DNA of 64,000 nucleotides from Macrostomum lignano. Its lineage: Eukaryota. The translations under genes and the position numbers were made by a program. Shown here piece after piece: positions 1 to 64,000 of this stretch. The DNA is taken from assembly GCA_002269645.1 (NCBI GenBank), contig NIVC01000032.1, positions 620,001-684,000 on the forward strand, given 5' to 3'. A model generated the notes under the pieces. That model had not been told where the DNA came from. It made no database searches and saw nothing but the letters and a program-made list of their open reading frames with translations. Position 1 is the stretch's first letter. Every line of letters starts with the position of its first letter.

Positions 1-3000
1 ACAATTGTCGACGTGCCAGCGGGAGCCATCATTGAGGATGACGGTGGTGGCGCTCGCGATCCGGGAGATCTCACGAGGCTCGGACAGGCGGCTGCTTAGC
101 TTGCCGCGGGCGAACGGCCGCTTCACCCGCACCCAGTCGCCGACCATGAAAGTCGGCGGGGGTCTCCTGGTCGAGTTGAGCTGGTTGAAAACTCGCTGCT
201 GTTTCCGCTTGATGCCGGCCGCCAGTCTGTGCCGCGCTGCCGTCCTTGGCTGTAGGGCTGTCAGGGGAGTGCTGATCTTCCGGCCTGTCATCAGCTCCGC
301 CGGCGAAACTCCAGTCAGTGCATGCGGGGTGGCTCTGTACGACCACAGCAGTGCCTTCACCGCGTCCTTAAAGTCATAGCCCTCCTCCAAGTGCGTCTTG
401 AGGCCGTCCTTGAGAAACCGGTTGAAACGCTCCACCGCCGCGTTGCCCTGAGGGTGGTAGTGCGGCGACTGCCGATGCTGGATGCCACAGCGCCGGAGAA
501 AATCCTCGAAATCACCGGACACGAACTGAGGCCCTCCATCTGTGTTGATACGTACTCTTCGGCAGCCCCCAACGACTAAACCACGTTGTCAAGGCGTCGA
601 TGACATCAGCGCTTGTGATGGTTGACATGCAGGCAGCCTCCGGCCACTTTGAGTGCAAGTCGTACAGCACCAGGATGAAGCGGCAGGAGTTCGGAGCCGA
701 GTGCAGCTCCCCAAAGATGTCTAGCTGAAGCTCCTCCCATGGACGCGTCGGCCACTTTGTCGGGGTCAGAACCGTCTTGGATGGCTTGAAATTCTTCTCG
801 CTTAGCCGACAGGCCTCACAGTGCCGCACGAACTCCTCAATGTGCTGGTCGATTTGCGGCCACCAGACAGCGTCCCGACAGTGCTGCTTCATTCTGCTCA
901 CGCCGAGGTGTCCGAAGTGTGCCAGCTTCAGCGTCTTCTCTCTCAGGGATGCGGGGATCACCGCTCGAGTGCCGTTGGCCAGGCACTTGCCGTCATTCCA
1001 GGCCGTCAGCTGCATTCGAATCCTCCAGAACGGCTGCAACTCCGACCGCAGATGCTTGATGGAGCTCGGCCACCCCTGGAGCGTCAGAGCTATCACTTCG
1101 CTTATTACCGGGTCCTGCAGGGATGCCTCGGCCAACTCGCTTGCGCTGACAACCTCCAACGCGCCCGATAACAATACGGCATTCACCTGGTGCTCGGTCG
1201 GATCTTCAGCGCAATCTTCTCCGAAAGCGCCATGGCGTGACAAAAAGTCGGGCACGATGTTCTTCTTGCCGGGAACGTGGCACACTTGGAAGTCGTACGC
1301 GAGCAGGCGGTCGGCCCATCGGTGCAGCCGCAAAGGTCGGTGGCCGCTGCCTTGAGCCGTCAGCAGCGTCGTCAGAGCCTGGTGATCGGTGTGCAGTTCG
1401 AATCTCCGGCCGAACAGGAAGTAGTGCCAACGCTCGCAGGCGAAGATACATGCCAGCGCCTCTCTTTCTGACGCGGAGTACTTGCGCTCGGTCGCCGACA
1501 GAGTCCTCGACGCGAAAGCAACTGGCTTGCGAACGCCAGCGCTGTCTTCTTGCATCAACACGGCACCCAGAGCGTGCGCAGAGCTGTCGCAGGCCACGAT
1601 TATCTTGTCGTCGGGACAGAAGAATCGCAGGCACGTTGGAGACACTACCATTTTCTTAAGCCTCCAAAAGGCCTTCTGGCAGTCCGCTGTCCAGTTCCAA
1701 GGCTGGTCCTTGCGAAGTAGCTGCAGCAGCGGCTCGGCGATGTCGGATAGGTTGTGTAGGAAGTTCGAGTAAAACTTTACCATTCCGAGAAATGAGGCCA
1801 CCGCCTCGGTGTTCTGAGGCTCCGGCACCGCTTCGATGGCTTCCACATTGGACTGCATCGGCTGAAGGCCTCTCGCCGAGACGATGTAGCCCAGAAACTG
1901 CACGGACTCTGCAGCCCACTGGCACTTGGCGGTGTTAAGCGTTACGCCATGGGCGAGCAGCCGGTCCAGCACTGCCGTGAGCCGCCGCCGGTGCTCCGTC
2001 TCGTTGGCAGCATGCACAACGATATCATCAATGTAGTGCAGCGTCCCCAAACAGCCGTGGAGAATCTTACTAAGCACCTTCTGAAAGGCTGCTGGAGCGC
2101 TGTTAAGGCCGTAGCAGACGCGCTTGTACCGGTAAAGGCCTTTCTCCGTGATGAAGGCCGTTAGGTCCCGCCGGTCTTCCGCCAGTTCCAGCTGCAGGTA
2201 CGAAGAGTTCAAATCGAGCTTAGTGAACACGGTCGAGCCCTTGAACTCCGTCGTCAGCTCCTCGAAAGTTGGCAGCGGCTGCTTATCCGGCACTATAGCC
2301 TTGTTTGGACACCTGAGGTCGTTGCAGATTCTGATTTTACCTTCGGGCTTCGGGACGATCACCAGGTTCGAAATCCACTCGGAAGCTTGGATCTCCTCGA
2401 CGATGTCGTCTGCCAACAGCTGGTCGATCTCCGCCTGGACCTTGTCCTTAATGCTGAGTGGAATACGGCGGAGCGGCTGCGCTACCGGAGGCACGGCCGG
2501 GTTCAGCCTGGGCCGGTGCTCGAATCCTCGGATCCGCCCGAGCCCCTGCGCCAGAGGCTTGAAGCGCTCGGGAAGCCAGGTCGGCAGCTCTGCTGTTTTA
2601 TCGACTGTGCGCACCAGGTCGCCGTCCCTGTCCACCACCTGGAAGTTGAGGTGCTGCATCAAGTCCGCGCCCATGATATCGGAGCCTTGTTGCACCACGG
2701 TGAAGCAGAAAAACGGCACCTGCTGGTCTCGGTAGTTGACGGAAAGCACTGCCTCGCCCACTACACTGATCGCCTCGCCGTTGTACGCGATTAGCTTCTT
2801 GGTCGACGGCTGCAGTGGCACCCGGTTTCCGAGCTTTCTGAAGGTCTTTTCCGACAGGATGGACACCTTGGCTCCAGAGTCCACGAGCAGATTCAGCCAG
2901 GTGCCTTGCACCTTCAGCCGGCAGCGGATGTCGGCGCTGGCAGCACCGCGAACTGTGTACACGGCGTGGTCGCTATCGTCCACGACCTCGGCGACCTTGG

Positions 3001-3799
3001 CTCCCTGCGACCGGCAAACCCGGCCGAAATGGTTCGCCCGACCGCAGACATGGCACATCTTGCCTTCAGCTGGACAGCGAGTTCGGCTGGTGTGTCCGCC
3101 TCCGCACTTCGAGCAGCGCTCGCGATCCGCTGATCGCCTCTGACCTCCATCTTTCCTGTCGGCTTGCAGTCGGACTCTCTTCACCTCTTCTCCCAGCTGG
3201 GCTCCGGAAGCAGCTGCGCCTCCCATCTCGATCACGCCGGCCTCGGCGATGCTGGTCTCCCACTGCTGGCTCAGAGTCACGGCCTTCTGCAGGGTCAGAC
3301 CGTCCTCAATCAGCAGGCGCTCTCGAATTCGCCTGTCGCTGACCTTCTCCACGATCTGGTCCCGAATCATTTCTTCCATCATGTCGCGGAACTCACATGA
3401 GCCAGCTAGAGCATACAGGGCCGCCACAAAGTCCGCAATCTTTTCACCGGGACGCTGACTGCGCTGCCGAAACTTGTGGCGCTCGGCCACCACGTTGACT
3501 TTGACCCCGAACTACTCGTCCAGAATCGCGATTGTCGCAGCGAATCCTGTCGGAGCCGGAGTCCTCGTTGCCGCCACAGCCGTGAAGACTCGCTGGCCTT
3601 CAGCGCCCAGGCAGTGCAGCAGCAGCGCACGCCTCCTCGCCTCCGGCAGAGTGTCATAACCGGCCGCCAGCAGGTAATTGTCAAACAGAGACTTCCACTC
3701 TTTCCACGGCCTCGTCGGTCGGCCTGGCTGCGGCAGGAATTGATCTGGCGGCGATACGCTGATCCGCGGCGCTTCTGTTGAGGAATTGTCGCTTGCCAT
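1..3799 (-). pseudogene. Gag-Pol polyprotein with two lesions
   Basis: In-frame TAG at 3512-3514 inside the capsid (ILDE*FGVKVNVVAER). 4-bp insertion at 549-554 in the integrase; removing it gives WGLPKSINTDGGPQFVSGDFEDFLRRCGIQHRQSPHYHPQGNAAVERFN, which is open to base 1. Confidence 0.92.
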
Positions 3800-3827
3800 T
3801 TTAGTTTGCACTTTTGCAGTTTGGTGC

Positions 3828-4066
3828 TGTTGTAGCAACTTGTGTTGGCTTGGCGTGTGTTTTGCAGACACTTCACTCAGACTGACTCCAACCCCGGCTA
3901 ATAATGAATAAGCCAGCCAGTCTGCAAGTTTGTAGGCGAAACTCTCAAGCTCTCAAACTCAACGCGCTCTCACTTATATATCATATATTGTAATGCGATC
4001 GATAGCTAACAGATGTACAACGAACGTACACACAACTACACACACACATTGAGCAGCAACACAACA
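3828..4066 (-). repeat. Putative 5' LTR (239 bp)
   Basis: Ends TGTTGT...ACAACA, the same termini as the LTRs at 18068 and 22253. TATATAAG at 3980-3973. Ends 28 nt before the gag ATG. The partner LTR is outside the window, so this is unverified. Confidence 0.65.
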
Positions 4067-7000
4067 GGGGGGTCAAATCTGGGAGCTGAAAAAGGGGGGT
4101 CAAATCTGGGAGCTGAAAAAAGGGGAATGGTCAAATATGGGAGCTGAAATACGGGGGGGTCAGATCTGGCCATCTGGGAGCTGAATCGGGGGGGGGGGGT
4201 TAGATCCGGGAGATGAAGGGGGGTCAGATCTGGGAGCTGAATAAGGGGGGTCAAATCTGGGAGCTGAATAAGGGGCAAATCTGGGAGCTGAAATAAGGGG
4301 GGGGTCAGATCTGGCCATCTGGGAGCTGAATCGGGGGAGTCAGATCTGGGAGATGAATCAGTGAGGGTCAGATCTGGGAGCTGAAATGGGGGGGTCAAAT
4401 CTGGGAGCTGAAATGGGGGGGGGGGTAAAATCGTGGAGCTGAATAAGGAGCGGCAAATTCGGGAGCTGAAATGGGGGGGTCAAATCTGGGAGCTGAAAAA
4501 GGGGGGTCAAATCTGGGAGCTGAAAAAGGGGGAGGGATCAAATATGGGAGCTGAAATACGGGGGGTCAGATCTGGCCATCTGGGAGCTGAATCGGGGGGG
4601 GGGGTTAGATCCGGGAGATGAAGGGGGGTCAGATCTGGGAGCTGAATAAGGGGGGTCAAATCTGGGAGCTGAATAAGGGGGGTCAGATCTGGGAGCTGAA
4701 TAAGGGGGGTCAAATCTGGGAGCTGAATAAGGGGGGGGTCAGATCTGGGAGCTGAAATAGGGGGTCAGATCTGGGAGCTGAATAAGGGGGGTCAGATCTG
4801 GGAGCTGAAATAGGGGGTTAAATCTGGGAGCTGAAATAGGGGGGTCAGATCTGGGAGCTGAATAAGGAGGGTCAGATCTGGGAGCTGAAATAGGGGGGGG
4901 GGTCAGATCTGGCCATCTGGGAGCTGAGTCGGGGGGGGCGGAGGTTAGATCTGGGAGCTTAATCGGGGGGAGGTCAGATCTAGGAGCTGAAAAAGGGGGC
5001 TCAAATCTGGGAGCTAAATAAGGGGGGGGTCAGATCTAGGAACTGAAATAGGGGGGTCAGATTTGGGAGCTGAAATAGGGGGGGGGTCAGAGCTGGCCAT
5101 CTGGGAGATGAATCGGGGGGGTCAAATCTTGGAGCTGAATAAGGGGCAAATCTGGGAGCTGAATAAGCGGGGGGTCAGATCTGGCCATCTGGGAGCTGAA
5201 TCGGGGGGGTCAAATCTGGGAGCTGAAAAAGGGGGGTCAAATCTGGGAGCTGAAAAAGGGGGAGGGGTCAAATCTGGGAGCTGAAATGGGGGGGGGGGTA
5301 AAATCGTGGAGCTGAATAAGGAGTGGCAAATTCGGGAGCTGAAATGGGGGGTCAAATCTGGGAGCTGAAAAAGGGGGGTCAAATCTGGGAGCTGAAAAAA
5401 GGGGAATGGTCAAATATGGGAGCTGAAATACGGGGGGGTCAGATCTGGCCATCTGGGAGCTGAATCGGGGGGGGGGTTAGATCCGGGAGATGAAGGGGGG
5501 TCAGATCTGGGAGCTGAATAAGGGGGGTCAAATCTGGGAGCTGAATAAGGGGGGTCAGATCTGGGAGCTGAATAAGGGGGGTCAAATCTGGGAGCTGAAT
5601 AAGGGGGGTCAGATCTGGGAGCTGAATAAGGGGGTCAAATCTGGAAGCTGAATAAGGGGGGGTCAGATCTGGGAGCTGAAATAGGGGGGTCAGATCTGGG
5701 AGCTGAATAAGGGGGGGTCAGATCTGGGAGCTGAAATAGGGGGGTTAAATCTGGGAGCTGAAATAGGGGGGTTAAATCTGGGAGCTGAAATAGGGGGGTC
5801 AGATCTGGGAGCTGAATAAGGGGGGGTCAGATCTGGGAGCTGAAATAGGGGGGGGGTCAGATCTGGCCATCTGGGAGCTGAGTCGGGGGGGGGGGCGGAG
5901 GTTAGATCTGGGAGCTTAATCGGGGGAGGTCAGATCTGGGAGCTGAAAAAGAGGGCTCAAATCTGGGAGCTATATAAGGGGGGGTCAGATCTAGGAACTG
6001 AAATAGGGGGGTCGGATTTGGGAGCTGAAATAGGGGGGGTCAGAGCTGGCCATCTGGGAGATGAATCGGGGGGGTCAAATCTTGGAGCTGAATAAGGGGC
6101 AAATCTGGGAGCTGAATAAGGGGGGGTCAGATCTGGGAGCTGAATAAGGGGGGGGGTCAGATCTGGCCATCTGGGAGCTGAGTCGGGGGGGGGGGCGGAG
6201 GTTAGATCTGGGAGCTTAATCGGGGGGAGGTCAGATCTGGGAGCTGAAAAAGAGGGCTCAAATCTGGGAGCTATATAAGGGGGGGTCAGATCTAGGAACT
6301 GAAATAGGGGGGTCGGATTTGGGAGCTGAAATAGGGGGGTCAGAGCTGGCCATCTGGGAGATGAATCGGGGGGTCAAATCTTGGAGCTGAATAAGGGGCA
6401 AATCTGGGAGCTGAATAAGGGGGGTCAAATCTGGGAGCTGAATAAGGGGGGGGGTCAGATCTGGGAGCTGAATCGGGGGGTTAGATCTGGGAGATGAATC
6501 AGTGAGGGTCAGATCTGGGAGCTGAAATGGGGGGTCAAATCTGGGAGCTGAAAAAGGGGGTCAAATCTGGGAGCTGAAAAAGGGGGAGGGGTCAAATATG
6601 GGAGCTGAAATAGGGGGGTCAGATCTGGCCATCTGGGAGCTGAATCGAGGGGGGGTTAGATCTGGGGTATGAATCGTTGGGGGTCAGTTGTGGGACCGGA
6701 ATCGGGGGGGGTCAGATCTGGGAGCTTAAATAGGGGGGGGGGTCAAATCTAGGAGCTTAAATAGGGGGGGTCAGATCTGGGAGCTGAAATAGGGGGGTCA
6801 GATCTGGGAGCTGAAATAGGGGGTTCAGATCTGGGAGCTGAAATAGGGGGGTCAGATCTGGGAGCTGAAATAGGGGAGGGGGTTAGATCTGGGGTATGAA
6901 TCGTTAGGGGGTCAGTTGTGGGACCGGAATCGGGGGGGTCAGATCTGGGAGCTGAATAAGGGGGGGTCAAATCTAGGAGCTTAAATAGGGGGGTCAGATC

Positions 7001-7399
7001 TGGGAGCTGAAATAGGGGGTCAGATCTGGGAGCTGAAATAGGGGGGTCAGATCTGGGAGCTGAAATAGGGGGGTCAGATCTGGGAGCTGAAATAGGGGGG
7101 GGGGTCAGATCTGGGAGCTGAAATAAGGGGGGTCAGATCTGGGAGCCTAAATAGGGGGGGTCAGATCTGGGAGCTGAAATAAGGGGGGTCAGATCTGGGA
7201 GCCTAAATAGGGGGGTCAGATCTGGGAGCTGAAATAGGGGGGGGGTCAGATCTGGGAGCTTAAATAGGGGGGGTCAGATCTGGGAGCTGAAATAGGGGGG
7301 TCAGATCTGGGAGCTGAATAAGGGGGGTCAGATCTGGGAGCTGAAATAGGGGATCAGATCTGGGAGCTGAAATAGGGGGGGTCAAATCTAGGAGCTTAA
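4067..7399. repeat. G-rich minisatellite, about 22-27 bp unit GGGGGGTCAGATCTGGGAGCTGAAATA
   Basis: About 3.3 kb tandem array with variable G-run length and recurring multi-unit blocks. Confidence 0.95.
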
Positions 7400-7445
7400 T
7401 AAAAATTTAAGGGTAAGCTTTTGAGACTGAGCTTTAGCTACAAAA

Positions 7446-7676
7446 CTACAGTGCAGTTGTGGAGGCTTTGGTGCGGAGTCGAGTCAGGACTCACGGTTGC
7501 CTCACGGCGAATCTGACATACGGTAAGATTATTTAGCTGAGCTCAATCGAACAATAGAAATATAGATTTTTTGCAGGCAGTTCTGCTCTCCTTGTGCAAC
7601 AGCTTGGCGTAAACGAAGCGAGACGTAAAAATGCTAGACTTTGAATGCTTCATTGAGTCATATGACGTGCTACTCC
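7446..7676 (+). repeat. Duplicated block X (paralog at 17755-17980)
   Basis: Shares CTACAGTGCAGTTGTGGAGGCTTTGGTGCGGAGT, GTAAGATTATTTA, TTGCAGG.AGTTCTGCTC and GCTAGACTTTGAATGCTTCA with 17755-17980. Confidence 0.85.
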
Positions 7677-8348
7677 GCTACAAAACGTAGCCAACCCTTC
7701 TGGTTTTCAATTTGAGTCGGGGGAAGGGTAAGCTATTCGAGGTTCCTCCACACTGGTCTAAACGCTTTTAAGCTTGCAAATTGCTTTCTATACAAAGTCT
7801 TCAGACGTCAGTCTGCAAATATTCTCGCCAATTGTTCTTGGTGAGTTCTCGCAACAGTTCTCAAAGCGAGTCGTATAAAGAACGCGGCCACCAGAAAAAT
7901 AAACTCACTCCCTACTATGGAGAAGGGCGACGAGCTACAGCAAGGCGGCGACATGAGCTACCAAGTGAGACCATTGAGTTTAATATATCGCAGTGTACTG
8001 TATTTGTCTCATTGCTCAAATAGATAGGTGTAGCTTTCGTTGGAGCTTCATACATTTTTTGTAGAAAAAATCGAATTTTAGTTACGAAAAAACGTCGTGC
8101 AGACTTTTAAAAGCTCTGCGGTTAGAGCGTCGTCTGCATGACTCTCCATTCCCAATTCGTCAAGGCCAAGGCAACACCTGAAATTCGTGGAAGTGTTCCT
8201 AGTGGTCCTTGGAGTGTACAATTAGAGTGTAGGATTAGACTAAGCCCCACCCACAATCACATTAAATGTCCCTCCAAAGTCACATACTGCATGGATTACT
8301 ATAGTAAGGCCTTAGTAAGGGCGTAAAATGTGGCATTAGCTGTCTGAC

Positions 8349-8831
8349 ATGACTCTTCCTCACCCTCCAACCTGCCAGCAGCCATCTTACGCTTATTCCA
8401 ATCCGGTACTGACTCAGCCTCAGCCGCAGCAGATGCAGATGAACAGTCAAGTGAACATCACAATGAGCACAACGGACCAATCGAAAAAGTTTGATCATCC
8501 TCGCGATTGGACGTCCGGTCTCTGCGGCTGCTGCGAGGACTTCTCTTCCTGCTGCTGCATCTGGCTGTGCGGGCCCTGCTACCTGTGCTGTTGTCTGTCC
8601 GAACGAATGGGCGAGAGCTGCTGCACCCCAGTCTGCCTGTCCTGCGCCCATCCGGGCATGTTCCTGCCTGTGCTGCTCTATCGGACAAAACTCCGCTCCA
8701 AGTACAACATCAGAGGTAGCGCTATTGACGACTGCTGCTGCGCGATGTGCTGCTCGGCCTGCACCGCCTGCCAGATTAAACGGGAGCTCGACTACATTGA
8801 GCGATCCACCGGTCTGGCCGCGTTTGCTTAG
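8349..8831 (+). CDS. PLAC8: PLAC8/cornifelin-family Cys-rich protein, 160 aa, intronless CDS
   Basis: DWTSGLCGCCED...CGPC...YRTKLRSKYNIRGSAIDDCCCAMCCSACTACQIKREL matches the PLAC8 domain signature. Confidence 0.9.
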   Translation: MTLPHPPTCQQPSYAYSNPVLTQPQPQQMQMNSQVNITMSTTDQSKKFDHPRDWTSGLCGCCEDFSSCCCIWLCGPCYLCCCLSERMGESCCTPVCLSCAHPGMFLPVLLYRTKLRSKYNIRGSAIDDCCCAMCCSACTACQIKRELDYIERSTGLAAFA

Positions 8832-9522
8832 AATAATGAGCAAGATTAAAACAAAAATGATGCCGATTTACCGTCGTAAAACAAAACGTAATGTTACTTT
8901 ATCATCAAAGCGTTTGCATGGCATCTAACTTGTGTGAAAGTCAACGCAACACCTTAAAACAACTCAACTTTTTTCTCCAAAACAAATGCCCAGACTTCAA
9001 ATATGAGCGTAAATTCCATAGATTTAGATTTATTGTGATCATATCATAATCGTGGTGTCTGTATGTTCTTACATAATCTATAGTGGTCCGTGGTGCGTCG
9101 CGTAGCTACAAGTACATTGATTTTAACAAACTGATAAACAAATAATAATTACGTGTACATACTAAAGCAGTAGGTTTCCTCTCGAAGATTAATTGTTTCA
9201 TTTTTTAGTAAGTTCGAGTGAATAATCAGCTTGTTGAAGATAATCACCAACTTATATGACTCCCATAAATGCGGTTGACACCTCGTCAAGCTCAATCAAT
9301 TGTTACTGGTAGCAACTCGCATCACTGGGTGATAGATTGCTGTATTGTCCCTGATATTTTTGTGAAACTAAAACTATTAAAGAATTAAAAAATAAACTTT
9401 CAATACGAGCTATTTTAGTACACTGTCGGTAGACTGAAACGCGTTTATTAAAAATGTCTTCGTGTACTTTTATGAGAACAGTTTTACGATCTGAATAAAT
9501 AAGTTAGAAAACGCCTCTTGTA

Positions 9523-10480
9523 CGAGTGTCATCCCAAAAGTTTCAGCAAACGCCTATTAATTTTCAACAAACGAGTGTCAGAACAATGAACATGTCAAAA
9601 ACCTTCAAAATAACTTCCGTTGACTTGAATTGTGCGCTCCCAGCGGCCAGGCAACTTCTGAATGCCGTCAGCAGCGCTGGATTCGCACAGGTCTTTTGCA
9701 ATGCGGCCGACCTCGCTGATCAGGTCATCCAGGCAATGGAAACGACGCCCTCGGAGCTGGTTATTAAGCTTCGGAAAAAGGTCGAAATCGCAGGGACTGA
9801 GGTCTGGGGAGTAAGGAGGATGAGGCAGCACCTCCCACTGGTAGTCCCGCAGTAGGTCCTGCACAATGCGGGCTGTGTGCGAACTGGCATTGTCGTGCAG
9901 AAGAAGTGGACCAAGTTCCAGGGTCTGTGGCCGCTTTTTGCGCAAGGCAGGCCGAAGATGGTGAATAATGAAGCTCGACGAGGGGATTCCGGACAGCTCA
10001 GTCATTTCTTCGCATGTCCAACGGCGATCGATGTTCAGCAGCCCTTGGATCAAACTCGATGTTCAACTCTGTGCGAGCTTCTTTTGGCCTTCCTCGTCCT
10101 CGACATCATCCTCGACATCAGAGCGGCCATTCTTGAATCGACTGTACCAGTCGTACACGGCTCGCTGGCTCATCGCATTTGGCCCATGGGCCTGCAGCAA
10201 CTGACGGTGAATTTGAGCTGCAGGGACACCACGAAGACATTCCGTTTTAATGTATGAGCGCTGCTCCAAGTTCGACGGAAATTCCATTTTATCGTTGTCG
10301 GCCGATGTTTGATTTAGTATCTCACAAAATGTTCTTTAGAAAATAGAATTTGCAGCTAGAATGCTAAAAACTTAGAGACCCGAAATATGCTCATCTTTCG
10401 TGTGGTATAAGTGCTGTAGTCCTAAAAGTTGTCTATGGCACAAAATCATTCGATTGCTGAAACTTTTGGGATGACCCTCG
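9523..10480 (-). mobile_element. Mariner (D34D) DNA transposon, internally deleted, 958 bp
   Basis: 27-bp TIRs CGAG(T/G)GTCATCCCAAAAGTTTCAGCAA at 9523-9549 and 10454-10480 (1 mismatch). TA TSD at 9521-22 and 10481-82. Transposase remnants: HTH N-terminus (10287-10063) and HDNA-x-HPPYSPDLSPCDF with 34-residue spacing. WVPHEL and the first catalytic Asp are deleted. Confidence 0.95.
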
Positions 10481-10896
10481 TATACTGGCAGCTTGATAAA
10501 AATAGCTCATACAAAAAAGCAACAACCAAAAGTGGAGTAAAAGTTAATCGCAGATGATAAAAAAATCAATTAATTTGCAATTGGATTTTTTATATAGCTT
10601 ACAAATTTCGCCTGTCACAGTCTGATAGCAGAGTCCGTCAGTAAATCGATTAAGTCAACTCCATCGCCTCTTTAATTTATCTATCGGTAATTACGAGTAT
10701 CTCATCTCTGCTTCATTGATTGATTTATTACATACCAATGCTGGCCTTGTTGAGTTCTTTATGATCTATCTAAACACCGACATTCCTTATCTCTATTAGC
10801 GACATTTACTCTTTGCATCGTCTCCCTGTCATAATGAGTTCAATCAAACGTGAGTCTCTATTGAATTTTGATTTTTCTGAGTGTCTTTATTAATCC

Positions 10897-11562
10897 TCAC
10901 GGTCTGTAGGTTGGTGGCGGTGGTAGCTGCTCTCCGCGGTTGTCGCTTGCTCCAGCTTCGTGATACGGCGGCGGCTGGGGCGCTTCATCAGCAGCTGCCG
11001 CATCGGTAGTTTTGCCGCTCCTTTGCTGCTGTCTTCTACTAGGAGAAGAAGACATTGACAAAGCTGGCGGCGCAGACGGAGCAGCTAAGTACTGTTGGCT
11101 GGCATCAACGGACGAGGGTGCAGAGACGGAGCCATAGTACCGATGCTGGTACTGCTGATGCTGCTTGCCGGACTCGCAGCAAACGTACGGAATTCTACGC
11201 CTCGATCGTCGATCTCGACAGGGTGCACAGCAGCAGCAGCAGCAGCAGGTGCAGCACACCAGCAAGATGAAAGCAATGCCGCAAGCCATGAGCACCACAG
11301 CCCAGGTCTCGTGCAGGTAGTGACTGGCCGTACATTGGTAAGAATTCCTCACGGCTGTATCGTAACTGTACCGACACGAACTGCAGCAGTACTGACCTTC
11401 CAGCGGCTCTTCGAAATCTTGCAGGCAGCAGTACAGCGGACACTTCAGCCGCCAAGGCCCGTAGCCTGGACATTGCTGCTGTTGGGCGGTCACGTGACCA
11501 ACTGATGATGCTAAAAACAGTATCGAAAGCAGCAACAAACTCAACTGCAACTTTGACGTCAT
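10897..11562 (-). CDS. Shisa/WBP1/VOPP1-like single-pass membrane protein with PY motifs, about 221 aa
   Basis: From ATG 11562: signal peptide (MTSKLQLSLLLLSILFLASSVGHVTA), Cys-rich ectodomain, TM helix (WAVVLMACGIAFILLV), Cys string CCTCCCCCCCAPC, basic stop-transfer RDRRSRRR, and cytoplasmic PPPY and PPPPTY. The upstream extension to 11811 is probably not coding. Confidence 0.75.
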   Translation of the reverse strand: MTSKLQLSLLLLSILFLASSVGHVTAQQQQCPGYGPWRLKCPLYCCLQDFEEPLEGQYCCSSCRYSYDTAVRNSYQCTASHYLHETWAVVLMACGIAFILLVCCTCCCCCCCAPCRDRRSRRRIPYVCCESGKQHQQYQHRYYGSVSAPSSVDASQQYLAAPSAPPALSMSSSPSRRQQQRSGKTTDAAAADEAPQPPPYHEAGASDNRGEQLPPPPTYRP

Positions 11563-12084
11563 ATCGTTGTTTCTGTTGCTCAACGATATTTTCCTTGTGT
11601 CTTCTGGCTGTTTTTTTCTAAAACCAGCAAGTGGAGCTCGGGTATTTGGGCTTTCGCAGCAAAGAAATTTTAGACAGATAAGAAAATTACAAGCCACACT
11701 GCAGGGGTTGGGGTTGGGGGTGCCAGCTGCAGTATCAATCTGGAAAGACAGAAGATATAATCGCAGTATTAAGTTTCGCACACAAAATTTGGGGTGTTTC
11801 TCCGATGTCAATATTACCCAACCATGGAATTATGCTGGATTTGTTTAACCAAAAGGTTTTCAGCCTTAAAGTAATAGTTCTATGAGTACGAGTAGTTTCT
11901 CTGCTTTTTAATGCTTAAGTGTGTATGCTTAAGTGTTATGCACCCTAGAATCCGTACACCTGCCAGTGTACATATGCATGTACACCCTTAGCCATCTATA
12001 CAACAAAGGACCCCGAAAAGTTACCGTTGTATCAGCGGTAACTTCTAGTGGTCTTTGTCTACATCCTTGACTTCGTTACAAACC

Positions 12085-12593
12085 CTAGCCTCTGTACAAA
12101 CTAGCTTTTGTACACAATTTAGCCCTCTGTACACATAGCCCTCTGTACACCTAGCCCGATCAGTACACCTAGCCCTCAGTACTCATAGCCCTCAGTACAC
12201 ATAGCCCCCTGTACACCTAGCCCCCTGTACACCTAGCTCCCTGTACACCTAGCCCCCTGTACACCTAGCCCCCTGTACACCTAGCCCCCTGTACACCTAG
12301 CCCCCTGTACACCTAGCCCTGTGTACACATAGCCCTTTGTACACCTAGCCCTCTGTACACCTAGCCTTTTGTACACCTAGCCCTCAGTACACATAGCCCT
12401 CAGTACACATAGCCCCCTGAACACCTAGCCACCTGTACACCTAGCCACCTGTACACCTAGCCCCCTGTACACCTAGCCCCCTGTACACCTAGCCCCCCTG
12501 TACACCTAGCCCCCTGTACACCTAGCCCCCTGTACACCTAGCCCTCTGTACACCTAGCCCTCTGTACACCTAGCCCTCTGTACACCTAGCCCT
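12085..12593. repeat. 16-17 bp minisatellite CTGTACACCTAGCCC (array S)
   Basis: About 30 tandem units; the same family is at 24642-24918. Confidence 0.92.
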
Positions 12594-13010
12594 CCTTTGA
12601 CCTCTCTACCTCTTAAGCTACGAGCTCATTTTCATTCTATCTCTAGCCAATTATTACCAACGCGGTCGCAACCAGTTTTAATTTGCTTCGTCCGCTGGTC
12701 TGTCTCGTTCATAAATCTAGAGCCAAACGATCATGCTTCTAGCTAACACGCTAGCTAAATTAGTTACATTAACTGACTCTCTTATTTCTTCAAGAATGGA
12801 AGCGTAGAACAAGCCTTCACTTCTTTCTCGTGCTACGTGGAACCGCAACATATGGAGCATGCAGCATAAAGGCTACAACTTTACTTAACACCCGTGTATA
12901 TTTTTAGAAGCGCAAAATCTTTTTCGATATCAAGCCTAATAAAATAAGAGTTTATTAACAGTCACACTGAAAAGCAAACAGACTACTAAAAGTGTCTGGC
13001 TGCATTAAAA

Positions 13011-16000
13011 ATGAGAATCAGCAATGTCAATATCTACCGGGCTGATCTGCCCCTGCTAGACGAAAGCTACAACTGGTCCGATGGAAAATCCGTTCGAGTA
13101 CTCGATGCCACTGTGGTCGAATTGGTCACCGATTCCGGTATTCGAGGCTACGGCGAGTGCTGCCCGTTGGGACCGAACTACCTGCCGAGCTATGCTAACG
13201 GGCTGAGGACCGGATTATCGGAACTGCGACCGACTTTGATTGGCATGGACCCCTTGGACATTGAAGTGGTCAACAGGCAGATGGACTACAACTTGAAGGT
13301 GATGACCTGCACTCTAACCTTTTTCCTATCCTAGTGAAGATTCCAATCCCCTGTCTTATGTACATTCCAATCCACTGTCTTATGTACATTCCAATCCACT
13401 GTCTTATGTACATTCCAATCCACTGTCTTATGTACATTCCAATCCACTGTCTTATGTACATTCCAATCCACTGTCTTATGTACATTCCAATCCACTGTCT
13501 TATGTACATTCCAATCTACTGTCTTATGTACATTCCAATCCACTGTCTTATGTACATTCCAATCCCCTGTCGATGGACATTCCAATCCCCTGTCTATGGA
13601 CATTCCAATCCCCTGTCTATGGACATTCCAATCCCCTGTCTATGGACATTCCAATCCCCTGTCTATGGACATTCCAATCCTCTGTCTATGGACATTCCAA
13701 TCCTCTGTCTATGGACATTCCAATCCCTTGCCGCCTATGGACATCATAATCCACTGTCTATGAACATTTCTGTCGCCTGTCTGTTGGCCTAATCAACTTT
13801 GATTCAGAGCAGCCGCCTATAGTTATGTAAAGTACATTTCAAATCACAGGGCCATCCCTACGTAAAATCGCCGGTCGACATGGCGCTTTGGGACATCTTG
13901 GGAAAGTTCACCGGACTGCCAGTGTGCACCCTGCTCGGCGGTCGATTCGGAGACTACGTGCCGCTGTATCGGCCAATCAGTCAGGGCAGCCCGGAGGAGA
14001 TGGTGGAGAGAGTGCGGCACTATCGCGCCACCAGAGGCTACCGGCGCTTCCAACTGAAGGTTGGCGGCAGTGATGAGATGCTGGACGCTGCTCGGATTCG
14101 AGCGGTTCGATCGGCACTTACGGATGGCGAACTACTGGTGGCGGATGCCAACACGGGTACAAGAGTTCGATTGCAATTCAGAGTGTTGATGCAGGCGATA
14201 AACACCTGAGGAAGGGCCACTAGTTAGGGTGTTGGTGCAGGCAATAAACCCCTGAGGAAGGGCCACTAGTTGGGGTGTTGGTGCAGGCAATAAACCCCTG
14301 AGGAAGGGCGTGTTGGGGTGTTAGGGTGTTAGTGCAGGGGTGTTAGTGCAGGCGATAAAACCCTGAGGAAGGGCCGCTAGTTGGGGTGTTGGTGCAGGCG
14401 ATGAAACCCTGCGGAAGGGCCGGCTAGTTGGGGTGTTGGTGCAGGCGATAAACCCCTGAGGAAGGGCCACTAGTTGGGGTTTTGGTGCAGGCGATAAACC
14501 CCTGAGGAAGGGCCGGCTAGTTGGGGTGTTGGTGCAGGCGATAAACCCCTGAGGAAGGGCCACTAGTTGGGGTTTTGGTGCAGGCGATAAACCCCTGAGG
14601 AAGGGCCACTAGTTGGGGTGTTGGTGCAGGCGATAAACCCCTGAGGAAGGGACACTAGTTGTGGTGTTGGTGCAGGCGATAAACCCCTGAGGAAGGGCCG
14701 GCTAGTTGGGGTGTTGGTGCAGGCGATAAACCCCTGAGGAAGGGCCACTAGTTGGGGTTTTGGTGCAGGCGATAAACCCCTGAGGAAGGGCCACTAGTTG
14801 GGGTGTTGGTGCAGGCGATAAACCCCTGAGGAAGGGACACTAGTTGTGGTGTTGGTACAGGCAATAAAACCCTGGAGAAGGGCCGCTAGTTGGGGTGTTG
14901 GTGCAGGCGATAAAACCCTGCGGAAGGGCCGCTAGTTGGGGTGTTGGTGCAGGCAATAAAACCCTGGGGAAGGGCCGGCTAGTTGGGGTGTTGGTACAAA
15001 CGATAAAACCCTGAGGAAGGGCCGCTAGTTGGGGTGTTGGTGCAGGCAATAAAACCCTGCGGAAGGGCCGGCTAGTTGGGGTGTTGGTGCAAACGATAAA
15101 ACCCTGAGGAAGGGCCGCCAGTTGTGGTGTTGGTGCAGGCGATAAACCCCTGAGGAAGGGACACTAGTTGTGGTGTTGGTACAGGCGATAAAACCCTGCG
15201 GAAGGGCCGCTAGTTGGGGTGTTGGTGCAGGCGATAAACCCCTGAGGAAGGGCGTGTTGGGGTGTTAGCGTGTTAGTGCAGGGGTGTTAGTGCAGGCGAT
15301 AAAACCCTGAGGAAGGGCCGCTAGTTGGGGTGTTGGTGCAGGCGATAAAACCCTGCGGAAGGGCCGCTAGTTGGGGTGTTGGTGCAGGCAATAAAACCCT
15401 GCGGAAGGGCCGGCTAGTTGGGGTGTTGGTGCAAACGATAAAACCCTGAGGAAGGGCCGCCAGTTGGGGTGTTGGTGCAGGCAATAAAACCCTGCGGAAG
15501 GGCCGGCTAGTTGGGGTTTTGGTGCAGGCCATAAAACCTGCGTAAGGGTCACTAATTGCGATGGTCAATTCAGGCAATAAAACCCTGAGGAAGGGCCGCT
15601 AGTTGGGGTGTTGGTGCAGGCGATAAACCCCTGAGGAAGGGCCGCTAGTTGGGGTGTGGTGCAGGCAATAAAACCCTGCGGAAGGGCCGCTAGTTGGGGT
15701 GTTGGTGCAGGCGATAAAACCCTGAGGAAGGGCCGCTAGTTGGGGTGTTGGTGCAGTCGATAAACCCCTGAGGAAGGGCCGCTAGTTGGGGTGTGGTGCA
15801 GGCGATAAAACCCCGGGGGATCGTGTCACTACCGTATTTAGGACTGTTCTGCATGCATTAAAGTCTTCAAGTGAAATTAAATAAACTTTTCTAATAAAAA
15901 TCTTACCTAGGATGGCTCCCGCACCAAGCGGTTCGAGTGTGCCAGTCTGTCTCCGACCTGGATGTGTACATCGAACAGCCCTGCGCCACTATGGATCAGT

Positions 16001-16416
16001 GCCGACAGGTGCGCGAGGCGAGCGCCTGCGGCCTGCCGTTTATCTTAGACGAGAGCATCGACTCACTGGATAGCTTGCTGTCAATGCGCGGAGCGGCAGA
16101 CTGCATCAATATCAAAATTAGCAAAGTTGGCGGCCTCACAAAAGCCAGGCAGATGAGAGACCTGGCTGTTCACCTGGGCCTAGCCATGGTGCTGGAGGAC
16201 TGCTGGGGCAGCGACTTCGCCACGGCCGCCATTGCGCATCTGGCGCACAGCACGCCAGAGAAGCACAGGCTGATGAGCGCTGACTTCAATACCTACCATC
16301 CGGTGAGAACAGGACACCTGGCCAAGCCGCTAACCAATGACAGGGGCGGCATGGTGGCGCCGGGGGGGCCGGGCCTCGGTGTGGAGCCGAACTTTGCCGC
16401 TCTGATGAAAGTCTGA
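13011..16416 (+). CDS. Enolase-superfamily (mandelate racemase/MLE) enzyme, cis-3-hydroxy-L-proline dehydratase-like, 366 aa; exons 13011-13298, 13850-14156, 15911-16416
   Basis: GT-AG introns (phase 0 and 1) join one 1101-nt frame. Motifs: GECCPLGPNYLPSY, GHPYVKSPVD, FQLKVGG, metal ligands DANTGW/EQPC/LDE, NIKISKVGGLTKA, EDCWG and PGLG. This is the motif set of bacterial c3LHyp dehydratases (recognised from memory, not searched). Confidence 0.9.
13335..13770. repeat. Intronic minisatellite: 24-bp TACATTCCAATCCACTGTCTTATG switching to 23-bp GACATTCCAATCCCCTGTCTATG
   Basis: Two adjacent homogeneous sub-arrays inside intron 1 of the dehydratase gene. Confidence 0.92.
14190..15815. repeat. Intronic 46-47 bp minisatellite GTTGGGGTGTTGGTGCAGGCGATAAACCCCTGAGGAAGGGCCACTA
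   Basis: About 35 units filling intron 2 of the dehydratase gene. Confidence 0.93.
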
Positions 16417-16679
16417 ACTGCTGCTGATGAAAGCTGACGTGAAGTAGGCTTCAGTCAAATTGTAAAATCTGTTGTTAAAAAGAAAAAAATACAGAGCTAT
16501 AGAGATCGACATTGTTTTTGTTTAACCTATAGGGTGCAGAATGAATCAACCGATGAATCAACCAGTCAATCCTCAACGATCATAATTATGCTAATAAAAC
16601 AAATTAACACACCAATTATTTTGTTAAATAGTCACTCGACCAATAAAATTTATCGAGCAATCATTCATCAATCAATTAC

Positions 16680-16685
16680 TAAATT

Positions 16686-16772
<87 letters not shown>

Positions 16773-17311
16773 CAGCTGATCAGTGAATAAATCAAGTTGA
16801 TATTCCGATACATCAATCAATGAATCAATCAATCAATCAGTCAATCAATCAATCAGTCAATCAATCAATCAATCAATCAGTCAATCAATCAATCAGTCAA
16901 TCAATCAATCAATCAATCAGTAAATCAATCAATCAATCAGTAAATCAATCAGTCAATCAGTCAATCAATCAATCAATCAGTCAATCAGTCAATCAATCAA
17001 TCAATCAATCAGTAAATCAATCAGTCAATCAGTCAATCAATCAATCAGTCAATCAGTCAATCAATCAATCAATCAATCAGTAAATCAATCAGTCAATCAG
17101 TCAATCAATCAATCAATCAGTCAATCAGTCAATCAATCAATCAATCAATCAGTCAATCAATCAGTCAATCAATCAGTCAATCAATCAGTCAATCAATCAT
17201 CAATCAATCAATCAATCAATCAGTCAATCAATCAATCAATCAATCAGTCAATAAATCAATAAATAAATCAATCAATCAATCAGTCAATCAATAAATCAAT
17301 CAATCAATCAG

Positions 17312-17354
<43 letters not shown>

Positions 17355-17435
17355 GTCAATCAATCAGTCAATCAAACAGCTGATCAGTGGATAAATCAAG
17401 TTAATATTCCGATACATCAATCAATGAATCAATCA
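16680..17435. repeat. (AATC)n/(AGTC)n microsatellite with a duplicated 60-bp anchor
   Basis: ATCA runs; the block AACAGCTGATCAGTG...GATACATCAATCAATGAATC occurs at about 16771 and about 17375. Confidence 0.92.
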
Positions 17436-17544
17436 ATGGTCAATGCAGCGAGCCTCAGACCTTCTTTGTCTCTATAGGTTTGGTCAAATCGCGCTAATTG
17501 CTGATTGAATCTGGAGACTCGTCAACTCGAAAAGTCATATAAAT

Positions 17545-17697
17545 TGTATGAAAAATATTTTTGAACTTTGGAACTGGTAAAATTTCCACCTGCTGATCAG
17601 CAAGTCTCGCGTCTTCGACAATCAAACAAACTGCTGATCGTCGGAAACCTCACTTTGCAGAACCCAGCTTCACGGCGCCCCTCATCACTAGATTACT
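17545..17697 (+). repeat. Duplicated block Z (paralog at about 24945-25092)
   Basis: AAATTTCCACCTG(C/T)TGATCAGCAAGTCT(C/T)GCGTCTTCGACAATCAA and CCCCTCATCA are shared with 24980-25090. Confidence 0.82.
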
Positions 17698-17754
17698 ACT
17701 TCTAAAAGTCTCCGACCCATAATGGTAGATTTCAAGATTGAGTATAGTTAGTTA

Positions 17755-17980
17755 CTACAGTGCAGTTGTGGAGGCTTTGGTGCGGAGTACAGTCAGCACT
17801 CATAATTACATTACGACGAACGTTCCATAGTAAGATTATTTACATTCTCAATTGATCAATACAAATATCGATTTGTTGCAGGTAGTTCTGCTCCTCTTGC
17901 TACAGCTTGGCGTAAAGAAACGGAACGTAAAATTGCTAGACTTTGAATGCTTCAGTGAGTCATTTAACGTTCTATACTCC
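17755..17980 (+). repeat. Duplicated block X' (paralog of 7446-7676)
   Basis: See block X. Confidence 0.85.
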
Positions 17981-18067
17981 ACTGCTAGATGTACATGTAG
18001 CTATCCCTGTAGAGTGTTCTACCTCCCTCAAAAAAGTGATGAAATTGTTAACGTGCTACTTACATAC

Positions 18068-21000
18068 TGTTGTGGGTTGATGGCTTTGCCATAGACATTT
18101 TTGTTACGCGACTGCGTTGATGACTTGAACCATGCTATTGAGTTATGAAATAAATAATAGACGCGTCAGAGGTCAGCAGACCGCTAGACTGACAATTGCT
18201 AAAGGCTAAAAGCCAAAAGCACAACAGTGGCGTCGGCAAGCATAGGCTACGAAAATGCCTGGAAGTACGCCAGCATCGCCAACTAAAGGAGTTGGTAAAA
18301 CGGTTTCGAGCGACAAAGCACCACCGCTTGCGATCTCGTCGAAATCAGTCCAAGCGACAAAGTCGGCAACAGCGACAGCGCAGAACCCAAGCGCACAAGT
18401 ATCGAGAGGACAGCAAGTTGACATCGAAAAACTCGATGAAAGTTCGAACTTCCAGAGGTGGTTGGACCGATTCACACTGTGCAGCGAACTCAACGGCTGG
18501 CAGGACGACACGAAAAACAAGCTGCTGCTGATGAAGCTCAGCACCAAGCTGTACGACGCATTGGCAGATCGAGCCGCTCCAAGAAGCCGGGAGAAAAGAG
18601 CTTCGATGAACTGACCAAACTACTGGCCAGCATCCTGGAACCAAAGACGTTCGTCATGGCTGAGAGATTCAATTTCCAGCATATCACTCGCACGGCATCA
18701 ATGAGCATTCGTGAGTATGCACAGCAACTCTGCATGCAGGCAGACAAGTGTCAGTTTGGCCTATCCAGAGATGAGAGACTGAGAGATCAGCTCGTATTCG
18801 GTTTGAATGACAAGGTGGCCATCAGCAAGTTATTGGAACAGGACTTCAGCACTCTCACGTTTGAGACAGCTATCAACATCGCTGAGGCGCACCAGAACCT
18901 ATCACAAACGCAAATACTAAAGGGTTGCACCAGTCAGCCGCAGTCTTCTGAAGTAATGAAAATTTTAGCATCGGTGACCAGAGGCTCCCACTCTACGAGC
19001 TCCAAGTGTGGCAGATGTGGCACAATGCATGGCTCCAATGGAGGGTGTCCTGCGAAAGGAAAAACGTGCAACAAATGTGGCATGCAAAACCACTTCGCAA
19101 CAGTTTGCAAAACGAAATCAACTGGTTTTGGCAAAGGCCGAAAATCGTTCAAAAGCCCGTCAGCATCTGGTCAATTTAGGCGAGCTGCAGTGTGCCCAAG
19201 GACCACAAGCTTTGTAGATGCAAGCGAAGCTGAACAGGAGGATTGTTTTCACATTCGACATCCCGTTGATAGCTACACCGTGCCTGTTAGGCTCAGACAC
19301 ACGAGCGGGTCGATGCTTAGCGTGAACGCACAAATCGATACTGGGGCAGGAGTTTCGGTAATGTCAAAAACGATCTGGAAACGATTGGGTTGTCCAAAGC
19401 TGACACCTACAGACACTGTTCTGACAACATACGCTGATACGCAGATGAAGGTCTTTGGAACACACGACACTGAGTTGGAGTACAATGACGAGTTCATTCC
19501 AATCACATTCTTCATTGTGGAATCGCAGAGGAACTTTGTTCTGGTTGGCCGAGACAAGCTCAATTTCACGCTAAACGCTGTAGACAACAGCTGCACATCG
19601 GCAACCCAGTCATGCGAATTTCCACCAGTAACTCTTAAGATCAAGGAAGGAACCACTCCAATTCATTGCAAACCCAGGCCGCTACCCTTCGCACTCAGAC
19701 AGGGAGTCAAGGATGAAATCGATCGGTTGCTTGAAGAAGACACCATCAAGCCCGTCAAGTTCAGTGAACGGGCCTCACCAATTGTCGTGGTCAAGAAACC
19801 TTCTGGAAAGCTCAGACTTTGCGTCGACTACAAGGTGACAATTAATCAATTCTCATCTTATCAACGATTCATATCCGATGCCTGCACCTGACGAAGTGAT
19901 TGCAACTGCTGCTGGCAGCCGGATATACACTCGTCTGGACCTAGAGAAAGCTTATCACCAGATCCCACTAGATGAAGCTTCCAAAGAGCTGACAGTAATG
20001 TCAACACCATTTGGGATGTTCGCTTTCAACAAGCTTCCGTTCGGAGTGAAAACAGCACCTGCGATCTTCCAGCGGTACATTAGCCAAGTCCTACAAGGAA
20101 TTCCTGGCGTCATTGCCTACGTAGACGACATATTGATATGCGGCAAAGGCGTAGAACAATTGGCAGTTCGTGAGACGGAAGTATTGCATCGACTAAACCA
20201 GCAAGGATTGAAGATCAACACGGCGAAAAGTGAATTCCGCAAGACTTCGATCAAGTTTCTAGGCTACTTATTGGAAGGAGATCAGCTCAAGCCGGACCCA
20301 GCCAAAGTGAAGGCAATCCAGGACATGACACCACCGCAGAACGTTGGCGAGCTTGAATCTTTCCTGGGTCTCGTAAATTTTAGCGGCAAGTTCATCAGAA
20401 ACCTAGCTGCACTGACCAAGCCTCTCAATCGACTAAGAAAGAAAAATGAGGACTTCGTGTGGACAAAGGAGTGTCAAATAGCATTTGACGAAATCAAGGT
20501 CACTCTCTCTGATCAATCGAGTCTTCAAATATTTGATCCTGAGAAGCCCATTGAACTGGAATGCGACAGTTCTCAGCGAGCTCTGGGCGGAGTGTTGACA
20601 CAAAGCGGTCAAGTCGTGCTGTACATGAGCAAGACTCTGTCTGACGCCGAAACAAAATATTCGCAAATAGAGCGTGAAGGCCTGGCACTGGTTTGGTGCA
20701 TTCAAAGATGCCATCGGTTCTTGTATGGCCGGAGGTTCACACTGATAACTGATCACCGGCCCCTCACATACATATTCGCGCCAGACAAACAGCTGCCCAC
20801 CAGAGTTTCAGCTCGACTACAACGATGGGCAATCATGCTAGCTGCTTATGACTATGTCATACAGTATCGACCATCAAAGCTAATGCTGTCGGATGCGCTA
20901 TCTCGACTGGTGCCCGCTAAGCCGAATGCACAGACAGCATCGATCGGACTCCTCGAAGCTGACAACCCGGGAGTAATTCAGCTGGATCGCATTGCACACG

Positions 21001-22411
21001 CAACCAGAGAGGACCCGGAGTTCAGATGCCTGGGCGCAGCATAATTAACAATAATCTATTTGACGACCCACACCTACTCAGCTACTCGAAGGTTCAAGAT
21101 GAGCTAACTGTCAATGATGGAATTATTTACAGAATGAACAGAATTGTATTGCCTCGTGTCCTGAGAGAAACTGCCCTGGCAGCTGTACACTCAACGCACC
21201 TTGGGGTGGAAAAGTCAAAGTCAATTTTGAGGGAACAGTTCTGGTGGCCACAGATGGACCGTGACATCGCTGACTACATTGGACGATGCAACGTGTGCAA
21301 CGCGTACAAGTCCAGAAATAAGAACTTTCGGCACTCGTGGCCAGAACCTGACAACCCCTGGGAGCGAGTGCACATTGATTTTGCCGGTCCGATAGAGGGC
21401 AAGTACCTACTCATCATTGTGGATGCGCACTCGATCTACCCGGAAGTCTTCATCACGAGCGACATGAAGGCCGACACAGTCATTTCCAGACTTAGAAGAT
21501 TGTTCTCACAACAGGGGGTGCCCAAGTGTCTCGTGTCAGACAACGGCCCTAGTTTTGTGAGCGAAGCGGTGACCGGCTGGCTCACCCAGATTGGCTGTTC
21601 GCACATCACAACGCCCGCCTACCATCCACAGAGCAACGGCATTGCAGAGCGAATGGTGCGAACCGTCAAAGAGACAATCAAGACCAATGGTTTATCCCAA
21701 AGAAGTATTGACAGATTTCTACTGTTCTACAGAGCTGCCAAAGGCAAGCAGCAAGCATCACCGTCCGAGTTGTTGAACGGCAGACAAATAAGACTCCCCA
21801 TCTCGGAGAGCAGCACTCAGTCCAAGTGGATCCCAGGAGAATCACTCATCTACCGTGCATCGAGTTCTCATGAGCCACGAACTGTGAGATTCGCCAAAAT
21901 GCTTGGCAGCAACACATCAGTCGTCACCACAGAGACTGGACGAAATCTAAAGACCCACCTCGATCAACTACGAATCGGTGAGGTACCTGAGGCTCACGGA
22001 AGTACGGAAATGGGGGATTCCAAGCCCGGTGGCAGCAGTCCAAGTGACGACGGCCAACAGACGCGTCCGTCATCGACAGACACTGAGATACTACCGGGAA
22101 CAGAACAAGCTGAGAGAGCACAACAGCAACAGACTGAGGTTGGAGTTCAATCCAAGCCGTCACCCAGGCGAAGCGAACGCTTGGCCAAGAAAACTAGAAT
22201 TTTTTATCGCACCTGAGTGATAATTGTACACCTACCTATAGAAGAGGGAGGGTGTTGTGGGTTGATGGCTTTGCCATAGACATTTTTGTTACGCGACTGC
22301 GTTGATGAATTGAACCATGCTATTGAGTTATGAAATAAATAATAGACGCGTCAGAGGTCAGCAGACCGCTAGACTGACAATTGCTAAAGGCTAAAAGCCA
22401 AAAGCACAACA
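18068..22411 (+). mobile_element. Full-length Ty3/Gypsy LTR retrotransposon, 4344 bp
   Basis: 159-bp LTRs at 18068-18226 and 22253-22411 (158/159 identical, TGTTGT...ACAACA). PBS TGGCGTCGG at 18228. PPT AGAAGAGGGAGGG at 22240-22252. TSD CATAC/CATAG (1 mismatch). Confidence 0.97.
18255..22216 (+). pseudogene. Gag-Pol broken by three frameshifts (about 18580, 19860, 21030)
   Basis: ORFs 18255-18614, 18458-19891, 19878-21044 and 21026-22216 tile gag (CCHC knuckle), protease IDTGA, RT YVDD, RNase H, and integrase HHCC plus D..D35E (IDFAG, SDNGPSF, AERMVR). Confidence 0.93.
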
Positions 22412-22536
22412 CATAGTAGTAAGACAAATAGCATGTACGAGTATAAAGATATGCGCTGAACCATATATGTATTTGAATCAACCAATAGGAAGAGAGAAAT
22501 CGCGAGCATGCTAATTTTAGAAATCACCCGATCACG

Positions 22537-23698
22537 TGTAACCTGCACTTGTCAGCTCAAACCCAGGTGAACCAATCAAATGTAACCAAAAATAACTCAA
22601 ATGCGGTAACCAATCATGCGCTTTTACACTAAGCCAATGGAGTAACTTTCTGACCTGCAATGTTTGACAGCAACCAATCCGTGACCCTTTGACATTTAAG
22701 AGCATGAACTCAACGACCTCATGCGGGGTCCGATTGCCCATGCAGATAAAAGTGGTCCAGAGCGGACCGGAGCTTCAGGTTTTGCCTTCCAGAAGGAAGA
22801 AGAAGCTCCGAAGTGGAAGCCTTAGGAGGACTTCCTAATCACCAAGTCAATCGAGACTCGGTCGAGTTGTTGCGGTAAGCCTTGCTCATTTGCGCCCGTT
22901 GTTTGAGTCGACTCACTATTGTTATAGTGTTAGAGTCTGTTGAGACTCTTGAGTCCATTAAGACTCCATTGGTTGTAGTCTCCAGAAGGACTACCTTGAT
23001 AGATCTTAGAGGACTATCAGTGAATACCGGATCGCTATACCTAGAGTGCATTAAGACACCGCTAGAAGGAGAAGGCTTATTTGAAACCGCATTAAGGCGC
23101 AGGCATCCCCATTGTTAATACGAAGCTTCTGATTGGTCCAAACGACAGATACCGGCCGGAAACGACTTCAGTGGAAGTAAAGGAACGTGGACCTGGTTTA
23201 CGAAACATAGACGTCTAACGAGTCTAACATAGAAGTCCGAGAACTACAAGGAGATCTCTCAAACCGGAGTCAAGGTAAGAAGTACCTTCCTTTGATAACT
23301 GGGTTGCCAAGCAAAGAAGCTAGAAGTGATTGTTCCTTGATTACTGAGAGTCTTGGTAGTAAAGAACACATCATCCCTTCTGGTTTTCCATTCCAGCCAG
23401 GGAATTAATGACAGATATGCGACGGAGCTTGTCTCAGCTTGCATGCTTGCTGACCTATATTTGTGCCTTAAATACCTGCTTGCAAACTTTCAGGGTCATA
23501 AAACGCCATAGACGCCACAGCGGGCTACTCTCTTTTGCTTTTCGGGGATGTACTTTTTTGCGAAACCCGCAAGTTCACCCGGTCACAAAACTAAAAAACG
23601 CAGCTTCTCTCATGTTTCGCTTTAAATCCTTTCTAGTTGACTTTCCGAGATGAAAGCGGACCATAGACATTTGATAAAATGATATTCACTTTGCTACA
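22537..23698 (+). mobile_element. Possible long LTR (about 1.16 kb) of an unrelated element
   Basis: Starts TGTAAC and ends CTACA. Four CCAAT boxes at 22570-22680 and GATAAAA at about 22745. Followed by TGGGGCTC at 23701, which resembles a tRNA-Pro PBS. No partner LTR or coding remnant is visible. Confidence 0.4.
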
Positions 23699-23699
23699 T

Positions 23700-24233
23700 G
23701 TGGGGCTCCAATGTGGGAGTCCGGGTCCTCTTGCTCCTTGTGCCCCTTCCCGACCCCTTGGCCTGGCCTCCAATATAGAGCTGGATAGGTGACACCCTTG
23801 TGGCTTGCAGCCCTATAGGTTTTCTGGTGGCCTGATTCCCGAGTCTCGCCCTCGGGAACAAGCCTTCCAGACTCACTCCAAAATTAAGCCATTTCCGAGA
23901 CTTCGGGGTCTCCCCGCTTTCGGACCGTTTTAGTAGTATTTCAAGATTTTTCCAATTCATTTTTTCGCGCACTCCCGGGATTTGTCTGCTGGGTGGTGAC
24001 TTGGGTGGACTCGGTCTTAGCACCGTCCCTGATTCCAGTTTTGGATTGGCGGTGTCTTAGTCCATGGGTTTTGGTTGGCAGATTCCCCTCGCCCAGACGT
24101 CGGGGTCCAATCTCGGGGTATCTCGGGCTTTATGCCCCTGGTAGTGCCCCTCAGCGGCAGAGCCCCTCCCAGGGCTGATCCGCGGGTAGCCCCCGGCTTC
24201 CCAACCCCGTTTAACAACAACAACAACAACAAC
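23700..24233. mobile_element. Unclassified GC-rich insertion ending in an (AAC)7 tail, fused to PLAC8 coding sequence
   Basis: AAC x7 at 24213-24233 joins directly to AAGTAC of the PLAC8 copy. Short-repeat tails are typical of RTE-type non-LTR elements; no RT remnant was recognised. Confidence 0.45.
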
Positions 24234-24365
24234 AAGTACAGCATCAGAGGTAGCGCCATTGACGACTGCTGCTGCGCGATGTGCTGCTCGGCCTGCACCG
24301 CCTGCCAGATTAAACGAGAGCTCGACTACATTGAGCGATCCACCGGTCTGGCCGCGTTTGCTTAG
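24234..24365 (+). pseudogene. PLAC8: 3' remnant of a second PLAC8 copy (KYSIRGSAIDD...AAFA*)
   Basis: 129/132 nt identical to 8700-8831. The 5' two-thirds of the gene is absent. A homologous but diverged 3' flank follows (24366-24623 vs 8832-9089). Confidence 0.92.
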
Positions 24366-24641
24366 AATAAGGAGCAAGATTAAAACAAAAATAATGTCAA
24401 TTTACCGTCGTAAAACAATACTTTGTTACTAAGTATCAATTAGCATTCACATGCCATCCAACTTGTGAAAGTAACACTTTCTGATTATCAACCTCGCGCG
24501 TGAAAACAACTGAATTTTTTCTCGCGTCATTTTTCCGAAACAAATACCAGCCTTTAAGTATACTCTATAGATTAATTGCGATCACACCATAATTGCGGTG
24601 ACCCTAACATTATCTAGTGGTCCAAATAGACTAAAACTTTA

Positions 24642-24918
24642 CCCTAGCCCTCGGTACATCTAGCCCTTTGTACACCTAGCCTTCTGTACACCTAGCCCTC
24701 TGTACACCTAGCCTTCTGTACACCTAGCCCTCTGTACACCTAGCCTTCTGTACACCTAGCCCTCTGTACACCTAGCCTTCTGTACACCTAGCCCTCTGTA
24801 CACCTAGCCTTCTGTACACCTAGCCCTCTGTACACCTAGCCTTCTGTACACCTAGCCCTCTGTACACCTAGCCTTCTGTACACCTAGCCCTCTGTACACC
24901 ATAACCTCTCTGTACACC
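24642..24918. repeat. 16-bp minisatellite CTGTACACCTAGCC(T/C)T (array S')
   Basis: Alternating CCTT/CCCT variants give a 32-bp dimer; same family as 12085-12593. Confidence 0.92.
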
Positions 24919-26099
24919 AATAGCCATAGCAAATGTGTTAGTAACTTTAAGAAAATTAATTTTGACCTTTAGAGATTGTAAATTTCCACCTGTTGATCAG
25001 CAAGTCTTGCGTCTTCGACAATCAAGCCAACTGATAATGAAAAAAACTCATTTTGCAACCCCCAGAGTGACGCACGACCCCTCATCATCAGTTTACAATC
25101 CTCATTAATTAATTCCCAAATTTTCCGAGCAACAAAATTATGCGCTGGTGTCCTACTAACAGTAGCATCGGTATACTTAAGGTACGCGAAATATGTCATG
25201 ATTCTCATCTAAAATAGTTCTATTGGTAACTATAACACTTACTGTAAAATCGTCTGTTATACTGTAATAATGTCTGTTTTACTGTATCAATATCCGTCCC
25301 ATCTCTGTTGGTGCAGTAGCTAGTATTTTTATTATACAATATATTAGACTGAAGTCTATCAGTATCTACTAAACCTTGTCATTCTTGTCTGTTATACAGT
25401 GCATTTTCTCCCCATATTTCATAAAGAATGGCACAGAAACCAATGTGACCAATGCAATGCTCCGGTGACAGTCTTGTCCGCTCGGCAAAAACGCATTCTT
25501 AGCTCGCGCAACACTACACGGCTGGGACCCCTGCTTTCCTGTTCCACACTCGTACATCATTTTCCAGTGTGGACAAAGCAAAAGCGCCCCCCCCCACACA
25601 CACACACAACACACGAAAATATTAATAAACTCAGCAAAACCCTCTCTTGTGAAAGAAAGAATTAAGGGTATTAGCGCTTGGGGAAAAAGAAAATCGCTGT
25701 TTTGCTGGCAGTTGCAGTTGCAGTTTTTTTTCGCTTTTCCTAAGAAACTGCGGATTATAACTGGCTAATCCAAGCCGCAACTCGCCTTCTTTCCTGAAAC
25801 AAAAACAAAAATGCAGCTTGACCGGGAAAAAAATCTTTGGATAGAAGTTTAGCTAAAAAGGCGCATTTTTTAACTCTGAGGCTAATTTCTATATAGGGAA
25901 TTCTCAAATTCTACTAAAGAACCTGGCACGTTTCTTTGAGAAGCGACTTAAGCCTTATAAAGTGCTTCTTAAAATACTGGGAAAAAGCAAAAACTAATTT
26001 AGAAATTGATTTCTAAGCTCGAGTGTTGAGATAGAATAGATTGGAGTGGGAATAAGGGAGTTAGGGAGGTAAAGAGCTATGCAAAGGAGATAAAAAGAT

Positions 26100-26905
26100 G
26101 GTGGGAGAGCTGTGGAGATGGAGAGTGAGATGAGGAGTTGGAGAGTGCAATGGGGAGATGGACAGGGAGATGGGGAGAAGGAGAGTGCGATGTGGAGATG
26201 GAGAGTGAGATGCGGAGATGGAGGGGGAGATCAGGAGATGGAGAGTGAGATGGGGAGATGAAGGGGGAGATCAGGAGATGGAGGGTGAGATGAGGAGATG
26301 AAGAGTGAGATGGGGAGATTGAGAGTGATATGGGGAGATGGAGAGTGAGATGGGGAGATGGAGAGTGAGATGGGGAGATGGAGAGTGAGATGGGGAGATG
26401 GAGAGTGAGATGGGGAGATGGAGAGTGAGATGGGGAGATGGAGAGTGAGATGGGGAGATGGAGAGTGAGATGGGGAGATGGAGAGTGAGATGAGGAGATG
26501 GAGAGTGAGATGAGGAGATGGAGAGTGAGATGTGGAGATGGAGAGTGAGATGGGGAGATAGAGAGTGAGATGTGGAGATGGACGGTGAGATGCGGAGATG
26601 GAGGGGGAGATCAGGAGATGGAGAGTGAGATGGATAGATGAAGGGGGAGATCAGGAGGCGAGATGGAGGGTGAGATTGGGAAAGGAAGAAAGAGATGAGG
26701 AGATGGAGAGTGAGATGGGGAGATGGAGAGTGAGATGAGGAGATGGAGAGTGAGATGAGGAGATGGAGAGTGAGATGAGGAGATGGAGAGTGAGATGAAG
26801 AGACGGGGAGTGAGATGGGTAGATGTAAAGTGAGATGAGTAGATAGATAGTGATATGAAGAGATAGATAGTGAGATGGGGAGATGGAGAGTGAGATGCGG
26901 AGCAG
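26100..26905. repeat. Purine-rich 20-bp minisatellite GAGATGGAGAGTGAGATGGG
   Basis: Tandem array with a homogeneous core at 26330-26520. Confidence 0.92.
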
Positions 26906-27659
26906 ATGATGGGGTTTCATAAACTTGTTTTCCGGTTTTGGGGATCTGATGATGAGCAACTCCCTCCCCCCAATCTAACCCCCGGATACGAAGCTGAGGC
27001 TGGAAGTGAAAAAAACAAATCGCATCTTCGTGACTCTCTGCCAATATCTGGATTGGCTGCAGTTCCTATTGCACTGCTTTTTGATTTTTTTCTCGTAGAT
27101 CAATCATTTTTTTCAAGAAAAGTCTCTCGTTATCGGAACTGTTCGAGGCAACTCAAAACGAGGGCTTGTAGCTACTCTCTCTCTCTCCTTAACTCAGCCA
27201 TAACTCAAGTCTTCTTTGAAAAAATTCCGACTGTGAGCACTGTTGAATGATACGGTGTATGAGCTGGGAATTAACTGTCCGAAATCAACACCGAATTCCC
27301 AACTAGCATAGAAAATGATCGATGCAATGAGATTATTGCCCAAGGATCGGTCATCCTTCTTATCAGCTGGGCACTGGGTTGAGGGAGGAGGCGGCTGGGT
27401 AACTCGTATGGGAGCGTCAGGATTGTAAAACCATGTTTTATAGAGTTGCTACTCCGCACGTGTGCTCAATATAAGCTAATCTGATTAGATCTGAGGGTGG
27501 AACTAAGGTTGGCTTCGGCCTGAGCATGGGCGCGAGCGGCCGCTATCCTGCCTAACCATCTGGGTTGCATTTTCTGACCCTGACTTGTTCACTTCCTGTC
27601 TTACTCTTCTCCTTTACCCTCTCTACTCGAGTCTTCACCCTCTTTCTCTCCTCCTAGTC

Positions 27660-28275
27660 ATACCCTATCTCAGTCATCACCCTCTCAGTCATCACCCACT
27701 TTTAGTCATCACCATCTCCCAGTCATCTCCCTCTCCCAGTCATCACCATCTCCCAGTCATCACCATCTCCCAGTCATCACCCTCTCCCAGTCATCACCAT
27801 CTCCCAGTCATCACCATCTCCCAGTCATCTCCCTCTCCCAGTCATCACCATCTCCCAGTCATCACCATCTCCCAGTCATCACCCTCTCCCAGTCATCACC
27901 ATCTCCCAGTCATCACCCTCTCCCAGTCATCACCATCTCCCAGTCATCACCATCTCCCAGTCATCACCATCTTCCAGTCATCACCCTCTCCCAGTCATCA
28001 CCATCTTCCAGTCATCACCCTCTGCCAGTCATCACCCTCTCCCAGTCATCACCCTCTCCCAGTCATCACCCTCTCTCAGTCATCACCCTCTCCCAGTCAT
28101 CACCCTCTCCCAGTCATCACCCTCTGCCAGTCATACCCTATCTCAGTCATCACCATCTCCCAGTCATCACCCTCTCTCAGTCATCACCCTCTCTCAGTCA
28201 TCACCATCTCTCGGTCATCACCCTCTGCCAGTCATACCCTCTCAGTCATCACCATCTCTCAGTCATCACCCTTTC
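27660..28275. repeat. 17-bp minisatellite CAGTCATCACC(A/C)TCTCC
   Basis: About 35 tandem units. Confidence 0.92.
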
Positions 28276-28661
28276 TTTAAGTTTTCAGTTAGTTTATTGA
28301 CGCAGACAATCAAAATTTTATTCTGGGTGTCAATTCTAAGAAAGACAAAAAGCATTGAGGTTTAAACTCTCTTATTGACAAGAAGCAGCGCTTTGTTTCT
28401 GGGAAAAACAGTCAGTCCACTATCCATCAAGCTAGCTGTTTATGCTGGTAATTAATCATCGAAGGCAAACCTGTTAGTCAAAAGATTGTTGAAATATTTA
28501 AAGGCGGTTTTTTAGTGCAAACTCAGTCGTAAACATTGATGCTGACTCTGTTAAATATCGCCATTGGCCATTAGAGCCACAATAAGTGACAGGTGTTTTG
28601 ACAGGTAAAAAACATTTTTAAGGTTACCTGGGTTTCTGTCTCAACACGTTAAGATGAAGAT

Positions 28662-29527
28662 GTAGTCAGGGATCTGTTCAAGCATGTTGTTAGGGATCTG
28701 TTCAAGCATGTTGTTAGGGATCTATTCAAGCATGTTGTCAGGGATCTGTTCAAGCATGTTGTTAGGGATCTGTTCAAGCATGTCTTCAGGGATCTGTTCA
28801 AGCATGTTGTCAGGGATCTGTTGCAACATATTGTCAGGGATCTGTTGCAACATGTTGTCAGGGATCTGTTGCAACATATTGTCAGGGATCTGTTGCAACA
28901 TGTTGTCAGGGATCTGTTCCAATATGTTGTCAGGGATCTGTTCAAGCATGTAGTCAGGGATCTGTTCCAATATGTTGTCAGGGATCTGTTCAAGCATGTA
29001 GTCAGGGATCTGTTCAAACATGTCGTCAGGGATCTGTTCAAGCATGTTGTCAGGGATCTGTTAAAGCATGTTGTCAGGGATGTGTTCCAACATCTTGTCA
29101 GGGATCTGTTCCAACATGTCGTCAGGGATCTGTTCAAGCATGTAGTCAGGGATCTGTTCAAACATGTAGTCAGGGATCTGTTCAAGCATGTAGTCAGGGA
29201 TCTGTTCAAGCATGTAGTCAGGGATCTGTTCCAACATGTCGTCAGGGATCTGTTCAAGCATGTAGTCAGGGATCTGTTCAAACATGTAGTCAGGGATCTG
29301 TTCAAGCATGTAGTCAGGGATCTGTTGCAACATGTTGTCAGGGATCTGTTCAAGCATGTAGTCAGGGATCTGTTCAAGCATGTAGTCAGGGATCTGTTCA
29401 AACATGTCGTCAGGGATCTGTTCAAGCATGTTGTCAGGGATCTGTTCAAGCATGTTGTCAGGGATCTGTTCAAGCATGTTGTCAGGGATCTGTTCAAGCA
29501 TGTTGTCAGGGATCTGTTCCAACATGT
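28662..29527. repeat. 24-bp minisatellite GTCAGGGATCTGTTCAAGCATGTT
   Basis: About 36 tandem units; gives spurious 8-aa repeat ORFs in several frames. Confidence 0.94.
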
Positions 29528-29983
29528 TTTATATAAAGCTTAAGATAAATTCAAATATTGAAATTGAAATTCAGTACATCATCTTTAATTTTATTTTATG
29601 TCGCCTTGGCAGAAAGCTTAATTTTAGCGCAGTGCTGTCAACATGGAAGCAGATTGCCTCTAATTGAGGTTAAGTCGTTTATTGAACTAGTCGTTTTAGA
29701 GCTAGTTGAAACATCCAGCTATTAGGCCAGTTCGGCGTCAAATTTTGAGGCCAGAAGTTATAATTTTGTCCACTTGACATAAGGATATGAAATATAAGAA
29801 AGAACATCAAAGGAATCTTATGTTCGACAGAGGACGCACAGATCCTTGGAGATTTTACCAAATTAGATTGAGCTGACGAGACCAAAGCTTTGTGAAGAGA
29901 ACATGAAGACCAACAGTGGAAATATAAAATGGTCGATGATTTACAAAATGCTAAAGCGCTGAGGCAATTGTACCCTGACTCCT

Positions 29984-30245
29984 GGGAGCGGTTGTAGCCT
30001 ATTGGTTAGAGCGACTTGAAGGTCGGGAGTTCTACTCCCGATCCAACTCGGAACAATTTGTGTCCTTGAGCAAGACACTTAACTCTGCATTGCCTCAGTT
30101 CACCCCAGCTGTAAAATGGGTGCCAGCATTAGCTGAGGTAATTGGGGGAGCGTGGCGACCCCCAGTCCTTGAACTGAGCAGCAATAGCTGCGGCTGAGCT
30201 GTCGGTTGTATATCTGGCCCAACTGGGGTAGGTGTAACTATTTAT
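29984..30245 (+). mobile_element. tRNA-headed CORE-SINE (MIR-like core)
   Basis: A box TAGCCTATTGG at 29995-30005 and B-box-like GAGTTCTACTCC at 30027-30038. Then GTGTCCTTGAGCAAGACACTTAAC...TGCCTCAGTTCACCCCAGCTGTAAAATGGG, which aligns to the MIR/CORE domain. The 3' end is uncertain. Confidence 0.8.
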
Positions 30246-31004
30246 GTAACTAACCACTTACCAGTTTTTGTGCTCAAAAGTACCCAAAATAATGTGGTCG
30301 CGACCGGAACTGAAGCAGGATTGGCGGAGCGAGAGCTCACACGTGTTTACCATTGAGCTTTTCTGCTCCTGATGTATTCTGTTCATTAGAATTTGAGTCT
30401 AGCATGTCCCGACGCGAGGTACCTAAGCTTGGGTTCAATAAGTTACGTCGGTAATCAAAGCCTCAGCCACCAGCATCTCTCATAAGTGATTTTTTATTCC
30501 CCTTAGGGATGCTGCATAGAACGAAGGCAAACAGCAAATACTAGTTAGCTATGGAATAGTATGCAGAGGCCGAGGGCCAGATGCCAGGTAGATAATATTA
30601 TAGGGGACCCCGGAAGCTGGGAACGAAATTTCCAGTTGACGTATTCTCAAATGACGGGCGCAAACAAAACAAGCTTAACAACCGGGGCACAAGCTGAAAT
30701 ATGATGCTACGACACGGAACAGATGGGAGCCGATACAGTTATAATCCATTCCTATGTATTTTTATTTGATATTCAAGTTGTCAAATCAAAGCGATTTCTT
30801 GTTTTTGTTGGTAATAAAATTGTAAATTTAACAGCATCGCGTTTGAGAAGCTATAAGCTCGGATTACAGGTAAAATTTGAAACTTTTTCCAGCTAAAGCT
30901 TAATTAATTTGTGAAATTAGAATTGAAAATGAAAAGAACATTTAAATGAGACTCCGACGCAAGCTATAATGACAGTGTCTGTACTGAGGTAAATATAGGT
31001 GTCA

Positions 31005-31912
31005 ATGAACTCCAACTGGGGTGAATCTAGGTGCTAATGGACTCTAAATGAGGTGAATCTCAAGTGCTAGTGAACTCCAACTGAGGTGAATCTCAAGTGC
31101 TAGTGAACTCCAACTGAGATGAATCTCAAGTGCTAGTGAACTCCGACTGAGGTGAATCTCAAGTGCTAGTGAACTCCGACTGAGGTGAATCTCAAGTGCT
31201 AGTGAACTCCGACTGAGGTGAATCTCAAGTGCTAGTGAACTCCGACTGAGGTGAATCTAGGTGAATGAACTCTTAATGAGATGAATCTCAAGTGCTAGTG
31301 AACTCCAACTGAGGTGAATCTCAAGTGCTAGTGAACTCCAACTGAGGTGAATCTCAAGTGCTAGTGAACTCCAACTGAGGTGAATCTCAAGTGCTAGTGA
31401 ACTCCAACTGAGGTGAATCTAGGTATGAATGAACTCCAACTGAGATGAATCTCAAGTGCTAGTGAACTCCGACTGAGGTGAATCTCAAGTGCTAGTGAAC
31501 TCCGACTGAGGTGAATCTCAAGTGCTAGTGAACTCCGACTGAGGTGAATCTAGGTGAATGAACTCTTAATGAGATGAATCTCAAGTGCTAGTGAACTCCA
31601 ACTGAGGTGAATCTCAAGTGCTAGTGAACTCCAACTGAGATGAATCTCAAGTGCTAGTGAACTCCAACTGAGGTGAATCTCAAGTGCTAGTGAACTCCAA
31701 CTGAGGTGAATCTAGGTATGAATGAACTCCAACTGAGATGAATCTCAAGTGCTAGTGAACTCCAACTGAGGTGAATCTCAAGTGCTAGTGAACTCCAACT
31801 GAGGTGAATCTCAAGTGCTAGTGAACTCCAACTGAGGTGAATCTCAAGTGCTAGTGAACTCCGACTGAGGTGAATCTAGGTGAATGAACTCTTAATGAGA
31901 TGAATCTCAAGG
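31005..31912. repeat. 33-bp minisatellite GAGGTGAATCTCAAGTGCTAGTGAACTCCAACT
   Basis: About 28 units with periodic shorter variant units. Confidence 0.93.
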
Positions 31913-32063
31913 TGAGATGAGATGCTTGTACAACAAACTTAACCGACAGCTCAAACTTTCTAAAGCGAAAACATTGCATGGAGATAGGTAATGCCGATGA
32001 TTTTTAATGTCGTCACAATTTTCAATCAAGTCAGCTTGATAAAGACGTTTTATCGAGCAAACA

Positions 32064-35000
32064 TCAGTTATTATCATTGGACTGATGAAGCATGGCGGTC
32101 AGCTCCAGACTCTCAGCAGGTGGTACTTCTTCGTGGCTGGCCTCAGCTTCCATAGTATTGTCTTGTCCTAGGTAGTCTTTCATAGCCTCTGGATGTTTGG
32201 CTACAGACCGGTGCTTCGCCTCTGGAGCAGCCGGTTCCGCGTTTCTGGGCAGCCAGGTGAGAAAAATAGCCGAGAACGTGTCACGAAACTGCTTCGACAT
32301 TGAGGTGTACAGCACAAAATTGACGCTGTTGTTAATCAGCGACAGAAGGTCCAGCAGGTCGCCTAGCGGAGTGTAGACGTTGTCTTCAAACGAATCGGAC
32401 ACGAAGCACAGCAACGACATGACACCCTGCGGCAGCTCGGTGATGAGGAACACGATCACAATGGCCAGCAACATTCGGGTGGTTCGTTGCTCTCGCTTGT
32501 CCGCTCGCTGCTCTCTTCGACCGGCCGGGACGCCGTTGTTGGACGGACTGGCGGCTGCTGCGGCGGCCGCGGCGGCGACCGCGGCTGGGTTCCTGTTCAG
32601 CAGCTTACGCCGGCGTCTGGCCGACTTCGACAGCTGACCGATAAGCAGCACGGTCATGGCGCTGAGCATGAGGCAGGGCAGGATCTTGTATAATATGGCT
32701 ATTGTCCAATAGTTGCTCAGCACCAGAGTGTCGCTAACCCGCTGAGCCGCGTCGATAAAGTACAGAGTGGCGTTGGTGACAGGAGATCGGCAGGCCCTAG
32801 GCGCGTTGACTAGGTAATTCGGTATGCTAGTCAGGCAGCACGCGATGCAGATGGCAGCGATACAGATTGACACGTTCCTGTGGCTGGCAAGCCTCGCTCC
32901 AGTGGTCGGAAATGCGATGTACAGGTAGCGGAACACGGCCAGGGCCACGGTGAGCCAGCAGGCGGTTGTGTGCAGCACCAGCACCAGGCTGATGGTGAAC
33001 AGAGAGTACAGAATCCAGCCGTACTGCTGCGTGTGCGGCTCTGCGAGTTCGGCGGGGACTCCTCGACGACCGGTCGGATTTTTCAAGGTGAAGTGAGCCA
33101 CCTGGCGTTGGGGCGTTGAAGGGTAACTACAGGTGAGCTAGTTCTTTAATTATTGGTTATGCATTGGTGTAATTACTGAGCTAAGATACTAGAGTCAGTG
33201 GTGTAGCCAGTGAGGGGGTAGCCTCTCACCTCTGACGGTATTGCGGCTGGGTGACTGACGTCTCTGGTGCTGACATCTACTCAAATAAACTGACGTCTCT
33301 GGTGCTGACATCTACTCAAATAAACTGACGTCTCTGGTGCTGACATCTACTCAAATAAACTGACGTCTCTGGTGCTGACATCTACTCAAATAAACTGACG
33401 TCTCTGGTGCTGACATCTACTCAAATAAACTGACGTCTCTGTTGCTGACATCTACTCAAATAAACTGACATCTCTGGTGCTGACATCTACTCAAATAAAC
33501 TGACGTCTCTGGTGGTGACATCTACTCAAATAAACTGACGTCTCTGGTGCTGACATCTACTCAAATAAACTGACGTCTCTGATGCTGACATCTACTCAAA
33601 TAAACTGACGTCTCTGGCGCTGACATCTACTCAAATAAACTGACGTCTCTGATGCTGACATCTACTAAAATAAACTGACGTCTCTGATGCTGACATCTAC
33701 TCAAATAAACTGACGTCTCTGATGCTGACATCTACTCAAATAAACTGACGTCTCTGGTGCTGACATCTACTCAAATAAACTGACGTCTCTGTTGCTGACA
33801 TCTACTCAAATAAACTGACGTCTCTGATACTGACATCTACTCAAATAAACTGACGTCTCTGGTGCTGACATCTACTCAAATAAACTGACGTCTTTGATAC
33901 TGACATCTACTCAAATAAACTGACGTCTCTGGTGCTGACATCTACTCAAATAAACTGACGTCTCTGATGCTGACATCTACTCAAATAAACTGACGTCTCT
34001 GATGCTGACATCTACTAAAATAAACTGACGTCTCTGGCGCTGACATCTACTCAAATAAACTGACGTCTTTGATACTGACATCTACTCAAATAAACTGACG
34101 TCTCTGGTGCTGACATCTACTCAAATAAACTGACGTCTCTGTTGCTGACATCTACTCAAATAAACTGACATCTCTGGTGCTGACATCTACTCAAATAAAC
34201 TGACGTCTCTGGTGGTGACATCTACTCAAATAAACTGACGTCTCTGGTGCTGACATCTACTCAAATAAACTGACGTCTCTGATGCTGACATCTACTCAAA
34301 TAAACTGACGTCTCTGGTGCTGACATCTACTAAAATAAACTGACGTCTCTGATGCTGACATCTACTCAAATAAACTGACGTCTCTGATGCTGACATCTAC
34401 TCAAATAAACTGACGTCTCTGATGCTGACATCTACTCAAATAAACTGACGTCTCTGATGCTGACATCTACTCAAATAAACTGACGTCTCTGATGCTGACA
34501 TCTACTCAAATAAACTGACGTCTCTGATGCTGAAATCTACTCAAATAAACTGACGTCTCTGATGCTGACATCTACTCAAATAAACTGACGTCTCTGATGC
34601 TGACATCTACTCAAATAAACTGACGTCTCTGATGCTGACATCTACTCAAATAAACTGACGTCTCTGATGCTGACATCTACTCAAATAAACTGACGTCTCT
34701 GATGCTGACATCTACTCAAATAAACTGACGTCTCTGATGCTGACATCTACTCAAATAAACTGACGTCTCTGATGCTGACATCTACTCAAATAAACTGACG
34801 TCTCTGATGCTGACATCTACTCAAATAAACTGACGTCTTTGATACTGACATCTACTCATATAAACTGACGTCTCTGGTGCTGACATCTACTCAAATAAAC
34901 TGACGTCTTTGATACTGACATCTACTCAAATAAACTGACGTCTCTGATACTGACATCTACTCAAATAAACTGACGTCTCTGGCGCTGACATCTACTCAAA

Positions 35001-36041
35001 TAAACTGACGTCTCTGGTGCTGACATCTACTCAAATAAACTGACGTCTCTGATACTGACATCTACTCAAATAAACTGACGTCTCTGGCGCTGACATCTAC
35101 TCAAATAAACTGACGTCTCTGGCGCTGACATCTACTCAAATAAACTGACGTCTCTGGCGCTGACATCTTCTCAAATAAACTGACGTCTCTGGCGCTGACA
35201 TCTACTCAAATAAACTGACGTCTCTGGTGCTGACATCTACTCAAATAAACTGACGTCTCTGATACTGACATCTACTCAAATAAACTGACGTCTCTGGCGC
35301 TGACATCTACTCAAATAAACTGACGTCTCTGATACTGACATCTACTCAAATAAACTGACGTCTCTGGCGCTGACATCTACTCAAATAAACTGACGTCTCT
35401 GATACTGACATCTACTCAAATAAACTGACGTCTCTGGCGCTGACATCTACTCAAATAAACTGACGTCTCTGATACTGACATCTACTCAAATAAACTGACG
35501 TCTCTGGCGCTGACATCTACTCAAATAAACTGACGTCTCTGGCGCTGACATCTACTCAAATAAACTGACGTCTCTGGCGCTGACATCTACTCAAATAAAC
35601 TGACGTCTCTGATACTGACATCTACTCAAATAAACTGACGTCTCTGGTGCTGACATCTACTCAAATAAACTGATACTTTATATCTTGTGCTGCAAATGAT
35701 TGAGGTACTTTATTCCTGTCAAGCAGTACTAGGCGCTTGTGAACTCCAATTCAGACGCAGCTCACCTGAAAGAAATAGGTCAGCATGGTGAACAGGTCAG
35801 CAGCTGCGACGGCAATCAAAATCCGATTGACCGAGCTAACGGACATGCTCTTCCTGGTGAGCACGGCGATGTTCGCCACGTTGGCAACAACCCCCAGCAG
35901 GCAGAGGGTGACGCTTACGTAGCCATGAACGGTGCCATAAATTTCCTGGAACCGCACCAATCCCAGGTGCACGGAGGGCACCGAAACTGACAAGTTGCTG
36001 CAACATCTCGTCAGGTCATCCAAGCTGATGGTGGCTCCCAT
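32064..36041 (-). CDS. Rhodopsin-class peptide GPCR, myosuppressin/FMRFamide receptor (DmsR/Srw-type)-like, about 437 aa; exons 36041-35766 and 33101-32064
   Basis: TM1 GVVANVANIAVL, TM2 AVAAADLF, TM3 WLTVALAVFRY, TM5 KILPC, TM6 RTTRMLL...ELPQG, TM7 NNSVNFVLY...SKQFR. Phase-0 GT-AG intron at 35765-33102. The start codon (36041, followed by an NLS sequon) is inferred. Confidence 0.92.
33255..35673. repeat. Intronic 35-bp minisatellite CTGACGTCTCTG(G/A)TGCTGACATCTACTCAAATAAA
   Basis: About 69 near-identical units filling about 90% of the GPCR intron. Confidence 0.96.
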
Positions 36042-36561
36042 AGCTGCAACTTTAGCGTAATTATGCCTCGTAACCTGTGCGGGCGCGTATCGGATATCAG
36101 CAGTTGCAGGATGATGTTCATATAGCATTAGAACGTGACTCGTATCCAATCTTAAGATAATTACAGGCACCGCTGCAAGTCCTAATGCGGGTAGAGCGCT
36201 AAGAGGAAGTAATGGGCTGCTATAACAGGAAGATGACTTGATGGGACTTTTTCAGCTTGAGGAGTGATGAACTGGATTGAATCGACAAGCGAAAATCCTA
36301 CTTCAGTTCGATGGAAATAGAAAATTCGCTGAAAAACGAGTCATTTAGCTGAGCAGTTCTGCCTAAACCATGGTTAAGTATCTATATTGTACCTATTGAG
36401 TGCTCAAAGCTGCTTTCCACTACATATATTCCAGTGCGTTTACTGCAGTTCTTTATCAGCAGTTTGGCCTAAATATTGTGCCCATACTGAACTGGATATG
36501 AACCGATGATATTCCATAATAAACTCCGCGTGATTTGCGTCTGTGACTCAAAAATTCAAGC

Positions 36562-37775
36562 TGAGGTGAATCTCAAAGCGCTAGTGAACTTTAACTGAGA
36601 TGAATCTCAAGGTGTCAGTATGAACTCCAACTGAGGTGAATCTCAAGGTGTCAATAAGAACTCCAACTGAGGTGAATCTCAAGGTGTCAATAAGAACTCC
36701 AACTGAGGTGAATCTCAAGGTGTCAATAAGAACTCCAACTGAGGTGAGTCTCAAGGTGTCAATAAGAACTCCAACTGAGGTGAATCTCAAGGTGTCAATA
36801 TGAACTCCAACTGAGGTGAATCTCAAGGTGTCAATAAGAACTCCAACTGAGGTGAATCTCAAGGTGTCAATAAGAACTCCAACTGAGGTGAGTCTCAAGG
36901 TGTCAATAAGAACTCCAACTGAGGTGAATCTCAAGGTGTCAATAAGAACTCCAACTGAGGTGAATCTCAAGGTGTCAATATGAACTCCAACTGAGGTGAA
37001 TCTCAAGGTGTCAATATGAACTCCAACTGAGGTGAATCTCAAGGTGTCAATAAGAACTCCAACTGAGGTGAATCTCAAGGTGTCAATAAGAACTCCAACT
37101 GAGGTGAATCTCAAGGTGTCAATAAGAACTCCAACTGAGGTGAATCTCAAGGTGTCAATATGAACTCCAACTGAGGTGAATCTCAAGGTGTCAATAAGAA
37201 CTCCAACTGAGGTGAATCTCAAGGTGTCAATAAGAACTCCAACTGAGGTGAATCTCAAGGTGTCAATAAGAACTCCAACTGAGGTGAATCTCAAGGTGTC
37301 AATAAGAACTCCAACTGAGGTGAATTGAGTCTCAAGGTGTCAATAAGAACTCCAACTGAGGTGAATCTCAAGGTGTCAATATGAACTCCAACTGAGGTGA
37401 ATCTCAAGGTGTCAATATGAACTCCAACTGAGGTGAATCTCAAGGTGTCAATAAGAACTCCAACTGAGGTGAATCTCAGGTGTCAATAAGAACTCCAACT
37501 GAGGTGAATCTCAAGGTGTCAATAAGAACTCCAACTGAGGTGAATCTCAAGGTGTCAATAAGAACTCCAACTGAGGTGAATCTCAAGGTGTCAATAAGAA
37601 CTCCAACTGAGGTGAATCTCAAGGTGTCAATAAGAACTCCAACTGAGGTGAATCTCAAGGTGTCAATAAGAACTCCAACTGAGGTGAATCTCAAGGTGTC
37701 AATAAGAACTCCAACTGAGGTGAATCTCAAGGTGTCAATAAGAACTCCAACTGAGGTGAATCTCAAGGTGTCAAT
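36562..37775. repeat. 36-bp minisatellite GAGGTGAATCTCAAGGTGTCAATAAGAACTCCAACT
   Basis: About 33 units; related to the 33-bp array at 31005. Confidence 0.94.
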
Positions 37776-38389
37776 GAAGCCCACTAAATTTCAGTTTGGG
37801 CAGGGCATGGCAAAACATCCAGACTCTCGGGTTCCTGTAACTCTTGAAACGCTACTCAATAGTGACTGTCATATAGGTAATAACCGAAATGAGCTCGCCA
37901 GCCTTCACTTCTCTAGACCGGCCCATGCATTCAAGTCCCTCCCAAATATCCGGTGAGCGCTGTCTCAGTTAGAAATCACGAGAAAGCAGATTTTAAACGA
38001 AAAACACTACAATTATAACGATTTTAAGGCCGCCTTACCTAGCGCCCTGAACGTGTTGTTGCTATGCTGATAAAAATATATGATTTTTTTTATTTCCTGC
38101 TGCAGTTTCAGGAGCGAATGTTATTCATCTTCAACCGAGTGGACCAAGCATGCCTGAGTGCATTTGTTTAAAATTTACCGCATGGTAAAAAATGCTTAAT
38201 TTCAATTATTAAATAGATTCCAAACCCAACTAGTGTTAGCTTAAATCATCCGCACTCGAGGCAATTCACTTAAGGGCGACTCATAAACACATGAAGCTCC
38301 GCTACCTACACTGCAGCTACACTAGATCGCTGCCTCTCCCTCTCCCTATCGTCAGTTCAAGCCTCTGAAGTCTACCAGCAAGTTTTTTC

Positions 38390-38553
38390 ATCTTTAGTCT
38401 ATGGCCAAACCAATGGCATCTCTTCAGAAAAAGCGCTTAAGTCTACTAACCGGTTATTCATCTTTAGTCTATGGCCAAACCAACAGCATCTCTTCATAAA
38501 AAGCGCTTAAGTCTACTAACCGGTTATTCAGCTTTAGTCTATGGCCAAACCAA
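38390..38553. repeat. 70-bp tandem duplication (about 2.3 copies)
   Basis: TCTTTAGTCTATGGCCAAACCAA...TACTAACCGGTTATT at 38391 and 38461, with a partial copy at about 38531. Confidence 0.85.
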
Positions 38554-39029
38554 CACTCAAGGACCACTAGAAGTTACCCCGAAATATACCCTGAAATAAT
38601 TCCTTATAATATGTAGCGTTTATAGATTTAAAGCGTTAAATCCTCTTAGTTTTAGTAAAAAAATTTATCAGGCGGCAGGCTGTGTTGAAGGTACCATTTG
38701 CTGCATTCCTCACCCATCAGCCCCCCCCCCCTACCAGCCCTCACGTCGCTATGATGAAAGCGCCATATGCGGACGCAGAAACCAAATGCATTTCACACTT
38801 AACAGTGTACTCGTAATATTGACCAGAAATGGGTATTAAGGGTTTAAGGGACACAGATGGTTGGCGATAGGGCGAACTGCAAATGGAAGACGATCTGAAA
38901 GTTAAAAGGTTCATTTTTAAAAAAAGTTGTTTCCGCCTGTGGCCTCGGATTTTATGGTGGTTGGGTAAAAACCCTAGAATCTTAACCGAAATATTCCTAT
39001 GATTGGGAATCTGTTAACACCGATTTTGG

Positions 39030-39268
39030 CACCACAAGCGCTTATTTTGGCGCTGCAGACACTCATTTTGGCGCTGCAGACACTCATTTTGGCGCCGTAG
39101 ACACTCATTTTGGCGCCGTAGACACTCATTTTGGCGCCGCAGGCACTCATTTTGGCGCCACAGACACTCATTTTGGCGCCACAGACACTCATTTTGGCGC
39201 CGCAGGCACTCATTTTGGCGCCGCAGGCACTCATTTTGGCGCCGCAGGCACTCATTTTGGTGCTGCAC
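39030..39268 (+). repeat. 21-bp minisatellite GCACTCATTTTGGCGCCGCAG
   Basis: About 11 units; reverse complement of the array at 40050-41057. Confidence 0.92.
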
Positions 39269-40049
39269 GCGCTATTTTTTGTCACACTGAAGCAAAATTA
39301 TTTTGATTTCCATTACGGGTCAGGTAAGGTGGGGGGACAAAGCAACAAGGTAGGGTGGGGGGACAAAGCAATTGGCATGTCCCCCCCCAAAGCCTTTACT
39401 GGGGGGGACACACGTCCCCGCTGTCCCCACCGGTGGGGACGCCCCTGAGCGTGTGCATGAGTTCGCGCCTGTGTACAGTATTGACACGCTTGCATGGCTC
39501 AGGAGTGTGCGGAATGGGCAGAATCACCTCAGCCCAGGTTGTGGGACCGTGTCGCTATAAGCATTGTGTCAAGTCGCCTGTGTCAAACTGCAATTCTTGA
39601 TTAGCATTTTGAAAGTGACCTTCTACTTCTAAAAAAGAAAAAAAGTTCCATATGAACTTTTGAATGACTTGTCTGACGGCAAATGATTTCGTATTAGCTA
39701 ATATCCATCAATTCCTCTCTACATTAATTAGATGGAGAACAGAATCCCACGAAAAAAACTATTTATGCATATTAGTTACATAAGCTGATCTGGCTTACAG
39801 CAGATATACGGTAGGGTTTTTACCCGACTTAGTTCTCTAGGGGATGCAAGTCAACCTATTTTTGGCTACTATAGTTTCATTGATACCCCTGAAAAATAAT
39901 AAAACTTTTGTCGAAGTGCTGCAGCATCTTCTTTCAGTTATTTATTCAAAAGCACTTTTTCTAAGAAACTAAATATCTAGGCAGTCACCTGTTTTTTAGT
40001 GATCTCCAGAACAAAATCTCTACGTCGTAAATTCGTTAGCGCAAAATTG

Positions 40050-41057
40050 GTGTCTGCGGCGCCAAAATGAGTGCCTGCGGCGCTAAAATGAGTGCCTGCG
40101 GCGCCAAAATGAGTGTCTGTGGCGCCAAAATGAGTGTCTGTGGCGCCAAAATGAGTGCCTGCGGCGCCAAAATGAGTGCCTGCAACGCCAAAATGAGTGC
40201 CTGCGGCGCCAAAATGAGTGCCTGCGGCGCTAAAATGAGTAGCTGCGGCGCTAGAATGAGTGCCTGCGGCGCTAAAATGAGTGCCTGCGGCGCTAAAATG
40301 AGTGCCTGCGGCGCTAAAATGAGTGCCTGCGGCGCCAAAATGAGTGTCTGTGGCGCCAAAATGAGTGCCTGCGGCGCCAAAATGAGTGCCTGCAACGCCA
40401 AAATGAGTGCCTGCGGCGCCAAAATGAGTGCCTGCGGCGCTAAAATGAGTAGCTGCGGCGCTAGAATGAGTGCCTGCGGCGCTAAAATGAGTGCCTGCGG
40501 CGCTAAAATGAGTGCCTGTGGCGCTAAAATGAGTGCCTGTGGCGCTAAAATGAGTGCCTGCGGCGCTAAAATGAGTGCCTGCGGCGCCAAAATGAGTGCC
40601 TGCGGCGCTAAAATGAGTAGCTGCGGCGCTAGAATGAGTGCCTGCGGCGCTAAAATGAGTGCCTGCGGCGCTAAAATGAGTGCCTGTGGCGCTAAAATGA
40701 GTGCCTGTGGCGCTAAAATGAGTGCCTGCGGCGCTAAAATGAGTGCCTGCGGCGCTAAAATGAGTGCCTGTGGCGCTAAAATGAGTGCCTGTGGCGCTAA
40801 AATGAGTGCCTGTGGCGCTAAAATGAGTGCCTGCGGCGCTAAAATGAGTGCCTGTGGCGCTAAAATGAGTGCCTGTGGCGCTAAAATGAGTGCCTGTGGC
40901 GCTAAAATGAGTGCCTGCGGCGCTAAAATGAGTGCCTGTGGCGCTAAAATGAGTGGCTGCGGCGCTAAAATGAGTGCCTGCGGCGCTAAAATGAGTGCCT
41001 GCGGCGCTAAAATGAGTGCCTGCGGCGCTAAAATGATTGCCTGCGGCGCCAAAGTGC
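40050..41057 (-). repeat. 21-bp minisatellite CTGCGGCG(C/T)AAAATGAGTGC (inverted relative to 39030)
   Basis: About 48 units with internal higher-order duplications. Confidence 0.94.
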
Positions 41058-41820
41058 AGATCGATGAGAACACCGATTCGGAAATATTGTACATGTAGGA
41101 ATTTATTCACACGGGGTGCACTGGGGTGTACCTGAATTTCTAATCCTCAGGCATGTACACTCTCTGCTAATTGGAGGTTAGCCCTCATGGGCAATAAATC
41201 GCAGGACAACCCCCATATGCAGGGCTAATTTTCGTGCCCCAAAACACATTTGGCCGCCACTCAAGGCTTGGGAAAATCCCTAGGGGAATTCTCCGATCCG
41301 CAGTGTAGGATTTAATCCGTGTGAAAAAAAACTGAAGTACATTAGCGCCATAATACTCTGTACTAATCAGCTACTGCCTACATGTAGTACGATGTGCTGA
41401 ACAAATATTTTATAAAAACAGCCTTGCTCTTTGCTTACCTCTTGGATTCAGCTTAGTTCCTCAAATGAGATACTGACACACGCACACTTTTAAGGCGAGA
41501 CTGAAGGTTTAACTGGAGGCTGATGCTGTGCGAACAAGTAGGATGATGTGAAGCATGAGAGATGCTTTATTAAATGCTACCAACCAACCAACCAAAGCGA
41601 CCTAGCAACAGACATGTCCCAATCCAGCCAAGCTCTCTGATTGGTTCATTCGCGTATTCACATTTGAGACAGATTTTTGCTATATGTGACAGCGGGTGAA
41701 AATTCAATAGAAAATATGTGATTTTTAACCCACAACGAGTCGTACAATGTACGTGTACTACAGATTAAAACAAATAACTTTAGTTACTAGCTGATTTCAG
41801 AAAATCACCCCAGGATCGGT

Positions 41821-43325
41821 TTTCTAGTTACTAATTTAAACAAATCACTCCCGTACCGTATTTCTAGTCACTGATTCAAACAAATCACTCCCGTACCGTA
41901 TTTCTAGTCACTGATTTAAACAAATCACTCTTGGAACGTGTTTCTAGTTACTAATTTAAACAAATCACTCCCGTACCGTATTTCTAGTCACTGATTCAAA
42001 CAAATCACTCCCGTACCGTATTTCTAGTCACTGATTTAAACAAATCACTCTTGGAACGTGTTTCTAGTTACTAATTTAAACAAATCACTCTTGGAACGTG
42101 TTTCTAGTTACTAATTTAAACAAATCACTCTTGGAACGTGTTTCTAGTCACTTATTTAAACAAATCACTCTTGGAACGTGTTTCTAGTCACTGATTTAAA
42201 CAAATCACTCTTGGAACGTGTTTCTAGTCACTGATTTAAACAAATCACTCTTGGAACGTGTTTCTAGTCACTGATGTAAACAAATCACTCTTGGAACGTG
42301 TTTCTAGTCACTGATTTAAACAAATCACACTTGGAACGTGTTTCTAGTCACTGATTTAAACAAATCACTCTTGGAACGTGTTTCTAGTCACTGATTTAAA
42401 CAAATCACTCTTGGAACGTGTTTCTAGTCACTGATGTAAACAAATCACTCTTGGAACGTGTTTCTAGTCACTGATTTAAACAAATCACACTTGGAACGTG
42501 TTTCTAGTCACTGATTTAAACAAATCACTCTTGGAACGTGTTTCTAGTCACTGATTTAAACAAATCACTCTTGGAACGTGTTTCTAGTCACTGATTTAAA
42601 CAAATCACTCTTGGAACGTGTTTCTAGTCACTGATTTAAACAAATCACTCTTGGAACGTGTTTCTAGTCACTGATTTAAACAAATCACTCTTGGAACGTG
42701 TTTCTAGTCACTGATGTAAACAAATCACTCTTGGAACGTGTTTCTAGTCACTGATTTAAACAAATCACTCTTGGAACGTGTTTCTAGTCACTGATTTAAA
42801 CAAATCACTCTTGGAACGTGTTTCTAGTCACTGATTTAAACAAATCACTCTTGGAACGTGTTTCTAGTCACTGATGTAAACAAATCACTCTTGGAACGTG
42901 TTTCTAGTCACTGATTTAAACAAATCACTCTTGGAACGTGTTTCTAGTCACTGATGTAAACAAATCACTCTTGGAACGTGTTTCTAGTCACTGATGTAAA
43001 CAAATCACTCTTGGAACGTGTTTCTAGTTACTAATTTAAACAAATCACTCTTGGAACGTGTTTCTAGTCACTGATGTAAACAAATCACTCTTGGAACGTG
43101 TTTCTAGTCACTGATTTAAACAAATCACTCTTGGAACGTGTTTCTAGTCACTGATTTAAACAAATCACTCTTGGAACGTGTTTCTAGTCACTGATGTAAA
43201 CAAATCACTCTTGGAACGTGTTTCTAGTCACTGATTTAAACAAATCACTCTTGGAACGTGTTTCTAGTTACTAATTTAAACAAATCACTCTTGGAACGTG
43301 TTTCTAGTCACTGATTTAAACAAAT
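41821..43325. repeat. 40-bp minisatellite TTTCTAGTCACTGATTTAAACAAATCACTCTTGGAACGTG
   Basis: About 37 units. The first 240 bp form a 120-bp higher-order repeat with a CCGTACCGTA variant. Confidence 0.95.
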
Positions 43326-43769
43326 CTTTCCCCTCTGTACAAAACTGCAGCTCGTGGGTGCACTTTTACGAGGTGTACTTTACTGTAATTTTCTGTACTT
43401 TTTACGAGGTATACTCGTAGTTCGTAGTCGATAGGCTACTTTACATTTAGGCCGACTGTACGTTCGTAAAACTAGGTTGGGAATTAATCTCAACTAATTT
43501 TATATCAGCACGTTCTCCGCGCGAAAGAAATATAATACCAAGACTAATGGTTGTTTTCCTGTTGCTGGGAATTCTCATTAGAAAAGGTGAGATTTTTGGC
43601 TGAGCCATTAAGTCTCAAATTTTTTCTCAGTTCAGGCCGAGTTTTCGCCGTCCATCGCTTCTCTTGATTATACCGAACCAGAAATTTCCTCAGGTAAAGG
43701 TGAAAACCGGTGATTTTTTGGGACTAGAAAATCTGAGAGAGACAAATCATTTCCCTTTCAGATTGCCCG

Positions 43770-44330
43770 GATCTGCCTCTCAGCTCTCTCTCAGTCACTG
43801 AATCTGCCTCTCAGCTCTCTTTCACTCACTGAATCTGCCTCTCAGCTCTCTTTCACTCACTGAATCTGCCTCTCAGCTCTCTTTCACTCACTGAATCTGC
43901 CTCTCAGCTCTCTTTCACTCACTGAATCTGCCTCTCCGCTCTCTCTCTCTCTCTCAGTCACTGAATCTGCCTCTCCGCTCTCTCTCTCTCTCAGTCACTG
44001 AATCTGCCTCTCCGCTCTCTCTCTCTCTCAGTCACTGAATCTGCCTCTCCGCTCTCTCTCTCTCTCTCACTCACTGAATCTGCCTCTCCGCTCTCTCTCT
44101 CTTTCACTCACTGAATCTGCCTCTCCGCTCTCTCTCTCTCTCTCAGTCACTGAATCTGCCTCTCCGCTCTCTCTCTCTTTCACTCACTGAATCTGCCTCT
44201 CCGCTCTCTCTCTCTCTCTCAGTCACTGAATCTGCCTCTCCGCTCTCTCTCTCTCTCTCTCAGTCACTGAATCTGCCTCTCTCTCTCTCTCACTCACTGA
44301 ATATGCCTCTCCGCTCTCTCTCACTCACAG
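43770..44330. repeat. Minisatellite CTGAATCTGCCTCTCCG(CT)nCAGTCA with a variable (CT)n core
   Basis: About 15 units whose length varies with the embedded microsatellite. Confidence 0.9.
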
Positions 44331-45512
44331 AATCTTGTTCTTGAAAGTACATCTGAATTTCTAACGCAGTTTTTTCAATTTTTCAGAAGCAATTTCTCGA
44401 ATGTCCTGCCTTCATTATCGGTAGAAATTTTGAAGAAAAACCAGAACCATAAAAGTATTGCATTGACCTTTCCAACACAACCCCAGCGAATTTCTATTTT
44501 CTGTGCTTCCTTAGGCCAAGTCCTTCGATTTTTTTCAGGCAACAAAGAAGTTTCAGAAAGCCATAAAAGAAGACTATACAGACAGCAGTTTTTTTACAGG
44601 CAGCAATGAGGCGCATTCCATGGCTTTGCAAATCTTGTACTATCGGAGGAGTTGCAGGGACGTCGTGCTCTGCAGCAGCTGATGCAGCAGCGGTTTGCGT
44701 GCCAGAATTAATTGGGGAAAAAGCAGGAAAACAAGAAGCAAGCGACTTCAAGCCTGACAGGTATATAAATACACTTGCACGAGCGGCTCGAAGCTTCAGG
44801 TCCCCCGGGTAGCTGGGCCACTGCTAATCAGATAGCTGAATTACGGGTTAGATAGATAATCTCCTAGAGGATAGAGGTCTAACTACAAGGTAATTAGCGC
44901 AGGAGGATATACTGCATGAGACACATTGACATCAATTGAAATGAAGGGTTATGAAATTAAGCAAGTCTAAATCAATTTTAAGGGACCCAGCAGATGGACT
45001 ACCCCTATAGTTGTAACCTTTTCTCTTCTCGCCCTTAGGGAGCAAATTTAATATTAATTGAAAAATGTGCATCCTAATGAGGCATATAAAACAGGGAATT
45101 GGAATCTTTGTGCCAAAATTAATTAAATTTGCACACGAGATGCCTTTTGGGGGCTGCGTGAGATGATGAAGATTCTGGTGCACTAATCTCTAAGCTGATT
45201 CGAGATAAGAGAAATTTTTATTAAAAGCAGAAAAGCCAGGTGTTCCACAATCGAGACAGATTTTGATGGCTGGTTTGAGGCAAATTCAAAGACTGATGTA
45301 GGGAGAAGACACTAGCAATGGAGCATTGGATTGTAAATATATTGATGTAGAATCTGTAAGCATGGCGCTTACTGAAAGAAGCACACGATATGATATTAAT
45401 TTAACCCATTGACGCTCATTTCAAAGCAATTATTTCACCTCTCTGCAAACTGCTCGTGTTATGCACTCATTATGCTACTAACAAGTAACACGGCTAGATA
45501 CTCGTAGCCTAG

Positions 45513-47493
<1,981 letters not shown>

Positions 47494-48281
47494 ACTGATT
47501 GAGAGCATGCTAATTAAAATCAACAAGAATAGCTTTCAGGTTTATGTCAAGCTTCTCAACCTGCTTGTACAACAAGAGGATTAAGCAGCTCACTCTCAAA
47601 TCCCCTCTGTCGCTTGCACACAAGCCTGACATTTTTCTTTCTCCTTTTCAATATCCCCGGAATCTCGATCGCCTAAAACAAGCCCCAACGCACCTGTAGA
47701 CCTCACTCGGTCCTCAGCTGCTCCAGAGCACGCTTCCTAATAATATCACTTTTATCTCCGCTGGGGCCACCCGGCCCCTGTTCCCAAATTCAAAATGTTT
47801 CACAAATTTCAATCTGGATTTACCAATCCATGGGCGAGCAGATGTGAAACTTAATCCGCTTCAATACCGGAATATACGATTACGAGTATAAACGGCTCTT
47901 GTTTCACAAGTACAGTCAAGTGAAGCGATAAACAAAACCAGAGTGGAAGCTGAGGCGAAGAGGAAAGGGGATGAGAAGGAGAGGATGGAGAAAATGGGGA
48001 AGATGAGAGAGTGGAGACTGGGGGAGTGGAGTACAGTGTGTACAGAATAGAGAGGAGAGAAGGGAGAGGGGAGAGGGGAGAGCAGGAGAGAAGGGAGAGG
48101 GGAGAGGGGAGAGGGAGAGGGGAGAGGAGAGAAGGGAGAGGGGAGAGGGGAGAGGAGAGAGGGGAGAGTGGAGACAGAAGAAGGGAGAAAGGAGTGTGGA
48201 CTCTGGAGAGAACGGATTAGCGGGAGTACGTGTAAGCAATGACCGTTGAAGAGACGAGGGAGACAGGTGATAGGTGATAAG

Positions 48282-49214
48282 AAGGGATGTCGATTCCCCG
48301 GGGAATTTTCTTATCGGGGACCCCGGGGAATTCACTATCATTCCCTGGGGACCCCGGGGAAAAGAAAAAGAAGTAAAAAACGGTGGATAACTTAGATCTT
48401 AGGTGGCATTTTTTAACTTTGATTGAAGCTTTGGACTACATGTCCAAAGGTCTTGTCATTATTTTAAACGTTTTTTCCAATAAGACCAATTCAACGTGAA
48501 AAATAGATTAATGCTTCGTTAGAGCAGCATGTGAGGCACAAAATAGTGTGATTAGAACTTTCTCTGACACTGTTAAAAGACCCAATCACTGTTTTAGCTC
48601 GTAGTGTTGAAAATCGTGAAAATCGTGAAAATCGTGAAAATCCTATCTCCGTAGTGTTCTTTTCCGGTGAAACCTGCCTTTAAAACTATTTCTGAACGAA
48701 AAGCTTTATGAATATCGATGGAGCAATAAGACAGGCACAACATAATAAAAGATGAACACTGGATCTGCCTCCTATCAAAAGCAATGACAATTTTTGTGCT
48801 GAAAAAATTAAAACCTCCTATCTCTGTAGTGTATTTTTCGGCGAAAAGTTGCCTTCAAAACATTTACCATAGATTTCGAGTGTTGATTCATATATATATG
48901 TTACTGGAGTAGTCCTTGTGCGCAAGGGTAAAAAAATTAAACCATGTTTATTTAAAACTGTATTTGACAACGTGGCATCACCAAATTCAAGCGTGTGTTG
49001 TGTTTGAAATAGTGCATTGAAATAAGCAATTATGCAGTAAAAGACTAAAAAGAGCATAAACATAGTTTCAATAAGCTTTCTGTGAATAATTTTCTTATTT
49101 AAATGGCAAAAATTAAGTTACAAATGCATTTTTATGTTTTTCTCCCCGGGGTCCCCGGTCTAATTCCCCGGTGAGTATTATTCCCCGACAAGCTCCCCGG
49201 GGTCGACATCCCTA
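48282..49214. mobile_element. Non-autonomous hAT-type MITE, 933 bp
   Basis: Imperfect TIRs (A/T)AGGGATGTCGA..CCCCGGGGA with subterminal CCCCGGGG repeats at both ends. Flanks GTGATAAG and GTGATGAT match at 6/8, consistent with a decayed 8-bp TSD. No ORF. Confidence 0.7.
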
Positions 49215-50101
49215 GTGATGATGATGAGAGAAGGAAGAAGAGACAATAAGGATTAGTCTGAGCATATAGATGACGCATATCTTCTATCGTAGCTTTACTC
49301 CAATGGGGAGCTTGAGTAGTCCGCAATATACTAAAAATATATGTTAGCAATGTGCAAAGCATATTTGGAAACTAAACTTGGCGTTTCATTTGGAAATGAT
49401 GGGGTAGAGACGTGATAGAGCAGTGGACCGTGGGCCGTTGCATGAAACTACTTATCTAGCTACTGGCATAAATTATTACAGCAAGGCAATTATTTCCGAT
49501 CCTGTTATACTTTGGAAGTATAACTGCAAAACTTATTCAATGCTGAGTGCAGAGAAATATGATTCAGATTTTCTATGGCATGGCATGCGATTATCTAAGC
49601 TAATACTACGAGCGTAAAGGTTTTATTACGAATGGATGGTGAATAGAATAGTATCAATCAAAAATAAGGTTTTTCAAGCGGTAAGGTAAAATAATTATGC
49701 TTAATTAATATCTAGTGTAAACCCTCAAAGCCAAGTCCAGGTTCCAGTTCCAGATTATATCTAAGCGTAAAGTTATCGGTTTTTCTAATTATAGATCATA
49801 GCGTATATATTCGTCATTCGATTTTAATTTGCGTAGAGGCGCAAAAACATGGCAATGCGTGAGTGGATGGGGTTGAAGCGGTCCACGTGTTTGAAGTGGA
49901 GGGGTGGCTATTGCGTACATACGGTGAAACGCGCATGTACATTTCAGTTCTGTGTACAAAGCTCCCCTCTCCCCCCTGTCAATAGAGTCTGACTGCCTTT
50001 CGTGGAGCTAAACTTTTATCGATCGTCCTCCAAATAGGAAAGGAGGGTGGAAGGAGGGAGGGGGCTGGGGGAGGCCCTGAATTCAGCTGAATTGGGCAGA
50101 A

Positions 50102-50158
50102 GGGCGGGCGGGCGTGGCGAATGGAGGGAATTCCCTCTCTATAACAGCCAATGACGTC
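50102..50158 (+). promoter_or_regulatory. Candidate promoter of the Mad/Mnt-like gene: GC boxes, CCAAT and CRE-like site
   Basis: GGGCGGGCGGGCG at 50102-50114 and overlapping CCAAT/TGACGTC at 50148-50158, about 275 bp upstream of ATG 50433. Confidence 0.5.
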
Positions 50159-50432
50159 GGGTTTTAAGGCCCAATTCAAAACAAGCCCACTCACCCCTTG
50201 CTTTTCTTGAATAAAGCGCCTTGCCCTTGTATATGCTGGGTGTGTATGCGACACACGAGAAGAAAGACCCACTGTATTTGTGACGTTTAAGTTTTTGAGT
50301 TTTTTGTAATGGTGGTAGAGAAGTCAACCAATTAATTTAAGTTAAGCTTGCCTTACCGACATATATTTTTTACAGGTAAACTTTTTTACAGATTATTCAT
50401 CTTTTGGTCAAAGTCAAAGACAAGCTATTTTG

Positions 50433-53400
50433 ATGAAGCGTAACGACGGCCTAGTGCTTCTCTACGATGCGGCTATGCTATTAGAACAGCATAGTCTGGG
50501 ACCAATCGGGCCTATTCCTATTGTCAATGCTAACCAAAGTTTCAGTAGCCATGGTATTGTTAAACGGTCGAGTAAAACGGTCGAGGAACGTGCTCATGGT
50601 TTAACACGTAAGTAATTGAGTACCTTAACCTTAATTCCTATATTACGTTTGTAAATAGCAAATGTCTTGCTACTACTGAGGAATACGACTCTTGACTTTA
50701 GGTACTGCCAGTCAGCCATTACCGCAATCATTTCGAACAGCTCCAGGCTTTTATAATCATAATATTTCATTAACTGGCATCACCGCTGCGTCTATGCCCA
50801 TAGTTTCCATGGCAACAGATCCTACTCTACAACTGCGGCCTAATAATTATTGGTCTTTAGCTTCAACATCAACCATAGCAGCAGCAACAGCCAGTTCTGC
50901 ATCAACATATTCACCGAGTCCAACTAAACAGCGACTGTCTGCCACCACTATTCGAACAAGTCACAATGAGCTCGAAAAGATAAGGTAATTTTCTCAACAT
51001 TACTGCCAAAAGTTTAAATTGGCGCCAAAAATATTTATTTTTATAATTTATAATTATAGGAAACCGTGTAGACAAACAGTATAACAACATGGACTTGAGT
51101 TCTTAGAAAATCTAAATTAAATACCAAACTTATTTTAGTAAGTAGTAGGTAAGGAGACTAAAGCTCTTCCAAACTCTGAAATTATATCTACCCGCCGTGC
51201 GACTTAGTTTATTAATATTCATTCAGTTTATTAGGAGGCCTAGGCAGATCTGTCAGCTATCAATCAAGTTGGATAAAGCTATCTCGTCTCCATTCTCGTA
51301 CGATTTTCAACAAAGCCCAATTGTTGTCACGTGTCTTCTAGCTTTGCCCTCATCATTTGATTGACAGGACAAGCCGGTCCTCTAATGCTCTCCTGCATGA
51401 GAGAGAAAGCCTGCTTCTCTGTCATTCAGTAATTTTATTTTTATAAAGTTAATCCATCTAGTTATGTCAACTATTACTAATCCACAGGCTCTTCAATTCG
51501 TTTGAAATTTGAAGCATTGAATAATGATTGTGGCTAAAAATGCAAGAATTTTGGGCTCAAAATCCTATTTTTTGATTGAGGATTTCTGGGATTAGGTCTT
51601 AGGATCAGAATCCGAGAATCCGAGAATCCATATTCAGGCTGTAAAAATTGGACTTTAGAGGATCAGAATCCCAGAATCCATATTCGGGCTGTGAAAATTG
51701 GACTTTAGGGGATCAGAATCCCAGAATCCATATTCGGGCTGTCAAAATAGGAATTTAGAGGATCAGAATCCCAGAATCCATATTCGGGCTGTCAAAATAG
51801 GAATTTAGGGGATCAGAATCCCAGAATCCATATTCGGGCTGTGAAAATTGGACTTTAGGGGATCAGAATCCCAGAATCCATATTCGGGCTGTGAAAATTG
51901 GACTTTAGGGGATCAGAATCCCAGAATCCATATTCGGGCTGTCAAAATAGGAATTTAGAGGATCAGAATCCCAGAATCCATATTCGGGCTGTCAAAATAG
52001 GAATTTAGGGGATCAGAATCCCAGAATCCATATTCGGGCTGTGAAAATTGGACTTTAGGGGATCAGAATCCCAGAATCCATATTCGGGCTGTGAAAATTG
52101 GACTTTAGGGGATCAGAATCCCAGAATCCATATTCGGGCTGTGAAAATTGGACTTTAGGGGATCAGAATCCCAGAATCCATATTCGGGCTGTGAAAATTG
52201 GACTTTAGGGGATCAGAATCCCAGAATCCATATTCGGGCTGTGAAAATTGGAATTTAGGGGATCAGAATCCCAGAATCCATTTTCGGGCTGTGAAAATTG
52301 GAATTTAGGGGATCAGAATCTATCTATTTATTGCATCAGTTCTGATTGAAACTATCCTCACTGATCCCTCTTCTTTTATTTCCCGATATGCCAGGCGAGC
52401 CAAGCTGCGCATCAGTATTGACCAGCTGAAAAGCAGACTGCCGGCACTGCGGGGTCGAGTTACCATGCTCACTGTGCTCAAACGCGCCTGCGCTTTTGTG
52501 AAGGTTTGTGAAATTGAGAAATCTTTAAGAAAGCAAATTCTGCAAAATATTTAATCATTCAATTATTTATTTATTTGTGCTCCGCTCCGGTCAGGATTTG
52601 GAGCAGAAATCCGAGGAACAGCGCGCCCAGCTTCGCCAGCTCGAACGCCGCCGGATGGAGCTGAAGATGCGGCGCGGCCAGCTGACGCGACTTCTGCGCC
52701 GATTAAAAAAACAGGCAGCGGACGCTGCTGGCGTTTCGTCGACTTACAACGTTTCCGAGGCTGCCAAATCGTTTGGCGCAAAAAAATTGCGGCCTTTGAC
52801 TTCGGCAATGCCGTCGGTTGAAAGCGGCGACAAGTCCAGTTTTAAAGCCGCAGTCGCTTCTTCGAAACAGCCATCTTCTGTTACCGGACTGTCCTGGCTG
52901 GGCTCTGCGAGTAACGCTGGTCAGTGTCTGCCTGTCTGTTTGTGTCTGTCTGCCTGCCTGTCTGTTTGTGTGTCTGTCTGTCTGCCTGTCTGTCTGTCTG
53001 TCTGCTGACTATCTGTGTGTCTGTCTGCCTGTCTGTCTGTGTCTGGCTGTCTGTCTGTCTGCCTGTCTGTGTCTGTCTGCCTGCCTGTCTGTGTGTCTGT
53101 CTGTCTGTCTGCCTGTCTGTCTGCTGACTATCTGTGTGTCTGTCTGTCTGTCTCTCTGCCTGCCTGTCTGTGTGTCTGTCTGTCTATCTGCCTGTCTGTC
53201 TGCTGACTATCTGTGTGTCTGTCTGTCTGTCTGTGTGTATGTCTGTTTGTGTGTCTGTCTGTCTGCCTGCCTGTCTGTGTCTGGCTGTCTGTCTGTCTGC
53301 CTGTCTGTGTCTGTCTGCCTGCCTGTCTGTGTGTCTGTCTGTCTGTCTGCCTGTCTGTCTGCTGACTATCTGTGTGTCTGTCTGTCTGCCTGCCTGTCTG

Positions 53401-53472
53401 CCTGTCTGTCTGCTGACTATCTGTGTGTGTCTGCCTGTCTGTCTGTCTGCCTGTCTGTCTGTCTGCTGACTA

Positions 53473-53503
<31 letters not shown>

Positions 53504-53688
53504 GCTGACTATCTGTGTGTCTGTCTTTTTGTGTGTCTGTCTGTTTGTGTCTGTCTGCCTGTCTGCTGACTATCTGTCTGCCTGCCTGTCTGTGTCTGTC
53601 TGCCTGCCTGTCTGTGTCTGTCTGCCTGCCTTTCTGTGTGTCTGTCTGTCTGCCTGTGTCTGTCTGTTTTTGTCTGTCTGTCCCTCTC

Positions 53689-53786
<98 letters not shown>

Positions 53787-55414
53787 ATCTATATATTATC
53801 TATCAGATGTGCAATAATTATTGATACAAATAAAACTCTATGCTCAGGTGGCCTATAGTGCATAGCTCTGCTCTGATTGAATACAAGAGGAAAACGTGTG
53901 ATTCGGACGGTTCTGACATAAATTATGAATCTTAGATTATAGACTTGGATGGATAAGACTGGCTGATGTTTATTATTTCACTGGATCACAGATCGGTTAT
54001 CTCCTCTTTCTCTTTCCCCCGTCTCTCTGTGTGCGCCTCTATCCTGAGTACAAAACCTGCGAATTATAAAGATCTTAATGCATTAAACAATATAGTAGTT
54101 GCAGTAGTAGATATTTATAAGACCTGTATAATTAAATGCTGCACATTATGCATCCCTTTCTTCAGCATTTATCTGAGCAGTTCTCCTTTCAACTTAAGGC
54201 TGACTTCCCTTTTGCCCTTTTTCCCACCTCCCATTGTCCCATCTTCACCTGTTTTCCATCTCCACCTGTATTCCGATCTCCCTATCCTATTTTCCATCTT
54301 CACCTCCCAGTTTCCCCATCTTCACCTCCCACTTTTCCCATCTTCACCTCCCACTTTTCCCATCTTCACCTCCCACTTTTCCATCTTCACCTCCCACTTT
54401 TCCCATCTTCACCTCCCACTTTTCCCATCTTCACCTCCTACTTTTCCCATCTTCACCTCCCATTGTCTCATCCCCACCTTCCAGTTTTCCCATCTCCACC
54501 TCCCATTGTCTCATCCCCACCTCCCAGTTTTCCCATCTCCACCTCCCATTGTCTCATCCCCACCTTCCAGTTTTCCCATCTCCACCTCCCATTGTCTCAT
54601 CCCCACCTTCCAGTTTTCCCATCTCCACCTCCCATTGTCTCATCCCCACCTTCCAGTTTTCCCATCTCCACCTCCCATTGTCTCATCCCCACCTTCCAGT
54701 TTTCCCATCTCCACCTCCCATTGTCCCATCCCCACCTTCCAGTTTTCCCATCTCCACCTCCCATTGTCCCATCCCCACCTTCCAGTTTTCCCATCTCCAC
54801 CTCCCATTGTCTCATCCCCACCTCCCAGTTTTCCCATCTCCACCTCCCATTGTCCCACCCCACCTCCCAGTTTTCCCATCTCCACCTCCCATTGTCCCAT
54901 CCCCACCTTCCAGTTTTCCCATCTCCACCTCCCATTGTCCCATCCCCACCTCCCAGTTTTCCCATCTCCACCTCCCATTGTCCCATCCCCACCTCCCAGT
55001 TTTCCCATCTCCACCTCCCATTGTCCCATCCCCACCTCCCAGTTTTCCCATCTCCACCTCCCACTGTCCCATCCCCACCTCCCAATTTTCCCATCTTCAC
55101 CTCCCACTTTTCCCATCATCACCTCCTGTTTCCCATCTTCAACTCCTGTCCTCCTATTTCTATCTCGAACATCTCTCTTCCAATTTTTCACTGTCTTCCA
55201 TTTTTCCACCTCCTATTCATTACCTTCGTTAACTTTTGTTTGTTTTCCAGATGACTCCGCAGCCTACAGGAAACTCGTTCGCTGTCCAATTCCTTACAAA
55301 AGCCAACAGACAGTGGCTGTTGCTGCTGCAGCCGCCGCAGGTTCAGTTAATAGTCCAGACTCTGGCTATGTTAGTCCGCAGAATGCGCCCCAGCCAAACG
55401 GTGCCAATCGTTGA
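50433..55414 (+). CDS. Mad/Mxi1/Mnt (MXD) family bHLH-ZIP repressor, 351 aa; exons 50433-50607, 50702-50984, 52395-52503, 52595-52919, 55251-55414
   Basis: N-terminal Sin3-interaction-like helix [12 protein letters not shown]. b[33 protein letters not shown]...[16 protein letters not shown]...L. All four introns are GT-AG with compatible phases (1,2,0,1); total 1056 nt. Confidence 0.9.
51600..52320. repeat. Intronic 50-bp minisatellite GGATCAGAATCCCAGAATCCATATTCGGGCTGT...
   Basis: About 14 units in intron 2 of the MXD-like gene. Confidence 0.93.
52922..53790. repeat. Complex (TGTC)n repeat followed by (CTAT)n
   Basis: Starts at the splice donor of intron 4; (CTAT)n begins at about 53686. 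Confidence 0.92.
54200..55135. repeat. Pyrimidine-rich minisatellite, 43-bp unit CCCATCTCCACCTCCCATTGTC(C/T)CATCCCCACCT(C/T)CCAGTTTT
   Basis: Period of 43 from 54481, preceded by related 21-22 bp units; lies in intron 4. Confidence 0.92.
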
Positions 55415-55816
55415 GTTTCATTAATATATCCTTCTATCGGTTTAAGCATGGTAAGCATTGTTACTTGAATGACAGATTGGCTCGTTCTCTATCTTAGCTT
55501 ATTCACTGTTTTGTTCTTTGTGTTTTATTAGACTGTTCACCGACTGTACCTGCGAATGCTCTGCAGTGTTGCATGCCTAACTTTGTATGGCATTGCAGTT
55601 TTCAACTGTCTGTTACTGGTTTCTCTTATCTCTTCATCTCCCCATCTCTTCTTCCCCCCTCATCTCTTCTCTCTCCTTCCCTCATCTCCTCTCCCTACCC
55701 GCAGGCCGCATCTCTTCTCTCTCCTCCCCTTATCTCTTCTTTCTTTCTCCCCTCATTTCCTCTCTCCTCTTCTCTGTCCCCCTCATCTCTTTCTTCGTAT
55801 TCTGCTCATCTCTCCA

Positions 55817-56090
55817 CATACATGCGCAACCTCCAAAATTCTGTCAGCCGTGCGACTTAGTTTTAACAAAAATGCGACTTACATGTAAAAAAACCCTAAA
55901 GCAAAATTAACGCAACTTTGGGTAAACGGCAGGAGTAACTATAACTGTCTTTTTAAGCTAAAATGCCTCGTCAGCTACTTAGTACTACTACTTGGTGTTT
56001 TTTTGGGTGGGCATTTTTTGCGACTTCCTTGGTTGGCTGCCAAATTGGTCGGCCGGATCGGCCGACTCGGCCGACTGTTGCGCATGTATG
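55817..56090. mobile_element. 274-bp hAT-type MITE containing a 28S rRNA-derived segment
   Basis: Perfect 14-bp TIRs CATACATGCGCAAC at 55817-55830 and 56077-56090. Perfect 8-bp TSD TCTCTCCA at 55809-55816 and 56091-56098. Confidence 0.9.
55920..55983 (+). other. 64-nt fragment homologous to eukaryotic 28S rRNA (R2/Pokey/I-PpoI target region); not an rRNA gene
   Basis: GGGTAAACGGCAGGAGTAACTATAACTGTCTTTTTAAGCTAAAATGCCTCGTCAGCTACTTAGT versus canonical GGGTAAACGGCGGGAGTAACTATGACTCTCTTAAGGTAGCCAAATGCCTCGTCATCTAATTAGT: 50/64 ungapped matches. Confidence 0.88.
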
Positions 56091-58129
56091 TCTCTCCATT
56101 TATTTCTTCTCTCCCCCCATCTCTTCCTATCGTATCTATCGTATTCCATATTTTTCTAACTTTTTGCAAGTCTCATTCTTAACCTCTACAAGTACCGTAC
56201 GATATACTACTGACTACTGAACGCAGCCAATACGTAGGCTTTTGTATTTGTTATTTTGCTAATTCTCGTGAAAAAAACAATAAATCTACAATTTGCGTTG
56301 TTTTTTTACCTGACTGACAGGCAACTGTTACCATGATGACGTCATGATTATACTCATTCGTATTCAACGATGTTGTTAATTGTATAGGGCTATCAATAAA
56401 CTTATAGATAATCTTTACGTACTTCTTTTAGTCAACCTGCATGTACTTGTAGTGACAGTGTGTATTATACTCCGCAGTAATGTAAAACATACAATTATTA
56501 ATAGCCCAAGTTTTCAGTGTTATATTACTGTCAAGAGTTTCAGAAGACGGCATTTTTACAGGACATGATTGAACATTATTATCAGGGTTATGTACTAAGC
56601 TATTATGATACTACTTGAAGTGTGATAAATTCCATTTATTAGTTTACTAAGTTATTTTATTTATGAACTAAAAACAGCTGTTTGATTCTGGTATTTTTTC
56701 TTACTTTGTTATGTAACCCCCAAGAATTTTTTGTTGTTGCAATAATTGATTTTCTTTTTCAATCACCTGTCTGTCTGCAATTATATTGAATGATTGACTA
56801 ATTATTAATATTAATCAGTGACTTCTCTACCGCTTGTTCGTCTGAAAAAACACTATTTTTAAATACACAGTAGCAATCCTTATGCGTGACTTACGCGCAA
56901 ACAGTATGGAATTAATTATTTTACACAACATATCGGTAAATTGAAAATAACACAAGTCCAAGAACAATAGCAAATTATTGACTGAATAAATATTTGTAGA
57001 TCTTTTAGCCGTTACGCAAAAAGGAAAAATTGCACAATTTATTACCAATAGAATTTTTAGTCATTCTAGTCTACAGTGCTACTTACAGTAAGTAGTAGGC
57101 GCCCCAGCAGTAATAATTCAGTAAAATGACATTAGGAACAGGTAGCTCTCTTTATTGAAGATGCAGCACATCCACATTAGTGCACAGAACAATATTGCTT
57201 CACCAAAAATTCGCATTATTTTTCGACACAGACAAAAAATCGGGCAAATTAAGTAGTATATAGCGGTTGCGATAGATACGATATCTTTTGGAACCGAAGA
57301 AAGCGTCAGTAATAATGAAACTATAACAAAAGACACTATTGTACCGCATGTAGACCTTAGTTAATGAAACGATAAGCATAATGTATCGGAATAAAAAAAT
57401 TGTAACCTTTTATTGCATTTCTGTTGACTGTTAAACAAAAAGCTTCAGACACAGCATATGGCGACCGGAACTACATTAAATTTTAAAATATCAAATTGCA
57501 ACGGTTGGAAGCTGTTTCTACAAATAGAGAATGTAAATTAACAATATGCATGCACTATTGTATAGGGATAGACCATATTTAACTGTTGTAAACAAAATTG
57601 CTGAAAAATACGTCATTTATTCACGTTTTTGCTGGCACTAGATTGCGTAATATGGTCTTGCAACTGATAAAAAATCGATCAGAATATATTACTTTCTACC
57701 TATTTTCACCTATTTCTACCTATTGTTAACTAGGTAGAACGCAAGCAAGCGTCTAGTCTAGACAGTAACAGCTAGAAAGCAGAACTGAACACAGATATTT
57801 AGCTGTCGAGTCTTGGACAGACTAGGTAACTCATTGTATTTATATCAACTTTGTGACCGTTACGAAAGCATTGTGAATTCTTTTCAAGTAAATTCAGTGA
57901 TAATAAAAATTAATTACCTAGTATAGATGTAAACTTGGCGATTTGTATATTAACAACCAAAGCGTTGAATAAAGCATAGTTGGTTAAAAATGTATGAAAA
58001 AGTGATTAATGTAAGCTGTTAATCTACTTTTTTGTTTGGCTTATCAATGGTTGCCATAGTTATATTTAGCAATTGCAGTGAGTTTGGCAAGCGACTGAAC
58101 AGAGAAGAGTGTAAATTAAGTAGTCTTAA

Positions 58130-60746
58130 AAAGGCTGGCTAGCGTAAGAGGGGTGGCTGATATGGGGTCAGGGAGAGAGTGTACACTGAGTCTTTGATTG
58201 GCTGGCTAGGTTAAGAGGGGTGGCTGATATGGGGTCAGGGAGAGAGTGTACACTGAGTCTTTGATTGGCTGGCTAGGTTAAGAGGGGTGGCTGATATGGG
58301 GTCAGGGAGCGAGTGTACACTGAGTATTTGATTGGCTGGCTAGGTTAAGAGGGGTGGCTGATATGAGGTCAGGGAGAGAGTGTACACTGAGTCTTTGATT
58401 GGCTGGCTAGGTTAAGAGGGGTGGCTGATATGGGGTCAGGGAGAGAGTGTACACTGAGTCTTTGATTGGCTGGCTAGGTTAAGAGGGGTGGCTGATATGG
58501 GGTCAGGGAGCGAGTGTACACTGAGTATTTGATTGGCTGGCTAGGTTAAGAGGGGTGGCTGATATGAGGTCAGGGAGCGAGTGTACACTGAGTCTTTGAT
58601 TGGCTGGCTAGGTTAAGAGGGGTGGCTGATATGAGGTCAGGGAGCGAGTGTACACTGAGTCTTTGATTGGCTGGCTAGGTTAAGAGGGGTGGCTGATATG
58701 GGGTCAGGGAGAGAGTGTACACTGAGTATTTGATTGGCTGGCTAGGTTAAGAGGGGTGGCTGATATGAGGTCAGGGAGCGAGTGTACACTGAGTATTTGA
58801 TTGGCTGGCTAGGTTAAGAGGGGTGGCTGATATGAGGTCAGGGAGAGAGTGTACACTGAGTCTTTGATTGGCTGGCTAGGTTAAGAGGGGTGGCTGATAT
58901 GAGGTCAGGGAGAGAGTGTACACTGAGTATTTGATTGGCTGGCTAGGTTAAGAGGGGTGGCTGATATGGGGTCAGGGAGAGAGTGTACACTGAGTATTTG
59001 ATTGGCTGGCTAGATTAAGAGGGGTGGCTGATATGGGGTAAGGGAGCGAGTGTACACTGAGTCTTTGATTGGCTGGCTAGGTTAAGAGGGGTGGCTGATA
59101 TGGGGTAAGGGAGCGAGTGTACACTGAGTATTTGATTGGCTGGCTAGGTTAAGAGGGGTGGCTGATATGGGGTAAGGGAGCGAGTGTACACTGAGTCTTT
59201 GATTGGCTGGCTAGGTTAAGAGGGGTGGCTGATATGGGGTAAGGGAGCGAGTGTACACTGAGTATTTGATTGGCTGGCTAGGTTAAGAGGGGTGGCTGAT
59301 ATGAGGTCAGGGAGCGAGTGTACACTGAGTATTTGATTGGCTGGCTAGGTTAAGAGGGGTGGCTGATATGGGGTAAGGGAGCGAGTGTACACTGAGTCTT
59401 TGATTGGCTGGCTAGGTTAAGAGGGGTGGCTGATATGGGGTAAGGGAGCGAGTGTACACTGAGTCTTTGATTGGCTGGCTAGGTTAAGAGGGGTGGCTGA
59501 TATGGGGTAAGGGAGCGAGTGTACACTGAGTATTTGATTGGCTGGCTAGGTTAAGAGGGGTGGCTGATATGAGGTCAGGGAGAGAGTGTACACTGAGTCT
59601 TTGATTGGCTGGCTAGGTTAAGAGGGGTGGCTGATATAGGGTCAGGGAGAGAGTGTACACTGAGTCTTTGATTGGCTGGCTAGGTTAAGAGGGGTGGCTG
59701 ATATGGGGTCAGGGAGCGAGTGTACACTGAGTATTTGATTGGCTGGCTAGGTTAAGAGGGGTGGCTGATATGAGGTCAGGGAGCGAGTGTACACTGAGTC
59801 TTTGATTGGCTGGCTAGGTTAAGAGGGGTGGCTGATATGAGGTCAGGGAGCGAGTGTACACTGAGTCTTTGATTGGCTGGCTAGGTTAAGAGGGGTGGCT
59901 GATATGGGGTCAGGGAGAGAGTGTACACTGAGTATTTGATTGGCTGGCTAGATTAAGAGGGGTGGCTGATATGGGGTAAGGGAGCGAGTGTACACTGAGT
60001 CTTTGATTGGCTGGCTAGGTTAAGAGGGGTGGCTGATATGGGGTAAGGGAGCGAGTGTACACTGAGTATTTGATTGGCTGGCTAGGTTAAGAGGGGTGGC
60101 TGATATGGGGTAAGGGAGAGAGTGTACACTGAGTCTTTGATTGGCTGGCTAGGTTAAGAGGGGTGGCTGATATGGGGCCAGGGAGCGAGTGTACACTGAG
60201 TATTTGATTGGCTGGCTACGTTAAGAGGGGTGGCTGATATGAGGTCAGGGAGCGAGTGTACACTGAGTATTTGATTGGCTGGCTAGGTTAAGAGGGGTGG
60301 CTGATATGGGGTAAGGGAGCGAGTGTACACTGAGTCTTTGATTGGCTGGCTAGGTTAAGAGGGGTGGCTGATATGGGGTAAGGGAGCGAGTGTACACTGA
60401 GTCTTTGATTGGCTGGCTAGGTTAAGAGGGGTGGCTGATATGGGGTAAGGGAGCGAGTGTACACTGAGTATTTGATTGGCTGGCTAGGTTAAGAGGGGTG
60501 GCTGATATGGGGTAAGGGAGCGAGTGTACACTGAGTCTTTGATTGGCTGGCTAGGTTAAGAGGGGTGGCTGATATGAGGCCAGGGAGCGAGTGTACACTG
60601 AGTCTTTGATTGGCTGGCTAGGTTAAGAGGGGTGGCTGATATGAGGCCAGGGAGCGAGTGTACACTGAGTCTTTGATTGGCTGGCTAGGTTAAGAGGGGT
60701 GGCTGATATGGGGCCAGGGAGCGAGTGTACACTGAGTCTTTGATTG
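58130..60746. repeat. 67-bp minisatellite TAAGAGGGGTGGCTGATATGGGGTCAGGGAG(A/C)GAGTGTACACTGAGT(C/A)TTTGATTGGCTGGCTAGGT
   Basis: About 39 near-identical units. Confidence 0.96.
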
Positions 60747-61369
60747 AATTGGCTGGAGTAAGAGGGAGAGTTGATTTCGTGGATCGAGCGTACATTTTAG
60801 ATGCAGTTTCCCTTAAAAAACAAAACCACACTGGGGATTAAAGTACATCGAAATGTTGCTTTTATTATATGGTATGATACAATGACCAGCACAGCCAAGC
60901 ACGCGAAAAGAACTAGCGAAGACACACTAAGAATGAGAAATATACGAGCCTTAGTTTTGAAAAATTACAGTTGTCACAAACTGGCGACGCAGAAAAAATA
61001 GACAAAAAATAATTCCAACCAAATTTTCATCGATGATTTGAATCCAACACCTCACCGTGAATCCGTACCGAAAATGTCAGAATATTTACGACAGAAGTTT
61101 TACACGTGAAAAGTACACATAAACATAGGAATAATAAGTTCAATTAGAATTAACTAATCAATCATAATCAAGACGGTGATAGCATGTAAACATTTATCGA
61201 TGAAGGTCAAGACTCTGCCATGAGCATTTTTTGTCCCATACCTGATACTTCTGGAGCATTTTTAACTGGTCTCAGGTCAGGCTTAAGATTGAGACCCTAG
61301 ATTCCAATGTATAGTATAGTGCTTAATTAAAGATTACACAATACGCAAATAAAAAACAGTCCTGTCTAC

Positions 61370-61800
61370 AGTGTCTGTTTGTCTGTCTTGGTGTCTTAGT
61401 GTCTGTCTGTCTGTGTCTGTCTTAGTGTCTTCTGTCTGTCTTGGAATCTGTCTTCTCTTCTGTTCTGTCTGCATGTCTGTCTGTCTGTCTTGGTGTCTTC
61501 TGTCTGCATGTCTGTCTGTCTGTTTTGATGTCTTCTGTCTGCATGTCTGTCTGTCTGTCTTGGTGTCTTCTGTCTGCATGTCTGTCTGTCTGTTTTGATG
61601 TCTTCTGTCTGCATGTCTGTCTGTCTGTCTTGGTGTCTTCTGTCTGCATGTCTGTCTGTCTGTCTTGGTGTCTTCTGTCTGCATGTCTGTCTGTCTGTCT
61701 TGGTGTCTTCTGTCTGGATGTCTGTCTGTCTGTCTGTCTTAGTGTCTTTTGTCTGTGCCTGTCTTGGTGTCTTCTGTCTATCTGTCTGTCTGTCCTTCCT
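61370..61800. repeat. (TGTC)-derived complex repeat with about 35-bp units GTCTTCTGTCTGCATGTCTGTCTGTCTGTCTTGGT
   Basis: Tandem units lying 3' of the MBOAT gene. Confidence 0.88.
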
Positions 61801-61928
61801 TCGTATTAGCTCAGGAAAGCCTTTCACAGCCTACTAGAATGGTCAAAATAATTGCCGATTTATTCAGCGAGATTGTCAAATTCCACTTTCACGACGCTCC
61901 TCAATAACACACAGTCATGGCTAATAAC

Positions 61929-63551
61929 TTAGCGCCGCTTTTTACCATCCGGCCTAGCCTCCACCACAGCCGCTGGAAAGTACTCTCTGTACCGTTGCGC
62001 AAGATAGGTCGGCAACCAGGCAACAAGGCAGCACGAATAGGGCACAATGTACTTTTGAGCGAAGCACATTAGATCGCTGGCAACGCCTGGCTGGCTGGGC
62101 AGGCACAGCAGCAGCATGGCGCACAGTATGTGCCCGGCAAAGTACATAGCCGACCAAAACCTCAAAGCGTAGCCCATCTCCAATAGGAAAAACACTCCCT
62201 GAGCATAGTTCTGAGCTAGATTGGCGCACAATCCAGTCAGACAGTCGTAAGCCAAGCTGGCACTTCGACTAGTTTGAAAGTGCGGCCGCACTAACCGTCG
62301 GACACGTCTGGCCGTGAAGGTGAACACGGCGAAGGTGACAAAGAAGCAATAGTAGCCGGGGTAAAAACCGTGCCACAAGGCAGACAGGGCGAAGGTCAGC
62401 AGGGTGGCGTGACGCCCGGGGCTGCGTTCGTACACGAGCTCGCGGAGCCACCTGCGGGATGAGAGAGCGAAATCTCAGCCCGATGAGACACTAACTGATG
62501 GAAATCTCATCCCATTGAGACACTAACTGATGGAAATCTCATCCCATTGAGACTCTAACTGATGGAAATCTCATCCCATTGAGACTCTAACTGATGGAAA
62601 TCTCATCCCATTGAGACTCTAACTGATGGAAATCTCATCCCATTGAGACACTAACTGATGGAAATCTCATCCCATTGAGACTCTAACTGATGGAAATCTC
62701 ATCCCATTGAGACTCTAACTGATGGAAATCTCATCCCATTGAGACACTAACTGATGAAAATCTCATCCCATTGAGACTCTAATTGATGGAAATCTCATCC
62801 CATTGAGACTCTAACTGATGGAAATCTCATACCATTGAGACTCTAACTGATGAAAATCTCATCCCATTGAGACTCTAACTGATGGAAATCTCATACCATT
62901 GAGACTCTAACTGATGGAAATCTCATACCATTGAGACTCTAACTGATGGAAATCTCATACCATTGAGACTCTAACTGATGGAAATCTCATACCATTGAGA
63001 CTCTAACTGATGGAAATCTCATCCCATTGAGACACTAACTGATGGAAATCTCATCCCATTGAGACTCTAACTGATGGAAATCTCATACCATTGAGACTCT
63101 AACTGATGGAAATCTCATACCATTGAGACACTAACTGATGGAAACCTCATCCCATTGAGACTCTAACTGATGAAAATCTCATCCTATTGAGATACTGACA
63201 TTTGAATATCTCAACTATAAAGTCTCACTTCAATAGATTAAACAACCCAACCCAACAATGCCAGTCCTCACAATGCGGCACTAACCTGGCAGTTGACACA
63301 TTCCAACCGGCCACAACAGCTCGAATACTGGTGCCAATTTCGACGTCTTTGAAAAAGAAGCTTTTAGCCAGATCGTATCGCGGCTTGCCAGTAGACGGAT
63401 CGGTGCCGCTGAAGCCGAAGCCGTGGGCCAGACAGGCCGCCTCAGCCAGGGACCAGGCGAAGTAGTACTTGCAGCGGACCAGAAAGAATGCGCCGCTGAC
63501 GTATAGAATTCGACGAGGCAGACTGAGCTGGGCGAAAGTGTCCGAGACAAC
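61929..63551 (-). CDS. MBOAT1/2 (lysophospholipid acyltransferase)-like, last two exons 63551-63286 and 62451-61929; 5' exons outside the window
   Basis: RCKYYFAW..AEA, WNVSTAR|WLRELVYER across a phase-2 GT-AG intron, catalytic SALWHGFYPGYY, and a C-terminal KKRR (KKxx ER-retrieval-type) motif. Confidence 0.92.
62480..63195. repeat. Intronic 32-bp minisatellite GAGACTCTAACTGATGGAAATCTCATCCCATT
   Basis: About 22 units filling the last MBOAT intron. Confidence 0.94.
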
Positions 63552-63669
63552 CTGAGAAGGTGGGTAGGCTGGTTAAATCTAGTCATTTTCTGTAGCGATT
63601 TTCCCATAAAGCCATAGGATTTTCCTTTGAAGCTTTGGGATTTTTTATTGAAGGTTTGGGGATTCTACA

Positions 63670-64000
63670 ATAAAGCTACGAAATTCCCTATATTAAAGCT
63701 GCGGAATTCCCCATATTAAAGCTGCGGAATTCCCCATATTAAAGCTACGGAATTCCCCATATTAAAGCTACGGAATTCTCCATATTAAAGCTACGGAATT
63801 CCCCATATTAAAGCTACGGAATTCCCCATATTAAAGCTACGGAATTCTCCATATTAAAGCTGCGGAATTCCCCATATTAAAGCTGCGGAATTCCCCATAT
63901 TAAAGCTATGGAATTTCTCATATTAAAGCTACGGAATTCCCCATATTAAAGCTATGGAATTTCTCATATTAAAGCTACGGAATTCTCCATATTAAAGCTA
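63670..64000. repeat. Intronic 23-bp minisatellite ATTAAAGCTACGGAATTCCCCAT
   Basis: About 14 units running off the window end. Confidence 0.92.

Follow-up and report, generated by a model that had tools for sequence, protein, structure and literature searches.

The gene is located on the plus strand of a contiguous 64-kb stretch of Macrostomum lignano DNA (the window) and consists of three exons and two introns (Table 1). Joining of the exons yielded 1101 nt, i.e., 366 codons and a TGA, and the spliced translation did not contain any internal stop. Met1 coincides with the start of the homology with bacterial and animal orthologues. When the spliced protein was compared with the window using tblastn, exactly three blocks were found, which correspond to the three exons (E 8e-59, 4e-65, and 1e-111), and a tandem duplicate or second gene copy within the window was thus ruled out. 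The Pfam domains MR_MLE_N (E 3.9e-14) and MR_MLE_C (E 3.4e-42) were both detected. The 366-residue frame across two GT-AG introns that had been proposed in the original prediction was thus recovered by exon joining, domain search, and tblastn, confirming a real three-exon gene of the enolase superfamily, far beyond chance. The M. lignano proteome contains proteins that match at 99% and 91%, and its near-identical copies have kept the same sequence. An exact-sequence look-up of the spliced 366-aa protein in a collection of 15 billion proteins gave no entry.

Table 1. Exons, introns, and flanking or internal sequence elements of the dehydratase-like gene. Positions refer to the window.
Feature	Position	Strand	Remarks
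Pyrimidine-rich tract ending in AG (tatatttttag)	12896..12909	+	About 100 nt before the ATG; may belong to a 5'-UTR or act as a trans-splice acceptor
In-frame TAA	12987..12989		24 nt before the ATG
Exon 1	13011..13298	+	ATG to codon 96, end ...AAG|gt; codes for the larger part of the N-terminal capping domain (MR_MLE_N), with GECCPLGPNYLPSY within
Intron 1	13299..13849	+	551 nt, GT-AG, phase 0, K96/G97 boundary (DYNLK|GHPYVK)
Minisatellite in intron 1	13340..13782		24-nt unit; most of the intron
Exon 2	13850..14156	+	Codons 97-198 and first base of G199; GHPYVK, catalytic Lys166 (FQLKVGG), metal ligand Asp195 (ADANT)
Intron 2	14157..15910	+	1754 nt, GT-AG, phase 1, splits the Gly199 codon (AAC ACG G|gt...ag|GA TGG)
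Minisatellite in intron 2	14183..15813		46-nt unit; fills the intron
Exon 3	15911..16416	+	Remainder of G199 to V366 and TGA; Glu220 (YIEQPC), Asp245 (ILDES), Lys267 (NIKISKVGG), EDCWG
Run of seven G in exon 3	16362..16368		Point at which the UniProt model A0A1I8GLQ4 leaves the frame
Candidate polyadenylation signals (two AATAAA hexamers)	16593, 16642 (16593..16647)	+	177 and 226 nt past the stop

The surroundings of the gene are those of an animal genome. Its neighbours in the window are PLAC8, GPCR, and MBOAT genes, a transposase remnant, and retrotransposons; animal genes and retrotransposons are present on both flanks. About 30 minisatellite arrays of the type seen in the introns are distributed over the window. 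The GC3 value of the gene is 0.71, compared with 0.71 for PLAC8 and 0.70 for the GPCR gene. A scan for a sigma-70 promoter or a terminator upstream of the ATG was negative, which is weak evidence but fits a eukaryotic gene. A neighbourhood of hydroxyproline catabolic genes was not found around the gene in the window; an animal genome would not be expected to show such clustering, and its absence is therefore of little weight. At the jellyfish loci, acceptor-like tracts comparable to that listed in Table 1 were also seen before the ATG.

The protein has the capping domain and the modified TIM barrel of the MLE subgroup, with Asp, Glu, and Asp as Mg2+ ligands at strands 3-5 and two acid/base lysines at strands 2 and 6. 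The best match in the PDB was 4mgg, the enzyme of Labrenzia aggregata (E 5e-119, 195 of 357 residues or 55% identical), followed by uncharacterised structures (E 1e-83) and the HpbD epimerases 2pmq/4h2h (E 3e-51). K166, D195, E220, D245, and K267 all align with identical residues of 4mgg, and the three metal ligands are invariant across the animal orthologues. An AF2 model (pLDDT 82, pTM 0.86) also had 4mgg as top structural match (TM 0.91), and the TM values with structures of the MLE subgroup were 0.85-0.92. Thus, both sequence and fold place the worm protein nearest to the characterised L. aggregata enzyme and not to a neighbouring specificity family. The motifs on which intact catalytic and metal residues had been predicted (FQLK166, D195-ANTGW, E220-QP, LD245-E, NIK267-ISK, and EDCWG) are indeed present.

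The assignment to the family NF043002 was less complete. It was clearly the top family, with 124 bits for the second one, but the score of 469.1 bits was 31 bits short of the curated cut-off of 500, whereas ten other sequences of the animal clade scored 560-594 bits and all passed. The worm protein is therefore termed dehydratase-like here and is regarded as an orthologue on the basis of phylogeny. The family has 143 columns with a conservation of 95% or more, of which the worm protein has kept 132 (92%) and departs at 11. Departures of the same extent were seen in Capitella (11) and in the sequence P0032 (10), yet both are above the cut-off. Residues 323-342 are divergent, contain a two-residue insertion, and were poorly modelled, and the C-terminus is shorter.

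Orthologues were found in four other animal phyla, i.e., Porifera, Cnidaria, Annelida, and Brachiopoda. They include the demosponge Halichondria panicea (XP_064401517.1), the scyphozoans Sanderia, Aurelia, and Rhopilema (XP_065054496.1), and Lingula, Owenia, and Capitella, the latter three with 58% identity to the worm protein. Molluscs, ecdysozoans, and deuterostomes were not represented among the best 120 matches listed. The bacterial members stem from at least 573 species-level genomes, including Planctomycetota, Acidobacteriota, Poribacteria, Chloroflexota, Gemmatimonadota, and Spirochaetia, and the description of the motif set as proteobacterial was thus too narrow. The sponge and jellyfish copies carry an automatic annotation as enolase-type 3-hydroxyproline dehydratase. 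A literature search did not reveal any paper on an animal copy of this enzyme type, nor relevant work on horizontal transfer in Macrostomum.

In neighbour-joining trees, the only type of tree built, all 60 animal sequences formed one group against 333 bacterial sequences, and the worm sequence was within this group in every tree. The bootstrap support was moderate, i.e., 0.69-0.73 with 315 sequences and 0.81 with 393 sequences, which included 78 named bacterial species. When each animal group was placed alone among the bacteria, five of the seven joined the same small bacterial neighbourhood, the exceptions being Lingula and Owenia. In addition, 14 signature columns were found with states that two or more animal groups have in common and that bacteria rarely show. 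The worm protein has six of these 14 residues, while the mean of 255 bacterial sequences was 0.74 and the maximum was five. Raw pairwise distance was rejected as a test of origin: the animal-animal and animal-bacterium ranges overlap (0.37-0.6), which leaves topology, signature columns, and introns as the informative criteria. The worm has the longest branch of the animal group, within which it paired with sponges (0.61-0.64) and not with annelids. This pairing conflicts with the species tree and is read as a long-branch effect. The sequence P0100, which had paired with the worm in the first tree (0.81), was rejected as a flatworm relative; it is 84% identical to the Halichondria type and is therefore a sponge sequence.

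Capitella teleta (59 nt) and Owenia fusiformis (1002 nt) each have an intron that matches intron 2 of the worm in codon and phase. This match could be a parallel insertion, the chance of which was estimated to be about 1-2% over about 1100 possible sites, an estimate that ignores site preference. The position of intron 1 is absent from Lingula, Capitella, and Owenia, and these three species have two further intron positions in common. At the sponge and jellyfish loci examined the coding sequence is intronless. The pattern is a tidy case for the study of intron gain and loss, with intronless sponge and jellyfish genes, shared spiralian positions, and one retained and one new intron in the worm.

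Taken together, one animal group, orthologues in four other phyla, and an intron shared with annelids are best explained by an old animal gene that has been patchily retained, with a probability of roughly 75%. The gene would have been present before the divergence of sponges, cnidarians, and bilaterians, introns would have been gained in the spiralian lineage, of which the worm kept one and added one of its own, and the gene would have disappeared from many animal lineages. The original prediction had offered a patchily retained ancestral gene as an alternative, and it is this alternative that the animal group, the four phyla, and the shared intron favour. The leading idea, a bacterial gene domesticated by this animal, was not supported in view of the single animal group (bootstrap 0.69-0.81) and the annelid-shared intron. 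A metazoan clade with vertical descent had been named as the outcome that would speak against an acquisition; the broad clade was essentially recovered, but not a congruence with the species tree inside it.

Several other explanations were weighed against an old animal gene. The bacterial-like protein sequence is the sole argument for an assembly chimera or for contamination with bacterial DNA, and this explanation is already refuted by the sequence: two spliceosomal introns with host-style minisatellites, animal genes and retrotransposons on both sides in a contiguous window, a host-like GC3, and no sigma-70-like promoter upstream place the gene physically in host DNA. The introns and minisatellites had been named as arguments against contamination before. 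Transfer of a bacterial LhpJ gene into the Macrostomum or flatworm lineage, followed by the gain of two introns, would account for the overwhelmingly bacterial membership of the family, for the worm-only intron 1, and for an identity to bacteria (up to about 61%) that equals that to animals (58-61%). It is nevertheless very improbable and already disfavoured, because the worm has the codon and phase of intron 2 in common with two annelids, was placed within the animal group by all trees, exceeds each of the 255 bacterial sequences in animal signature residues, has a host-like codon composition, and has orthologues in four other phyla. The gene is neither nested in bacteria apart from the animals nor absent from related phyla, as would be typical of a recent transfer into a single lineage.

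A further alternative to a single ancient animal gene is that sponges, jellyfish, and spiralians each received the gene independently from similar bacteria, e.g., symbionts. The patchy animal distribution, the intronless coding sequences of the examined sponges and jellyfish, and the support of just 0.69-0.81 for a single group by a distance method are in line with this. Moreover, part of the nearest bacterial sequences were found in host-associated metagenomes of the same kind, where their contigs encode ankyrin-repeat proteins as well. However, the observed trees unite all 60 animal sequences, five of the seven animal groups join the same bacterial neighbourhood when placed alone, and 14 columns have animal-shared, bacteria-rare states, so that this explanation is rated improbable. 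The last alternative concerns function rather than origin. The worm protein is under the cut-off and on the longest branch, and thus its substrate could have drifted to another hydroxyproline isomer, proline betaine, or an unrelated compound, or the gene could be decaying. The 469 bits versus 560-594 bits in other animals, the 11 altered conserved columns, the divergent segment with its insertion, the shorter C-terminus, and the presence of 4-hydroxyproline betaine 2-epimerases (2pmq/4h2h, E 3e-51) in the subgroup are in favour. In contrast, the frame is intact, none of the five catalytic and metal residues has been lost, 92% of the highly conserved columns are kept, equally deviating sequences of Capitella and P0032 pass the cut-off, and the near-identical M. 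lignano proteome copies have the same sequence. A real animal orthologue with a changed substrate or in decay is therefore regarded as unlikely.

With regard to the ultimate origin of the old animal gene, the animal group is surrounded by bacterial sequences of high similarity (about 55-61% identity), and the likeliest source is therefore a single transfer from a bacterium to an animal that took place no later than the base of Metazoa. We infer both the timing and the direction of this transfer; a bacterial origin, if there was one, most likely predates the splits between sponges, cnidarians, and bilaterians. The gene would be expressed, and its putative substrate is a 3-hydroxyproline; the activity that defines the enzyme family in vitro is the dehydration and 2-epimerisation of cis-3-hydroxy-L-proline. 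Following the L. aggregata enzyme as described in PMC5144071, Mg2+ would be held by Asp195, Glu220, and Asp245, Lys166 or Lys267 would abstract the alpha-proton, the resulting enolate would be stabilised by the metal, and the partner lysine would either reprotonate the enolate (2-epimerisation) or help the 3-OH to leave, which would yield delta1-pyrroline-2-carboxylate. A reductase could then convert this product to L-proline. The worm protein does not have an N-terminal extension over the bacterial enzymes and is therefore probably cytosolic. According to PMC5144071, animal collagen contains trans-3- and not cis-3-hydroxyproline, which counts against a firm assignment of the physiological substrate. 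The use of hydroxyprolines from collagen or food, as suggested in the original prediction, is therefore speculative. A tentative scenario, given slightly less than an even chance, is that the single early transfer provided animals with an LhpJ-type enzyme that salvages microbial or dietary cis-3-hydroxyproline, or D/cis isomers made by epimerisation, into proline, and that it was kept in some marine lineages, most of them feeding on microbes or particles (sponges, scyphozoans, some annelids, Lingula, and Macrostomum) and lost repeatedly elsewhere.

If true, animals would own a second, unstudied 3-hydroxyproline route beside L3HYPDH. M. lignano, a laboratory model, is open to RNAi and expression mapping and could thus reveal the purpose of the enzyme. 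The results also correct the tempting story of a flatworm that stole a bacterial gene, and the worm gene is a clean example that calls in the style of an alien index need wide animal sampling and intron comparison.

The L3HYPDH-type 3-hydroxyproline dehydratase has a proline-racemase-like fold and is unrelated to the enolase type. Another type belongs to the aconitase superfamily, as stated in PMC5144071. Both form the same product, delta1-pyrroline-2-carboxylate, from a 3-hydroxyproline, but neither is related in sequence to the worm protein. HpbD (4-hydroxyproline betaine 2-epimerase/proline betaine racemase) is in the same MLE subgroup and has the same catalytic architecture, but it is far more distant (29-30% identity in the structural alignment) and is not the closest family. 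UniProt auto-naming labels some bacterial orthologues of the worm protein as HpbD-type. The L. aggregata enzyme, whose characterisation in 2015 (J Am Chem Soc 137:1388) is cited by PMC5144071, has in common with the worm protein the two-domain fold, 55% identity over the full length, the Mg2+ ligands, both lysines, the length, and the absence of extra domains. It differs in the 323-342 segment, the C-terminus, and the score relative to the curated NCBIfam cut-off, and the worm gene, whose activity is putative, is nuclear and eukaryotic, contains two introns, and lacks a hydroxyproline catabolic cluster around it. The orthologues of sponges, jellyfish, annelids, and Lingula have the animal group and signature residues in common with the worm copy, and two annelids also one intron position. 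In contrast to them, the worm copy evolves faster, lacks the other shared spiralian introns, and has one intron of its own, and both of its introns are inflated by minisatellites.

The dehydratase gene is composed of three exons, and its spliced reading frame comprises 1101 nt, i.e., 366 codons plus TGA, without an internal stop. Both introns start with GT and end with AG; thus, the gene structure of the original prediction was correct. The ATG is preceded by an in-frame TAA at a distance of 24 nt, and the homology to relatives starts with Met1. A tblastn search of the whole window with the gene product yielded only the three exon blocks (E values 8e-59, 4e-65, and 1e-111), and, thus, the window contains a single copy. 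Nearly all of intron 1 is filled by a minisatellite with a 24-nt unit (13340-13782), and nearly all of intron 2 by one with a 46-nt unit (14183-15813); about 30 unrelated minisatellite arrays are dispersed over the window. The same two splice junctions are used by independent M. lignano gene models in UniProt, which are the sole support for splicing and expression in vivo.

Features of the dehydratase gene and its surroundings
Feature	Position or length	Strand	Remark
Dehydratase exon 1	13011-13298	+	spliced reading frame
Dehydratase intron 1	551 nt	+	phase 0, between Lys96 and Gly97
Dehydratase exon 2	13850-14156	+	spliced reading frame
Dehydratase intron 2	1754 nt	+	phase 1, within Gly199 codon of DANTGW motif
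Dehydratase exon 3	15911-16416	+	spliced reading frame
Ty3/gypsy-like gag-pol frame	512-3493	-	protease, RT, RNase H, integrase
PLAC8-family ORF	8349-8831		
DDE_3 transposase remnant	9595-10053		
Ty3/gypsy-like gag-pol frame	18458-22216	+	three overlapping ORFs; protease, RT, RNase H, integrase
Srw/rhodopsin-type GPCR	35751-36170 and 32064-33101	-	two exons/ORFs
MBOAT exon	61929-62435		

The gene model is present in UniProt under a generic name, and two M. lignano proteins matched the gene product, A0A1I8GLQ4 (99%) and A0A1I8G9Z1 (91%), so that the window stems from M. lignano or a very close relative. Exon 3 contains a run of seven G (16362-16368), exactly at which A0A1I8GLQ4 leaves the frame of the window and terminates with 12 unrelated residues. 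This suggests that the other copy, or the other assembly, has a length difference or a sequencing error at this homopolymer. The conserved PGLG motif is kept in the window's version. Compared to 13850-13945, A0A1I8G9Z1 is missing a stretch of about 30 residues behind the intron-1 junction (GHPYVK...CTLLGG), with CAPCS in its place; the probable cause is a wrongly called acceptor, or else an indel in a copy that is paralogous or homeologous.

The GC3 value of the dehydratase gene (0.71) equals those of the PLAC8 ORF (0.71) and the GPCR ORF (0.70), and a promoter scan found no sigma-70-type promoter upstream of the gene. Bacterial contamination is excluded; the animal-type neighbours and the introns filled with host-style minisatellites also count against it. 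The segment between the two GPCR ORFs is almost wholly a 35-nt minisatellite (33254-35673, 69 copies), so that both genes exhibit an intron filled in this way. One 16-nt minisatellite family (TAGCCCCCTGTACACC / CCTAGCCCTCTGTACA) is found twice, at 12120-12592 and, 12 kb apart, at 24643-24918; the first array precedes the start codon of the dehydratase gene by about 420 nt. Tandem repeats make up a large share of the window, including a 2-kb (TAGA)n microsatellite (45510-47494, about 496 copies) and about 30 further long arrays.

In a first search, the proteins of Lingula anatina, Owenia fusiformis, and Capitella teleta were 58% identical and were interspersed with proteins of bacterial metagenomes (56-62%). 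With a profile derived from animal sequences, a set of unnamed proteins ranked above every bacterial one, and a second profile retrieved a further set. The contigs of the jellyfish and sponge copies are of megabase scale and high coverage. Their uninterrupted coding sequences are flanked by AT-rich DNA with fragments of eukaryotic genes (acylglycerol kinase, GGACT) or with a reverse transcriptase. RefSeq already names these orthologues correctly; a literature search found no papers on any animal member of the family. All ten tested animal-clade proteins passed the cut-off of the curated model NF043002 (500 bits) with 560-594 bits, and the worm copy is the most divergent member.

In three jellyfish-type assemblies (loci L004-L007, Aurelia- and Rhopilema-type contigs) fragments of an acylglycerol-kinase-like gene (DAGK_cat, AGK_C) adjoin the intronless dehydratase gene, in two of them together with a GGACT-domain gene, which indicates a conserved local gene order within Scyphozoa. 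At these loci a pyrimidine-AG acceptor-like tract lies 30-45 nt upstream of each ATG. A further intronless orthologue, P0029 (L008, ENA ERZ25878582, 462-kb contig), has a eukaryote context with a reverse-transcriptase ORF nearby. It groups with the jellyfish (bootstrap 0.84-0.85), and its host is probably another cnidarian or belongs to a neighbouring phylum.

Neighbour-joining trees were calculated with Kimura-corrected and gamma-corrected distances. In the tree of 315 sequences a single group took in all 60 animal-context sequences (37 sponge-type, 17 scyphozoan, P0029, Lingula, Capitella, Owenia, the homologue P0032, and the worm; bootstrap 0.69-0.73), and it was recovered after 78 named bacterial species representatives had been added (393 sequences, 0.81). 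The sponge and the jellyfish groups had a support of 1.0 each. Resolution within the animal group was poor, and the weak worm-sponge pairing (0.61-0.64) is read here as a long-branch effect. Two checks were independent of attraction between animal lineages. In analyses of one animal lineage at a time plus the bacteria, five of the seven lineages, namely sponges, jellyfish, P0029, Capitella, and the worm, joined the same small neighbourhood, which comprises about 19 of 255 bacterial sequences. Fourteen signature columns, defined without the worm, have a residue that two or more animal groups share and that is rare among bacteria; at six of these the animal state is present in the worm, versus a bacterial mean of 0.74 and a maximum of 5 (255 sequences).

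The exon structures of Lingula, Capitella, and Owenia were rebuilt exactly from the genomic loci, and all introns were put on one alignment. Three positions are common to these species or to the two annelids. Worm intron 1 is so far unique in this comparison, while intron 2 is the same as an intron of Capitella and Owenia, in the Gly199 codon, in phase 1, and with identical local sequence (AAC ACN G/gt...ag/GN TGG). We estimate the probability of a chance coincidence at about 1-2% (about 1100 possible positions, ignoring proto-splice-site preference), which argues that the intron-bearing gene dates at least to the flatworm-annelid common ancestor. The headline of the original prediction, a bacterial gene domesticated by the worm, was wrong, because the worm lies inside the animal group and has the Gly199 intron in common with annelids. 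The worm gene belongs to an old animal gene family with patchy retention. Multiple parallel transfers into animals are considered unlikely. The best explanation for both the resemblance to bacterial enzymes and the intronless sponge and jellyfish coding sequences is one transfer that took place no later than the base of Metazoa.

The sequences that make up the closest bacterial neighbourhood are indeed bacterial and have dense operon-like contexts. One of the closest groups (L012/L013, ENA ERZ25068966 and ERZ25071132) shares 88% identity with a Spirochaetia MAG, stems from host-associated-style metagenomes, and adjoins ankyrin-repeat proteins and a DHDPS-family gene. These findings hint at symbiont-type bacteria as carriers of the nearest bacterial versions. 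At least 573 species-level genomes of bacteria from many phyla contain the family, and, thus, its designation as proteobacterial was too narrow. In P0003 (ENA, 449 aa), a bacterial-type homologue, about 80 capping-domain residues are tandemly duplicated (GEVCPLGPFYLPAYA...GHPYVKSGIDIACWDILGQ twice).

The worm protein contains the Pfam domains MR_MLE_N and MR_MLE_C. Its top curated family model, NF043002, gave 469.1 bits, 31 bits below the cut-off of 500, and the runner-up family reached only 124 bits. Of 143 alignment columns with a conservation of 95% or more in 314 relatives, the worm protein retains 132, and, thus, it is most likely an active enzyme with LhpJ-type chemistry and a correspondingly predicted substrate. 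In animal collagen trans-3-hydroxyproline occurs, not the cis-3 form (PMC5144071), and therefore a dietary or microbial source of the putative cis-3-hydroxyproline substrate is plausible. The AlphaFold2 model (pLDDT 82, pTM 0.86) is weak only at residues 323-342.

As summarized in PMC5144071 from Zhang et al. 2015, L. aggregata LhpJ catalyzes the reversible 2-epimerisation of cis-3-hydroxy-L-proline and its irreversible dehydration to delta1-pyrroline-2-carboxylate, with two lysines as acid/base catalysts and Mg2+ held by two Asp and one Glu. Among solved structures, the worm protein matches 4mgg of Labrenzia aggregata IAM 12614 best (E 5e-119, 55% identity, with 195 identities in 357 aligned positions), and 4mgg is also the top PDB match to the AlphaFold2 model (TM 0.91). 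K166, D195, E220, D245, and K267 of the worm are identical in the 4mgg alignment, and the predicted family assignment was correct.
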